From a virus (taxonomy: Duplodnaviria > Caudoviricetes), in the IMG/VR virus record IMGVR_UViG_3300022752_000032, positions 1-64,000 of that record: a stretch of 64,000 nucleotides of DNA. One strand, written 5' to 3'. The position numbers and the translations under genes were made by a program. Below, piece by piece: positions 1-64,000 of the stretch; the stretch's first letter is position 1, and every line of letters begins with the position of its first letter. The notes under the pieces were generated by a model. It saw only the letters and a list, made by a program, of their open reading frames with translations. It was not told the DNA's origin and ran no database searches.

Positions 1-97
1 ATTGGTTTGAAAAAAGAATAAGAAATAAGGATGCTATAAGTACAGATAAAAAGGTGTCTATATTTAGTTTTTTACTTATGTATTTCATTTTTTAAAA

Positions 98-1012
98 CTA
101 AGCCCAACTCACATTTCCATTACCAGCAGTAATTGTGGTAACTTTAAACCCACCAGCAGGCGCTGATGTTGTACCAGTTAATCCTGCGCCAATTGAAATT
201 GTGTAAGTATCAGGATATTTTATAATTACAACTCCTGAACCTCCAGATGCACCATTAGCAACTCCTGCTGCAGAAGCACCACCACCTCCACCGCCAAAAT
301 TAGCATTTGCTGCTGTTGGTATACCGCTTGCATAAGGTGGTTGCCTATCTCCACCATTACCAGCATTTGTTCCACCTACTCCTCCAGGCTCAGAACCACC
401 ACTGTAACCACCGCCGCCACCTCCGCCTGAACCATATACTTGAGAAGTCCCAGAAATAGAATTAGATTTACCTTCTCCGCCATTACCACCGCGATGAACT
501 CCAGTTGTATTTTTACCAACTTCACTAGCACCGCCACCACCACCACCAGCAAATTGATTCTCACCTTGGCCATTACCACCAGCATAACCTTCTACTGGAG
601 AGTATGAACCTGCGTTTCCTGCACCACCAGTTCTAGATGCATCATTTGCATTTATTGCACCGCCACCGCCACCTGATCCGCCTGAACCTGGAGAATAAAG
701 TGTACTGCCATATCCTGATGAACCTTTTCCACCACCAGTTGATGAATTACTTCCAAATGTAGAGTTTCCACCATTTGTAGCTTGTGCACTATTTGTTCCA
801 CCTGTGCCACCAGCACCAACTGCAACTGCATAATTAGTTGCTAATGCCAAAGTTTGAGATGTAAAATATCTATAACCACCTCCGCCGCCGCCGCCTGAAC
901 CTGCATAATAACCACCACCACCCCCGCCACCGCCTGCTACAACAAGGTAGTCAGCAGTTAAACTTAAAAATGATTTAATGTTTTGTGATGCTTGCGTTCC
1001 GAGAATGGGCAT
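98..1012 (-). CDS. Glycine-rich adhesin-like virion protein (MPILG-leader family)
   Basis: 304 aa; YLVVAGGGGG start motif, many poly-Gly runs, GGSGVVIIKYP and NVSWA end; paralogous to six other genes in the window. Confidence 0.75.
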   Translation of the reverse strand: MPILGTQASQNIKSFLSLTADYLVVAGGGGGGGGYYAGSGGGGGGGYRYFTSQTLALATNYAVAVGAGGTGGTNSAQATNGGNSTFGSNSSTGGGKGSSGYGSTLYSPGSGGSGGGGGAINANDASRTGGAGNAGSYSPVEGYAGGNGQGENQFAGGGGGGASEVGKNTTGVHRGGNGGEGKSNSISGTSQVYGSGGGGGGGYSGGSEPGGVGGTNAGNGGDRQPPYASGIPTAANANFGGGGGGASAAGVANGASGGSGVVIIKYPDTYTISIGAGLTGTTSAPAGGFKVTTITAGNGNVSWA

Positions 1013-1033
1013 GAGGCTCCTAAAAGTATTTAC

Positions 1034-1079
1034 TAATTATATCGTGAATTTAGAATCTGTTTTTTCGCGCTCTCATTCC
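1034..1079 (-). promoter_or_regulatory. Repeated promoter element, copy 1
   Basis: Minus strand GGAATGAGAGCGCG-N22-GATATAATTA, 21 nt upstream of the start at 1012; same boxes and spacing at 3163-3208. Confidence 0.7.
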
Positions 1080-1120
1080 CTAAAAGGAATTGGAGATATA
1101 GGTAGTAAATTTAAAACTTG

Positions 1121-1465
1121 TTAAGGCTGGGTTTGCTCTATCCAAGTAAGGGAGTCTTCATCCCAAGTGTAGAACTTATCATCTTCTGGTCTTGGAGTAG
1201 GTGCATTCCAGAAAGAACCTGAGCGAGTCCAGGAAGGGAAAGGTTGAGGAGCAACAAAAATATCTTCATCTGAGTTATAAGAATACCCAATTCCAGCGTA
1301 GATCCCTCTAATATTATTGTTATAACTGGTGCGCTTGCAGGCTTGTCCTCTAAAGTTTCCATACCAAACCTCAGGGGTTAGGCCTTCAATTAATTCTGTC
1401 TCATCAATACCTGTAATAACTTCGGTAACGATGTTGTTTTCATCTAAGAACGCATAATGTGCCAT
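1121..1465 (-). CDS. Small Trp/Pro-rich adhesin-associated protein (MAH family)
   Basis: 114 aa; TSYN..YAGIGY..P.P..SW..W.APTP motifs shared with 20780..21157 and 26116..26484. Confidence 0.7.
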   Translation of the reverse strand: MAHYAFLDENNIVTEVITGIDETELIEGLTPEVWYGNFRGQACKRTSYNNNIRGIYAGIGYSYNSDEDIFVAPQPFPSWTRSGSFWNAPTPRPEDDKFYTWDEDSLTWIEQTQP

Positions 1466-1529
1466 GTTTATTGACTCGCTTTTCTAATATTGATAGTAGA
1501 AGTATACACTTTGTAACTGCAATTGATTA

Positions 1530-2372
1530 TCATGCCCAACTCACATTACCTGTACCAGCAGTGATTGTTGTAACTTTATATGAACCATCTGTTGCTGTTG
1601 AGCCTGTTAGCCCTGCGCCAACTGTAATTATGTACTCGTTTGGATATCTAAGTATAACTACCCCCGAGCCACCAGATCTGTTGTTTCCAGCGCCTCCACC
1701 TGTGTTAGCACTTCCATTGACACCATTTGTGTTTGCTCCTCCAGCACCTCCGCCACCTAAACCACCTGAACCAGCAGAAGTTTCACTACCTCCTCCCCCG
1801 CCGCCGCCATAATATGTAGACGTCCCAGTAATTGATGTTGCAACACCAATACCTCCATTACCAGATTTAGATGAAATTGCATTTCCACCAACTGCACCTG
1901 CACCACCGCCACCACCAGCATGATCACCATAATTTGTTGGGTTTGATCCTCCGTTAAATCCTTGACCGCTAGTTCCAGTTCCAACAGATGTAAAACGAGT
2001 ACCGCCACCGGCTCCTCCGTTTGCACCTTCAGTTTGTGCGTCTCTAGAACCACCAGCTCCACCACCCGTTGAAGTTATTGTTGAGAATATTGAGTCAGAA
2101 CCATTAGATCCTCTAACGGTAGAACTACCGCTAGGACTGCCTCCGCCTCCTACTGTAACTGTGTAATTAGTTGATGCAGTTAAAGATAAAGCAGACTCTA
2201 ATGAACCGCCACCACCAGTCGCTGTTACTGTAGAACGTAAACCTCCTGCACCGCCACCACCAGTACGCCATTGACCACTACCTCCAGAGCCGCCACCTGC
2301 AACTACTAAGTAGTCAACAGTTAAAGGAGGTAATTGAAAATAACTACTAGAAATTGTTCCAAGAATTGGCAT
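1530..2372 (-). CDS. Glycine-rich adhesin-like virion protein (MPILG-leader family)
   Basis: 280 aa; same N- and C-terminal framework as 98..1012. Confidence 0.75.
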   Translation of the reverse strand: MPILGTISSSYFQLPPLTVDYLVVAGGGSGGSGQWRTGGGGAGGLRSTVTATGGGGSLESALSLTASTNYTVTVGGGGSPSGSSTVRGSNGSDSIFSTITSTGGGAGGSRDAQTEGANGGAGGGTRFTSVGTGTSGQGFNGGSNPTNYGDHAGGGGGAGAVGGNAISSKSGNGGIGVATSITGTSTYYGGGGGGGSETSAGSGGLGGGGAGGANTNGVNGSANTGGGAGNNRSGGSGVVILRYPNEYIITVGAGLTGSTATDGSYKVTTITAGTGNVSWA

Positions 2373-2398
2373 TATGCAAAACTCACATTTTTAGGCAT
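2372..2398 (-). pseudogene. Collapsed glycine-rich gene remnant (mini-ORF MPKNVSFA)
   Basis: ATG CCT AAA AAT GTG AGT TTT GCA TAA, joined to both neighbours by TAATG overlaps; MP and NVS[WF]A are the family's termini. Confidence 0.6.
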
Positions 2399-3141
2399 TA
2401 TTTAGTTACCGTTCCTGTTCCTGCTGTAAATCTATATACACGATAACCTGCTCTTGAGCTAGTAGACATTGAATATGTTAATCCTGCGCCAACACTTAAT
2501 TCTGATTTATCACTAGCATACGCGATAACAACAACTCCTGATCCGCCAGCAGGTTGATAACCAGTTCCAGATGCCCCACCGCCAGTATTTGCACTAGCAC
2601 CGCCGCCAAGTCCATTAGATCCTGGTGCTGCATAGTTGCCACCAGCAAATCCACCGCCTCCGCCTCCATAGTAAGTAGCTGACCCAGTTATTGAAGAAGA
2701 TCTACCATCTCCTCCATTACCACCTCTTGCAAAATAATCTTCTCTGTCACCGTTGTACACACAAGCGCCGCCTCCTCCTACACCTGCCCAGCCACCACCG
2801 CCACTATAACCTTGTCCAGTGCCACACCAGCCAGAAACTCCAGCACCACCTGCGTTACCGTTACCAGAAGTTCCTCCAGGTCCATAAGAGCTAGTACCTG
2901 CTGCTGCTGTTATATTATAAAAACTAGATGCGCTACCTCCGCCGCCGACAGTGATGTTCCAAGAACTTAGAGAAGTTATAGAGTAACTAGTACTTAGCAG
3001 TACATTTCCGCCTCCACCACCGCTTGCTTGACTTGAATTATTTCCGCCACCGCCGCCAACTACAAGATATTCGATTGTTTCTGGTGGAAATGTTAAAAAA
3101 CTTTTTGTGTTTTGTGAAGCAGAAGTTCCTAAAAGTGGCAC
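2398..3141 (-). CDS. Glycine-rich adhesin-like virion protein (MPLLG leader)
   Basis: 247 aa, GTG start; EYLVVGGGGG, poly-Gly runs, GGSGVVVIAY. Confidence 0.75.
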   Translation of the reverse strand: MPLLGTSASQNTKSFLTFPPETIEYLVVGGGGGNNSSQASGGGGGNVLLSTSYSITSLSSWNITVGGGGSASSFYNITAAAGTSSYGPGGTSGNGNAGGAGVSGWCGTGQGYSGGGGWAGVGGGGACVYNGDREDYFARGGNGGDGRSSSITGSATYYGGGGGGFAGGNYAAPGSNGLGGGASANTGGGASGTGYQPAGGSGVVVIAYASDKSELSVGAGLTYSMSTSSRAGYRVYRFTAGTGTVTK

Positions 3142-3162
3142 GGGAATCCTTTGTTAGATGCT

Positions 3163-3208
3163 TAATTATATCTTACTTTAAAAATGCGTTTTTCCGCGCT
3201 CTCATTCC
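3163..3208 (-). promoter_or_regulatory. Repeated promoter element, copy 2
   Basis: Same two boxes, same 22-nt spacer and same 21-nt distance to start (3141) as 1034-1079. Confidence 0.7.
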
Positions 3209-3234
3209 GTAAGAAGCAGAGGAGGAGGATGAGA

Positions 3235-3714
3235 TTAGGGGGAGGGGTGTTTTTTGAGTTTGGATTTACGGTAGGTTTCTTGTCTACAAAGTTTGCAAAG
3301 TTTGTAGCCATCTTTAATAATAGTGTTCTCTTTACTACGTTCATGTCCGTGTTTGCAGTAAGGATTTTGACTAGGTCTACCAACTATCTTATTTATAGGA
3401 GTATTTAAGCCTCTTTTAAAAGCATCTAGATTGTTTTGTCTAGCAGTTCCCATGGCTAAATGATGAGGATTAACGCAAACTTTATTGTCGCAAAGATGCA
3501 TAATTTGTAGATTACGTGGGGATAGAGTGTCATTATTTTTATGTATAGCCCAAGAGATTTTATGAGCACTTATTAATTTACCTTTGCTATATGAAAAAGC
3601 CCCATACCCACTGCTAGTTATAGCAGCAAACCAAAGCCAGCAATCTTCATCTTCCTCGACATAGACTTTATCCCAGAAGCGGGCATCTCTTTCTTTAGTC
3701 CATTTAAGTTTCAT
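3235..3714 (-). CDS. HNH endonuclease
   Basis: CWLW..GYG, HLCDNKVCVNPHHL..GT...N motif; C-terminal CKHGH..CKLC. Confidence 0.9.
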   Translation of the reverse strand: MKLKWTKERDARFWDKVYVEEDEDCWLWFAAITSSGYGAFSYSKGKLISAHKISWAIHKNNDTLSPRNLQIMHLCDNKVCVNPHHLAMGTARQNNLDAFKRGLNTPINKIVGRPSQNPYCKHGHERSKENTIIKDGYKLCKLCRQETYRKSKLKKHPSP

Positions 3715-3716
3715 AT

Positions 3717-6338
3717 TTACCTAGAAAATCTAGCAGCAACAGACCAATCTACTTCTCCAGAAGGAACGGCTCTAGGAATTAAAGAACGCCCGCCAACTGT
3801 AGCCTGAGAACCTGAACCAACAATGCTTAAGTTTCTATCCATAAGTTTTCTATGGAATGCAATCTGAGTAAGAGGTCTCTCTCCACGATCTTCACTCCAT
3901 GCTCTGTAAACAGTGTAAAGTGTTTTAACAGATAAAGTAGATCCTGCATTTTCATTAGTCTCTTCGTTTAAGAACAAACCAATTCTGTCTTCATTTTTTC
4001 TATAGATCTCAGCCGCATCGCTAACAACCCGACACCAACCAAGACCATCTTTAGATCCAGAGCCTAAAATTTTAATTGCTCCTTCTACTGCCCATGCAAG
4101 AACAGCACTTAGTGCACCGTCTGGATCAAATATGTACTCTTTTAACTCTGGATCTGGACTTTCTGGAACATGTAAAAACGGTACTGGTCTAATACGTCTC
4201 CACATAGCATCATCACTAATTACTGGTCTGTGATTAGTACTTACCCAAAGTTTTGCACGAGAGCTAAAAGTAAAAGGTTTCTCGCCAGGAGAGCGAGCAG
4301 AGATTTCAGAAGAACCAGTTAACTTCTTAACTGAGTTTTCTTTTAATCTTTCAGACTCAGGTAATTCATCTACCCAAACCATTCTACGTCCACGCAACTC
4401 AGCCCAGTGGTAGAGATCTTGGCTATTTGCTCTGCCATCATTTTGTGCAAGAATGCTTGAGTCTAAAGGCCAAGCATATTGTTGAGTACCTAAACATTTA
4501 ACTAATGCTTCAACAAATGTATTTTTACCAGAACCAGCAGGACCGTAGACTAAAAACATAACATCATATTTTCTAGAACCAGTCAAAGAGTATCCAGCCG
4601 CACGTTGTAGCCACTCTTGGAACTCTTTATCTCCACCAGTAGCAAAGTCTAAGAATTGTTCCCAACGAACATTTCTTTGACCAACAATATATCCAACTGG
4701 CGCTCTTCTAGTTATAAATAGGTCAGGACGATTCTTTAACAACTCTCCTGTTTTAAGATCAACAACACCATTCATTACACCTAGTAGGTTTTCATCCTTA
4801 TCCCACTCTTCTACATGTCTATTAATTCTAGGATCAGAGTTACCTGCTTCAATTGCAGAGCGAATACGAGCAATTGATCTAGTTTGGTTAGCCCACCTAA
4901 TAGCCTCACCTTGCTTATCTGGGTCAGCATATTTAACAGTTTCACTAGAAATAAGAGTAGGAATCATTTTAGATAACTCTCTTACCTCTAAGCCTTCGGC
5001 ATCTGGCTTCCAGTATCCATTATTCCAATGAAACCATCCTAAGCCAGGTGTATATCTAATTACATCTTTAAAAGTATCTACTAATCTACGACCATTTCCA
5101 ATATCTGTAAATGTTCGCATACCCTCTGTTCCACCATCTTCGGCGGAAATAGCATCTTGCTCAGGAGGTATATCTAAATTTTTAGCAGATAAAACTTGTT
5201 CATTTGTGTAACCACTTTCAATAGAAGAAATTATTGCATTGTTTCTATCACTATTAACAGGAGGCTGAACAACTCCTAAAATTGGTTTTACTTTTTCTAA
5301 AGAAGTTCCTCCTAGAGATGCTCTAGTTTCTTTCTGAGAACCTTCTGCCCATTCTTTGTGACCAGGAGGTAAAAGTCTATCTAGTTTAGGATTTTTTAAA
5401 ACAAAATCAATTGCACGTCTAGTGTGCATCATCACACTATTAGTTCCCTCAAGTGGTAGAGGGGGTCTAACTTGTTCGGCATTAAAACGAATCATTAAAG
5501 ATTCAACAGCAAGACGACCTGCTTCAGTTTCTACAGGAAATTTATTTGCAAGAGAACAAGCAAGTGCATATATATCTACAGCACGACTACCTTCATCAAT
5601 ACCTTCTTTAAGAATTTTACTAACATCAATTGTTGGATCATAGTTTCCTATATCTCCAACCATTGCAGACCAGTCTCCAAGACCAACACTTGTTCCAGTA
5701 GATTTCCTTGATCTTTTTCTTAAAACATTAAGTAACTCCTCTGGTGCCTCAGCCATCTCCATTTCATGAGGGCCTTTACCTTTTACCCACTCATAGCAGT
5801 GACCTGAAAAGTGTCTAGAAGGTGCGATAAGAACATAGCCATTATGTTTGATATCAACGCCTTTTAAGCCTTGTTTATTTAGATTTCCAACTAACTCCTC
5901 TGACTCACTGCACTTGTAAAATAAGTGACGACCACGCATGGCTTTTCCATTACCAATTGTGTACTCACCAGTTATCGCTTCTACAGTTGATGGAAGTGCG
6001 CCTTCAAGTAAGGCTTCAAATTTTTCAAATGATTCTGGACCACCAGAACGAGGATCGATATCAATTACTAAAAATCCACTAGAACGGCAAACGACTCCAA
6101 TGTTGTAATCAGGTTCAGAAGACCACCACTCAGAAATTTTATCTACATCAGATGTAGCAGATGCGTTCCATTGGGCTATCGCTGGGTGTTTACCAGTATC
6201 TTTTGGCTCAGTGTGTGAAGAGTTACAACTACATCTTCCATTGGATATTCCATAACATGGAAGAATTTTCCAACCATGTTCTGCATACCATTTTGCACCT
6301 GGTGCAAGTCTGCCGTTTGCGTACTCCCATGTACTCAT
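3717..6338 (-). CDS. Bifunctional primase-polymerase / D5-like SF3 helicase
   Basis: N-terminal Prim-Pol (VIDID, GRHLFY, GYVLIAPS); C-terminal GPAGSGKNT Walker A, WVDE Walker B, STNH. Confidence 0.92.
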   Translation of the reverse strand: MSTWEYANGRLAPGAKWYAEHGWKILPCYGISNGRCSCNSSHTEPKDTGKHPAIAQWNASATSDVDKISEWWSSEPDYNIGVVCRSSGFLVIDIDPRSGGPESFEKFEALLEGALPSTVEAITGEYTIGNGKAMRGRHLFYKCSESEELVGNLNKQGLKGVDIKHNGYVLIAPSRHFSGHCYEWVKGKGPHEMEMAEAPEELLNVLRKRSRKSTGTSVGLGDWSAMVGDIGNYDPTIDVSKILKEGIDEGSRAVDIYALACSLANKFPVETEAGRLAVESLMIRFNAEQVRPPLPLEGTNSVMMHTRRAIDFVLKNPKLDRLLPPGHKEWAEGSQKETRASLGGTSLEKVKPILGVVQPPVNSDRNNAIISSIESGYTNEQVLSAKNLDIPPEQDAISAEDGGTEGMRTFTDIGNGRRLVDTFKDVIRYTPGLGWFHWNNGYWKPDAEGLEVRELSKMIPTLISSETVKYADPDKQGEAIRWANQTRSIARIRSAIEAGNSDPRINRHVEEWDKDENLLGVMNGVVDLKTGELLKNRPDLFITRRAPVGYIVGQRNVRWEQFLDFATGGDKEFQEWLQRAAGYSLTGSRKYDVMFLVYGPAGSGKNTFVEALVKCLGTQQYAWPLDSSILAQNDGRANSQDLYHWAELRGRRMVWVDELPESERLKENSVKKLTGSSEISARSPGEKPFTFSSRAKLWVSTNHRPVISDDAMWRRIRPVPFLHVPESPDPELKEYIFDPDGALSAVLAWAVEGAIKILGSGSKDGLGWCRVVSDAAEIYRKNEDRIGLFLNEETNENAGSTLSVKTLYTVYRAWSEDRGERPLTQIAFHRKLMDRNLSIVGSGSQATVGGRSLIPRAVPSGEVDWSVAARFSR

Positions 6339-6565
6339 TTTGACCTACTTACATAAGCAGTTTCTAAAACAACTGGTAATGAAGAAAACCACTTATCCGC
6401 ATCTTCAATAAGAATATAAACTCTTTCTCTTCCAGTTTCAGTAGTTGTTTTAATTGCATTTAATTCACCAAGCCATACTGCTCTGGCAACAACTCTAGAG
6501 GGTATTCCGTACCGCAGGGCAACGGCTCTTATGCTTAGTCTTTTTTGTCCTTGTATCAAAGCCAT
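6335..6565 (-). CDS. Small helix-turn-helix DNA-binding protein (excisionase-like fold)
   Basis: 76 aa; LSIRAVALRYGIPSRVVARAVWLGEL pattern; overlaps primase start. Confidence 0.65.
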   Translation of the reverse strand: MALIQGQKRLSIRAVALRYGIPSRVVARAVWLGELNAIKTTTETGRERVYILIEDADKWFSSLPVVLETAYVSRSK

Positions 6566-6772
6566 TACTCCCTCTTTATGTAAATCGTTGACGAACTATA
6601 GGGCAAGTTTTGATAAATATGCACCATTTACGCAATATTGAAACTATAGAGTTTTTAAAGCAAAAAAGGAAGAGACTCGCCAATATAAAAAATAAGATGT
6701 TTAAATATATGTCAAAATTAGATCATTAGTCAAAAGTCACTATGACATTAGTCAGATAGGTGCTCCCTTCAT

Positions 6773-7111
6773 ATGTTCAACGGTACTCAAGTTTGGTATG
6801 AAATAGTAGGTATAACAGGAGCAATCTCAGCGCTTTGTATTTTTCTATATTCAGTTTATAAAATAGCAAAAAGGATAGACGCAGCAATTGGGGTAGATGG
6901 GGAAGGTAGAACTCTATCAGATAGAATGGATAAGGTCGAGTATCAACTTTGGCCAAATGGGGGTCAGTCTTTGGCTGACAGAGTTAACTCGATAGATAAA
7001 ACTAATAATCAAATGATGACAGAGGTTCAAATTATTAAAGAACTTGTTCTTGGAATGATAGATACAACTCAGCAAGCATCTGTAGAGGCAAAAAAGAACA
7101 ACCTAGCCTAA
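6773..7111 (+). CDS. Single-pass membrane protein (possibly lysis-associated)
   Basis: Hydrophobic N-terminal helix, PNGGQSLAD motif, coiled-coil tail. Confidence 0.55.
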   Translation: MFNGTQVWYEIVGITGAISALCIFLYSVYKIAKRIDAAIGVDGEGRTLSDRMDKVEYQLWPNGGQSLADRVNSIDKTNNQMMTEVQIIKELVLGMIDTTQQASVEAKKNNLA

Positions 7112-7201
7112 AGGCAAAATTAGACAAAAAGGTAAAAAAAGTCTAAAAAGACACGCTGAAAAAAAGTTTGCTTAGGTGCTACTAAAAGTAATATTTACCG
7201 T

Positions 7202-7269
7202 TAAAGTACCCGTATGAAAGCAGTGTTTAGTTATCTAAACACTTACATACGAATGAGAAGGGTACTTTA
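7202..7269 (+). promoter_or_regulatory. Three-stem hairpin covering the ribosome-binding region of 7272
   Basis: 7202-7211/7260-7269, 7212-7216/7246-7250 and 7222-7230/7235-7243 are complementary. Confidence 0.55.
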
Positions 7270-7271
7270 TA

Positions 7272-7577
7272 GTGAGCCTATCTGAGAAGTTAAAAACAGC
7301 AACTAAATCCGAAACAGGTCTCCCTTGCGGAGTCTCTAGATTACTAGCCACAGTAAGTGATGAAGACCGTGAGGCTTTAGAGATAATTTTCTCTACTAAA
7401 GCTGGCAACGGATCTGTATCTAATCTAAAGATTCATGAAATTATATCTAGTGAAGGTCATAACATTGCATTTGCTTCAGTAAGACTTCACAGAGCAAGAG
7501 CCTGTAGATGCTATATAGGAAAGACTAATCAATTAAAAAAACATTTAAACAGTAAGTTAGAAAAAATTAATGAGTGA
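7272..7577 (+). CDS. Hypothetical protein, possible HTH/Zn-binding partner of the phosphoesterase
   Basis: 101 aa; PCGV and HRARACRC; overlaps next gene. Confidence 0.55.
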   Translation: MSLSEKLKTATKSETGLPCGVSRLLATVSDEDREALEIIFSTKAGNGSVSNLKIHEIISSEGHNIAFASVRLHRARACRCYIGKTNQLKKHLNSKLEKINE

Positions 7578-8772
7578 GTCGATAGCTGAAAAGCTAGCCG
7601 CACTTATATCCCCTGGAGAATCAGGCTCGGATATAAGAAAAAATAACACGCCAGAAGCATGGCGCCCACGTATGGAGATAGATGAGACTGGCGGATACTT
7701 AGTTTCTATCCCTAGATCAGAAGGAAACCTGCCAGATGCCATAGAGATTTTAAAAGAGTTTAATTTAGATCCCAAAGACTGGATTGTTAGATCAGTTCGT
7801 AGGTCTAGATGGCAAAGATATGACGGCGAGTGGCTAGAGTCGGCAAGAATAAATGTAGTTGCGTCAGAGATGATAAGAAAAGAAAATGATTTAGATTTAG
7901 AAAAACTTATAGAAGACATAAAAAAATGGAGACCTTCTGCTAGAGAAATAAAAGCAACAGGAGAGTTTGCTTTTGTATTTGCTCCCAGTGATCAACAAAT
8001 TGGTAAAAAAGGTAGTGGCGGCGGGACTTTAGAGTCTGTAGCAAGAATTCATCAAACCACCGAAGGCGGGATCCACAGATTAAAAGAGTTACGCAAGATA
8101 GGTAGAAGCCTAGGAACAACAGTAATTGCATTACTAGGAGATCATGTAGAGGGAAATGTTTCCCAGCATGGAAGATTGCAAGGACAGGCTTCTTCAGATC
8201 TAGGACTAACCGAGCAGACAAGAGTTGCTCGTAGACTATTAATGTCTCAAGTAAAAGCATTTGCTGAGATATCAGATCGAGTAGTTGTTCCAGTAGTTAA
8301 TGGAAACCATGATGAGGTAACTAGGCAAGTAGTTGCTAATCCAGCAGATGGTTGGAACACCGAGATTGCTAGCGCTGTGCAGGACGCTTGCGCAGAGAAT
8401 GAAAACTTAGCCCACGTTGAGTTTAGATATCCAGAAAGTGATCATCAAACTCTAGCAATAAATATAAATGGAACTATGCTTGGTTTATTTCACGGTCATC
8501 AATCTAGAGATCCAATTAAATATCTTTCAGGTCAAGCAGCAGGACAGACTGCTCTTGGCAATTGTGATGTTTGGTTATCTGGTCATTATCACCATTTTAA
8601 AAGCATGGATATAGGTCCTAGATTTTGGGCGCAGTGTCCGACTCTAGATCCTGGCTCTGCCTGGTTTAGAGATAGAACAGGGCTTGAGTCCCCTGCTGGA
8701 GTTTTAACAATGGTAATTGGAGAAGGTTACGACCCTCGTAGAGATATAAGCATTATCCCAGCTAGCAGGTAG
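7570..8772 (+). CDS. Calcineurin-like metallophosphoesterase (Mre11-like nuclease)
   Basis: SDQQ, GDHVEG, GNHD, FHGH, GHYHH motifs. Confidence 0.85.
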   Translation: MSESIAEKLAALISPGESGSDIRKNNTPEAWRPRMEIDETGGYLVSIPRSEGNLPDAIEILKEFNLDPKDWIVRSVRRSRWQRYDGEWLESARINVVASEMIRKENDLDLEKLIEDIKKWRPSAREIKATGEFAFVFAPSDQQIGKKGSGGGTLESVARIHQTTEGGIHRLKELRKIGRSLGTTVIALLGDHVEGNVSQHGRLQGQASSDLGLTEQTRVARRLLMSQVKAFAEISDRVVVPVVNGNHDEVTRQVVANPADGWNTEIASAVQDACAENENLAHVEFRYPESDHQTLAININGTMLGLFHGHQSRDPIKYLSGQAAGQTALGNCDVWLSGHYHHFKSMDIGPRFWAQCPTLDPGSAWFRDRTGLESPAGVLTMVIGEGYDPRRDISIIPASR

Positions 8773-8919
8773 AAAAATGCTCTATAATAAAGACAACTTT
8801 ATAAGCACTTTTTAATAAAATAAAAAAGTAAGAGTGTTAAAAATCTTGTAGAATATAGAAAGACCTATCTAGTTCTACCTCGTTCAGACGTGTTCGAGTG
8901 ATAGTATTTTGGAGATTTA

Positions 8920-11178
<2,259 letters not shown>

Positions 11179-11189
11179 GGAGGGGCTAA

Positions 11190-14702
<3,513 letters not shown>

Positions 14703-15629
14703 TTGCGTCATCTTGTAGGAGTATTTTCCTCTGAAATATTAAAAAGAACTTTTGTAAGTGGAGGAACACTCTCATCTGATTCCACTTACTATTACCGAGT
14801 ATTTACTAGTACAAGTGATTTAACAATAACTGGATCAAGTATATCTGTTGAATATTTAGTTATTGCTGGTGGCGGTGGTGGTGGAAGTGGCGGTGGTGGT
14901 GGTGGCGCAGGTGGAGTTCGTTCTAGTACTGCAACTCTTTCAGCAGGATCATATAATGCAACTATTGGCGCAGGAGGTGGCTACAGTTCTGGAAGTCCAT
15001 CTTCATTTAATTCTTTAAATACATCAGGCGGCGGCCGCGGCGCAGAGTATGCTAGCGCTGGTGGTAATGGCGGTTCAGGTGGTGGCGGTAGAGGTTGGTT
15101 TGGAGCAAACCAAGCAGCAGGTTCTGGTAACGCAGGTGGTTATTCACCTGTAGAAGGCTATGCAGGTGGAACTTACGCATCACAAGGTAATGGCGGAGGC
15201 GGTGGAGCAGGAGCAGCTGGTAGTGCAGCAAGTGGTAATAATGGTGGAGCAGGTGGAAATGGAACTTCTGCATATTCAACATGGTTATCTGCTATTAGTT
15301 CGGTAATGGGTGGAATAGGAGGATTTTTTAATTTAACTTGGCAACAAGCAACATCTTCTGGATATATTGCTGGCGGCGGAGGTGGAGGAAGCGTAAATAA
15401 CTCAAACTCTGCATCAAGAGGTTTAGGAGGAGGAGGGGTCGGAAACTATTTTACATCTGCTGGAGATGCGTTAAATTTTTATCAATGTAGTGCAACTACA
15501 AATACAGGTTCAGGTGGCGGCGGAGGTGGTGGTGGAGTTAGAAGCAGTGATGGTCAAAGTTATGATTCAACAGGCGGTGGTGGTGGCTCAGGAATAGTTG
15601 TAGTTAGATATCTAAAATCTGCAGTATAA
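14703..15629 (+). CDS. Glycine-rich adhesin-like protein
   Basis: TTG start directly after fiber stop; EYLVIAGGGGG, GGSGIVVVRY. Confidence 0.72.
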   Translation: MRHLVGVFSSEILKRTFVSGGTLSSDSTYYYRVFTSTSDLTITGSSISVEYLVIAGGGGGGSGGGGGGAGGVRSSTATLSAGSYNATIGAGGGYSSGSPSSFNSLNTSGGGRGAEYASAGGNGGSGGGGRGWFGANQAAGSGNAGGYSPVEGYAGGTYASQGNGGGGGAGAAGSAASGNNGGAGGNGTSAYSTWLSAISSVMGGIGGFFNLTWQQATSSGYIAGGGGGGSVNNSNSASRGLGGGGVGNYFTSAGDALNFYQCSATTNTGSGGGGGGGGVRSSDGQSYDSTGGGGGSGIVVVRYLKSAV

Positions 15630-15721
15630 AAATAATTTTAAAAAATATTTTAATCACCTTTTTTATCTAGGGTAAAATTAGTCCTGGGAATCATCCCACT
15701 CGAGTGAAATGAGATAAATCT

Positions 15722-17950
15722 ATGCCAATTAACTTCCCAGACAGTCCGTCGTTAAATCAGACGTTCTCATCTGGAACAACAACTTGGCGTTGGAATGGCA
15801 CAGTATGGCTAGTAGTTCGTGACTTTGCACCAACAGGTGCAACAGGTGCGACAGGTCAAACTGGTGCTGCAGGACAGACCGGCGCTACTGGTGCAGTAGG
15901 TAATACAGGTGCGCAAGGTAATACTGGTGTAACTGGTCAAACAGGTGCAGTTGGTAACACAGGTGCGCAAGGTAATACTGGTGTAACAGGTCAAACTGGT
16001 GCAGTTGGTAATACTGGTGCAGTAGGTAATACTGGTGCAGTTGGTAATACTGGTGCTGATGGAAATACAGGAGCACAAGGTAATACTGGCCCAACTGGTA
16101 TCACTGGATACACTGGCCCAACTGGTCAAACTGGTGCAGTAGGTAACACAGGTGCAAACGGTAATACGGGTGCAACTGGTGATATTGGTGCAACTGGTGC
16201 AACTGGTGCACAAGGTAACTTTGGTGGTATTACTGTTGATTACAACTTTAGTACTAACACAACTGTTTCCGATCCAGGTTCTGGCAACGTAAAGTTCAAC
16301 AACGCTAACGTATCTCTTGCATCAAAGATGTCTATTGATGACGAAGATGGTAATGCAACAGATATTCAATCAATGCTACGCACAATTGATGACTCAACAA
16401 GCACAATTAAAGGTCACTTCCGCGTATCAAATAAAGCAGATTCTACAGATTTTGCTTTATTCACAATCAGCGCAGTTACAGAGCAAACAGGCTTCTTTGA
16501 AGTAGATGTTGCTTATGTATCTGGCTCATCAACATCATTTTCAAATGGTGAAGATGTAATTATCACTTTTGCAAGAACAGGTGATGCTGGAGCACAAGGT
16601 AATACTGGAGCACAAGGTAATACTGGTGCTACAGGTATCACTGGTGCTACTGGTGCAGTAGGTAATACTGGAGCAACAGGCCCAACTGGTGAAGTTGGTA
16701 ATACTGGTGCTACAGGTATCACTGGTGCTACAGGTGCAGTAGGTAATACAGGTGCTGTAGGTAATACTGGTGCAGTAGGTAATACTGGTGCACAAGGTAA
16801 TACTGGTGTAACAGGTCAAACTGGTGCAGTTGGTAATACTGGTGCAGTAGGTAATACTGGCGCTACAGGATTAACTGGTGTAACTGGTGCTACTGGTAAC
16901 ACAGGTTCTAACGGAACATTTGCAACAACTGATGCAAACCCTCCAACAAGCCCATCTCCTGTAACTGGAGATTCATGGTTTGATCCTACAAACGGTATCG
17001 TATTTGTTTACTACGACGGTTTCTGGGTTGAAGCAGTTGGTGGAAACGTAGGTCCTACAGGTATTACTGGTCCTACAGGTGCAGTTGGTAATACAGGTGC
17101 ACAGGGTAACTTCGGTGGCGCAACATTTAAGTATGCGTTCGATACAAATACCGCAGACTCAGATCCAGGCGCAGGTGATGTCAAGTTCAGTAATGCGAAC
17201 GTATCACTAGCATCATACATGTACATCAATAAGACAGACGCAGATGCATCAGATATCTCGTCATTCTTAACAACTATTGATGATTCAACAAGCCCAATTA
17301 AGGGTCACTTAAAGCTAACAAACATCTCTAACTCCAACGATTATGCATTGTTTACAATTGTAAATAACAGCATCACAAGTGGAGATTATTTCAAGGTGGC
17401 TGTTGCTTACGTATCAGGCTCGACATCGTTCTCGGCGGCAGAGTCCGTTACGATTACGTTTGCTCGTACAGGTGACGCAGGTGCTAATGGAGCAACTGGA
17501 GCAACTGGTCAAACAGGTGCTGTAGGTAATACTGGTGCAGTTGGTAATACTGGAGCAACTGGAAATACAGGTGCTGTAGGTAATACTGGTGCAACTGGTG
17601 TAACAGGTCAAACTGGAGCAACAGGTTCAAATGCAGTGCTAACACTAGTTCAGAACCCACAAACTGGTACTTCATACACAATTGTTGTTGCAGATGTTAA
17701 TAAGTTAGTTGAGCTTAGCAACGCTAATCCAATTACGTTAACAGTCCCAACAAACGCAGCAACTGCTGGATTCAATGCTGGAGATCAGATTAACCTTCTA
17801 CAGACTGGCGCAGGTCAGGTAACTGTTGGAGGAGCTGGAGTTACAATCAATGGAACTCCTGGTCTAAAACTTCGTGCTCAGTATTCATCTGCTACGCTGA
17901 TCAAGCGTGCTACTGATACATGGGTACTTATCGGAGATCTTTCCGCATAA
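15722..17950 (+). CDS. Collagen-like fiber protein
   Basis: 742 aa; [15 protein letters not shown]-terminus, two internal repeats ending FARTGD, C-terminal KLRAQYSSA domain. Confidence 0.85.
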
Positions 17951-17964
17951 CCTAAATATTAGGT

Positions 17965-18006
17965 AGAAATTGCCCATCTTTTTATAAAAGGTGGGCAGTT
18001 TCTTTT
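17965..18006 (+). terminator. Rho-independent terminator
   Basis: AGAAATTGCCCATCTTTT / AAAAGGTGGGCAGTTTCT stem followed by a T-rich tail, just after the 17950 stop. Confidence 0.75.
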
Positions 18007-18068
18007 ATATAGAAAGTTCAAATTTATAGTATAGTAGTCCTATCCTTTTGCTGAAGTAAGAGAGTAAT

Positions 18069-19430
18069 ATGCCTATAGATTTTCCTAATAGTCCTAGCGT
18101 AGATAGTACATTTACCTCTGGTAATACTACTTGGCGCTGGAGCGGTACCGCATGGAAAGTTGTCCGTAATATTGCCCCAACGGGTGCTACTGGACAGACT
18201 GGGCCTACGGGTGTAACTGGAAGTACTGGGCCTACAGGTATAACAGGTATAAATTGGCGAGCATCCTTTGATTTTATTGAATATAATGTCCGTGATGTAG
18301 TTCAATACAACGGCAGTACATATTTTTGTAACACATTTATTGCAAGCGGGGATGCTATCTCACATATCCCTAGCGTATCTGCACGCTGGGATTTACTTTC
18401 AGCTAAAGGTAGTACAGGACCTACAGGTCCAACAGGTGTAACTGGAAATACTGGTGTAACTGGAGATGACGGTCAATTTAGCGTAGCCGCAACAACTCCA
18501 CCAGCTTCTCCTGAAGTTGGGGATGCATGGTATGACTCTGCAAGTGGAAATTTATATGTTTATTATGATGGCTATTGGGTAGAGGCGGCAAGTGCCAATG
18601 ACGGCCCAACTGGTAATACAGGAGCAACTGGAGCAGTTGGTAATACAGGTGTAACGGGACAAACTGGTGCACAAGGAAACACAGGTGCAACGGGTATAAC
18701 TGGAGCAACTGGTTTAACGGGTGCAACGGGAAATACTGGAGCAACAGGTATAACTGGAGATGACGGTCAATTCTCAACAGTTGCAACAACACCACCTGCA
18801 GCACCCGAAGCAGGGGATGCATGGTATGACGCATCTTCAGGAAATGTTTATATTTATTATGATGGCTATTGGGTAGAGGCAGCGAGTGCTAATGATGGTC
18901 CTACTGGAAATACAGGTCCTACAGGACCAACTGGTATTACAGGAAGCACTGGAGGTACTGGACCTACAGGACCTACTGGTACTGCAACTTTAACTAGATA
19001 TCGTTTTGTAGCCGCAGGTGGCGAGACTGAAGTTTCTGGAGCAGATGCAAACTCAGTAACACTTGCCTATACCGCAGGCTATGAGCAAGTATTTCTTAAC
19101 GGTGTTTTACTTGTAAGAGGAACAGATTACACCGCAAGTAATGGAACTTCAATTGCTAGCCTTTCCGCTCTTGCTGTTAACGACATTGTTGAGATACTTG
19201 CAATTGGTGCCTATAACGTAGCAAACGCAGTTCTTTCAACTACAGTTGATGCAAAAGGTGACTTACTTGTAGGTACTGCCGCTGACACAATTGGTAGACT
19301 TGCAGTAGGAACTAATGATTACTATCTAAAAGCTAACTCAGCGGCCACAGGTGGTCTTGAGTGGGCAGCAGTTACAGTACCACCAGCAGATGATGACCAA
19401 GCAATACTAGCCGCACAAATATTCGGATAA
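18069..19430 (+). CDS. Collagen-like fiber protein
   Basis: 453 aa; MPIDFP N-terminus, two GDAWYD..YYDGYW modules, C-terminal [13 protein letters not shown]. Confidence 0.85.
18456..18910 (+). repeat. Intragenic duplication with 294-bp offset
   Basis: GGAGATGACGGTCAA begins at 18462 and 18756, each followed by near-identical module sequence. Confidence 0.8.
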
Positions 19431-19440
19431 GGAAAACAAA

Positions 19441-19788
19441 ATGGCAACTTTTACAAAAGTAAAACTTAGTGGTTCAACAGATGGCAAGGCAGTTAAGGTT
19501 GCTGCTACTGCTACAGCAGGAACAACTATTCATACAGCACACGCAACAGCCCTTGATGAGATTTGGCTATATGCACATAACTCATCAGCAACAGCAGTAA
19601 AACTTACCCTTGAATTTGGTGGAGTTGCTGCGCCAGATGACCATATTGAAATTAATATTGGCGCTGAAGGTACAGGATTAGTTCTTGTATCTCCTGGATT
19701 ATTATTAACAAACTCACTTGTAGTTAAGGCATTTGCTGGAACTGCTAACGTAGTTACTCTTACAGGTTATGTAAATAGGATTGCTTAA
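19441..19788 (+). CDS. Small virion/adaptor protein
   Basis: 115 aa, beta-rich; sits between fiber and Gly-rich gene, coupled to the latter by TAATG. Confidence 0.6.
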   Translation: MATFTKVKLSGSTDGKAVKVAATATAGTTIHTAHATALDEIWLYAHNSSATAVKLTLEFGGVAAPDDHIEINIGAEGTGLVLVSPGLLLTNSLVVKAFAGTANVVTLTGYVNRIA

Positions 19789-20780
19789 TGTCAAGATACG
19801 GACAAAGAAGTAGATTAACTGGCGCTGCACAAGCCAACACTATTAACTATTGGTTTGGTGGTGGTTTTGCTCAACTTCCGATTGAGGTTGACTACCTTGT
19901 AGTTGCAGGCGGTGGCGCAGGTGGTGGTTGGAGTAGTGCGGGTGGAAGTGGAGCATCAGGCGGTGGTGGTGGTGGTGGTGTTCGTTGCACAGTAGATAAC
20001 ACAGGTCGGCTTGCAACTTTACCGACTGCTTTAAGTTTAACTCTAGGAACTACATATACAGTAACTGTTGGTGCTGGTGGTTCAACTGGTAATGGTGCAA
20101 ATTCATCATTTAGCGGAACTGGTATTACAACCATAACATCAACAGGTGGTGGTTATGGTGCAACTAGAGTCACGTTTAACGCTGCATCTGGTGGTTCAGG
20201 CGGTGGCGGTTATGGTGATGGCAGTGCAAATGCTGGTGCTGCTGGAACTGCTAACGAAGGTTTTGGCGGTGGTAATGGTTCAGGTTTAGATGGTGGCTCA
20301 TCAGGCGGCGGTGGTGGTGCTGGTGAAGTAGGAGAAAACGGATTTAGAGATGCTTCTTCTGGCGACTGGTTTGCAGGTGACGGCGGAGATGGTATTCAAA
20401 CATCCATAACTGGAACATCTATCTATTACGGTGGTGGCGGTGGTGGTGGTTCAGGCCCAGCAAGTGGTGGTTGGTTAGCGGCACCTAATGGTGCTGGTGC
20501 TGGTGGTGCTGGTGGTGGCGGTCGTGGAGCCCAAGCAAATCCAAGTGGACAAACATCACAAGCAGGAACTGCAAACACTGGTGGCGGGGGTGGTGGTCGT
20601 GATAATGATAACACTTACAATGGTTCAGCAGGTGGTTCTGGTGTAGTTATTCTTCGTTATCCAGATTCACGAACAATTACATTTGGTGCAGGCGTAACTG
20701 GTACTGAAAGCGCAGCAAGTGGTGGATACAAACGAGCAACAATTACCGCAGCAACTGCTGGAAATGTGAGTTGGTCATAA
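19788..20780 (+). CDS. Glycine-rich adhesin-like protein
   Basis: 330 aa; DYLVVAGGG, GGSGVVILRYP, NVSWS end; different leader (MSRYGQR). Confidence 0.75.
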   Translation: MSRYGQRSRLTGAAQANTINYWFGGGFAQLPIEVDYLVVAGGGAGGGWSSAGGSGASGGGGGGGVRCTVDNTGRLATLPTALSLTLGTTYTVTVGAGGSTGNGANSSFSGTGITTITSTGGGYGATRVTFNAASGGSGGGGYGDGSANAGAAGTANEGFGGGNGSGLDGGSSGGGGGAGEVGENGFRDASSGDWFAGDGGDGIQTSITGTSIYYGGGGGGGSGPASGGWLAAPNGAGAGGAGGGGRGAQANPSGQTSQAGTANTGGGGGGRDNDNTYNGSAGGSGVVILRYPDSRTITFGAGVTGTESAASGGYKRATITAATAGNVSWS

Positions 20781-21157
20781 TGGCACATTACGCTTGGATT
20801 GATAGTAATAATATAGTTATTAATGTAACCGTTGGTGTTGATGAAAACATTACACAACAAGGTGTAGGTGGTTCATCTGAGGCTTGGGAAACATTTTATA
20901 CAAACGCAGTTAATCAAGAAGGTGTATATTTAAAACGCACTTCCTACAACGGCAACATCCGTAAAAACTATGCAGGCATTGGGTATACCTATGATGCTAC
21001 ACGGGATGCTTTTATCCCACCTAAACCTTTTAACTCTTGGGTATTAGACGAGGCTACTTGCCAATGGCAAGCACCTACACCTATGCCTACAACAGAAGGT
21101 AAGTCTTACTACTGGTCAGAGGATGACCTATCTTGGAGGGAAATAACCAATGACTAA
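20780..21157 (+). CDS. MAH-family adhesin-associated protein
   Basis: ATG at 20780 overlaps the upstream stop (TAATG); paralog of 1121..1465. Confidence 0.72.
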   Translation: MAHYAWIDSNNIVINVTVGVDENITQQGVGGSSEAWETFYTNAVNQEGVYLKRTSYNGNIRKNYAGIGYTYDATRDAFIPPKPFNSWVLDEATCQWQAPTPMPTTEGKSYYWSEDDLSWREITND

Positions 21158-21839
21158 AGCAAGAGATCTAGCCAATGCCTCAACAGCATTATCGGCTGTA
21201 TCAGCAACTGAGTTAGGGTATGTAGATGGTGTTACCTCTGCTATCCAGACACAGTTAGATGCAAAGACTGCAAAGTCTACCCTTACAACTACAGGTGATA
21301 TTTACTATGCATCTGCTGCTAATACCCCTGCTAGATTAGGCATTGGTAGCACAGGAAATGTACTCACTGTGGCATCAGGTATCCCTAGTTGGGCGGCTCC
21401 TGCTGGTGGTGGAAAAGTTTTGCAAGTTGTTTATGGTTCTTATTCTACTCAAGTTCAAAATGGTACAAAAACACCTGTTGATACCGGTTTAACTGCACAA
21501 ATTACACCTAGTTCAACATCAAGCAAAGTATTAGTTTTAATAAGCCAACAAGGTTGTTATAAAACTGCTGCTGGTAATGCTGATAGTAGCATCCGTTTAA
21601 GGTTATTAAGAAACAATGTTAGTCAATTACATATTGCTGATGTAATTTGTTATACAAATAGTAATTTATTTCTTGTCATTGGTTCTATTACAATGAACTA
21701 TCTTGATTCACCATCAAGCACAAGTACTTTAACTTATAAAACTGATATATTACAAAGCATAACTTTTGGCAATGCTGTTGGTTGTCAATATGATAGCGGC
21801 AATACATCAACAATGGTTTTACTAGAAATAGGAGCATAA
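21150..21839 (+). CDS. Short fiber/spike protein
   Basis: MTKARDLAN leader, TTTGDIYYAS..RLGIG module, C-terminal GKVLQVV...LLEIGA domain. Confidence 0.65.
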   Translation: MTKARDLANASTALSAVSATELGYVDGVTSAIQTQLDAKTAKSTLTTTGDIYYASAANTPARLGIGSTGNVLTVASGIPSWAAPAGGGKVLQVVYGSYSTQVQNGTKTPVDTGLTAQITPSSTSSKVLVLISQQGCYKTAAGNADSSIRLRLLRNNVSQLHIADVICYTNSNLFLVIGSITMNYLDSPSSTSTLTYKTDILQSITFGNAVGCQYDSGNTSTMVLLEIGA

Positions 21840-21842
21840 TTT

Positions 21843-22097
21843 ATGGCAAAAACAAGTGAGGTACTAAATATGTTATTTCCTAATGGTGGTTATGTTGCGA
21901 TTGGAAATGATTATGAAGGAATTCAATTTTTAGATTGTGAACCAATTACTAAAGCAGAATTTGAAGCAGGATTTGCTCAATATGATGCTTGGAAAGCAGA
22001 GCAAGATGCAGCAAAGGCAACAGCCAAAGCAGCAGCCGAATCTAAACTTGCAGCCCTTGGATTAACTACCCAGGATTTAAGGGCTTTAGGTCTTTAG
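21843..22097 (+). CDS. Small fiber-associated protein
   Basis: 84 aa; Ala-rich C-terminal helix ending KLAALGLT; similar to 26487..26723. Confidence 0.6.
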   Translation: MAKTSEVLNMLFPNGGYVAIGNDYEGIQFLDCEPITKAEFEAGFAQYDAWKAEQDAAKATAKAAAESKLAALGLTTQDLRALGL

Positions 22098-22275
22098 CAT
22101 AATTTTGAGGGATTGTTCTACAAATATTAATAACTATTAAGGAGCACCGTGGTAATAATGGATAGACCCCTTTCTAGGGCTATAAATCATTTAAAATCGC
22201 GCCTTAAAAAACCGTTTTTAAACTATCAACGCAGATAAGCACCTGCTATAATACCTAGGTAACCAGGAGGAAAAA

Positions 22276-22809
22276 ATGCCAGCAATAGATTTTCCAAACT
22301 CTCCATCTGTCAACGATACCCATACCGTTGGCAACCGTGTTTGGAAGTGGAACGGTACCGTTTGGGAGGTCGTTCGTTCGACTGTTCCTTACTCTACTGG
22401 GGCAACTGGTTCTACCGGGCCAACAGGACCTACTGGCACTACAGGGGCTACGGGTACTACAGGCTCAACTGTAACTGGACCAACAGGTGCTGCTAGCGCT
22501 ATTTTGGCTATTAATAACGTAACTGGAACAACCTATACTTTACAAGCAAGTGATCTTAATGATCTTGTGACTTTAAGTAATGCCGCGGCAATTACTCTTA
22601 CAATTCCTCCATCAGTATTTAGTGCTAATGATGTTGTTAATGTTTCTCAAACTGGAGCAGGTCAGGTTAGTTTTGCTCAAGGGGCTGGAGTAACTATTAA
22701 CTCATCTGGTGCTACAGCAACTGCGCCTAAGTTAAGAGTTCAATACTCTTCAGCCGCAGTAATCTGCACAGCAAGTAATACGTTTTTAGTAGTAGGCGAC
22801 ATCTCCTAA
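22276..22809 (+). CDS. Short collagen-like adaptor fiber
   Basis: 177 aa; MPAIDFP..WKWNGTVW, about ten G-X-T triplets, KLRVQYSSA domain; AGGAGG RBS and TATAAT upstream. Confidence 0.8.
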   Translation: MPAIDFPNSPSVNDTHTVGNRVWKWNGTVWEVVRSTVPYSTGATGSTGPTGPTGTTGATGTTGSTVTGPTGAASAILAINNVTGTTYTLQASDLNDLVTLSNAAAITLTIPPSVFSANDVVNVSQTGAGQVSFAQGAGVTINSSGATATAPKLRVQYSSAAVICTASNTFLVVGDIS

Positions 22810-22813
22810 GCCA

Positions 22814-23359
22814 ATGCCAATTTTATTTGGCACTATTGCCTCATCTAACCAGCAGGCGCGAGCTGATACTGGTGCTATGTTTCCTATTAGTGTTTATACC
22901 GTAGGTGATGTTAACGCTTCTTCAATTACACTTTCTAATATACCTTCAACTTATACTCATCTACAAGTTAGATTTTTAACATTAAATTCCGCGACGGGCG
23001 CAACTTTTTTTAGACTTAACGGTGATACTGCTGGTAATTATTCAAATCATTATCTATACGGTAGTGGTACTGATGCACAAACAGGTGGCACTGCTAATTC
23101 AACTCAACTTTATATAGCAAACCATGGAACATCAATTCCTACCATTGGTATTATAGATATTTTAGACTACAAAAACACTAATAAATATAAAACAACAAGA
23201 ACAATTAGCGGTAACGAAACGAACAGTGGAAATAACACTGCTTCTGCTATATGGTCAGGTAACTGGAGAAACACAAACGCAGTAACTACTTTTCAAATAT
23301 ATCCTAGCGGTGCAAATTTTACACAATTTACAACAGTTGCTTTATATGGAATACTTTAG
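22814..23359 (+). CDS. Triplet cassette 1, subunit A
   Basis: MPILFGT leader; IPSTYTHLQVR; ALYGI end. Confidence 0.7.
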   Translation: MPILFGTIASSNQQARADTGAMFPISVYTVGDVNASSITLSNIPSTYTHLQVRFLTLNSATGATFFRLNGDTAGNYSNHYLYGSGTDAQTGGTANSTQLYIANHGTSIPTIGIIDILDYKNTNKYKTTRTISGNETNSGNNTASAIWSGNWRNTNAVTTFQIYPSGANFTQFTTVALYGIL

Positions 23360-23369
23360 GAGGGCATGA

Positions 23370-24695
23370 ATGAGTACAAATACACCAATATCTACCATAA
23401 ATCTTAGCAGTGCCGCTTCATCCATCACTTTTAGTAGCATTCCTCAAACTTATACTGATTTAATTTTAATTGCATCAGTCAAAAGTGTTACTGCTCCTGC
23501 TGGAATTAAATATCGATTAAATGGGGATTCAGGTGCAAACTATTCACATAATACACTCACAGCTACTGGTTCAGCAATTAGTGGTCAAAAAGAAAGTATA
23601 ACTTCTGGTCTATTAGCATATTATGGTTACACAGATACAGTTAATTACGGTCTTTATCAACATAATTTTATGAACTATGCTAAAACTGATTACTATAAAG
23701 CCAGTATCGGAAGGTCGGATAATACTAGCGGTGCTGGAGTAGCGTTGATGACAAATACATGGCGCAATAGCAGCGCAATTACATCTATTAGCGTATTCTT
23801 AGATAGCGGCAACATGGCATCAGGTTCAACATTTAATCTTTACGGAATTGTTGCAGCTAGCGGATACGCTACTGGTGGAAATTTAATTACAACAGATGGG
23901 TCTTATTGGTATCATACATTTACATCAAGTGGAACATTCACTCCTACTCGAGCGCTTACTGCTGATTATTTAGTAGTTGCAGGTGGTGGTTCAGGTGGCA
24001 CAAAACACGGCGGTGGTGGTGGAGCCGGTGGTCTTTTAACATCCTCAGTATCATTGGCTGTTAATACTGTTTACACCGTAACCGTTGGCGCGGGTGGAGC
24101 TGCAACAACAACAAAACCAGCTGATGGATCTTCTGGTACATCTTCAAGCATTTCTGGTACAGGTCTTACCACAATTACTGCTACTGGCGGCGGTTATGGT
24201 AGCGCTGGAAATCAAACTGGTGCGACAACAAGTGCTGGTGGTTCAGGTGGTTCAGGTGGTGGAAGCGGTAGTGGTGGTGTAACAAATGGTGCAGGTGGAA
24301 CAGCAACGCCTTCTCCAGCTCAAGGTAATAATGGTGGACAAGGTGGAAACCCAAGTGGTGCAGAGCGTGGCGGAGGTGGTGGTGGTGCGGGAGCGGTAGG
24401 TGCTACTGGAGCGACATCAGGTAATGGTGGCGCTGGAATCGCATCAAGTATTTCAGGTTCATCTGTAACTTACGCAGGAGGTGGCGGAGGTGGTTGTAGA
24501 AGCGATGTTGCCGCTGGTACTGGTGGTTCTAGCATTGGTGGTGCAGGAAGTGGCGTTGATGGAACTGCTGGTGGTGAAGGAACAATAAATACTGGTTCAG
24601 GTGGAGGCGGCGGGGGTCGTACTTATGGCTCAGGTGGCGGCTCAAACAGCGGTGCAGGTGGCTCAGGAATTGTAATTGTGAGGTATGCGGTCTAA
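23370..24695 (+). CDS. Triplet cassette 1, subunit B fused to a glycine-rich domain
   Basis: N-terminal ~160-aa YTDL..LYGI domain followed by YWYHTF..DYLVVAGGG Gly-rich domain. Confidence 0.72.
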   Translation: MSTNTPISTINLSSAASSITFSSIPQTYTDLILIASVKSVTAPAGIKYRLNGDSGANYSHNTLTATGSAISGQKESITSGLLAYYGYTDTVNYGLYQHNFMNYAKTDYYKASIGRSDNTSGAGVALMTNTWRNSSAITSISVFLDSGNMASGSTFNLYGIVAASGYATGGNLITTDGSYWYHTFTSSGTFTPTRALTADYLVVAGGGSGGTKHGGGGGAGGLLTSSVSLAVNTVYTVTVGAGGAATTTKPADGSSGTSSSISGTGLTTITATGGGYGSAGNQTGATTSAGGSGGSGGGSGSGGVTNGAGGTATPSPAQGNNGGQGGNPSGAERGGGGGGAGAVGATGATSGNGGAGIASSISGSSVTYAGGGGGGCRSDVAAGTGGSSIGGAGSGVDGTAGGEGTINTGSGGGGGGRTYGSGGGSNSGAGGSGIVIVRYAV

Positions 24696-26062
24696 TGGCT
24701 AATATGAAATTAATTGAGGCTAAGACAGTTGGCTCTGGAGGTGTTGCATTTATTACTTTTTCTGCAATTCCACAAACTTATACTGATATAAAAATTTTAG
24801 CATCTAGTAGAGATAATCGTGCTGGTCAAATCAATGACGATATATCAATACAGGTTGGCTATAACGGTGCAATAAATACTGGTTCTATCTATACTAAATA
24901 TAGAGGCTACGGAACTGGGAGCGGTGTTGGATCTGATAACAATTCAGGTACAGCGCTTAATGTAGGTTTTTCTACTGGTAGCACTGCAACCGCTTCTGTT
25001 TTTGGTAACAATTCAATTTATTTTGCTAATTATACTTCTAGTAATAATAAAACAGTTTCCTGTGATGGGGTATCAGAAAATAATGCAACCGATTCTTGGC
25101 AAGTTTTGAACGCTGGTTTAGTAGCAACTAGTAATCCAATAACCGATATTAAATTATTTGGCGCTGATGCCTCTTTATTAAGTGAACATACAACTTTTTA
25201 TTTATACGGTATTTCTAGTACTATTGCTAGTGGTGCTAAAGCCTACGGTGGTTATGTAACTGAGGATGCTAATTATTTCTATCACACATTTTTAGCAACA
25301 GGAGAATTTACTCCTACTGCTGGATTAACTGCTGATGTGCTTTGTATTGCAGGAGGCGGTGGTGGTGGCGGTTCTGGCGGTGGAGGCGGTGCAGGAGGTT
25401 TAAGATATTTAACGTCTGAATCAGTAACTGCTCAGGTTTATACTATAACTGTTGGCGCTGGTGGCTCTGGTGGTTTAGCACAAAATCAACAGGGTTACAA
25501 AGGTTCTAATGGTACAAATTCACAATTTGGTTCACTAACTGCTGCGGTTGGCGGTGGTGGAGGTGGAGGTAATGACCGATCTGGACAGCAAGATGGTAAT
25601 TCTGGTGGTTCAGGTGGAGGAGGTGGTTCATTTAGCAGCACATCTGGTACAGGTGGTAGTCCGACAAGTGGTCAAGGTAATGTAGGTGGTAATGGTTCAA
25701 CCGATGGCGCAACATATCGCAAGAGTGGCGGCGGAGGAGGAGCTGGTGCTGCTGCTGCAAACGCAGGTAATAACTTTTCTACCGATGGTGGAGTAGGTTT
25801 ACAATATTCAACATTTGCAACCGCGACTGGTACTGGTGCTAATAGTGGTTATTACGCAGGCGGCGGCGGAGCAAGTCCTACCAAAGCAGGAGGTCTTGGT
25901 GGCGGTGGAGCAGGTTCAGCATCTGGTTCTAATGATAATGGTACTTCAGGTGTTGCAAATACTGGCGGTGGCGGAGGTGCAAGCGGTTTTGCATCAACTA
26001 TCACTGCCTACTATGGCGGTGCAGGCGGTAGCGGTTTAGTAATTATAAGATACGCAAAATAA
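24695..26062 (+). CDS. Triplet cassette 1, subunit C fused to a glycine-rich domain
   Basis: LIEAKT..FYLYGI domain followed by Gly-rich domain ending GGSGLVIIRY. Confidence 0.72.
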   Translation: MANMKLIEAKTVGSGGVAFITFSAIPQTYTDIKILASSRDNRAGQINDDISIQVGYNGAINTGSIYTKYRGYGTGSGVGSDNNSGTALNVGFSTGSTATASVFGNNSIYFANYTSSNNKTVSCDGVSENNATDSWQVLNAGLVATSNPITDIKLFGADASLLSEHTTFYLYGISSTIASGAKAYGGYVTEDANYFYHTFLATGEFTPTAGLTADVLCIAGGGGGGGSGGGGGAGGLRYLTSESVTAQVYTITVGAGGSGGLAQNQQGYKGSNGTNSQFGSLTAAVGGGGGGGNDRSGQQDGNSGGSGGGGGSFSSTSGTGGSPTSGQGNVGGNGSTDGATYRKSGGGGGAGAAAANAGNNFSTDGGVGLQYSTFATATGTGANSGYYAGGGGASPTKAGGLGGGGAGSASGSNDNGTSGVANTGGGGGASGFASTITAYYGGAGGSGLVIIRYAK

Positions 26063-26115
26063 ATTTAACTTAAAAATCGTGATATAATAACTACAAGAAA
26101 TAAGGAGAAAAATAT

Positions 26116-26484
26116 ATGGCACATTTTGCCGAGATAGATGAGAGCAATACAGTAGTACGTGTACTTGTTGTTCCAGATGCTCAAGAAAATCGGGGTCAAG
26201 AGTATCTAGCCGATGACTTAGGTCTAGGTGGAACTTGGAAGAAGACTTCCTACAATACACAAGGTGGAGTTCACGCTAACGGCGGAACACCATATCGCAA
26301 GAATTATGCAGGAATTGGCTACACATTTGACGCTACAAGAGATGCGTTTATTGCGCCAAAGCCTTACGCTTCATGGACACTAGATGAGGCAACATGTAAT
26401 TGGCAAGCCCCAACACCAATGCCAACAGATGACAAAATGTATCGTTGGGATGAAGAAACAACTAGCTGGATAGAGGTAGCATAA
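26116..26484 (+). CDS. MAH-family adhesin-associated protein
   Basis: 122 aa; third paralog; AAGGAG RBS and TATAAT upstream. Confidence 0.72.
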   Translation: MAHFAEIDESNTVVRVLVVPDAQENRGQEYLADDLGLGGTWKKTSYNTQGGVHANGGTPYRKNYAGIGYTFDATRDAFIAPKPYASWTLDEATCNWQAPTPMPTDDKMYRWDEETTSWIEVA

Positions 26485-26486
26485 AC

Positions 26487-26723
26487 ATGGCCGAGACACC
26501 AACAAAGATGGTTGTAAACTGCACAACAGGAGAGACACAAATTCTTCCGTTGACGGCAGCAGAGATTGCACAACGTGATCAAGATGCAGCAGCGTATGCA
26601 GTTGCACAGGCTGAGCGCGAAGAGGCTGCGGCTGCAACAGCAGCACTTAAGGCCTCTGCAAGAGCAAAGTTAATCGCTGGAACTCCCCTTACTGAAGAAG
26701 AAGCGGCTGTACTAGTAATTTAA
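26487..26723 (+). CDS. Small fiber-associated protein
   Basis: 78 aa; Ala-rich helix ending AKLIAGTPLT. Confidence 0.6.
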   Translation: MAETPTKMVVNCTTGETQILPLTAAEIAQRDQDAAAYAVAQAEREEAAAATAALKASARAKLIAGTPLTEEEAAVLVI

Positions 26724-26770
26724 TTTTTGTCACCGCAAAGCAAGACAAGTATTAAAGACTGGAGGCTACA

Positions 26771-27328
26771 ATGCCAATATTAGGAACGGTAGCCTCTCAG
26801 TTTGCAGGGAAGCCTTTTAACTCGTTTGAGTCAATAGCAAGTTTTACTGTTGGTTCAGGTGGCCAAGATGTTGTTGAATTTACATTAATTCCACAGACAT
26901 TCAAACATTTACAATTAAGATTTGTGCTTAAAAATAATGATACTGGTAGTTTTAATAACGTTCCTATGAGGTTTAATGGTGCTACTAGCGGTTATTTTGA
27001 GCACTACTTAACATCAGATACAGCAATTAATGCAACAGGTGGTGCTAATTTAGGTGCCTTCAACACGGGCTTTTGGGCAGCATCAACTAGTCTAAATGCT
27101 AATGTTTTTACTACTGGAGTTGTAGAAATTTTAGATTACTCAAGCACAAGTAAAACAAAAGTTATAAGAAGTCATGGTGGAGGAAATAATAATACTACTG
27201 GAATACTGTGGCTTCATTCTGGTCTTTTTAACTCACAAGACGCTATATCTTCTATACAGATAGATACCGGAGGTCAAATAGTAAGTGAACACTCACAATT
27301 TGCCTTATACGGTATTAAAGGAGCATAA
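26771..27328 (+). CDS. Triplet cassette 2, subunit A
   Basis: MPILGTVASQF leader; KHLQLR; ALYGIKGA. Confidence 0.7.
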   Translation: MPILGTVASQFAGKPFNSFESIASFTVGSGGQDVVEFTLIPQTFKHLQLRFVLKNNDTGSFNNVPMRFNGATSGYFEHYLTSDTAINATGGANLGAFNTGFWAASTSLNANVFTTGVVEILDYSSTSKTKVIRSHGGGNNNTTGILWLHSGLFNSQDAISSIQIDTGGQIVSEHSQFALYGIKGA

Positions 27329-27852
27329 TGGCTGCAGCAGGAACTTATGACTCGATCACAACTACTACTCTAAACAGTAGTCAGTCATCAGTTACTCTTG
27401 ATTCATTTAGTGGATATACTGATTTAATTTTACAGATAAGTAACCAAATGGACGCCGCATCAGGACTTAGAATTAGATTTAATTCAGATACAGGATCCAA
27501 TTATGGACAAACACACTTTATAGGGTATTCAACATCTACTCTCGGGGCACAGGGTTCATTTGGAAACACTACTTCAATTCATAATAATTTAGTTTTTGGT
27601 GATTCTATAGGTTACAATGTATTTACACCACATATCATCCAAATTCAAAACTATGAAAATACTAATATGTATAAAACAATTTTATGGAGATATGGCACTT
27701 TGCAAAATATAGATGATAGCAGTGATCAAGGTTGGATTGTAGGAGCATGGAGAAATACTAATGCTATAACATCAATAGAAGTTTCTGCTTTTAATTCTAC
27801 TACAATTGCAACAAATACAAGTTTTACAATATATGGAATTAAAAAGGCATAG
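27328..27852 (+). CDS. Triplet cassette 2, subunit B
   Basis: YTDLIL, NYENTNMYK, IYGIKKA; TAATG coupling. Confidence 0.7.
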   Translation: MAAAGTYDSITTTTLNSSQSSVTLDSFSGYTDLILQISNQMDAASGLRIRFNSDTGSNYGQTHFIGYSTSTLGAQGSFGNTTSIHNNLVFGDSIGYNVFTPHIIQIQNYENTNMYKTILWRYGTLQNIDDSSDQGWIVGAWRNTNAITSIEVSAFNSTTIATNTSFTIYGIKKA

Positions 27853-27854
27853 TC

Positions 27855-28376
27855 ATGGCGCTAACAAATAAAATAATAGAGGCTAAAACCTTAGACAGTA
27901 ACACTTCAACTGTTACATTTAGTTTAATACCAGATACATATACAGATTTAGTTTTACTTGCAAGTTTAAGATGTAGTGCAACTGATTCACAAGGTGTTTT
28001 ATGCAGACTTAACTCAGACACTGGAAATAACTATCATTTTAGATCAGTATATGTTGGGAGTGGTTCAGCAAAAGGCTCATATACCTCCAGGAATGCTTCT
28101 TCTGTAACTTTTGGATCAGCTCAAAATACAAATGCTCCAAGTAATACATTTTCAAGTCATAGACTTTATATACCAAGATACACTAGTTCTTTTTATAAGT
28201 CTCTTGTGCAAGAATCTGTATCAGAGCACAACACGAACGCCTCAGCCTACCATGACTACACTAATGGTTTTTGGAGAAATACAGCAGTGATTACTACTAT
28301 TGCATTTACTATATATAATGGCAGTAATTTTCTTGCAGGAAGTACTTTTTACCTATATGGAATAAATAAACCGTAG
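27855..28376 (+). CDS. Triplet cassette 2, subunit C
   Basis: IIEAKT, FYLYGI. Confidence 0.7.
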   Translation: MALTNKIIEAKTLDSNTSTVTFSLIPDTYTDLVLLASLRCSATDSQGVLCRLNSDTGNNYHFRSVYVGSGSAKGSYTSRNASSVTFGSAQNTNAPSNTFSSHRLYIPRYTSSFYKSLVQESVSEHNTNASAYHDYTNGFWRNTAVITTIAFTIYNGSNFLAGSTFYLYGINKP

Positions 28377-28382
28377 GTAGAC

Positions 28383-28910
28383 ATGCCAATACTAGGAACA
28401 GTTGCATCTCAGTTCTCTGGGAAGTCCTTTAGCTCATATGATTCAATAGCTACTATTACAGTAACGTCTGGTGGTACCGCGACTATTGATTTTGATTCTA
28501 TACCCTCAACGTACACTCATCTGCAAATTAGATATTCAGCAACCGCAAACGCTGGTTCAAATCTGTTTATTAGAATGAACGGGGATACCGGATCAAATTA
28601 TAGAAATCATGCGTTAACTAGTTATGGTTATGCTTTAGACACTGGTACTGACACTAATAGGATGATCGGCATCGTCCAACCAACGTACCCTGGACTTGGA
28701 GTTGTAGATTTATTAGACTATAAAAATACAAGTAAGTACAAGGTTGTTAAATTTATAAGTGGCAGCGATAGTAACGGTGGAACCCGTAGAAATAGAATTG
28801 GTTCAGTTCTATGGAAAAATACTACTGCAGTAACTCGACTAGAAATAACAAGTGATGGAACAATAGAACAATACAGTAAGTTTGCCTTATATGGAATTAA
28901 GGGAGCATAG
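28383..28910 (+). CDS. Triplet cassette 3, subunit A
   Basis: MPILGTVASQF leader; THLQIR; ALYGIKGA. Confidence 0.7.
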   Translation: MPILGTVASQFSGKSFSSYDSIATITVTSGGTATIDFDSIPSTYTHLQIRYSATANAGSNLFIRMNGDTGSNYRNHALTSYGYALDTGTDTNRMIGIVQPTYPGLGVVDLLDYKNTSKYKVVKFISGSDSNGGTRRNRIGSVLWKNTTAVTRLEITSDGTIEQYSKFALYGIKGA

Positions 28911-29420
28911 ATGCCTTCTACATATGAGCCGATAGCAACAAGTACCTTAGGTAGTGCACAGTCTAATATTGAATTTACCTCAATACCAAATACCTATACA
29001 GACCTAGTTATTGCCGGTGGACTAAGAGTTGATAACGCTGGATCAGGTGGTGAAAACATGCTTATAAGATTTAATGGAGATACTAGCAATAACTACTCCA
29101 TGCACTACATGTTAGGAGATGGTTCTTCCGGAGGTTATGGTAGTCTTGAAAATTTTGATTCACTTTTAGCTTCTAGCGTTGGTAATACGGATACAAACTT
29201 ATATAGCGTTGAACTATGGCATATAAATAACTACGCAAATACAACAACGTACAAAGGAATGATACTTGGTCATTTTGCACAATATGGAAATCAAGTTCAA
29301 CAGTGGGTTGGAACCTGGCGTTCTACCTCCGCAATTACATCAATAAAAATACTTCCTAGTGGTTCTAAAAATCTTGCGTCTGGTTCAACCTTAACTATCT
29401 ACGGGATAAAGGCAGCGTAA
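28911..29420 (+). CDS. Triplet cassette 3, subunit B
   Basis: YTDLVI, NYANTTTYK, IYGIKAA. Confidence 0.7.
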   Translation: MPSTYEPIATSTLGSAQSNIEFTSIPNTYTDLVIAGGLRVDNAGSGGENMLIRFNGDTSNNYSMHYMLGDGSSGGYGSLENFDSLLASSVGNTDTNLYSVELWHINNYANTTTYKGMILGHFAQYGNQVQQWVGTWRSTSAITSIKILPSGSKNLASGSTLTIYGIKAA

Positions 29421-29950
29421 TGGCAAACACATACAACTTGATTGAGGCTAAAACCTTGGGAACCGCCATCGCAAGCGTTGAATTTAGTTCAATACCACAA
29501 ACATACACGGACTTACTTTTTAAGCTTTCTACTAGAGCAGCAAGTGCTGGAGATTGGACTAATTTTCTAATTGGATTTAACGGAGGTACATCTAACATAT
29601 CTTGGAGAGGACTGTACGCCTACGGCACAACGGTAGGCTCAAATAGTGGTAGCGGCGGCCTTTACCGTATCGTAGGTAACTCGGCGTCGGATGGAAATAC
29701 ATCTAACGTATTTAGCAACACAGAACTTTATATTCCAGACTATACATCAACAAGTAAGGGAAAATCTGTTGCCTATAAGGGAGCCGTTGAGAACGACGGG
29801 ACAGGTAACATCTTAGATCTTGGTACTGTTTTTTGGAGTCCAGGAACACAGGCTGCAATAACAAGCGTAGTGTTTACAAATTCTGCGTCACCTACTGCAA
29901 ATTTTATGGTTGGTTCAACCTTTTACCTATATGGAATTAAGAACTCATAG
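29420..29950 (+). CDS. Triplet cassette 3, subunit C
   Basis: LIEAKT, FYLYGI; TAATG coupling. Confidence 0.7.
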   Translation: MANTYNLIEAKTLGTAIASVEFSSIPQTYTDLLFKLSTRAASAGDWTNFLIGFNGGTSNISWRGLYAYGTTVGSNSGSGGLYRIVGNSASDGNTSNVFSNTELYIPDYTSTSKGKSVAYKGAVENDGTGNILDLGTVFWSPGTQAAITSVVFTNSASPTANFMVGSTFYLYGIKNS

Positions 29951-30223
29951 CAAGATGAAGGTAAGCTTAGCCTAATGCTTAGGAGGAAGAATATCTGAGC
30001 GATCATAGATTGCCTGGGCATTCTCCCAAAATATCTTACTGTTCAAAAAGCAGGGTAGGCAGAAAAATACTACCTCGTGTTTTAAGGCATATAAAGTTTA
30101 GAAAACCTGTATATAAACATAAAATTAGACCATACTTTTACTGGTCAGATCAAAAATTTAACAAGAATAAGACACGCTTTTACCATTAAAGGATAGATAT
30201 GCCAGAAATGGTATAGTTGGATT

Positions 30224-31261
30224 ATGAAAGTTGCTGCCTACGCTATTGCCCTAAATGAAGAGAAGCACGCTCAGCGGTGGGCAGATACTACTAAAGATGC
30301 AGATTTTAGATTGGTATGTGATACAGGGTCTACAGATAAAACAGTTGAGATACTAAGAAGTAATGGCGTTATTGTCTATGAAATAAGCGTAAAGCCTTGG
30401 AGATTTGATGTTGCAAGAAATACTGCTCAGAGCCTGTTGCCAGCAGATGTAGATGTATGTTTAAGTTTAGATTTAGATGAGACAGTAGATGAAGACTTTT
30501 TTAAAAAAGTAAAAGAACATTGGGCACCTGGTGCTAACAAAGGCTGGTGTGATTTTGATACTGGTCATACTTGGCTCGGTGCTCGCTTACACGCTAGAGA
30601 TGGTATTTATTGGAAATACCCTATTCATGAAGTATTTGTTCCTTCCCTTGATACACCGCTAATGAGTTGCACTATTCCTACCAAGATGTATCACAAGCCA
30701 GATAATACAAAGTCTCGTGGTCAGTATATGACAATGCTTGTGGCAGCAAGTAAAGAGTTTGGAGAAGATCATAGAATTTGGGTTTACCTTTGCCGTGAGT
30801 ATTACTACTACAGAATGTGGGAGTTAGTAATAAGTAGTGCTCAAAAGGTTACTGATTTTAGTAAGGACTGGTACGTAGAACGTGCAGCAGTTTGTAGATT
30901 TGCATCCGAAGCATGTAGAAATTTAGGAAGACTTGAAGAGGCACATACTTGGGCAGATAAAGCAATATCAATTGACCCATGCGGTGAGGCTTACTATGAA
31001 AAAGTACGTTGTTATTATGAACAATCTAACTGGGGTGGCGTCTGGGAAACTTGCAAGTTAGTTGCTACGTGTGAACCAACTAAACATTATTTATCATCTG
31101 AAGCGCTATGGAACTGGATGCTAGATGATATGAGAGCCTTATCTGCTCATAATTTAGGAGATAAAGCAAAAGCAGTAGAGTATGGAGAGAGCGCACTTAA
31201 GGGAAATCCAACTGAGACTAGATTAAAAAATAACCTAGTTTTCTACCGCCAAGGCATTTGA
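30224..31261 (+). CDS. GT2-family glycosyltransferase with C-terminal TPR region
   Basis: NEE, DTGSTD, F..ARN, LDLDE, IHE motifs; helical TPR-like C-terminus. Confidence 0.88.
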   Translation: MKVAAYAIALNEEKHAQRWADTTKDADFRLVCDTGSTDKTVEILRSNGVIVYEISVKPWRFDVARNTAQSLLPADVDVCLSLDLDETVDEDFFKKVKEHWAPGANKGWCDFDTGHTWLGARLHARDGIYWKYPIHEVFVPSLDTPLMSCTIPTKMYHKPDNTKSRGQYMTMLVAASKEFGEDHRIWVYLCREYYYYRMWELVISSAQKVTDFSKDWYVERAAVCRFASEACRNLGRLEEAHTWADKAISIDPCGEAYYEKVRCYYEQSNWGGVWETCKLVATCEPTKHYLSSEALWNWMLDDMRALSAHNLGDKAKAVEYGESALKGNPTETRLKNNLVFYRQGI

Positions 31262-32127
31262 TGACACAGCCAAATGTATTTTTAGCCCTTCTTGTAAAAC
31301 AAAAAGAAGCCGTTCTTCCACTATTTTTAGAAAGTTTAAACGACTGGGACTACCCTAAAGAAAACATATTTATCTACATCAGAACTAATAACAACACAGA
31401 TAACACAAAACAGCTTTTAGAAGAGTGGATAGAAGAGTACGGGGATAAATATAAAGGATTAATCTATAACAGCGAAGATGTGCCAGAAAAGGTAGAAAAA
31501 TATGATGTTCATTTTTGGAACGGAGAAAGATTTAGGGTTCTAGGAAAAATTCGTCAAGAAAGTATGAACCAAGCTTTACTCACAGATTGTGAATATTATT
31601 TTGTAGTAGACACCGACAACTTCTTGTTCCCAGAAACTCTTAAAGAGTTAGTAAAACTAGACTTACCTATAGTTGCTCCCTTCTTAAGGTATGCGGTTGC
31701 GCTTGGAGAAAACGCTGATACTCCTGCGGAGGCTGCTAAGCGAGAGGGTCATATGAGTAGGTACTACTCAAACTATCACGACAAGGTAGATGACTTCGGG
31801 TCAATTATTCCAGAAGATATTTACTACAAAATTTTAAATCAAGAGGTAAGAGGGTTAATTGAATGCATGTGTGTTCACTGCACTTATCTGATTAAAAGAG
31901 AGTATCTATCTGAACTTAATTACCTAGAGCAATCGGACCGCTGGGAGTATATGGTTTTTTCTAACTCGGCTAGAGATAAAGGAATTACTCAATACATAGA
32001 CAACAGAACTATATATGGAGTTCTAACCTTGAGTGAGAATCTTGGGGCCTCTAGGTGGTGGTTTAATTACTTAAAGAGTAAAGAAAATAGAACAGAAAAG
32101 TATAAATCTGTTACTAATTTTACATAA
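31261..32127 (+). CDS. GT-A glycosyltransferase resembling the N-terminal domain of collagen galactosyltransferase COLGALT1
   Basis: LP..L..L...YPKE, NNTDNT..LLEEW, HFW..ERF, IRQ, FVVDTDN, IVAPFL, YSNY, VHCTYLI in the same order as the recalled COLGALT1 motifs. Confidence 0.8.
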   Translation: MTQPNVFLALLVKQKEAVLPLFLESLNDWDYPKENIFIYIRTNNNTDNTKQLLEEWIEEYGDKYKGLIYNSEDVPEKVEKYDVHFWNGERFRVLGKIRQESMNQALLTDCEYYFVVDTDNFLFPETLKELVKLDLPIVAPFLRYAVALGENADTPAEAAKREGHMSRYYSNYHDKVDDFGSIIPEDIYYKILNQEVRGLIECMCVHCTYLIKREYLSELNYLEQSDRWEYMVFSNSARDKGITQYIDNRTIYGVLTLSENLGASRWWFNYLKSKENRTEKYKSVTNFT

Positions 32128-33124
32128 GTCTATCTGTCCAAGTTTTTGGAGTTTTATCAGTAACAAACTCTAGAGGCAGGTGGTAATTAAACTGCCTAGC
32201 ACCTTTAGATTTAATCCAGTTTACTAGTTCTACTAGTCCAGACTCTAATGAAGTAGTGGTTTTGTAGTTTAAAAGTTCTCTTGCTAGATTGGCTGAGCAG
32301 TTAGCGTGAAATACTTCTTGAGGTCTTCCTGGCATATAAATTGGATCTAACTTAAAATCAAGAATTATTGATAGTTTCTGAGCTAGTTCATTTATGGTAA
32401 CAAACTCTTCATCTGGACCAATATTAACAATTCGACCATCAGCAACATCAGTCTCACATGCAATCATAAGTGGATCAGTGACATCTTGCATAAATGAGAA
32501 ACATCTTTTTTGCTCGCCATTTCCATAGATAATAGGTTGCTTACCTTGAAGCATTCTATTTATCATAATAGAGGCTACGTTTCTATAAGGGTCATCAAAT
32601 TTTTGTCTAGGGCCAATAATGTTGTGTGGAACAAGTATTACATAATTAAGTCCGTGAGTGTCTGCAATATTTTTAATCATAAGTTCAGCCCCATACTTTG
32701 CAATTCCATACGGATCCTGAGGCTTAGGGGTCATTGACTCAACAAAGGGAACTACATCCTGAGTGCCATACCTTGCCATAGAAGATAGATGAACAATTTT
32801 TTTAACATTAGTCTTTACGCAAGCACTCATTATGTTTGTTGTTATTTGCATGGTATTTCTAACAACTAGAGACGGAGAGAATACGGATAGTCCTTCATAG
32901 GCAGTACAAGCAGTATGAACTACTAAATCTACATCTTTGAAAAGAGGTTGGATTAGTTCTAAGTTATCTAAATCTATATTATGAAAATCAACACCTGAAG
33001 GTATATTTTCTTCATATCCACCTAGTAAATTATCTATTCCTACAACATCATAGCCTTTAGCAAGAAAAGCATCTGCTAAATGACTGCCCATAAACCCTGC
33101 TACACCAGTTACTAATACTTTCAT
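32120..33124 (-). CDS. NAD-dependent nucleotide-sugar epimerase/dehydratase (GalE-like)
   Basis: TGVAGFMGSH Rossmann motif, SS, YGIAK catalytic motif. Confidence 0.9.
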   Translation of the reverse strand: MKVLVTGVAGFMGSHLADAFLAKGYDVVGIDNLLGGYEENIPSGVDFHNIDLDNLELIQPLFKDVDLVVHTACTAYEGLSVFSPSLVVRNTMQITTNIMSACVKTNVKKIVHLSSMARYGTQDVVPFVESMTPKPQDPYGIAKYGAELMIKNIADTHGLNYVILVPHNIIGPRQKFDDPYRNVASIMINRMLQGKQPIIYGNGEQKRCFSFMQDVTDPLMIACETDVADGRIVNIGPDEEFVTINELAQKLSIILDFKLDPIYMPGRPQEVFHANCSANLARELLNYKTTTSLESGLVELVNWIKSKGARQFNYHLPLEFVTDKTPKTWTDRLM

Positions 33125-33801
33125 TTGTTAATTGCCTCTTTTAGTTTTGTAATATCACTTTGAAAATTTGTCATCTTATATTTAGCCAAAGCATTCCTAT
33201 CTCGCTCATACATCCAAGGAGAGTTTATCGCAGAGTAGAGATCATCAACAGGTGCTTTACGCACCGCGTAGTGGTGATGCTCTAAAATAACTTCAGGGCA
33301 GTATCTAAGAGTCTGCATAGCATCTCCTAGTAGTTTCCAAAAATTATCTATATATAAATGTAATAACTCGGGAGGGGCTAGGTATCCAAGTGTTTTTACA
33401 ATATTTGAATCAAAACAAGTTCCATTGCTAGGTAAAAGAGCACTTTGAGCCAGATCATCTGGGTATGAGATGCCCATAGGCACATCTTTTATTGCATTAA
33501 TAAGGTTTTCATCCCACTTAGGTGTCATAACAGTCGTATCATCGGCTGCCCAAAGAATGTAGTCATACTCTTCCATATACTTATTTGCCATGCGATTTAG
33601 TTTTTCATTAACACCTAATTGCTCTGGTTTAGGCCCTATCTCATACTTAATACCCTGCATCCTTGGATATAAAGCGTGATCATCCTCATCTAAGCAAGCA
33701 ACTATGTCTGAAACAGTCGAGTGATATCTTAGAGAGTCCACTGCTCTAACAAACCTTTTAGGTCGAGTCCTAGATGGAACTAAGATAACTGAGCGAGTCA
33801 T
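33121..33801 (-). CDS. GT2-like glycosyltransferase
   Basis: LVPSRTRP, DEDD, ADD, HLYIDN, LEHHH. Confidence 0.78.
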   Translation of the reverse strand: MTRSVILVPSRTRPKRFVRAVDSLRYHSTVSDIVACLDEDDHALYPRMQGIKYEIGPKPEQLGVNEKLNRMANKYMEEYDYILWAADDTTVMTPKWDENLINAIKDVPMGISYPDDLAQSALLPSNGTCFDSNIVKTLGYLAPPELLHLYIDNFWKLLGDAMQTLRYCPEVILEHHHYAVRKAPVDDLYSAINSPWMYERDRNALAKYKMTNFQSDITKLKEAINK

Positions 33802-33827
33802 AACTCAATTTTAACATGGAATACATA

Positions 33828-33861
33828 AAAAATAGGGATCACTCTCTACAAGTGATCCCTA
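33828..33861 (-). terminator. Rho-independent terminator
   Basis: 11-bp stem TAGGGATCACT/AGTGATCCCTA with a T-run on the minus strand after 33876. Confidence 0.8.
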
Positions 33862-33875
33862 CTTTATATGTTGTA

Positions 33876-35018
33876 TTACTTAGAAATACCTTCACCACTA
33901 ATTACAGTCTCTTGTCCAGTAGCAAGATCACGAACTACAACCGAAACGGTGTAATCACGACCTTCTCCAAGAGATCCAACATTTAGAGTCTGAGCAGAGC
34001 CATCTGTTCCAATTGCAGTAGTTGAGCCAGATTTATTATCACGGACAATAAGAGTTGCCCAAGATTTACTTGCATCAAAGTTTGGAACCGCAGGCATTGC
34101 AATAGCCACAGATAAGGCTCCAGAGGCATCTACAACTCGAGAAGAGATAGATGGAGCAGTAATTGTTGCTCTATCTGCTGTAGCACTTCTGGCTGGCGTT
34201 GGGGCTGGCGCAGTTGAAGCAACGGTTGCAACTACAGGGTTTGATATTACTGTCTCAGTATTTGTCAAAGTATCACGAATAACTGTTTTCACTGTGACAT
34301 TTTGATCTTGTGGTAAATTATTAATTGTCACCGTGCTTGAGCCTTGTGCAAGACCAACTGATGTAGTTGAGCGACCATCTGTAACTGTGTATACAGAAAC
34401 AACTGAGGTAGATGGTAGGTCTTGAATACCAGCAACATCAACAGTCATCGAGACTGAGTTATCCGCATTAAGCACCTGAGTTGTAACTACAGGTGAGTTT
34501 GCTTGTGCTACAGCAGTGTCAGTTGGCTCTGTAGGAAGTGTGACTGGAGAGAGTTGAGTGATCTCATATGTAGGAGTCACCTTTACATCAGGTGCTACAT
34601 ATACTGAAACAATTGAGCCTTGAGTAATTGGCTTAAGCCTAGTCACACCATTTGAATCAACATACTTAACTCCAGCGTTAGTTGGAAGTTTTACAATAAT
34701 TCCATATGAATCAATTACACGATTTGGTGAGTAACCATCCCAAGTAACAATACGATCAACAACACCGTCCACAATAACTGCATATTTTGCTTTAGCAGTT
34801 GGAGCGGGTGTTTGACCTGACATCTGTGGCGTTGAGGTAATTGCTTCTAATGTAATTGCAAAGTAGCCATCTGCTCTTGTTTGAAACAAATTTTCGGACT
34901 TCATTCGAGATACTGTGCTTTGCGCATCTGTATCTGCTGTCCATCCAGCAAAGGCTGGGCTAGCAATAAGTGTTAGCGCAGTGGCTAAACTTAATATACG
35001 TACTTTATTCTTTAACAT
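33876..35018 (-). CDS. Secreted protein with two FN3/Ig-like repeats
   Basis: Signal peptide ending SPAFA; two related beta domains (..TTSVG..RDTLTNTETVIS / ..TTAIG..RDLATGQETVIS). Confidence 0.7.
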   Translation of the reverse strand: MLKNKVRILSLATALTLIASPAFAGWTADTDAQSTVSRMKSENLFQTRADGYFAITLEAITSTPQMSGQTPAPTAKAKYAVIVDGVVDRIVTWDGYSPNRVIDSYGIIVKLPTNAGVKYVDSNGVTRLKPITQGSIVSVYVAPDVKVTPTYEITQLSPVTLPTEPTDTAVAQANSPVVTTQVLNADNSVSMTVDVAGIQDLPSTSVVSVYTVTDGRSTTSVGLAQGSSTVTINNLPQDQNVTVKTVIRDTLTNTETVISNPVVATVASTAPAPTPARSATADRATITAPSISSRVVDASGALSVAIAMPAVPNFDASKSWATLIVRDNKSGSTTAIGTDGSAQTLNVGSLGEGRDYTVSVVVRDLATGQETVISGEGISK

Positions 35019-35086
35019 TCCTGCTCCTAGTCATTTTGTCTCTTGAGAGGCAATACTAGTAGGTAGGCTAGAAAATAGCAAGTAGG

Positions 35087-35611
35087 CTATGAAACTGCTT
35101 TTTTACGCTTGTTTTTCTTCTTCAGTTTCTCTTTTTTCTTCTCTAACTTGGCTGCTTTATCAATTTTTTCAGCCTTATATGCCTCTACTGCATTGGCGCT
35201 AGTTCTACTTCTCCAAGCAAATCCGCACTCGGTACAGGTAACAATTTTTGCTGTAGTCCATCTTCCAGTTGTTGATAGTTTTTCTACAGATGTTTCTAGT
35301 TTGCCAGGTCTTGCGGTACAGAACGGACAGTTGGGATATCTACGACGTCGAGTCTCTTCTCCAAGATATGAAACAGAAAGAGTTCTGCGGATCTCAATTT
35401 CATCTTTGCCTCCCCATATTCCCCAAATTTGTCTGTGCTCTAAAGCCCACTGTAAACAATCTTTTCTTACGGGGCATGAGAAACATAAATTTTTAGCATC
35501 ATATTTTTCAGAAAAATCTTTGGAGAAAAACCAGTCTAAATATTTTTTATTTGATGGTTTGGCACATAGGGCTTCACTCTGCCATCTAAGGCTTTCTGCT
35601 GGTTTCCACAT
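35087..35611 (-). CDS. whiB: WhiB-family transcription factor with C-terminal zinc ribbon
   Basis: Four Cys (C..CFSC..C) plus GIWGG; extra CPFC..CTEC and a basic tail. Confidence 0.9.
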   Translation of the reverse strand: MWKPAESLRWQSEALCAKPSNKKYLDWFFSKDFSEKYDAKNLCFSCPVRKDCLQWALEHRQIWGIWGGKDEIEIRRTLSVSYLGEETRRRRYPNCPFCTARPGKLETSVEKLSTTGRWTTAKIVTCTECGFAWRSRTSANAVEAYKAEKIDKAAKLEKKKEKLKKKNKRKKAVS

Positions 35612-35666
35612 ATACTCTATTTTAAACTAAAGTACTATAAATCTACCGACTAAAACACTATATTTA

Positions 35667-36005
35667 CTATATTTCTATCCATGTAGTTAATTCAATATTT
35701 TCGACTATATCACCATACTCAGTCTCAGAATTTTCATCACACACAACATACTCAAACTCTTCCTCTAGAATGCCACACCAGCCCCTAGTTATTTGACAAT
35801 TTTCAATTAATTTAAAACTATCTCCTAAAGAATCAGCAACTCCATCTCTTTGGATAGCAGATGCTAGTGCTCTAGAGACAAGATCATTATCCATATCTAC
35901 ATAATCTAAAGTGTAATAAACGGTTGAGTTAGGGTTATTTTTACTGTAGCCAGAGCCACTCCACTCACACCAAAGCTCTTCCCCAGGTCTTGTGTCTTTT
36001 TTCAT
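35667..36005 (-). CDS. Hypothetical acidic protein
   Basis: 112-aa ORF packed in the operon. Confidence 0.6.
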   Translation of the reverse strand: MKKDTRPGEELWCEWSGSGYSKNNPNSTVYYTLDYVDMDNDLVSRALASAIQRDGVADSLGDSFKLIENCQITRGWCGILEEEFEYVVCDENSETEYGDIVENIELTTWIEI

Positions 36006-36018
36006 TAGTTTTTAGAGG

Positions 36019-36366
36019 CTATTCGTCTTCTGTAGAGTAAAAATTAAACTCAAAATCCTTTGAAAACTCATCATTGGTAAAGTATATTTCTTCTTGCTTC
36101 TTTAACTCATATATTCCAGCAATAGTTACTGATCCACACATACAGCAGACATCTACAGAGCCAGTGTTTATTATTGTTGGCATATCTACACCAACAAGTT
36201 TTACAAGGATGTTGCCATCCTCATTCACACTCTGAGGCTCCCACTTGGAGTGCTCTTCCATCCAGCACAACTCGCAGAGAGCCATAGGGCTAACTATTGA
36301 ACTGTCTTCCATACATAGCCTTTCTTTAGGCGTATCTAGTAGGACAATTCTAGTTGTATTTTCCAT
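36019..36366 (-). CDS. Hypothetical Zn-binding protein
   Basis: CELC and CCMC; true start may be the ATG at 36312. Confidence 0.55.
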   Translation of the reverse strand: MENTTRIVLLDTPKERLCMEDSSIVSPMALCELCWMEEHSKWEPQSVNEDGNILVKLVGVDMPTIINTGSVDVCCMCGSVTIAGIYELKKQEEIYFTNDEFSKDFEFNFYSTEDE

Positions 36367-36367
36367 T

Positions 36368-36646
36368 CTATATTTGTTTTAAATCTATATTTACAGGAAT
36401 TCTTTTGTGCTTTCTTATATTAGTTCTATCTTTGGGACTTAGTCCTCCCCAAAAACCAAACAGTTCATTTTTAATAGCCCAGTCAGCACACTCGGCTTTA
36501 TGAGGACATTTTTTGCATATGGAGTTTGCCATAGCATATGTATTCATTGAATCAACTTTTCTTTCATCTTTATCATCAGTATAAAATATATCTACACCAA
36601 CTTCTGCGCATAACGGTTCTTCAAATTCCCATGGTCCACGAGACAC
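36368..36646 (-). CDS. whiB: WhiB-family transcription factor
   Basis: C..CKKC..C plus GFWGG. Confidence 0.9.
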   Translation of the reverse strand: MSRGPWEFEEPLCAEVGVDIFYTDDKDERKVDSMNTYAMANSICKKCPHKAECADWAIKNELFGFWGGLSPKDRTNIRKHKRIPVNIDLKQI

Positions 36647-36692
36647 TTGGCTCTCCTTTTAAAGTTTGGTTATCGGGTTATTTACTTACAAA

Positions 36693-37019
36693 TTACTTTT
36701 GTTTATTCTCCAAGTTCCCGACCTCATAACCACATGCAGCATAACCAGCAATATCAACCCAAGTGTCAGGTTGAAAACCAGACTTAGAAGCATACCTAGC
36801 CACTTTAAGACCAACCATCATCATTGCAACATCTTCATTGGTAATTTCAATACCTAAAATTACAGACCAAATCTTTGCTGTTCGTTCAAAATTATCTTCA
36901 GGATTTCCGTACTGTTTATTGCGCTCCCCAGAAATAATTCTGGCGGCTTCCCGTAGCGCCTCAACTCGTAAGGTAGTAGGTTCATTAGTTGTTGGTGTTT
37001 CTTCGTTACCTGATGTCAT
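36693..37019 (-). CDS. DUF6378-like phage protein
   Basis: R..QYG.P..NF..TA..W, LKVAR, DTWVDIAGYA. Confidence 0.75.
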   Translation of the reverse strand: MTSGNEETPTTNEPTTLRVEALREAARIISGERNKQYGNPEDNFERTAKIWSVILGIEITNEDVAMMMVGLKVARYASKSGFQPDTWVDIAGYAACGYEVGNLENKQK

Positions 37020-37224
37020 CTTTTATCCTCGCTATCACTTGAGCATTGTATTTTTTGGGAAGATTTTTATCAGAGGTGCCGTCAATAGTTACCTCATAAT
37101 TAACATATTTTAGTGGGTCATCAGAGTTTATGGCAAGGTACAAAGATATTTCTTCTTTGATATTGTCAATAATCTCTTGATGATTATTCCCAACTACAGA
37201 GAACTTATATGTAACTGTTTTCAA
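37006..37224 (-). CDS. Hypothetical protein
   Basis: 72-aa ORF packed in the operon. Confidence 0.5.
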   Translation of the reverse strand: MKTVTYKFSVVGNNHQEIIDNIKEEISLYLAINSDDPLKYVNYEVTIDGTSDKNLPKKYNAQVIARIKDDIR

Positions 37225-37225
37225 G

Positions 37226-37657
37226 TTACAAGCGTTTCTCTAATTGATCTGGTCTTAAATGAACTCCGTCTAAAAGAGGAGCTTTATTATCATCACTTTT
37301 AATAATAATATCTCCATAACGAATTCCTACAACCCGACCTCTCCTTCCATTAAAGTCTTTACCGCTCTTATTATCAAAAGCATCAGACTTTATTCGCACG
37401 TAATCTGCCAAAACAATTGAGCCAGGAGTTACTTGAATCCAAGTCTCGCCCTTTTCTTCTTTTACAAGAGCATGACCTAATGACAACTTAGCAAAGATAG
37501 CAATAATATCTTTAGAGTAGTCAACTTTCTGTTCTTTATTCTTTTCTTTCACATCTTCCCAAGACTTGAGAAGAGTTAAAACAGAGTCACCAACAATTCT
37601 TCTGGTCTTGTTTTTTGTCAGTTGCTCTTTTACCCAGGCGATATCTACATCAGCCAT
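37226..37657 (-). CDS. Hypothetical protein with SH3/KOW-like C-terminus
   Basis: 143 aa; DYVRI..NGRRGRVVGIRYGD; AAGGA RBS. Confidence 0.6.
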   Translation of the reverse strand: MADVDIAWVKEQLTKNKTRRIVGDSVLTLLKSWEDVKEKNKEQKVDYSKDIIAIFAKLSLGHALVKEEKGETWIQVTPGSIVLADYVRIKSDAFDNKSGKDFNGRRGRVVGIRYGDIIIKSDDNKAPLLDGVHLRPDQLEKRL

Positions 37658-37687
37658 TTTTTGTTCCTTTCCTAGTTAGTTTGTTTA

Positions 37688-38698
37688 TTACTTTTGTAGC
37701 AGTATGTTTCCTATATTTTCTTTTACACTCTCCCATGAGGGTATATTTTGAATATAAGACTCTTTCTGTTTCTTAGATACTTCCACTCTTTCAATAGGGC
37801 TCATCTCCTCTATAGCGTTTGGAAGCATTGACCATTCTGGACCCATATACGTAGTTAACCTCCAATCAGTAATTGCAGGTACTCCTATGTACAGCGCTTG
37901 AGATAAAGTTGGAAACCACCAAGGATTTCCAGATTTATAAACTGAAACTAAAACTCCCATTGAACTAGATATTCTAGTCAATATGTCTTTATTGCCTTCC
38001 CACTTAGTTGCTCTGTAGTTAAGTTGCGGGTTGGATAAAGAAACAGATACCTTACGATACCAATCGGTCTTGGGATTGTCTATGCACCAATAACTTCCAT
38101 CAGCATAATTGTGTATCGGATTATTAATTTCTAAAAGATAGGCGTCTGGGTTAACTAAGAATAATTTTGTTTTATTTATATTAGGTATGTATTTAGTGAC
38201 TACCTCTTCAGTAGACCAAGGATAAGACGGAATAATTGTTTTAGGCCAAGCACCGCCATAAAGTTTTCTAGCGCCCTCTATTACGTTTTCATAGTTTTTA
38301 GGCTCTAAAGCTAACTTGTACTCTCGCTTTTTAGAGTAGAAACTGCCAAAGAAAGACTCTGGCTTCCTGTATATATCTCCTAGACTAAAGTAAAGTTTGT
38401 GAGGATCTATGGTGTCTATAAAAAGAGAAAGAGTTCCTAAGTCACTAGCGTGATTTATTACGGATAAAGCGCCGTATGCCCTGTGGGATGCAATACCTGT
38501 TGGCTTAGCAATACCCACCAAAATGACGTCATATTGAGATAAATAATCTTTAGTCATAGTTACTGAAGGATCTTCCCAAGTAACATCAAAACCTAATTCA
38601 GTTAAAGCACTATTAATATTTCCAGCAAATGAAGGAACTTTTTCGTTTGTATTTTTGGATGCGTGAGAGGCTGTGCACCCTGTAATTAATACCTTCAT
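37688..38698 (-). CDS. Putative GT-B-fold glycosyltransferase
   Basis: 336 aa; MKVLITG, YDVILVG, SQALYIGVPAITD. Confidence 0.5.
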   Translation of the reverse strand: MKVLITGCTASHASKNTNEKVPSFAGNINSALTELGFDVTWEDPSVTMTKDYLSQYDVILVGIAKPTGIASHRAYGALSVINHASDLGTLSLFIDTIDPHKLYFSLGDIYRKPESFFGSFYSKKREYKLALEPKNYENVIEGARKLYGGAWPKTIIPSYPWSTEEVVTKYIPNINKTKLFLVNPDAYLLEINNPIHNYADGSYWCIDNPKTDWYRKVSVSLSNPQLNYRATKWEGNKDILTRISSSMGVLVSVYKSGNPWWFPTLSQALYIGVPAITDWRLTTYMGPEWSMLPNAIEEMSPIERVEVSKKQKESYIQNIPSWESVKENIGNILLQK

Positions 38699-38722
38699 AT
38701 AAACCTCTTATATCTAAGATGG

Positions 38723-38771
38723 TTACTAGATGTTGTTGGTAATTCCCCTGAACAACAACAACATCTAGTAA
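38723..38771. repeat. 16-bp perfect inverted repeat (hairpin)
   Basis: TTACTAGATGTTGTTG-N17-CAACAACATCTAGTAA downstream of the SSB gene. Confidence 0.8.
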
Positions 38772-38785
38772 ACTCTATTTTTTAT

Positions 38786-39301
38786 TTAGAACGGAGCAGC
38801 AGGAGCAGCAGCAGGTGCTGGCGCTGGAGCTGGTGCAGGTGCTGGCGCTGGAGCAGCGGCAACTGGAGCAGATGCTGCAGAAGTTTGCGCAGCGTTTGGA
38901 TAGTAGTTCTTGATTTCGTTCTTTTTAGAACCATTCCAAGTACGTGTTCCAACTTGAGCACGGAAACGTTTACCAGTAATTATTTGCTCAATCTGAGCAT
39001 TGGTTGGCGCTGGTTGCTGTAAGAAGTAATCACGAGGAACACCAAGAGCATGCATCTTTTTGAAAAAGATACCAAGTGCGGCAGGACTGTCTGGAGAAAC
39101 AACTAAGTTATCCCAAACAAGACGCTTGTTATGAGCGCCACCTTCAACCTGCGCTTTTATAGAGAACATTGTTTTGCCACTCTGTGTCATTTTATGTGTA
39201 GCCTCTAGGACTAGAACATCGTAATCACCATCTGGAAGCGGATCATAGTTACCTGATTCGCCTGCTTCTTTGATGAGGTCACCCCAATTTAGAGTACTCA
39301 T
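38786..39301 (-). CDS. Single-stranded DNA-binding protein (DUF669-like)
   Basis: PLPDGDY, SGKTMF, NEIKNY, AP-rich tail ending APF. Confidence 0.75.
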   Translation of the reverse strand: MSTLNWGDLIKEAGESGNYDPLPDGDYDVLVLEATHKMTQSGKTMFSIKAQVEGGAHNKRLVWDNLVVSPDSPAALGIFFKKMHALGVPRDYFLQQPAPTNAQIEQIITGKRFRAQVGTRTWNGSKKNEIKNYYPNAAQTSAASAPVAAAPAPAPAPAPAPAPAAAPAAPF

Positions 39302-39304
39302 TTG

Positions 39305-40084
39305 TTATACCTCTTTCTTTTCTTTAGTTGTTTTATCTTGAGTAGTTTGCTTAGTTCCAAAAATGGTATTAAGCATTACTTCAATTGATAACTTATCTTG
39401 CTCGACTATAGAACCTAGACGACCTTGTACTCGCTCGCCAGCCTCATAATCGTTTGTTCTTTCCACATACATACGCCTTACTTTATAAGGAGGCTGTAGT
39501 GGGTCTGGATTTGCCATTTGCTCTACTGTCAACGCACCAAGAATGTCGTAAAAATATGGTGCTTGAATTGCTAGTTGACCTTGTAGATATGGACGGTGTC
39601 TTCCATCCTGGCTTGTTCTTGACATAGCAGTAAGTACAACTGCTTCAAGAGGATTTGTAGCATGCATAGTTAGATCGCGAAGATCACGAAGAAGCCCACC
39701 CATGTGACGAAGAAGTTCGCCCCACTGTTGCATCTTCATTTGTTCTGTACCTGCGATGCTATCCATACATTTAACTTGTAGTTCAGAGATTGAATCAATA
39801 ATCAAACTCTTGAAATGATGCTTTCCAAGTTGTAACCACTGATAAACCTTGATAACAGTGTCATAGTCACGAACTGTAACTACAACAGTGTCCCAAGTTC
39901 CATCAGCGATTGGTGGTTCCTCGCGAAGAGGATCCCAATACTTAACAACGATAGGTAGGAATCGGTGCCCACCCTCGACGTCAAGCATGAGTCGTGGGTA
40001 TGGAGCAGTTACAGCAAAAGTAGATTTACCTACCTTGCTTTCTCCGTACACCATAACCGTAAGAGAGCGTTGGATCTCACTCAT
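39305..40084 (-). CDS. AAA ATPase (Sak4/AAA_24-like recombination protein)
   Basis: YGESKVGKST, LDVEGG, IIDSISE. Confidence 0.85.
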   Translation of the reverse strand: MSEIQRSLTVMVYGESKVGKSTFAVTAPYPRLMLDVEGGHRFLPIVVKYWDPLREEPPIADGTWDTVVVTVRDYDTVIKVYQWLQLGKHHFKSLIIDSISELQVKCMDSIAGTEQMKMQQWGELLRHMGGLLRDLRDLTMHATNPLEAVVLTAMSRTSQDGRHRPYLQGQLAIQAPYFYDILGALTVEQMANPDPLQPPYKVRRMYVERTNDYEAGERVQGRLGSIVEQDKLSIEVMLNTIFGTKQTTQDKTTKEKKEV

Positions 40085-40087
40085 ACG

Positions 40088-41014
40088 TCACTCGCCTCCT
40101 TTTTTCTCTGTGTCGTAATATGCATAAGGATCAGTCTCCTCATACATTTCACTAAGTGCTTGTTCAGCGGCGCTTCCGTCGTCAAACATTGGGCAGATAG
40201 CAAAAAATTGGCATTTCCATTTACAGTCACGACTTGGTTTTGGATAAGCATTAAAGGCATGACTCTCGCCAGCATCTAACGCTTGTCTTACTCTCATTAA
40301 ATCTGTGATTGTTCCGTGAATTCTATTCCAGAAGGAACGTAAAGTAAATATGTTATGGCGAATTTCTACTTGATCATAGAACGGAGGTTTAGCAGCCGCA
40401 GTTCTACGAACTTTTTTAAGAAGAGTAAATATTCCGCCTTCACTTCTTTCTTTTTCATCTGTTTTAGTAGACTCTAAAAGCATGTATGTCATAACCTGCT
40501 CATTCATGTGAGCCATATTTGCAAACTCAGATAGAGAGCCTCCTACAGTTTTAAAATCTCTAAACATTCTTACGCCATCGGCTTTACGACGAACACGCAT
40601 ATCAAGTTTTCCTTGAAGTTCTACTTCCCCATTAAACAGTGGAGCAATAATTGTTTCTTCAGTTGAAATCATCTCAAGCTCTGCATCAATACCATTTTCT
40701 TCTACCCATTGCTCATAGCCCTCGAGCATGATGCGACCTAACTCTCCTTCTGTTTCAAGGTTAGACACATCTCTAAAATCTTGTAGTAAAAGTTGTTTAT
40801 CTTGTTCAATTAATTCAGAGTGTGCAGTTAGTAGAGGAACACCTTTTGCGTAGTGAGCATCTAAAGCGGCGTGAATTCTACTTCCCATAGCAAGTGGACC
40901 AGTCATATCTTGATGCTTAGGTTTTAATGAACGGTAGTAAGTTAGCCACCAACGACGGCGACAATCTTTAAATGTCTGTATTTCCGAGTTAGATAGTCTT
41001 ATGACTCCACTCAT
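40088..41014 (-). CDS. PD-(D/E)XK exonuclease (Cas4/RecB-like)
   Basis: SNSE..C, GSRIH, GKLD..DFKT, Q..Y, C-terminal CKWKC..C. Confidence 0.85.
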   Translation of the reverse strand: MSGVIRLSNSEIQTFKDCRRRWWLTYYRSLKPKHQDMTGPLAMGSRIHAALDAHYAKGVPLLTAHSELIEQDKQLLLQDFRDVSNLETEGELGRIMLEGYEQWVEENGIDAELEMISTEETIIAPLFNGEVELQGKLDMRVRRKADGVRMFRDFKTVGGSLSEFANMAHMNEQVMTYMLLESTKTDEKERSEGGIFTLLKKVRRTAAAKPPFYDQVEIRHNIFTLRSFWNRIHGTITDLMRVRQALDAGESHAFNAYPKPSRDCKWKCQFFAICPMFDDGSAAEQALSEMYEETDPYAYYDTEKKGGE

Positions 41015-42810
41015 AGGTTTCCTGTCTTATCATCTTGTAGTAGTTTTAGAAGTTGATCTTTATCTTTAACAATTTGTTCAAAGTTATCGGCTTTAGTTTC
41101 TAAAACTTGGATAACTCTCTCTTCTATAGTTCCTTCCGTAACATAGTCGGTAATTACTATAGAGTCATGTATTTCACTTCCAATTCTGTGTACGCGATCT
41201 AATACTTGCTTATAATCAACTAAAGACCAAGGTCTTTGAAGCATTATCAGACGACGAGCAGCGGTCAGTGTGATTCCAACTCCTCCCGCTTGGGCTGTAA
41301 ACAGAATCCATTTTATTGCTCCAGACTGAAAATCGTCAATAGCCTTCTGACGTTCATCCTCATCTTGATCTCCTGTAATTAATCCGTGAGAAATTTTTTT
41401 CTTTGTTAACTCAGCGCTCAGCAGATTAATAAGTTGTTTAGAGACGGCGCTTACCGCTACAGAGTCATCTCCAAAGTCTCCGTTTTCAATATCATCCATC
41501 AGAGCATCAATTTTGCATGAAGGAGCATCTAATACTGCTCTAGGCTCACCAGTAACTTCATTGGTGGCAATAGTTGCATAAGAACTAGCAAATTGAAGAA
41601 GTCTAATTGTTTGAGTTAGAACGCTAGGTGCTGCGAGAGTATCGCCAGACTCAAGTTCAGAGATCATTAAGTCTCTCATCTGCTCATAAGCTTTTTTCTG
41701 CTTAGTAGACATCTCTACATCTCTGCGCTCTTTTAGAACTGGAGGCAGGTTTGGTAGTACAACCTTTTTAAGCATGCGTCTCATGTATGGATTTACGCTT
41801 TTATAAAACTCATCCTGCATCTGAGGCTTAACTCCTAGAACCATCATTCCACCAAAAGCATTAAGCATTACATCAACCATTCGATCAATCCATTTTGTCT
41901 TGCTAGGCCAGTCCTTTGGAGAGATCCAGTGAAGTATTGACCAAAGATCTACAACATTGTTAGCAATAGGTGTTCCAGTTAATGCAAAGCGAATCTCAGA
42001 AGTGCCAGAGGCAGACCAAAGAGCACGAGACTGTTTTGACTTGGGGTCTTTACTTCTATGAATCTCATCTGCAACTACTGCTTTAAATTTAAAGTTGTTT
42101 AACTCTCTTAAATGTACTTCGCAACGATTCTCGCTAATCTTTTCATCTTGACCACCACAAGCACGGCATCTTGTTAAAGAGATAGATCCGTAAGGAGAAA
42201 GTCTTGAGTGAGAACGGAGTGACTCCCAGTTAATAATAAAAATTTGCGCTGGTTGTTCAAATTGTTTTTTGCGTTGAACAGCAGATCCTTTAATAACTTG
42301 TGTACTTACATCTGGCCACCATCTAGCAAACTCTCTTGCCCAGTTATTCTTTAAAGTGTTAGGGCAAACAATAAGGATAGGGAAAACCTCTTCTCCTTTA
42401 TCGTTTAACTCTTTTAAAGCTCTAATAGCCTGAGCAGTCTTACCTAAGCCAGGTTCATCGGCTAGAAGGGCTCTTTTAGCGGTTGCTAGGAAGGCAACTC
42501 CTGCTCTTTGATGAGGGAATAGCACCTCATCGCCTTCATAGGTCTCTAACTCTCTTAAAGCGTTAGCAGGGGCAATTCTTGTCTCTAACTGATTAGCTGC
42601 CCAAGCGCCTAAAGTAGGTTTTATCTCTAAATCACTGCGGAAAGTGGAGCGTAAGGCTAAACAGGTTGTCCAACTTAGGGGGACTCTCCAAACCTGCTCA
42701 GAAGCGCTCCAGGAGGCTCCTGGGAGGCTTTTACAGAGTTCTTTGTAGCGCCAGTCAGCACTTATAAGGATATGTTCGCCTTGGGCATCTATATCTACAG
42801 ATACTGCCAC
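41011..42810 (-). CDS. SNF2-family DNA helicase
   Basis: DEPGLGKT, DEIH, LTGTP, DRVHRIG; CRAC..CEVH insert. Confidence 0.92.
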   Translation of the reverse strand: MAVSVDIDAQGEHILISADWRYKELCKSLPGASWSASEQVWRVPLSWTTCLALRSTFRSDLEIKPTLGAWAANQLETRIAPANALRELETYEGDEVLFPHQRAGVAFLATAKRALLADEPGLGKTAQAIRALKELNDKGEEVFPILIVCPNTLKNNWAREFARWWPDVSTQVIKGSAVQRKKQFEQPAQIFIINWESLRSHSRLSPYGSISLTRCRACGGQDEKISENRCEVHLRELNNFKFKAVVADEIHRSKDPKSKQSRALWSASGTSEIRFALTGTPIANNVVDLWSILHWISPKDWPSKTKWIDRMVDVMLNAFGGMMVLGVKPQMQDEFYKSVNPYMRRMLKKVVLPNLPPVLKERRDVEMSTKQKKAYEQMRDLMISELESGDTLAAPSVLTQTIRLLQFASSYATIATNEVTGEPRAVLDAPSCKIDALMDDIENGDFGDDSVAVSAVSKQLINLLSAELTKKKISHGLITGDQDEDERQKAIDDFQSGAIKWILFTAQAGGVGITLTAARRLIMLQRPWSLVDYKQVLDRVHRIGSEIHDSIVITDYVTEGTIEERVIQVLETKADNFEQIVKDKDQLLKLLQDDKTGNL

Positions 42811-42871
42811 TTTTACTCCCTACCTATATATGGACTGAAATAGTTTTTAAATTATTTTTTTCTGTCCATAC

Positions 42872-43351
42872 CTATTTTAACAGAACTAATGGCTTCCAAC
42901 CGATCTTAACCAACTTTAAAAGGGCGTGTCGTATGGCGTCATTTGCATGGCCTTCTCCGCCTTTATGCCAAGTGCCTAACTTCTTTAAAGCATCATTAGG
43001 AAACATAGTTTTGGCATCAACAGGGGATTGAAAAATAATTTTTTCAGGGTCATATTCTTTAGTTCGACACATATGCTTTAAAACCCCTATCTGTTCAAGG
43101 CTAAATGGCGCTTGTGAGTTTCTCACTGTCTGAGCAGTAATAACAAATCGCTCACAAACCACCAAAACATTATCGTAGGACGCAGCCGAGGAAAAAGCAA
43201 TAGACATAGCCGTGTCTATCCAAGAAGCAAAAGTTTCTGGATCAACTTCTGCTGACATCTTTACTACTGGAGCCTCTTCTGGCAAGCCAGACCATTCAAC
43301 TAAACAAACTCCTGTTGCTTTACCAGGATCTACAGAAACTATATATTTCAT
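42872..43351 (-). CDS. RuvC-like Holliday junction resolvase
   Basis: VDPGKATG, CERF, HANDAIRH; start overlaps the polymerase stop. Confidence 0.78.
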   Translation of the reverse strand: MKYIVSVDPGKATGVCLVEWSGLPEEAPVVKMSAEVDPETFASWIDTAMSIAFSSAASYDNVLVVCERFVITAQTVRNSQAPFSLEQIGVLKHMCRTKEYDPEKIIFQSPVDAKTMFPNDALKKLGTWHKGGEGHANDAIRHALLKLVKIGWKPLVLLK

Positions 43352-45171
43352 CAGTACTTTTGTCCCCAGTTCTCTAATGGACCATCTATTCCAGCAGTTA
43401 GTGGAACATCCCAACCTTCAGTGGTTGTCATACACTCCTGAACTACTTTTTTTACTTCCTCTGCTTCATCCCTAGGTGCTTGTAAAACAATTTCATCATG
43501 TACAGGGACGATAAGGTACTCGGTCAAGTCTGCTTGATCAAGTTTTATTAGATTACTTTTAAATATTTCTGCAGCCCCGCCTTGGATTAAGTAATTAATT
43601 AGCGTGTAGACACGTCCTTCATCGCAAGGAATCTTACGACCAGTCCAAGTGTAAATGTAACCCTGACCTTCATCCCTCTCCCTACGAGCACCAAGATTTT
43701 CAATATCTCTTTGAAACTTAATCATTCCTGGATAACGCTTATCAAAAGCATCTGATACAGATTTCATCTGAGACTCTAGAACTCCAGCAGTAAGTGCTTG
43801 TTTAGCAACACCAGCGCCATAGAGACGACCATAAACCATTCCCTTAATTAGGTTACGTCTTTTATCTGCACGAGTCATCTTTGGTTCTTGATAAACCTCT
43901 CGACCAATTTCAGTAAAGGGATCTGAGCCAGTTGCATCAGCGCGATTAAAAAGATTAATTAAATTAGGATCTTTAGATAAAGAAGCAAACATACGAAACT
44001 CAACTTGGTCAAGGTCTGAGGTAATAATTACGTGATCTTTATCTTTAGGTATAAATGCTCTGCGAACAGTGTCATCTCCTTTTGGCAGGGTTTGTAGCGC
44101 TGGATCGGTGATAGACATGCGAGATGTACGAGCACCTAAGGTCTTTACAGAAGGGTGAACAATGCCATCAATGGACTTATTTAAAAAGTTAAGGAAGTAG
44201 GTGTTTGCCAGTTTATCTGCTTTACGTTGTTTTAAAATTGTCTCAGCAAGGTTTTTAACCTCATCATTGCCATGAATTGTTAGTAGGTGAAGTTGATCTT
44301 TACTTGCAGACTTTTGACCAGAAGGGGTGGTTTCAGTTATCTCTGCGCCAAGTTTTTCAAATAACCTAACTAGTTGAATATTACTAGTTATGCTAGTTCC
44401 AGCATAGGTTTTAGCAGCCCAATCTTTTACCGACTCTGTGTAATCAATAAGTTCTTCGTACTTACGTTTTGAATACTCTAAATCAACTCTTGCCCCGTTT
44501 ATCTCCATACGGGTAACTATTTTTCTAGCAGCCATCTCGATCTCATAGGCTTTGTGATAAGGCTGATTAGGGCCGCACTTCTCGTAAAACTTTTCCCAAA
44601 GACGCATTGTTAAAATAGTATCGAGTGCTCCGTAAGACCAATAAGGCTCAAAGTTTGTAGGAACAGTTCCCCAAGTCCAACCATTTTTTGCTAGGTCAAC
44701 ATCTAACTTATCTTGAAGGTGCGCAGCATGGCCATCTACAAGTCTTGCTGATAAAGGCTTTAACCCGCCAGGACCTAGAGGATCAATAAGATGAGCCATA
44801 ATCATTGTGTCATGTGCTCGATGCCAAGGCATTTCCCAATTAGATTTAATTGCAAACCATCTTGCTTCAAATGCAATGTTGTGGCACACAATAGGTCCAT
44901 CAAATTTATTCATTGCTTCATAAAAAACTCCAGACCATTCTGCCCAAGGAATAGACCAGCCATGCATACCATCACCAACTTGAACCAAACGAAGGTCACC
45001 ATGCCAAGGAGATAAAGCATGATCTCTAGGTGAACCTAATTTTTCTCCAGTCTCGGTGTCGATTGCAATTGCATCATGAGGACGTCGCTGGCCCAACCAA
45101 AAAATAAATTCATTTGCCTTTTCTACAGAATCAACAAGGCTTACTTGAATTCCATCTAATCCGTTTGTCAT
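43351..45171 (-). CDS. polA: DNA polymerase family A with 3'-5' exonuclease
   Basis: DTET, HN..FE, Y..LD exonuclease motifs; DLDQVEFR, KGMVYGRLYG, VHDE polymerase motifs. Confidence 0.95.
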   Translation of the reverse strand: MTNGLDGIQVSLVDSVEKANEFIFWLGQRRPHDAIAIDTETGEKLGSPRDHALSPWHGDLRLVQVGDGMHGWSIPWAEWSGVFYEAMNKFDGPIVCHNIAFEARWFAIKSNWEMPWHRAHDTMIMAHLIDPLGPGGLKPLSARLVDGHAAHLQDKLDVDLAKNGWTWGTVPTNFEPYWSYGALDTILTMRLWEKFYEKCGPNQPYHKAYEIEMAARKIVTRMEINGARVDLEYSKRKYEELIDYTESVKDWAAKTYAGTSITSNIQLVRLFEKLGAEITETTPSGQKSASKDQLHLLTIHGNDEVKNLAETILKQRKADKLANTYFLNFLNKSIDGIVHPSVKTLGARTSRMSITDPALQTLPKGDDTVRRAFIPKDKDHVIITSDLDQVEFRMFASLSKDPNLINLFNRADATGSDPFTEIGREVYQEPKMTRADKRRNLIKGMVYGRLYGAGVAKQALTAGVLESQMKSVSDAFDKRYPGMIKFQRDIENLGARRERDEGQGYIYTWTGRKIPCDEGRVYTLINYLIQGGAAEIFKSNLIKLDQADLTEYLIVPVHDEIVLQAPRDEAEEVKKVVQECMTTTEGWDVPLTAGIDGPLENWGQKY

Positions 45172-45208
45172 TTATCCTTCTGTCGTTTTGATTTAGTTTA
45201 GTTCTTTT

Positions 45209-45679
45209 TTATGGAATTGTCTCTACTCTATAGATAAGATCTATATTCTCGTCATTCTTAGCGGCAATGTCTAGAAGTTTCTGAGCAACATAGGTGAGGT
45301 ATCTTGCCCCATTCTCGTTATATTTGTAAAGTGCGTCTAATACTGGCTGAGGATTATCACTTACCTGAGCCCAGTAGCGATACTTTTCTGGAAAAATAAT
45401 AGGTAAAGATCTATTAGGGGAGCACTCTTCACAAGGAATGGCGTCATCTTCAAGGTTTTCGGTGAACTCGTCAACTAAATTATATCGATCTACCTTTTCA
45501 CAGGTTGCGCCGTGATAAATTAAAGAAACTCCGATACGAGAAAGTACATAAGAACCGTTTTCAGTTTTATAAAGAGCAAACTCAATCCAGCGAACAGATC
45601 CCTTACGCCATGAAGAAGATTTACTCAGTAGTGTTCCATTAAACTGTAAAGTTCTAGAACTATCTTTTACCTCAAACAT
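45209..45679 (-). CDS. Hypothetical protein
   Basis: 156 aa; RWIEFALYKT, H..C..CEEC. Confidence 0.6.
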   Translation of the reverse strand: MFEVKDSSRTLQFNGTLLSKSSSWRKGSVRWIEFALYKTENGSYVLSRIGVSLIYHGATCEKVDRYNLVDEFTENLEDDAIPCEECSPNRSLPIIFPEKYRYWAQVSDNPQPVLDALYKYNENGARYLTYVAQKLLDIAAKNDENIDLIYRVETIP

Positions 45680-45843
45680 TATGTTTCTTTAGTTTCAGTT
45701 TCAGTAATCTTTGCTATCTCCATAAGTTGAGTTAGGTCAGCACGAAGGGAGGCAATCTGTCCTTCATAGTTTGCAGTAATTTCACCAATACGTTGTTGAA
45801 GGGCAATAATCATTAATTCGTTTTTTGTCTTTGGAGTATCCAT
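45679..45843 (-). CDS. Small coiled-coil protein (not in the ORF track)
   Basis: 54 aa MDTPKTKNELMIIALQQRIGEITANYEGQIASLRADLTQL...; TAATG-coupled to the next gene. Confidence 0.6.
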   Translation of the reverse strand: MDTPKTKNELMIIALQQRIGEITANYEGQIASLRADLTQLMEIAKITETETKET

Positions 45844-45852
45844 GTAGATATA

Positions 45853-46095
45853 TTACTCTGCCTGAATAGAGCTGTACTGAGCCTCAAGCGCTGTAATCTG
45901 AGCAATTGCTCTTGTTATAATTTTGTTTGCACTTGCTATCACGCTCTCTTCGGGCTCCTCTAAAGCATTCTGCTCTAAAATGCTTAACTCAGCGCTAAAT
46001 TTGTCAATTTCTATATCGCGTATACGGGCCTCAACAAGGTTTAACTTATCTTCTTTGCTTACAGTGGCTACTAATTGTTGCGATGTTTCCGTCAT
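45853..46095 (-). CDS. Small helical protein
   Basis: 80 aa; NALEEP motif shared with neighbour. Confidence 0.6.
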   Translation of the reverse strand: MTETSQQLVATVSKEDKLNLVEARIRDIEIDKFSAELSILEQNALEEPEESVIASANKIITRAIAQITALEAQYSSIQAE

Positions 46096-46107
46096 TTTAT
46101 CTTTACC

Positions 46108-46320
46108 CTATCCGTTTAATAATGAATACTGATTCATTAATGCTGCTTTTTTCTGTTCTTCTTTGCTTAGTTGAGTATTTAGGTTAGTTATTAGTTCTTG
46201 ATCTGGTTCTTCTAAAGCATTTGCAGATATTATTGATATATTTATATTGTAAATAGATGTATTTATGCCTTTAATGTGTTGCGACACAATTGCCTTTTTT
46301 TCATTATTACTTAGTTCCAT
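46108..46320 (-). CDS. Small helical protein
   Basis: 70 aa from the ATG at 46320 (GGAGG RBS); NALEEP motif. Confidence 0.6.
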   Translation of the reverse strand: MELSNNEKKAIVSQHIKGINTSIYNINISIISANALEEPDQELITNLNTQLSKEEQKKAALMNQYSLLNG

Positions 46321-46624
46321 TTTGTCCTCCGTATATGTCATTTCCATTATCATCTATAACATCTTCTACCTGTTGGATTGCTCCCCATTTTCCAATCGGG
46401 CAACTCGCATGCGGTAACTTGGCTTTTTCTGTCATAAAACAACCACATTTTTTACAGGTGTTTGTTAATTTAATTAACGAAGGGCAATTTAGGCAGTTAT
46501 CTTTAAACCTATAATTAAAAGTTTCTTCATCTACTCTGCCTATATTTGGATTTAACAAGTCCCATGGTCTAACAGAATCCCCAGATTGTTTTTCTTTCCA
46601 AAGTTGCCAAGCAGTCTTAGACAT
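46307..46624 (-). CDS. Cys-rich metal-binding protein
   Basis: CLNC..CKKCGC..CPIGKW. Confidence 0.65.
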   Translation of the reverse strand: MSKTAWQLWKEKQSGDSVRPWDLLNPNIGRVDEETFNYRFKDNCLNCPSLIKLTNTCKKCGCFMTEKAKLPHASCPIGKWGAIQQVEDVIDDNGNDIYGGQNGTK

Positions 46625-46627
46625 TAA

Positions 46628-46879
46628 CTACCCCTGCGCTACTTGTGGCTCTGGAGCAGAAAATTGCTGTGTTTCGGAGTTGTATGCGCTTCCTATTCCT
46701 ACTATTCCACCGTTTCCAGCCAAATTGTCACTAACATCTACTATTATTGGATTGCTTGTAAAAATTGCTGACAATCTTTCATCGGTGTGTAGTATGTCTA
46801 CAACTTCTCCATCCAAAATAAAGGCTAATTTAATTGGCGGTAGCACTGGTTGCTGTTCTTGTTGCACTTCTTCTGACAT
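46628..46879 (-). CDS. Putative tail-fiber assembly protein
   Basis: AFILDGEVVDI..IGSAY; follows the tail-tip gene; AAGGAGG RBS. Confidence 0.5.
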   Translation of the reverse strand: MSEEVQQEQQPVLPPIKLAFILDGEVVDILHTDERLSAIFTSNPIIVDVSDNLAGNGGIVGIGSAYNSETQQFSAPEPQVAQG

Positions 46880-46931
46880 TATTCCTCCTTGTTTTTATTG
46901 ATTGTATTATACATAGTTTTCCTATTTTTGT

Positions 46932-48932
46932 TTAATATATACTTAAATTATCATAGAGTGTTCCTACATTGTTTGGGCTGTACGCTTTAACTACCCCCGC
47001 TGAGGTTTCTCCATTTGCATTTTGTTTAGTAGGGCTAGATACTGTTTTTCCTACTGTTTGTCCAATAACACCTCCTCCAGAATCATATGCTGTAGCCGTT
47101 ACAGTGTTTCCACTTGTAGAAGCTGTTATGTTGTAAATACCTGTCCATCGAGTATTATCAAATGAGCCTGCTACTAAATTAGAGGCCACCTGTCCTGATG
47201 AATAAGGTGCGTCCCAAGACTGAACTGCTACTGTTCCAGAAATTGCTGAAAACAATTTTATTTTGCTGTTGTAAGAATATGCACTAACTGTCGCAAGTTC
47301 ATTGATATTGTAAGTGTAACTGTATTGTGTGCCTCTAACTTGGTAATTTGAAGTATATGTTGTTACATCTTCATATGCGTAAACAGGGTAAGTATATGCT
47401 TGTTGCCTAATAGAATAGCTCTGTGTATAAGTTGTTACGCTACTATAATTTGGATTACATGCACCGCATCGATCTCCACTATTAGGTCCAGTATCTGGGC
47501 AACCCACTGTTGTTGCCGATCCAGTACAAGTATTAGATACAGTTGTTGTTCGACACCTCCATCTTGTAGCACTACCTGAGCAACCAGTAGATACAATTGA
47601 AAGAGTTCCTCCTGGACAGGATGGTGCCACTGGATCAAAGTTTCTGCATAATCCAAAAGTATCCACTGTGCTAGAAGAACTTTGCCTAATAGAATATGTA
47701 TATCCAGTTAAAGTGTTAACTGTCGAGGAAGTTTCCGTACAAGCTCCGCATCTATCTCCGACATTTGGTCCAGTATCTGGGCAAGTTCTACCTGAGTTAG
47801 AACCTGAACCAGTACATGTTGTAGTAGAGGTACAACTTCCGCATCTGGCGCCTACGGTTGATCCTGTACTTGGACAGGATGAGCCAGAAGACGATCCTGA
47901 ACATGTTAAAAGTTGTGTTGTTGAAGAAGTATTGGAATTAGTGCAATTGCAATAATCTCCAGCCAGTGATCCTAAATTATTTGTACAACAATTAAAGCCA
48001 CTGCAGGTATATGTAACTCCATTTTGTCCGCATGGATAAGTTATTGTTGCTGCTGGACAAGAACTGCATCTTTGTCCTGTTAGACTTCCAAAAGTAACGC
48101 CACTACAACAATTTAAACCAGTGCAAGTCTCTGTACCAGTACATGATACTTGGGTTGTGGTAGTTGAGTCATAATCATAATAGGATGTAACGGCATACCA
48201 AGAGTTTGCAGATGTAGTCCAAAAAGCAACTCCTTGCCCTCCCTTTCCATCTGGTAAGTCGATTGAATAGTTTTTGTTCGGACCACCTGTTTCAATTGTT
48301 TGAAGTGGATGGCTACTTGCCACAGCACCAGAAGAGACTGCAGTTGAGTTCACTGCACGAGCCCCGTTTGTTGACCAAGAGCCCGTTGAGTTGCTGTAAG
48401 AACTATAAATATATCCACTACTTGAAGTTCCTAAACCACCTGAAGTTGTTCTATTAAAATTATCTGTTATGTCGCCAATGTACGCTGACAATGGAGTACT
48501 GTAAAAATAGTATGTTGTTCCGTTTAACCCGACTACCGCATCCCTTGTATAAAAAACATAACTTGGTGTACTAGCATCTAGTTGGGTAACTGTATATGTT
48601 GAAGTTAAAACTGTACTAACGGTATCTGTTGTTGAAGCATCTGACACTGTATCTGTTGCTAAGGCTTTAACTAGCGAGTGTGTTTTTGAGGAAAAACTTG
48701 TATAGGACCCAGCCGTGCCTCTAGTAATTGATGTAAAAGCTTTTCCAGTTCCACCAGGAATGGAAGGAGCAGAGGTTTGTGGTGGCACTGATACAGCTGA
48801 AAAAAACAAGTTCCAAGCCCCAGATATATTTATATACGCACTTTGCATGCTTTGCCAAGAAGAGCCTATTTTCATAGCAATTGCGCTTATTGAATTACTC
48901 CAACTACTTGCAATCTTTACTCTAAAATCCAT
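46932..48932 (-). CDS. Tail-tip / receptor-binding protein with Cys-rich repeat insert
   Basis: 666 aa; last large gene of the tail block; DNFNR..LG lectin-like start; about 28 Cys in the middle. Confidence 0.65.
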   Translation of the reverse strand: MDFRVKIASSWSNSISAIAMKIGSSWQSMQSAYINISGAWNLFFSAVSVPPQTSAPSIPGGTGKAFTSITRGTAGSYTSFSSKTHSLVKALATDTVSDASTTDTVSTVLTSTYTVTQLDASTPSYVFYTRDAVVGLNGTTYYFYSTPLSAYIGDITDNFNRTTSGGLGTSSSGYIYSSYSNSTGSWSTNGARAVNSTAVSSGAVASSHPLQTIETGGPNKNYSIDLPDGKGGQGVAFWTTSANSWYAVTSYYDYDSTTTTQVSCTGTETCTGLNCCSGVTFGSLTGQRCSSCPAATITYPCGQNGVTYTCSGFNCCTNNLGSLAGDYCNCTNSNTSSTTQLLTCSGSSSGSSCPSTGSTVGARCGSCTSTTTCTGSGSNSGRTCPDTGPNVGDRCGACTETSSTVNTLTGYTYSIRQSSSSTVDTFGLCRNFDPVAPSCPGGTLSIVSTGCSGSATRWRCRTTTVSNTCTGSATTVGCPDTGPNSGDRCGACNPNYSSVTTYTQSYSIRQQAYTYPVYAYEDVTTYTSNYQVRGTQYSYTYNINELATVSAYSYNSKIKLFSAISGTVAVQSWDAPYSSGQVASNLVAGSFDNTRWTGIYNITASTSGNTVTATAYDSGGGVIGQTVGKTVSSPTKQNANGETSAGVVKAYSPNNVGTLYDNLSIY

Positions 48933-48933
48933 A

Positions 48934-49923
48934 TTAATACACTATAACTATGTCGCCGTCATCAAAACTCGCTGCGCTTGGAAGACTTGCATAAGCGTAT
49001 ATGTTTCTTATGCCAGCCCCTCCAGCAACTGTACCTGAAGCTGCAGAAGGCATGGTTATGTTGTAAAAAGATACCATTTCAGGAGCCTGAAATTCAATTT
49101 TCACCGCTGCATTAATAAATAAATATCCATCGTTTGACGGGCCGTCGGCGTTAATAATAGTTCCACTACCTCCAGCAAACTGATAAATCTCAAAATATGG
49201 AGAGGCTGTTGGACCCCAGGTTAAACTTGGACTGTTATACAGCAAGGTATTTGTAAGTGTAAACTGACCGCCTAAAGCTCCAGCAGCAAGTTGAATAGTG
49301 GCTCCTGTTATGGTTCCTCCGCTGATGGTTCTTCCAGTCAAAGTTCCAGTTGTTATGTTTCCTGCATCAAGATTTGAAACTGTAATAACAGAAGCATCAA
49401 TTGTTCCAGCGGTAATTTTATTTGCAGAGATACTTGCAAGGGCATTATTTCCTAAAGTAAATCCTACCCAAGTTGAAGTTGCCGAACTGTAACGATATAT
49501 TTTATTATCGTCATCAGTGTCAAACCAAACATCGCCAGTAACATATGTACCACCTGTAGGCTGTGTTGTCTGACGATAAATAGTATTTTTTCCATCTGCA
49601 GATGCTTGCGCATTGACATCTTTTATCTCTAAATAATCTCCTTCTTCTTCCGAGTAAATAGAAGCAGCATTATCATCTGGATTTATAACTAATAATCCAT
49701 CTTTTGGATTGAGTACGTCATTTTCAGGATCACTGCTAACTACTGCAGTACCAAACCCAACCTCATCCGCCGTAATACTGCTAGGGGCTATAGCAGCACC
49801 CTTAATAACTCTATTTTGAAGCCTAGTTCTTATAGGCTTTCTTTCCATACGTCGCAGACGTCTTTGTATGTCAGATAGATTAGTTCCTAAATTTTTCTTA
49901 CTGTTACGTCTTCTACTAGACAT
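48934..49923 (-). CDS. Minor tail protein
   Basis: L.DIQRRLRRMER N-terminus, GDVWFDTD module, ISANKITAGTI beta-helix repeats. Confidence 0.75.
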   Translation of the reverse strand: MSSRRRNSKKNLGTNLSDIQRRLRRMERKPIRTRLQNRVIKGAAIAPSSITADEVGFGTAVVSSDPENDVLNPKDGLLVINPDDNAASIYSEEEGDYLEIKDVNAQASADGKNTIYRQTTQPTGGTYVTGDVWFDTDDDNKIYRYSSATSTWVGFTLGNNALASISANKITAGTIDASVITVSNLDAGNITTGTLTGRTISGGTITGATIQLAAGALGGQFTLTNTLLYNSPSLTWGPTASPYFEIYQFAGGSGTIINADGPSNDGYLFINAAVKIEFQAPEMVSFYNITMPSAASGTVAGGAGIRNIYAYASLPSAASFDDGDIVIVY

Positions 49924-52570
49924 TTTTTCTATCCTCCTTCCATTCAGTTTGAAGAGTTAATGTTACTTTTTCTGGAAAAGATGGAGTTTCTGGAACACTA
50001 ACTGTGTACGCAATAATTTTACGAACAATTACATCACCTCTAGGCTCTAAATCAGTTGCTAAACGCATTCTAACAAACTCATCATCAAGAATTATTGAGC
50101 ACCAGTCCCCTGGGTAGTAAGACCCAACAACAGGATCTAAAGATCCATTAACCTCTATGTTAAAAGTTGCCTCTGGGGGTCTAGATTCTCCTAAAAAGTC
50201 TAAAGCATAGTTATACAAAGCCTCTTTACCAGCAGCAACAGTGTCTACATCATTTTTTTCTTCAATTTCATCTAATAGTGGCCAGCCTTGATTTAATAAA
50301 TCTTTTGAAGCAGCTGCTGCGTAAGGCTGGCTAGCAGTGCCGTCTAATCCATCAGCAGATCCGCCTACCCACATTCTAGTGGCAGAGTCTTCTGCATTTT
50401 CATTTAAAGTAAATTGAAAAATATTGCCTGGATACTCAAAAACATATTGATCAGCGCCTAAAACACTTAACGGATGAACCACTCCTATATATCCTGTAGA
50501 TGCAGTAGAGGGGACATTGTTGTTGTAAGAGTAAAAAGTAAAGGTAGTTGCGGTAGGAGCGCTAACAACAGTGACTGTTCCATCAAATGATGAGCCAACC
50601 TCTGTAATAACAATTTCATCCCCTGCAACTAACCCATGGGCAGTGCTTGTAGTTATTGTTGCAATATTAGATGTTAGTTGTTTAAATGTTACAGGTATTC
50701 TTACAGGTGGATCAATAAAGGGAACAAAAGTAAATGTTCTAGTAAAAGCATCATTTTCAAAATCACAATCTATTCTGTACTCAAAACCTTCAAGTTCTTT
50801 AGAAAAATCTTCTAATATATCTCCAAAAGATCTTAAATCAGAGCCTCTAAATACTTTACTACTTGACCCTAAATATTTTGCACTTAATTCTTGGGTAGAG
50901 TCTATTCCTATATCAGAGTTAGAAGAGTATGAACCATAAGTACCAGCAACTAATCTGCCTCCCCAAGAAACAGTGCCGCCAGAAACTCCTGTGGTAACAT
51001 AATTTAAAGTAGAAAAAACTGTGTATTTTATAGTTTTAACATCTGGCACCGATGCTACTACATAATTACCATCATAATCACTTCCTATATTCTCAACAAT
51101 AATACTAGTGCCCGCAACTATTCCGTGATTAGTGGATGTAGTTAAGGTAACAGTTTTATAAGAAGCCTCACCTGTATTTGCAGCGACAGCGGTAGTACCA
51201 ATATCAGCACTGTCTACTGGTATTGTAAAAGTTGTGCTAGTTGGTATTGAAATAACGTTAGTAGTTCCATTTAGTACAGATTGATTTGTAAAACTTACAG
51301 TTTCAGAAGTTATAGCAGATAAAGTAGGTTTGTTTAAAGTAACAGTAGTTCCAACTATTTTTTCAACAATAGTATTAGCGCTAAGTTTCCCAGCTATAGA
51401 AACTAACATTCCTGCTACTAAGTTAGTAGCACTTGTAACCGTAAGGGTAGTAGAGGCACTAGATGCAGAGGCTGTCTTACTGTAAGAAACGCTGTTATCT
51501 AATTTTGCTATGCTCACATAATCTCCTACTGCAAGCCCATGAGCAGAACCTGTAGTTATTGTTGCAATATTAGATGAAACTGCCTTAAATGTTATAGGTA
51601 GAGTAGTAGTAGATATGCTTTTTGAAGTTACATCATAACTTGTATACGGGGTTACAGCAGCAGTTGAAATATTTACAGAACCAGTAACGTTGTATTTAAT
51701 AGTTGTGCTGGTTGGGACGGCTGTAATAGTTTGGTAGCCGTCTAGTAGATCATCTACAGCTGCAATTTCAACTAGTTGACCTACTATTAAATCATGCGGC
51801 CTATTTAAAGTTAGAGTAACACTGTTTGAAACACAAAGTTTATTGGTAACTGTGTACTCTTCGTCCGTGGCTGGGAAATTTATACGTCTATCGCCATAAG
51901 CCTCATCATTTAAAAAATCATTTGTAACAAAATCCTCATTTAACCAGCCTAAAATATCTCTAGCAACATCATATGAATCAACAACAGAACGAGCCTGACC
52001 TATATCAGAAGGGCTTAAAGAGAGCGTCGCAGCGGAGGCAAAAGAAAAACTTGAAGCAGATGGGATTGCTGTTATTACATGAGTACCATTTAAAGCATTA
52101 TTTAATGCATAAACCTTTACAACATCTCCTACTTCAAATTCATGCTCTGTACTAGTATAAATAGTTGCTGTACCAGATGCTGCTTGGTATTTGCTACAGT
52201 AGTAAGGCTCACTTCCATAATAAAGAGTTTGCCATACCATTCTATGATACAAATAACTTATAAACTCTGCACCATCTACAGTTAACTCTTTATTAATGGG
52301 AGAGTAACTTCTGCTCCATATAATTCCGCCCCAGACGCAGACACCGTTTCTAAGAATATATATTGCTGTTTTTCCTGGCATAGTGTTTTCATATAAATTT
52401 AAATGAGCATTTGCTTCAACTATAGGAATTGACCCAGAAAAAGAGCCTGCTTTACTTAGAGCCCTTCCATAAGTAACATCTACAAACGGAATTTCTACCA
52501 ACAAGGTGTTTGTAAGTAAATCTACAGCGTAGTATCTGTAATCAGCTGGGTTAATTTCATTAGTTGTCAT
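49916..52570 (-). CDS. Minor tail (hub/Tal-like) protein with multiple inserted beta domains
   Basis: Position after Dit; VWGGIIW, FEYPGNI, PGDW motifs. Confidence 0.8.
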   Translation of the reverse strand: MTTNEINPADYRYYAVDLLTNTLLVEIPFVDVTYGRALSKAGSFSGSIPIVEANAHLNLYENTMPGKTAIYILRNGVCVWGGIIWSRSYSPINKELTVDGAEFISYLYHRMVWQTLYYGSEPYYCSKYQAASGTATIYTSTEHEFEVGDVVKVYALNNALNGTHVITAIPSASSFSFASAATLSLSPSDIGQARSVVDSYDVARDILGWLNEDFVTNDFLNDEAYGDRRINFPATDEEYTVTNKLCVSNSVTLTLNRPHDLIVGQLVEIAAVDDLLDGYQTITAVPTSTTIKYNVTGSVNISTAAVTPYTSYDVTSKSISTTTLPITFKAVSSNIATITTGSAHGLAVGDYVSIAKLDNSVSYSKTASASSASTTLTVTSATNLVAGMLVSIAGKLSANTIVEKIVGTTVTLNKPTLSAITSETVSFTNQSVLNGTTNVISIPTSTTFTIPVDSADIGTTAVAANTGEASYKTVTLTTSTNHGIVAGTSIIVENIGSDYDGNYVVASVPDVKTIKYTVFSTLNYVTTGVSGGTVSWGGRLVAGTYGSYSSNSDIGIDSTQELSAKYLGSSSKVFRGSDLRSFGDILEDFSKELEGFEYRIDCDFENDAFTRTFTFVPFIDPPVRIPVTFKQLTSNIATITTSTAHGLVAGDEIVITEVGSSFDGTVTVVSAPTATTFTFYSYNNNVPSTASTGYIGVVHPLSVLGADQYVFEYPGNIFQFTLNENAEDSATRMWVGGSADGLDGTASQPYAAAASKDLLNQGWPLLDEIEEKNDVDTVAAGKEALYNYALDFLGESRPPEATFNIEVNGSLDPVVGSYYPGDWCSIILDDEFVRMRLATDLEPRGDVIVRKIIAYTVSVPETPSFPEKVTLTLQTEWKEDRKNV

Positions 52571-52594
52571 TTTAGTTCCTTAAGTTTTTTAAGT

Positions 52595-54736
52595 TTAAGC
52601 AAGCCATCCAGAACGATAGTCTACAGATAAAGTAGCCGTTGAATTGGCAGCATCGCCTATGTCATAAAAACTAATTGTGTTATTGCCTGGGTATAAATTA
52701 ATCCATTCGTTATACACTTCTAATTTTGCTCTTGCTCCTAAATACTCTCCATTTAAAAATACAGATCTATCATATGTGTTGATTTCTAAAGTATCTGGAC
52801 CATAGGCAAGGCTCCCACTACCAGCTCCATAAGCGACGTTAGAACCAGTTGCTGCATATGTAAATGTGCTAGTTGTAGGAACACTAAGTACTACAAAATC
52901 CCCGTCATACGGTGAACCAAGACCAGAAACAGTAACAACATCACCAACAACTAATCCGTGAGTGGTAGTAGTTGAGAGGGTTACTAAATTATCAGTTAAG
53001 CCTCTGTTATTAATTGTTTTAGTAGTAGCAGCTCTTAGAGCACCTGTTATATTAATTTGTTCCTCGGAAGTGTCATTAGATATTACCGCTGGACCAACTA
53101 GCGGACCAGTAATAGTTAAATATACGCTAACAGGGTAGTTACCTTCATTTTCTATAATCTCGGTTCCATCCGCGGCTGTAGATGTTGCTTCACACGGTAT
53201 TAATACGTTTTCATAGCCGTAGATTGGGTCTTCTGTATTCCACTTGTACTTTATAGGATCTGCTGCTCTAAGTCCGATAGAAAACTCAGTACGCCCGCGA
53301 GCATTTACTGTTTGTATTTCTGGGTCTCCGCTTAATCTTACATAAGATGCTTTAATGTAAGAGCCTTCATTTGTCTTAAGCCATCCACCTGTATAAACTA
53401 AATTTGTAGCCGCAACAAATCTATCTCTAGCAGCAGCAAGTAGAGAAGGATCTGGGGTCAAAATGACACCTTCAAAAGTTATATCTCTTGCGTTGTATTT
53501 ACCTTTAACATCGTATGAACCATCGCCCCATCCTCTAGAGACCTCAGGGATTTCAGGAGAGGGATGTTGCCACCAGCCACCAATATCAGTGACTACCCAA
53601 ATAACTCCGTATTCATCAATTGTATTAAAAGTAAAGTCATTCAGCGATATATCTGCCTGTAACTTCATTCCCGTCAAATGAGGCTGTGGAAGTGGGGCTA
53701 AAGCAAGGTTTACCTTTGAAGTTTCATTGGCTTGATTAGAGTTAACAAAAAAGCCCTCTACTGAGTCAGACTGCTCTAATAAAACAGCATCAAGTAAAAA
53801 TGTTTCGGCTTTAGTACCAGCGGTGCTTTGAATAAAAGCAAAGTTTGCATGAGTTGAAGTGGCTGGTGCGGTGAATACTGCCGTGATTCTTTGCCAACCT
53901 GAGGAACTAGTTAAATCTCTTGCAGTATTACTACTTATTGAAACTATGCTTCCAGCAGTAGATGCGTTATACCAAATAGCTTTAATACTAAAAGAGCCTT
54001 CTTCTGCGCTGGTAGGAACTTTTACATACCCAGAAACTGCATAACTAGATAACGCTGTAGTAGCAATTCTGTCGGTAGTAATTACTCCAGAGTTAGCCTG
54101 AGCAGACTTGGTTATTTCTAAAGAAGAAGAGCCTACAAAATAATCAGAGGTGACTCTTGCTAAAGATGTAGTGGCAATTACTGCGGTTCCAGTGTCGGCA
54201 GCGGATGTAATAGTTCCAGAGGTAGAGGTTGTGTAGGTAAAGGTAGTATCGCTAGGAACTCCTGTAATTGTGTAAGTACCGTGTAATGGGGTGTTGCCAT
54301 TAGTTCCAGCAATGGTTACAACATCTCCTACTACAAAGCCGTGAGAGGCTGAAGTAGTAATTAATGCTGTTGTAGTACTCCTTTGAGAGTTGCTAATAGT
54401 TTTTGTATTTGCAGAAGGTGCTAGCCCAAAAACAGTGGCAGTTCCTGTATCGGCTGCTGAAGTTATGGTTCCAGAGGTTGAAGTTGTGTATCTAAATGTT
54501 GTTGAAGTTGGTACTGCTGTTATTGTATAAGTACCGTGTAAAGCAGAGTTCCCATTAGTTCCAGAAATAGTTACAGTATCGCCAACTAAAAAGCCGTGAG
54601 CAGTGCTTGTAGTTATGGTTGCAGTAGTAGAACTTCTTTGAGAGTTAGTAATTCTTTTATTTATATTTTGAGCAGCAGACCAGCCAGTAGTGTTAGTTTG
54701 ATAGGTAGGGTTTGTAAATAAATTTGAGCGACTCAT
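52595..54736 (-). CDS. Distal tail (Dit-like) protein with N-terminal carbohydrate-binding-like domain
   Basis: Follows tape measure; IGGWW, ARDIT, AADPIKY, LYPGNN; N-terminal NL.TNP..GW. Confidence 0.8.
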   Translation of the reverse strand: MSRSNLFTNPTYQTNTTGWSAAQNINKRITNSQRSSTTATITTSTAHGFLVGDTVTISGTNGNSALHGTYTITAVPTSTTFRYTTSTSGTITSAADTGTATVFGLAPSANTKTISNSQRSTTTALITTSASHGFVVGDVVTIAGTNGNTPLHGTYTITGVPSDTTFTYTTSTSGTITSAADTGTAVIATTSLARVTSDYFVGSSSLEITKSAQANSGVITTDRIATTALSSYAVSGYVKVPTSAEEGSFSIKAIWYNASTAGSIVSISSNTARDLTSSSGWQRITAVFTAPATSTHANFAFIQSTAGTKAETFLLDAVLLEQSDSVEGFFVNSNQANETSKVNLALAPLPQPHLTGMKLQADISLNDFTFNTIDEYGVIWVVTDIGGWWQHPSPEIPEVSRGWGDGSYDVKGKYNARDITFEGVILTPDPSLLAAARDRFVAATNLVYTGGWLKTNEGSYIKASYVRLSGDPEIQTVNARGRTEFSIGLRAADPIKYKWNTEDPIYGYENVLIPCEATSTAADGTEIIENEGNYPVSVYLTITGPLVGPAVISNDTSEEQINITGALRAATTKTINNRGLTDNLVTLSTTTTHGLVVGDVVTVSGLGSPYDGDFVVLSVPTTSTFTYAATGSNVAYGAGSGSLAYGPDTLEINTYDRSVFLNGEYLGARAKLEVYNEWINLYPGNNTISFYDIGDAANSTATLSVDYRSGWLA

Positions 54737-57561
54737 TAGGCGGCTCCCTTACGAAGTTGGAAGGCAATCTGACGAGAGACAATAGAAGCAAGTTCTCTTT
54801 CATCCATGCCAGCAGAAGGATTAATTGTTATGTTTATCCCAGAACCTGCTCCGCCAGACAGCATTTGAATCATTGCTTTATCACGCTTTGACAGACCATC
54901 GGGGTCAAGTGGTTCAATACGCTCTGGTCGACCTGCTTCACCGATTGTGGCAAGAGTTCCTTCAGCGCTTGGCATTACAACTCCACCTTTTGCAAGAGGA
55001 GTAATTTTTGGGAATCCAATGGTTCCGCCGCCGAATGGCCCAATTTTAGGTAGCGTAATCTTTAAATTACCAAGACTATTATTCCAAACTGATATTAATG
55101 CATTTATTGCACCTTTAACTACTGAAATTACGATACTAAAAGCCTTGCTTACAGCACCTGCAATTCCGCTAAATGCATTTGTTAAAAGACCTACTACATT
55201 TATCAGTGAGGAAATTACACCAGCAACAGTTTTTATAGCAGTAACTAAAACTACACTAATTATTGGAACTATAAATTTTCCTAAAAAATCACCAAGCATT
55301 TTAAATACATTCATAATTCCAGAAAGATCAAAACCATCTATAGCAGTTTTTATTGTTGTAAATGCACCTGTTAACGCACCACCAACAGCAGAAACTAGCT
55401 TTCCAATAGATTCTCTAAATATCTCGCTATTTTGATAAAGAAGAACAAACACAGCTACAACAGCTGCGGCAATTGCAATTGGTGCAGCAAACTGCGCTGC
55501 AAGTGCTCGTAGCGCCGGGGCTAAAAATTGAACTTCCTTAACAAACTTAATAATCGAAAATAAAGGTCCTAAAAGTACTTTTCCAAAAAATACTACCACT
55601 TTAGATATTAATCCAAAGGCTGCTAATAAAGGAAGTATTTGAGCAGATATTCTAAGCAATGATTGACCAAATTCACTATTTAAAAAATCATTTAATTTTT
55701 TAAGAGCTCCAGATAAAGTGTCAAAAAATATTGTTATAGACCCAGAATCTGTAACTGTTTTTACAAGGGTTGAAAACTCTATTAAAAAATTACCAAAAGA
55801 AGGTAAAGAAGAGTCTAAACTTTCACCTATATCGCCGAAGATACCATTTACTACTTTAAGTTGATCTAAGAAAATTCCTAGACCTTTATTGTCGGCTAAT
55901 TTGATAAAGCCACCAATAATATCTCCTAGAAGTCCTAGAAGTTTTGTGCCGTTTACTGCTGCATCTGCAAAAAAGTCTTTTAGAGGGCGTCCATCTATTG
56001 TTTGTAAATTTTTAAATGCTAAAGATATTTTCTTAAAATAATCAAGAAATATTTGACCACCGCTGCCAGGGCCTACATTTGCTTTTACAAGATTCTTAAA
56101 TCCACCAAAAACGTTTCCAAGAATAGTGCCTAAATCTTTTAATATTCCTTTAGCAATTTTAAAACGCTCTCCAAGTTTTCCAGTTGCTTCATCAAGTTTT
56201 AAAGTTTCTTTCCATGAGCCAGTAACATTCTTTAGCCATTCACCAAAAGCATCAATTAAAGGTTTAGCAGCGTTTAAAAGAATTAAAAATCCTTCATAAA
56301 GATTGGCTATTGCACTACCAAAATTGTCTATAAATTTATTATTTGTCTTCCATATGGACTCTAGTCTTTTTATGTTTTCTGATTTTGTTATTACTTCAGA
56401 TATTCTTATTGCTACTTTACCTAAAACATCTCCAGTTTCGGTAAGAAGAGGTCTTAAAGCAGGAAATAAATTTTTTACTAGGTTATCTATTGCTTTTTCT
56501 AGTTGAGGGAAAAGTTCTTGTCCAGCAGCTGCCTTTAGTTTTTTAAACTCTCCCTGTATAGAAACTAAATATCGAACAAAACTTTGGGCTTCTTTTGACA
56601 AGTTAGAGAGGGCATCGGCGTAAGCATCTGCTCCAGATCCTTGTAAAGCAGCATCTCTTGCTTCTGTTGCTTTTATTAAGTTTCTTTCAGCATCTAATTC
56701 TGCTTTTTTAGCGTTGACAACTACTTTACTTGCTTCAACTTGAGAGGCTAAATCAGGACCTGCTTTTGCATTTTCTGCTTCTGCCTTCTTTAAATCATTG
56801 TTACGATCAACCGCTCTTCTAAGATTTAAATCTGCCTCAGCAAACGCAAGTTGAGCCTCTTTACGAGCACGAGAGTTAGGTGGAAGATCTGAAACACGAG
56901 CAAGGGTCTCGCGAGCTTTTTCAAGTTCTAGTGCGGCTTTTTGTTCATTAATTGCAGCATCTTCAGAATCAAAACCTAATTGTTGTATCTGCTCAATTGC
57001 AGTTTCTCTAGCATCATTTACTCCTTTTTGAGCATCTGCCAGATCTTCATATGCTTTTGCTAAATTTCTTTGAGCATCTATTTCTGATTTTGCAGCAGAA
57101 GCACTTTTTTTGGAGTTTTTAGTTCCTGCTTGTACTGCTTTAGCCACCCCAGAAAATGCTAATTTTAATGTCAGTGCGGCTTGACCAGCGGCTGTAAATG
57201 CTCCAGCTAAAGTAATTAATGCTGGAGTAGCAGCGGCTCCAATTATTGAAGTTAAAGAGATAAGTCCTGTACCAAGAAGACCGATAATTCCACCTAATGC
57301 TGTAAGTGCTGGCGCTAACGCATATCCCGCTCTTGTTAAAGATGAAAATTGTTCTTTAGCAGCTATTGATTCTGTTATAAATGTTGAAGGAAATATCCCT
57401 CTTCTATTAGATCTACTAAAACCTCTTTGTATTCCATTAGATATATCTACTCCAGCTTTTTCACCTACTGCGTCCACACCTTTGAAAGATTTTTGAATAT
57501 CTCTTTCAACACTAGTAGTGATGGCGCGAACTACTACATATGCATCACCAACAATTGCCAT
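54736..57561 (-). CDS. Tape measure protein
   Basis: 941 aa helical protein; VGDAYV start; LAKGG..IGEAG..PE end; follows chaperones. Confidence 0.92.
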   Translation of the reverse strand: MAIVGDAYVVVRAITTSVERDIQKSFKGVDAVGEKAGVDISNGIQRGFSRSNRRGIFPSTFITESIAAKEQFSSLTRAGYALAPALTALGGIIGLLGTGLISLTSIIGAAATPALITLAGAFTAAGQAALTLKLAFSGVAKAVQAGTKNSKKSASAAKSEIDAQRNLAKAYEDLADAQKGVNDARETAIEQIQQLGFDSEDAAINEQKAALELEKARETLARVSDLPPNSRARKEAQLAFAEADLNLRRAVDRNNDLKKAEAENAKAGPDLASQVEASKVVVNAKKAELDAERNLIKATEARDAALQGSGADAYADALSNLSKEAQSFVRYLVSIQGEFKKLKAAAGQELFPQLEKAIDNLVKNLFPALRPLLTETGDVLGKVAIRISEVITKSENIKRLESIWKTNNKFIDNFGSAIANLYEGFLILLNAAKPLIDAFGEWLKNVTGSWKETLKLDEATGKLGERFKIAKGILKDLGTILGNVFGGFKNLVKANVGPGSGGQIFLDYFKKISLAFKNLQTIDGRPLKDFFADAAVNGTKLLGLLGDIIGGFIKLADNKGLGIFLDQLKVVNGIFGDIGESLDSSLPSFGNFLIEFSTLVKTVTDSGSITIFFDTLSGALKKLNDFLNSEFGQSLLRISAQILPLLAAFGLISKVVVFFGKVLLGPLFSIIKFVKEVQFLAPALRALAAQFAAPIAIAAAVVAVFVLLYQNSEIFRESIGKLVSAVGGALTGAFTTIKTAIDGFDLSGIMNVFKMLGDFLGKFIVPIISVVLVTAIKTVAGVISSLINVVGLLTNAFSGIAGAVSKAFSIVISVVKGAINALISVWNNSLGNLKITLPKIGPFGGGTIGFPKITPLAKGGVVMPSAEGTLATIGEAGRPERIEPLDPDGLSKRDKAMIQMLSGGAGSGINITINPSAGMDERELASIVSRQIAFQLRKGAA

Positions 57562-57582
57562 GCGCCATCACCTCCTAATCTC

Positions 57583-58029
57583 TTAGCCCAAAGGGGCATC
57601 TAGTACTGATCCAAACGGCTTTTGCATGTCTGGATTAAAATCTGTTGGCGGAACAAACGGCTTCACTGATTGACTGCTTGGGTCAAACGGAGTGATGTCG
57701 CTGTAGTCAAAATCTCCAACAGAGTTGTCAAAACCTGCGTTTTGACTTTTTTTAGTTGTCTTATATTTATAAGTAGTTTCATAGAAATCCCTATAAATAA
57801 TTTCTCTTACTTTGTCTTTGACGTCAACTTGTTCTGCACTAGCGACGGAGGTCATGTCATCTTCAAAAATTACATGGATAACATCTAGCATTTCTGCTAG
57901 TTCCATAGAAGATAGTTGTAGGCCGTTCATCAGTGCTTTCCCGTTAACATAAGGCCAGAGATCTACTGCCCACTCTGCGAGTCCTCTAGCCCCGGTATAG
58001 GACGGCTTGAGTACTGCTCGACCAACCAA
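57583..58029 (-). CDS. Tail assembly chaperone, second (T-like) frame
   Basis: Overlaps the upstream chaperone in the -1 frame, directly before tape measure; start uncertain. Confidence 0.65.
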   Translation of the reverse strand: MVGRAVLKPSYTGARGLAEWAVDLWPYVNGKALMNGLQLSSMELAEMLDVIHVIFEDDMTSVASAEQVDVKDKVREIIYRDFYETTYKYKTTKKSQNAGFDNSVGDFDYSDITPFDPSSQSVKPFVPPTDFNPDMQKPFGSVLDAPLG

Positions 58030-58316
58030 GAAGTTATTTCACCTAATTTTTCAACAGTTACAATTTTGCTAGGATCATCTACCAGTTTTAGAAAACGATC
58101 TAAACTTTCTGGCAATAAAACCTTTGCAAAGAACTTGTCAATAAGAGCAGCTGCCATTCCGTTTGAGTCAGAACCAGCGTCTGCAACCATGTCTAAAAGA
58201 ACTTTACCTTGAAGAGCCGTCTTACATTGGAAATCTTCTCCGTAAAGTTTGAAAGATAAAGGTTGCGTGTTTACATCACCACCGCTACCAAAATCCTTAA
58301 ACCTACCTGTTGTCAT
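57963..58316 (-). CDS. Tail assembly chaperone (G-like)
   Basis: 117 aa; WLVEQYSSRP end; position. Confidence 0.75.
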   Translation of the reverse strand: MTTGRFKDFGSGGDVNTQPLSFKLYGEDFQCKTALQGKVLLDMVADAGSDSNGMAAALIDKFFAKVLLPESLDRFLKLVDDPSKIVTVEKLGEITSWLVEQYSSRPIPGLEDSQSGQ

Positions 58317-58376
58317 GTTGATATTCCTCTTTTCTCATTTGTCTTTTATTTACTATTTTTATAGTAAATATTGTTA

Positions 58377-58760
58377 CTATTTTACCAACTTTAAGTTATC
58401 TGATAGATAGCGATTTGCTTTAGTTCCAGGATGCATAACCGAAGTCGTGTAAATAATCCTTGAACCTCTAACAAATCTCAGCACTTTTGCCCTATCTGGT
58501 CGAATAACATGAGGCTTAGTTCCTTGATGGTGTAGCAAAGCGTAGTCCAGATTTGATCCAATTTTTACATACTGACCCCGAGAGTCTCGTAAATGTCTCA
58601 TGTGGATTGAAGAACGAAGTGCTCCTGTTCTTACGCCAACTTGAGCCTTAGCAGCAGCGGTTATTAGACGACCTTTTTTTGCTAAGTATTTTCCTACATC
58701 ACCTTCAGGAGAGTTAAGTAAAAAATCTAACTCTGCCCTGCGAAATACTACTGTTGCCAT
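58377..58760 (-). CDS. Neck/tail-completion protein (HK97 gp10-like)
   Basis: VRTGALRSSI, YAL..H.GT.PH.I, HPGT. Confidence 0.75.
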   Translation of the reverse strand: MATVVFRRAELDFLLNSPEGDVGKYLAKKGRLITAAAKAQVGVRTGALRSSIHMRHLRDSRGQYVKIGSNLDYALLHHQGTKPHVIRPDRAKVLRFVRGSRIIYTTSVMHPGTKANRYLSDNLKLVK

Positions 58761-58761
58761 T

Positions 58762-59268
58762 TTATGGAACGGCTGCAGTCAGGGTAAGAGTTACAGTTTG
58801 AAAGCCACCCTCAGGGGCTTGAACTTCAACAGTTGCAATAACTCCGAGACCAAAACCAGAAGACTCCCAAGTATCTAATTGAGAAGCGCTATCTAATAAA
58901 ATCCATGCATCATACGCAGCAATTTCTGAAGCACTCTCTATTGTTTCAGCAGAAGGTGGTCTACCGTTCTGACCAACTACTGGCACCGCTCTTGATACGG
59001 AAACATTAATTGTTGCACTCCTTGGATCACTACATCTACGAGGCTGAGTTGCTTCATCCCCAGGGGCACCAACATACATTTGTACAAAAGAAACAACTAC
59101 TTGTTCGCAATCAACTACAGGCTGTCCTAATGTGTAGTATCTACGCAGAGGGAGCGGCATACTGTAAGAAGCGTAAGAAGTAACAACTTGAGCAAGTACT
59201 GCATCTAAAAATACAGCAAGATTTTTGGCGTCACTACTAACAGTTGCCTTATTTATCGTTGTCGACAT
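58762..59268 (-). CDS. Putative tail terminator / head-tail protein
   Basis: 168 aa; position in the morphogenesis block; PEGG motif. Confidence 0.6.
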   Translation of the reverse strand: MSTTINKATVSSDAKNLAVFLDAVLAQVVTSYASYSMPLPLRRYYTLGQPVVDCEQVVVSFVQMYVGAPGDEATQPRRCSDPRSATINVSVSRAVPVVGQNGRPPSAETIESASEIAAYDAWILLDSASQLDTWESSGFGLGVIATVEVQAPEGGFQTVTLTLTAAVP

Positions 59269-59295
59269 TTGTCTCTCCTACTTGTTGTCTATATC

Positions 59296-60438
59296 CTACA
59301 GTGTGTAAATTGGCTCTACTCTTGTGTAAAGTTCAAATGATACGTTTGCTGTAAGTAGGTTAATTACTTCATCAACAGCAGGGTTTGCCAAACTAGGTCT
59401 AGTGCAATAGATGTCATAAACACCAGGCTCTCTTGGACCAATAATATCTAATATTTGACTATAAGTTGGAGAGATAGTTATTGTTCCATTAACACGACTT
59501 AGGCTAATAGAATTTTCTAAGTTCTCTGACTTTGTATAAGAGTGATCAGAAACTGTTAAAGATACATCCCATGCTGGATCATCTTCTAAGAAACTTCCAT
59601 TTATTTCACTTAAATAAAGAACTAGTGCTGAACCAGATGTAAGTACCTTTAAATCATAAGGAGTCTCTGTCAATTGATATGGCTTAGGAATAGGACGACG
59701 TGCTCTAGGAGTATCTGGACTAAATACTTTTGCTTTTGCTCTTGCTCTGTCTGGGTTAGTTGTTTTTAGGAAAAGATCTACAGCATATAAACCAGTTCTA
59801 AGTTCATCAATAAAATCTTGATTATCAAGAATTGTGTATGAAACACCTTGACGAGCAACAGAGGTTACACGTTGAGGTAAGGCGCAAGTATCATCATTTT
59901 CATATAACTTAACAAGTTCAATGGCAAGTAAGCGAGCAGCAGCTTTTCCTGCTAATGGTGGTGGTGTTCCATATGAATAAGTAACTTCAATATTAGAAGA
60001 TGTCCAACTAGCCCCTGGCGTAGCAAGAATTGTAGAGTGCTCTACTAAATAATAATCTCTTGGATCTATTACGTTACCATCTCTATCCCTTAGAGTATGA
60101 ACTCTTATTACTTTACGACCACGAAGACGTACACGAGTGCTTGCAGATGTTCCATCCCCTGAGAAATCATCTTGTTGATATGGTCCTGAACCATTTAATC
60201 TAATATTTTCAACATTTCCTCTAACTAAAGTAGGAGAGTATGTAAGCATAGAGGCGCCTGTGCGGATGTAAGGATCATAAGAAGATACATATCGCTCAGT
60301 AACAGTTGTTACTCCAGAGTATTTTCTTCCAGACATACCCCAAAGTAGGTAGGAAGCTGTTTTTACAGCATCATATGCGTACTGAGACTCTGCATAAGTA
60401 GATCCAAGTTCGTTAACATCTACCCAAAGACTGCTCAT
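59296..60438 (-). CDS. Head-to-tail adaptor
   Basis: LW..SGRKY, CALPQRVTSVARQGVS, TGL..VD. Confidence 0.75.
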   Translation of the reverse strand: MSSLWVDVNELGSTYAESQYAYDAVKTASYLLWGMSGRKYSGVTTVTERYVSSYDPYIRTGASMLTYSPTLVRGNVENIRLNGSGPYQQDDFSGDGTSASTRVRLRGRKVIRVHTLRDRDGNVIDPRDYYLVEHSTILATPGASWTSSNIEVTYSYGTPPPLAGKAAARLLAIELVKLYENDDTCALPQRVTSVARQGVSYTILDNQDFIDELRTGLYAVDLFLKTTNPDRARAKAKVFSPDTPRARRPIPKPYQLTETPYDLKVLTSGSALVLYLSEINGSFLEDDPAWDVSLTVSDHSYTKSENLENSISLSRVNGTITISPTYSQILDIIGPREPGVYDIYCTRPSLANPAVDEVINLLTANVSFELYTRVEPIYTL

Positions 60439-60461
60439 TATTTATACCAATCCTAAAGAGT

Positions 60462-60517
60462 AAGGGCGAACAACGGTTAGTGGTATCAATGATACGACCA
60501 GCACGTCGTCCGCCCTT
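60462..60517 (-). promoter_or_regulatory. Structured intergenic RNA hairpin after the major tail gene
   Basis: 14-bp stem that pairs fully only on the minus strand (two G-U pairs), with an inner GTATC/GATAC stem. Confidence 0.65.
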
Positions 60518-60529
60518 CTTTTACTTATA

Positions 60530-61579
60530 TTAAGAGGTTGGATCCTCTGATGAAGCAATAATGAAGTCAACAGCGTTGTCAGCATTATATGTACTGCTAC
60601 CAGGTACGTTGTACGCAGTAGTAGATCCTTGAGAGGTGAAGTCTGTAACTGCCCAGTATCCATAATCAACAAATGCAGTTCCAGTATCAGCAGCAGAGGT
60701 GATAGTTCCGCTTGTTGTAGTGGTGTATGTAAATGTTGTTGTTGTTGGAACTGCAGTAATTGTTTTAGTACCGTGAAGTGCAGAGTTTCCGTTGGTACCA
60801 GCAATAGTTACAGTATCTCCTACACGGAATCCGTGAGCAGTAGATGTTGTAATAGTTGCAGTAGTTCCAGTGCGTTGTGAGTTACTAATAGTCTTAGTAA
60901 TTTCAGGATGCCACTCGTAGAAGCCCTTTAGACCAGTTGGTGCCCATGAATCGCGAGCGTATGAGTATGGACGCTCTGCTGCAACTGGGAACTCCCAGCG
61001 GCCGTCTGGACCTGCATCAAAGAACTCATTTCCAAGACCGTAGCCTTCAAAAGTGTTTGCAAGTAATCCGTTTTCAATTACACGATCACCTGATTGACGC
61101 AATTTAACATATGGGAAAACCCAGTGGAAGTATGGACGAGTTGTTGCACGCTTTCCATCCTTCACAGCAAATGACCAAACTTCAAGAGCAACGCCGTTTC
61201 CAGCAGGGTCATCTCCAACGGCTGGTGCGGCCCAACCAATTGATGTGCGATCTGGTGCAGCATAAGTTCCTAGATTCTTACGAAGCAGTAAACCTCCTGC
61301 TAACAAAGCAGTAAGTTCTGTATCTGGCTCACAAATTGCCAGTTCCATAGTAATTCTTTTAAGAGTGTCTGGGGCTTTGTAGGAAACGCAAACTGTACCG
61401 TTTGCTGACTTCTCTACGATTTCATCGCCCTCTTCGTACTCTGGTGTAAATGAAGCGCGAAGGAACGCCGAGGTTGTATAACTATCACCTGGTTGGGTGA
61501 GTAGGTTACCTGAGGCGTCCAGTCTAGTGACACGGATCGCCACACCTTGGACGCTTGCCGCGTAGTCCTGAGTGGCCAT
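60530..61579 (-). CDS. Major tail protein with inserted beta domain
   Basis: 349 aa; RVTRLD, YEEGDEI..K.ANG.VC; AAGGAG RBS. Confidence 0.85.
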   Translation of the reverse strand: MATQDYAASVQGVAIRVTRLDASGNLLTQPGDSYTTSAFLRASFTPEYEEGDEIVEKSANGTVCVSYKAPDTLKRITMELAICEPDTELTALLAGGLLLRKNLGTYAAPDRTSIGWAAPAVGDDPAGNGVALEVWSFAVKDGKRATTRPYFHWVFPYVKLRQSGDRVIENGLLANTFEGYGLGNEFFDAGPDGRWEFPVAAERPYSYARDSWAPTGLKGFYEWHPEITKTISNSQRTGTTATITTSTAHGFRVGDTVTIAGTNGNSALHGTKTITAVPTTTTFTYTTTTSGTITSAADTGTAFVDYGYWAVTDFTSQGSTTAYNVPGSSTYNADNAVDFIIASSEDPTS

Positions 61580-61618
61580 ACTGATTTCTCCTTTAGTTGG
61601 TTTTTACTTGTTCTTATT

Positions 61619-62485
61619 TTACGCTGTTAAATCAACTCTGATTGCTAAATGTATAGATGTATCAAAGTAAACCGCCGCTGGGCGAATTGCTTTAATACGC
61701 ATATCATTTTGATTTCCCGCTACATCATAGCTTTGAGCCAGATTGTCAGCTACGACATCAACATCACCAATAAGTGTCTTGATTGTGCCAGTGCCGTACA
61801 TCCATTTGTTTGTCGCTGACGCTGTTGCGCCTGTCTGTGAATCTGGACCATTTCCGGTGTAACCAGAGCCAACAATAATTTTAGTTCCACTAACTGTCTG
61901 AAGGTGGCCTTTTTCTTTATTATCAAAAATCATATAGTTAGCAGATAGAAGACCAGCCATATCCTTTGTCATGTGAATGACACCGTTTTCTCCACAAGGG
62001 GAGGTATCAGACAATTCATAGTCAAGTAATGCAAGTGCACGTTGAACAGAAAGTGCTGTAGTTCCATTAACAAGTGTTGCACTTGCGGCACTAAGTGCTT
62101 TATTTTCGTGGGATTCGCCTTTTCTAATCGCGCCATCCCATAACTCACGCTCCATTGCTTTCTGTGTTCCACCTTCGAGTTGACGCTTAACTCTTGCAAC
62201 GTAGTCAAATCCAGTAAAACCTAATGTTGAGCGATAATCTTCAGCTTCAATAAAAAATGGTTTAATTTCTGTGTAACGCTTAGGGGTAGCATTAGATACT
62301 AACGCACTTGACGTTGTATCAGTATCGTCATAGTTAACAAGACCACGGAGAGTTGTGTCCCATTCTTGTGAGAATCCTCTGATCCATTGATCTTCTTTTA
62401 TTTTAGTATCAGGCTTTGCTACGGTGAATAGACCGAACTCTGAAGGTGTGATCTTTGGAGCTTCAAATATTCCGGTAAAAGCCAT
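61619..62485 (-). CDS. Second capsid protein (candidate pentamer/vertex protein)
   Basis: 288 aa directly after the major capsid gene; P..FGLF, PF, ERELW pattern; synteny recalls Rosebush-type phages. Confidence 0.6.
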   Translation of the reverse strand: MAFTGIFEAPKITPSEFGLFTVAKPDTKIKEDQWIRGFSQEWDTTLRGLVNYDDTDTTSSALVSNATPKRYTEIKPFFIEAEDYRSTLGFTGFDYVARVKRQLEGGTQKAMERELWDGAIRKGESHENKALSAASATLVNGTTALSVQRALALLDYELSDTSPCGENGVIHMTKDMAGLLSANYMIFDNKEKGHLQTVSGTKIIVGSGYTGNGPDSQTGATASATNKWMYGTGTIKTLIGDVDVVADNLAQSYDVAGNQNDMRIKAIRPAAVYFDTSIHLAIRVDLTA

Positions 62486-62528
62486 GTTCTCTATTCCTAA
62501 CTTAAATCTAGTTTTTGTTTATTGTATC

Positions 62529-62553
62529 GGGGGAGCCTATTTCTAGGCCCCCC
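62529..62553 (-). terminator. GC-rich hairpin after the major capsid gene
   Basis: GGGGG(A)GCCTA-TTTC-TAGGCCCCCC; no clear U-tract. Confidence 0.55.
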
Positions 62554-62573
62554 TTCAACAAATGGGTTACGGC

Positions 62574-63998
62574 TTAGTACTCGATTGTTGCTGCAGTCAA
62601 TCCACCAAGTGTATCGCGAAGAGCAGCTGCTACTCCGTTTACATTGATGGTTGATGTTACCTGTAGAGACTCGACGCCAACAAGGGCAACGTTCTCGAAG
62701 GTTTCAACGAACATCTTGTAGTCGTTGGTGCCGACAAGTGTTGAGTCACGGATAACTCCGAGATCCAAAGTGCCGCCATCAAGGAACAAGAATGATCCTT
62801 CAGCAAAGATGTACCAAACAAATGTGTCTGGGAATTCAACCATTGCGCCAGAACCCTGTGCACCGAAAGGAGAAGCTCCTGCTGCGGTGTCTAGAGCAAA
62901 TGTAGCGATGATTCCGCGAGATGCGATATAAGCATCAATCTCTGCATATGCATTGAGAGTTGAATCTCCAGGCATTGAAAGAGTTAGATCTGCTGCCATT
63001 GCGTCTTTAACCCATGCTGGGATAATTGCGCGAAGTGGAGCATCTGCATCTAGACGGTGACGTGCACGGTAAGCAGCAGAAGCACGACCTAGTTGAACTA
63101 GGAAGTCACGACCCATTCCAATTACGGAAGTTGAAGTAACGGCTGTTGATGCTGAACCGATTTTTGCCATAAGATTTCCTTCAGCCTCGCGAGCATGTTG
63201 AATTAAACCAAGCTCGTTGTGACGAGCAATTAATTCAGGATATGCACGGCTTAGAAGGTTACCGAATTGTAGTTGCAAAGTAACAGCATCAGTTGAGACA
63301 GTTGTCTCAGCAGCTGCGGCTACAGTTAAGCTCAACTTTGAAGCTGGGCTTGGTGTTTCTGCTGAATCGTTAGCAGCAGTCCATACACCAACAGCGCTAG
63401 CATATGAGCTAAGTACTGGTGGAGTGATGTAGCGAATACCGCCACGGTCTGCTTGGAAACGAGGTAGTGAATCGCGGACTGGGCGCACTGCTGAGCCAAG
63501 ACCGAAGATGTCGTACTTAACCTCGAAAGGTGCTTGATGTCCACCAGAAGCAACAAGTGCCTCAGGTCCGACTACAGCTTGTACCTTGTCCCAGTTAGCT
63601 TGTGCATCCTGATTAAGGGTGCGAGCCTCTGGAAATTGTGTAGAAATAGAAGCAACAATGTGTTGTTCTCCATCTCCACCATTTACACGGCGTAGGCCAT
63701 GTAGACGCTTGGCCATTGCTTCTGCAACTTCTGCCATGCTTGAAATTGAGCTGCCTGCTGTATATCCAGGAATGTCAGCGCCCGCAGTGATTGCCACTGT
63801 TGCTTCTGTTGTCCGAGATGTTGGGCGGCGGTCAGCCGGTACCTCAATGTTGAGGTTATCTGCGTTATCTGCAGCGGCGGTCACGGGTGCCTCCATAGTT
63901 TCTTGTGCTGTTTGCACAGTTTCTGTTTGTGTTGGTGTTTCAATGATTGCTGCTTCAGCACCTTCAGTAACAACAACTGCTGCTTCAGCTGCAGGAGC
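62574..63998 (-). CDS. Major capsid protein (5' end outside the window)
   Basis: Frame stays open from 62574 to the window edge; ALVASGG, LP..ADRGGI, GTLDLGVIRDSTL..TNDY..F.E; acidic Ala-rich upstream region. Confidence 0.88.
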   Translation of the reverse strand, partial: APAAEAAVVVTEGAEAAIIETPTQTETVQTAQETMEAPVTAAADNADNLNIEVPADRRPTSRTTEATVAITAGADIPGYTAGSSISSMAEVAEAMAKRLHGLRRVNGGDGEQHIVASISTQFPEARTLNQDAQANWDKVQAVVGPEALVASGGHQAPFEVKYDIFGLGSAVRPVRDSLPRFQADRGGIRYITPPVLSSYASAVGVWTAANDSAETPSPASKLSLTVAAAAETTVSTDAVTLQLQFGNLLSRAYPELIARHNELGLIQHAREAEGNLMAKIGSASTAVTSTSVIGMGRDFLVQLGRASAAYRARHRLDADAPLRAIIPAWVKDAMAADLTLSMPGDSTLNAYAEIDAYIASRGIIATFALDTAAGASPFGAQGSGAMVEFPDTFVWYIFAEGSFLFLDGGTLDLGVIRDSTLVGTNDYKMFVETFENVALVGVESLQVTSTINVNGVAAALRDTLGGLTAATIEY

Positions 63999-64000
63999 AT

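Follow-up and report, generated by a model that had tools for sequence, protein, structure and literature searches.

The window analysed here, a stretch of 64,000 nucleotides that forms positions 1 to 64,000 of IMG/VR record IMGVR_UViG_3300022752_000032, contains a phage gene whose product is a true and specific relative of the N-terminal (GT1/NGT) domain of animal COLGALT1. Far from being a phage oddity, this NGT-like gene belongs to a large, unnamed family of bacteria and viruses, and because its cousins adjoin Thr-rich collagen-like genes, it probably helps to sugar-coat this lake phage's own collagen-like fibres.

The NGT-like gene and its relationship to COLGALT1

Translation of the window places the NGT-like gene in an open frame that extends from 31258 to 32127 on the + strand (Table 1). 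The ATG at 31261 is its likely start, and the resulting 288 amino acid protein matches the length of close homologues; residue numbers used here are those of the 289 amino acid translation from 31258. An earlier note on this DNA had placed the gene at 31261-32127 and had listed a series of motifs paired with those of COLGALT1, and these coordinates and all of the motifs are found in the translation of the frame. The order of the motifs is also correct, in that HMMER pairs every listed phage motif with its human counterpart, a correspondence far beyond chance: NNNTDNT with DHNMDNT, HFWNGERF..KIRQ with KHWSDSRY..KLRQ, YFVVDTDN with ILFVDADN, IVAPFL with VVAPML, YSNY with YSNF and VHCTYLI with VHSTFLI. 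The DxD motif, which the note had called intact, is present as D118-T-D120. An AlphaFold model of the protein has a mean pLDDT of 83.3 and a pTM of 0.87. No family in PHROGs or NCBIfam matches the ORF. A tblastn search with the protein as query gave no match among 50,697 named phage records, and cultured or deposited relatives of this phage group are absent from them. A scan of positions 29500-35800 for promoters and terminators found fewer promoter-like sites than in shuffled sequences, and no terminator 3' of the NGT-like gene.

Table 1. Features of the window discussed in the text
Feature	Position	Strand	Length	Remarks
Collagen-like (G-X-Thr) tail fibre, candidate acceptor	8920..11178	+	752 aa	GXY 9295-10485; PF01391; tail-fibre PHROGs
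Collagen-like (G-X-Thr) fibre, candidate acceptor	11193..14702	+	1169 aa	GXY 12090-14324; PF01391
Collagen-like (G-X-Thr) tail fibre, candidate acceptor	15722..17950	+	742 aa	PF01391; phrog_6320 tail fibre, 2.5e-74
Collagen-like (G-X-Thr) tail fibre, candidate acceptor	18069..19430	+	453 aa	PF01391; phrog_5073 tail fibre, 4e-43
GT2 + TPR protein glycosyltransferase	30224..31261	+	345 aa	Pfam, PHROGs, solved relatives
Stand-alone NGT-like (COLGALT1 GT1-like) GT-A gene	31261..32127	+	288 aa	Alternative start TTG 31258, 289 aa
DxD (D118-T-D120) of NGT-like protein	31609-31617	+		
H207 of NGT-like protein	31876-31878	+		
E230 of NGT-like protein	31945-31947	+		Catalytic-base position
SDR-family NDP-sugar epimerase/dehydratase	32120..33124	-	334 aa	PF01370, 8e-52; convergent with NGT-like gene
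Further putative glycosyltransferase	33121..33801	-	226 aa	phrog_14945 'glycosyltransferase', 8.7e-39

The single phage sequence matches COLGALT1 chains with an E value of 1.1e-15, and the next, unrelated glycosyltransferase is found at 0.26. A family profile (A3) built from 19 sequences finds COLGALT1 at 1.7e-43 (profile positions 3-241), the AC domain of LH3/PLOD3 at 3.3e-21 and mimivirus R699 at 6.6e-10; the first non-collagen enzyme that it finds is TarS, at 0.0027. Structure comparison (VIA) gives a Z score of 28.7 and an rmsd of 2.2 Å over 250 aligned residues (24% identity) for COLGALT1 residues 48-320, and Z scores of 26.2 for LH3 residues 293-543, 21.1 for R699 residues 250-455, 21.0 for Mnn9 and 18.6 for SpsA; Foldseek adds an E value of 7.3e-20 (TMq 0.73) to the evidence for COLGALT1 homology and fold. 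These sequence-profile and structure searches bear out the claimed likeness to the N-terminal domain of COLGALT1, and they show the whole family to be specifically related to COLGALT and PLOD rather than a set of generic bacterial GT2 proteins.

The names in use for these proteins would suggest something simpler, namely that the protein is a generic GT2-fold enzyme and resembles COLGALT1 just in the GT-A fold and a DxD motif. The best matches of the ORF are bacterial and phage proteins annotated merely as 'glycosyltransferase family 2/25', homologues are called 'glycosyltransferase family 2 protein' in their sources, and the Pfam matches are all below their gathering cut-offs (Anp1, PF03452, the best model, E 7.2e-6 and 26.1 bits against a cut-off of 28.8; Glyco_tranf_2_4, PF13704, 21.3 bits against 27.5; and Glycos_transf_2, PF00535, 21.3 bits against 23.3), with PF03452 and PF13704 being assigned to close homologues in precomputed tables. 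We consider a generic enzyme extremely improbable, and indeed refuted by the profile search, in which COLGALT1 and the first generic GT2 structure differ by about 40 orders of magnitude, by the gap between a Z score of 28.7 and scores of 17–18, and by the bacterial protein P0315 (below), which is collinear with COLGALT1 through both of its domains; motifs beyond the DxD are moreover collinear over the entire domain.

COLGALT1 (PDB 9evj, 9evk, 8zgc, 9u7h) has the same GT-A domain over its whole length as the phage protein, but it carries a C-terminal GT25 domain in the same chain, whereas the phage protein stands alone. The NGT-like ORF has no PF01755 (GT25) match in its own polypeptide, and there is none anywhere in the 103-kb record (78% complete) to which the window belongs. 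The AC domain of LH3/PLOD3 (PDB 6fxk and others) has the same fold and a clear sequence relation to the phage protein, but it lies between glucosyltransferase and lysyl hydroxylase domains, and the PLOD AC domain is described as lacking a DxD and as binding neither metal nor co-substrate (PMC12003778); the phage protein, unlike it, has kept the DxD and the whole donor pocket. The C-terminal domain of Acanthamoeba polyphaga mimivirus R699 (PDB 9dyt) is a related domain in another virus, although it is farther from the phage protein than the animal domains are and makes up one of the two domains of a larger protein from an amoebal giant virus. Yeast Mnn9 and Anp1 (GT62), which are mannan-synthesis enzymes of the fungal Golgi, are a good fold match to the phage protein, yet share 13% identity with it.

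Conservation of the donor pocket

The residues of the COLGALT1 NGT domain that hold UDP-Gal and metal are described in PMC12003778 and PMC12987934; we located their phage counterparts in COLGALT1-phage alignments and counted conservation over 235 domain instances. COLGALT1 L59, R61, K133 and R139 correspond to phage L12, K14, H85 and R91, respectively, W135 to W87 (Trp in 231/235 domains), R147 to R99 (Arg in 234), D166 and D168 to D118 and D120 (Asp in 232 and 233) and H235 to H207 (His in 228). D265, which is near the anomeric carbon in the usual position of a catalytic base (PMC12003778, PMC12987934), corresponds to E230, where 221 of the 235 domains have Glu and 8 more have Asp. By these alignments, the residues of the pocket of the animal domain are the same or conservatively replaced in the phage protein. 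The family signature (N44, D48, H85, W87, R91, R99, Y114, D118, D120, N121, P141, N172, H207, Y210 and E230) is also complete in the phage protein, each of these 15 residues being kept in at least 221/235 domains. COLGALT1 has K, D and I in place of the family-invariant H85, N44 and Y114, and C in place of the mostly invariant D248. D248 was considered as a catalytic residue lost from the animal domains (Cys in COLGALT1, Ser in LH3) and was dropped as a candidate because Cys is also present there in 14/235 prokaryotic domains.

COLGALT1 is an ER enzyme that acts on hydroxylysine, and according to PMC12003778 and PMC12987934 its NGT domain is inactive although the DxD, bound UDP-Gal and D265 are all retained. 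Both characterised relatives of the phage protein, this domain and the LH3 AC domain, are inactive, and so conservation of the pocket is no proof of catalysis.

The family in bacteria and phages

The NGT-like family comprises 1232 clusters at 50% identity. Most bacterial copies of the domain are fused behind a GT2+TPR module, and some lie in front of a GT25 domain; the latter is present in 9 of the 68 top matches, and also at locus L005 and in protein P0315. Residues 20-437 of P0315 are collinear with residues 60-496 of the COLGALT1 chain across both domains (E 7.7e-37), and some bacterial proteins have the whole COLGALT1 architecture of NGT followed by GT25. When a bacterial NGT+GT25 segment was used as query, the best 120 of 597 matches were all bacterial or metagenomic and none was eukaryotic. 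An unrooted tree of 101 rows, consisting of the window, all 80 bacterial loci and, after thinning of near-duplicates, 20 viral loci out of 80, with no animal sequences, places the window's phage group in a well-supported clade (SH-aLRT 100), and its bacterial clades follow phyla. Look-alike clusters in the ESM Atlas are labelled Uroviricota, Nucleocytoviricota and Bacillota; we note this as a lead only.

A BLAST search with the COLGALT1 NGT domain is reported to have matched only animals and giant viruses (PMC12003778). We found no account of NGT-domain homologues in bacteria or phages, or of their link to collagen-like genes, in the literature covered, whose scope excluded the BLAST list in Supplementary Fig. 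6 of that paper.

The GT2-TPR partner gene

The gene immediately upstream of the NGT-like gene encodes a GT2-TPR protein (Pfam TPR_2 at 29.9 bits, and Glycos_transf_2 at 22.0 bits, under its 23.3 cut-off; phrog_13126, E 2.7e-71). Its TGA stop codon (31259-31261) overlaps the ATG at 31261 by one base (TGATG), and the NGT-like gene is translationally coupled to it. A GT2-TPR gene is directly upstream in 60/80 phage loci, including every phage locus of at least 54% identity except two that are cut at the locus edge, and 18/80 viral loci, which form a distant clade, have no detectable GT2-TPR neighbour. At the bacterial loci GT2-TPR is fused to the NGT-like domain in 52/80 cases and separate but nearby in 8/80, and the remaining 20/80 have stand-alone NGT-like copies with no detectable GT2-TPR.

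The closest solved relatives of the GT2-TPR protein are GmaR (PDB 22ao, 3e-22) and SunS (PDB 7msn/7msp, 7.5e-10). GmaR is the flagellin O-GlcNAc transferase of Listeria monocytogenes and SunS, from Bacillus, glycosylates a bacteriocin peptide; these enzymes resemble the partner gene only, and what they modify, flagellin in one case and a bacteriocin peptide in the other, has nothing of a collagen-like repeat. The functionally closest tested system is that of Clostridioides difficile SgtA and BclA3, in which SgtA, a 358 amino acid GT-A+TPR protein encoded beside a collagen-like gene, adds beta-O-GlcNAc in vitro to Thr of the G-P-Thr collagen repeats of BclA3 (PMC7157674). The phage partner has the same build (345 versus 358 amino acids), and SgtA corresponds to this neighbour and not to the NGT-like ORF, the likeness being one of published domain build. 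PMC7157674 reports no NGT-like partner of SgtA, and its authors found no enzyme that would add further sugars.

An NGT-like domain that is nearly always found with another glycosyltransferase (GT2-TPR is fused or near in 60/80 bacterial loci and adjacent in 60/80 phage loci), and whose nearest two characterised relatives lack activity themselves but lie next to active domains (transferase or hydroxylase), could be a non-catalytic accessory subunit, in which UDP-sugar and metal would be a structural cofactor and which would stabilise, dimerise or allosterically tune GT2-TPR. The COLGALT1 NGT domain is in fact inactive and yet has a strongly conserved pocket (PMC12987934). We nevertheless regard an accessory role as rather unlikely, since an acid is kept at the base position in 229/235 domains and the DxD in 232-233/235, since there are the copies noted above that have no detectable GT2-TPR (20/80 bacterial and 18/80 viral loci), and since protein P0121 has two tandem NGT-like copies plus three other enzyme domains. 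Multi-domain bacterial glycosyltransferases, moreover, usually have one active site for each sugar added, which also argues against it. A predicted complex of the GT2-TPR and NGT-like proteins scored 0.01 (mark 0.32) and was counted neither way.

Collagen-like genes and the probable acceptor

There is a genomic link between the family and Thr-rich collagen-like genes. A GXY run of at least 6 triplets lies within the 4-kb flanks of 39/80 bacterial loci, and one of at least 15 triplets in 33/80; shuffled bacterial loci have a collagen-like run in 0-1/80 cases. In the tracts at these loci Y is Thr in 76.6% of 3056 triplets (Lys, 0.41%); according to a review, the Thr figure is 31.6% in bacterial collagens as a whole (PMC8968730). 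All five genomes checked have just 1-5 collagen-like places per 5-8.7 Mb, one of which abuts the NGT-like gene. Five bacterial loci with no tract in their flanks were followed further; two have a collagen frame (652 or 2291 amino acids) just beyond the flank, and the other three have no collagen gene nearby. A Bacillus operon (L079) has the gene order Enas, (GAT)59 collagen, ManC, NGT-like, GT2-TPR, GT4. This linkage across the family makes Thr the likely acceptor.

The phage window has 29 collagen runs with 343 triplets in all, between 9295 and 22470 and all on the + strand (the 742 amino acid fibre has runs of 43 and 38 triplets). Y is Thr in 74.6% of these triplets, and Lys occupies none of the 686 X and Y positions. 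The earlier note had argued that the acceptor cannot be collagen hydroxylysine, and our results support this, since the tracts have no Lys and the 103-kb record has neither GT25 nor a PF13640 dioxygenase. The G-X-Thr fibre genes of the phage are 8.8-22 kb upstream of the NGT-like gene, an arrangement that agrees with the family pattern although the genes do not adjoin it; from the nearest tract, which ends at 22470, the distance is about 8.8 kb, and an array of unrelated small paralogues lies between. Among phage loci in general, only 11/80 have a GXY run within 5 kb. All five related phage records have collagen-like fibres, which is weak evidence because such fibres are common in phages anyway.

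The fibre genes and the two transferase genes share one + strand block, which the transferase pair closes; the array of paralogues (proteins of about 175 amino acids, 26771-29950) directly precedes the pair. On the opposite strand, the SDR gene, whose product is also matched by GalE and LegB models under their cut-offs, is a possible supplier of donor sugar and is found in 13/80 phage loci, the closest relatives only. The product of the further putative glycosyltransferase gene beyond it, which is found in 11/80 phage loci, has no Pfam match over threshold and no PDB sequence match.

The position of the NGT-like gene directly after the paralogue array and not after the collagen genes, the epimerase/dehydratase and third transferase that the closest relatives add on the opposite strand in the manner of phage 'moron' sugar cassettes, and the PHROGs class of the neighbours ('moron, auxiliary metabolic gene and host takeover') would all fit an active glycosyltransferase with a different acceptor. 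This might be some other protein of the virion, with the capsid, the tail tube and the paralogues of about 175 amino acids as candidates, or a glycan or glycoprotein of the host envelope, the purpose in the latter case being receptor masking or superinfection exclusion. We think such an acceptor improbable, and such a purpose likewise. The kin of the partner protein are protein- or peptide-directed GT2 enzymes (GmaR, SunS), not polysaccharide synthases, the linkage across the family is to Thr-rich collagen-like genes, and the pair ends a + strand structural block and is not in an early or lysogeny region.

Proposed function

On balance, we lean slightly towards a system in which two enzymes O-glycosylate Thr in the phage collagen-like fibres, with the NGT-like protein as the second glycosyltransferase. 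It would be a cytoplasmic, metal- and UDP-sugar-dependent GT-A enzyme, from a family that forms the prokaryotic counterpart of the COLGALT1 NGT and PLOD AC domains, and would act together with the upstream GT2-TPR protein glycosyltransferase of the GmaR/SunS/SgtA type. GT2-TPR would begin by linking one sugar to Thr hydroxyls in the G-X-Thr tail-fibre tracts and the NGT-like enzyme would add the next one, so that the virion fibres would carry a short O-glycan. The analysis establishes the homology, the fold, the conserved donor pocket with its acid at the catalytic-base position, the conserved pairing or fusion with GT2-TPR and the family's linkage to Thr-rich collagen-like genes; that the protein is catalytically active, which step comes first, which donor sugar is used and that the phage fibres are the acceptor are parts of the scheme that we infer.

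Implications for the origin of collagen glycosylation

A bearing of this family on the origin of animal collagen glycosylation is plausible. One reading, which we put forward tentatively and with some doubt, is that the dead COLGALT GT1/NGT and PLOD AC domains descend from the prokaryotic NGT-like family, which is still active, that animals and giant viruses inherited a ready-made NGT+GT25 unit from bacteria that used it to O-glycosylate surface proteins of the Thr-rich collagen-like kind, and that phages use the same kit for glycosylated 'viral collagen' fibres. If that were true, collagen glycosylation would be older than animals and older than hydroxylysine.

The phage gene by itself is a modest result, one more member of a widespread family. 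More broadly, the analysis reveals a large bacterial and phage family of the COLGALT1 NGT domain in which every residue of the donor pocket is conserved, bacterial proteins that have both domains (NGT + GT25), and a strong genomic tie between the family and collagen-like proteins rich in Thr. Should the prokaryotic enzymes prove active, they would be a model for the former role of the animal NGT domain and candidates for making the short O-glycans found on phage fibres and on the spore and surface collagens of bacteria, and the origin of collagen glycosylation would become testable. Glycosylated phage fibres would, in turn, bear on host recognition and on fibre protection.

The NGT-like gene and its likeness to COLGALT1

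The NGT-like gene lies in a plus-strand frame that is open from 31258 to 32127. The DNA at its start reads ATT TGA TGA CAC; the upstream gene, which encodes the GT2-TPR partner, ends in a TGA (31259-31261) whose last base is also the A of the ATG at 31261. Because close homologues have 287-288 aa, the product is likely a 288-aa protein that starts at this ATG; the gene limits proposed in the earlier note are thus borne out (residue numbers here follow a 289-aa translation starting at 31258). The parent IMG/VR record is 103,449 bp long and judged 78% complete, and related contigs reach about 130 kb. The window has a G+C content of about 40%, holds tail-fibre genes and a WhiB-like gene, and contains no tRNA genes.

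Features of the window discussed in the text
Feature	Position	Strand	Remarks
Gene block	7570-32127	+	last genes are the two transferase genes
Collagen-like tracts	9295-22470	+	29 runs, 343 triplets
Array of paralogous ORFs	22276-23359, 26771-29950	+	at least 8 ORFs (whole array), about 170-185 aa
Same array, further stretch	23370-26062
Two short array members	27855-28376, 29420-29950		no PHROG family when scanned
GT2-TPR gene	30224-31261	+	345 aa, GT2 head and TPR tail
NGT-like gene	31261-32127	+
Terminator-like hairpin	33829-33865		16 pairs, after the 380-aa ORF
380-aa ORF	33876-35018	-	signal-peptide-like N-terminus, Thr/Ser/Val-rich repeats; no Pfam family
WhiB-like gene	35087-35611	-	PF02467, 1.3e-16

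When the single protein sequence was searched against 177,635 distinct PDB sequences, only collagen-modifying enzymes were matched; these were four constructs each of COLGALT1 (E 1.1e-15 to 2.1e-15, query residues 4-147) and LH3/PLOD3 (E about 1e-6), the next match being at 0.26. Profile A3, made from 19 stand-alone family members, gave 1.7e-43 against COLGALT1 (profile positions 3-241), 3.3e-21 against LH3 and 6.6e-10 against mimivirus R699, and its first generic enzyme was TarS at 0.0027. An AlphaFold model from a 12-row alignment (mean pLDDT 83.3, pTM 0.87) was placed by Foldseek closest to COLGALT1 (E 7.3e-20, TMq 0.73), followed by LH3, R699, Mnn9, TarS, RmlT and SpsA. VIA-align gave Z 28.7 for the COLGALT1 GT1/NGT domain (residues 48-320, rmsd 2.2 A over 250 aligned), 26.2 for the LH3 accessory domain (residues 293-543, 2.8 A over 232), 21.1 for R699 (residues 250-455), 21.0 for Mnn9 and 18.6 for SpsA. 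The likeness to the N-terminal domain of COLGALT1, claimed in the earlier note, is therefore real by profile, Foldseek rank and Z score, and all six motif pairs listed there appear in the PDB-search alignments (single sequence and profile A3).

The donor pocket

In PMC12003778, the COLGALT1 GT1 domain is described as binding Ca2+ and UDP-Gal with no direct catalytic role, the LH3 AC domain is its closest structure, and BLAST with it gave vertebrates, invertebrates and giant viruses. PMC12987934 reports endogenous UDP-galactose in this domain (contacts R61, V143, Y126, L59, K133, D166/D168, W135, R147, H235 and D265), with D265 close to the anomeric carbon in the usual catalytic-base position, and no activity of the isolated domain. 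With the COLGALT1 chain-to-UniProt offset taken from D166, phage residues L12, K14, H85, W87, R91, R99, D118, D120, H207 and E230 align to this pocket, and Y126 and V143 pair with V79 and L95. Since the pocket residues have these counterparts, the phage donor pocket is, as judged from the alignment, intact, including the acid at the base position; D118 and D120 align with D166/D168 and belong to the DxD motif that the earlier note describes as intact. Over 235 instances of the domain, drawn from the window, 150 representatives and 80 bacterial ORFs (some with two copies), the pocket is nearly invariant: N44 is present in 233, D48 in 234, H85 in 230, W87 in 231, R99 in 234, D118 in 232, D120 in 233, H207 in 228, and E230 in 221 with Asp in 8 more. 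The main caveat is that the two relatives of the domain that have been characterised are both catalytically dead. The COLGALT1 domain keeps its pocket for a structural or allosteric purpose, without catalysis, and a serious rival to a catalytic role is therefore that the NGT-like protein is an accessory, non-catalytic companion of the GT2-TPR enzyme.

Relatives in bacteria and other viruses

A word-indexed search returned 679 relatives (62-99% identity among the 120 matches listed). When all 1.84 billion cluster representatives were scanned by HMMER with family profile A1, 1232 proteins reached E <= 0.001, of which 659 were at or below 1e-10 and 343 at or below 1e-30. Most of the best 150 contain several domains, and their lengths go up to 1882 aa; among the first 68 of these 150, PF00535 (GT2) occurs in 22 and PF01755 (GT25) in 9, and several have methyltransferase, sulfotransferase or GT1/GT4 domains. 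One 1348-aa metagenomic protein (P0121) combines GT2, TPR-like and methyltransferase domains with a tandem pair of NGT-like domains and, at its C-terminus, GT25. Another, P0315 (509 aa), consists of NGT and GT25 domains only and matches human COLGALT1 in one collinear stretch (query 20-437, chain 60-496, E 7.7e-37); because this spans both domains, the whole COLGALT1 build exists outside animals. Source names of the homologues are only "glycosyltransferase family 2/25 protein" or "GR25 family ... LPS biosynthesis", and a full-text literature search covering main texts turned up no account of NGT-domain homologues in bacteria or phages; the bacterial enzymes mentioned in the accessible part of PMC3244457 are GT25 proteins only, which correspond to the C-terminal part and lack the first DxD. 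Several ESM Atlas look-alike clusters (250-330 aa) are labelled mainly Nucleocytoviricota, which hints, as a lead only, at stand-alone copies in giant viruses too; other clusters are Uroviricota or Bacillota.

Bacterial loci were gathered with two peptide patterns, one genome per GTDB species, and the best 80 of 200 confirmed loci (41-50% identity) include members of Mesorhizobium, Methylobacterium, Bradyrhizobium, Methylobacter, Xanthomonas, Paenibacillus, Bacillus, Clostridiales, Actinomycetes MAGs, Gemmatimonadales, Parachlamydiales and Dependentiae/TM6. In most of them the NGT-like domain begins about 400 residues into a long ORF. Stand-alone copies (254-298 aa) are mostly from Bacillota, Dependentiae and related uncultured bins, with two Actinomycetes MAGs and a few Pseudomonadota. 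By local HMMs, a GT2-TPR module resembling the phage's neighbouring gene is fused in 52 of the 80 copies, separate in the locus in 8 and undetected in 20; for GT25 there are 13 fusions, 11 loci with a separate gene and 56 with none.

Association with collagen-like genes

The link to collagen was first seen in Mesorhizobium sp. AR07 (L009), which has two DUF4347 genes, one running into collagen repeats. Of the 40 Pfam Collagen matches in this genome, 39 fall in a single 2183-aa open frame, which lies beside the two DUF4347 genes, upstream of and divergent from the 819-aa GT2-TPR-NGT-like gene. The 933-aa Mesorhizobium orthologues add GT25 to this build (in L005, GT2 at 7-99, NGT-like from about 390 with the Anp1 model at 390-542, and GT25 at 687-871).

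A six-frame scan for runs of 6 or more G-X-Y triplets (X other than Gly) was positive in 39 of the 80 bacterial loci (at least 10 triplets in 36, at least 15 in 33), the longest having 176 triplets; after shuffling, five rounds gave 1, 0, 0, 0 and 0 of 80. Positive loci belong to Alpha-, Beta- and Gammaproteobacteria, Bacillota, Actinomycetota, Gemmatimonadota and Chlamydiota. Thr is at Y in 76.6% of the 3056 triplets (31.6% for bacterial collagens overall, according to a review, PMC8968730), Ala occupies X in 46.9% and Ser in 15.7%, and Lys accounts for 0.41% of X/Y positions. Five genomes have only 1-5 collagen-like places per 5.1-8.7 Mb (Pfam Collagen), and in each of them one abuts the NGT-like gene (frames of 2183, 799, 353 and 968 aa, and in L003 one of 309 aa just past the flank). 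The same genome-wide test on five loci that lack a run in the flank found frames of 2291 and 652 aa immediately beyond it in L051 and L074, and no collagen frame near the gene in L058, L066 and L081. Bacillus sp. EB106-08-02-XG196 (L079) has a one-strand cluster at 567-8041, in the order Enas spore-appendage gene, (GAT)59 collagen, ManC, NGT-like (269 aa), GT2-TPR (359 aa, beginning where the NGT-like gene ends), GT4 and nucleotidyltransferase, a candidate glycosylation operon for spore-appendage collagen. For the collagen-like proteins of bacteria, PMC2938197 predicted hydroxylases and sulfotransferases; the word glycosyltransferase does not occur in it.

Four large tail-fibre ORFs and a small one contain the window's own collagen runs. 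Thr is at Y in 74.6% of their triplets, and the X position is taken by Ala in 41.4% and by Asn in 19.2%; all 686 X/Y positions are free of Lys, in accord with the earlier description of these tracts as essentially Lys-free. Neither GT25 nor a PF13640 dioxygenase was found in the 103,449-bp record (78% complete). Five related phage records (four 100% complete, one from a distant clade) each hold 14-34 Collagen matches, weak evidence because collagen-like fibres are common in phages.

Phage context and the GT2-TPR partner

Among the 80 viral loci kept of 200 confirmed in IMG/VR, a GT2-TPR gene flanks the NGT-like gene in 60; it does so in all but two of the 62 loci at >=54% identity, and both of these are cut at the locus edge. 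Local HMMs did not detect GT2-TPR in a distant viral clade (18 loci, 38-45% identity). Four of the 60 loci (L127-L130) form a sub-clade whose GT2-TPR gene is found some 1.5 kb downstream, on the opposite strand, and is longer (551 aa in L127, with an additional C-terminal part); a WhiB-like gene is upstream instead. A WhiB-like gene is close by in 61 of the 80, and its conservation points to an actinobacterial host; the window's WhiB-like protein is lengthened at its C-terminus by a long extension that includes CxxC pairs and a Lys-rich tail. The window's SDR sugar epimerase/dehydratase and third transferase recur in only 13 and 11 of the 80 loci, respectively. Members of the paralogous ORF array have in common a "..SIPxTYTDL.." segment near the N-terminus and a C-terminus that reads "LYGIK". 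In two longer members (441 and 455 aa), which match phrog_2295 (unknown function), this same N-terminal domain precedes a Gly/Ala/Ser-rich tail. Similar arrays occur upstream of the transferase pair in 12-13 of the 80 loci.

The best solved relatives of the partner are GmaR (3e-22), which glycosylates flagellin, and SunS (7.5e-10), which glycosylates a peptide. Its 345-aa build resembles that of C. difficile SgtA, a 358-aa GT-A+TPR enzyme whose gene adjoins bclA3; the authors of the SgtA study identified no enzyme that adds further sugars. The NGT-like and GT2-TPR proteins are most economically explained as a two-enzyme protein O-glycosylation system. We infer its phage acceptor from the family's bacterial neighbourhoods rather than from adjacency in the phage. 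The TPR-bearing GT2 enzyme would recognise the repeat and, as SgtA does, start a glycan on Thr, which the NGT-like enzyme would then extend; the GT25, GT4, methyl- or sulfotransferase domains supplied by the bacterial fusions may give longer or decorated glycans.
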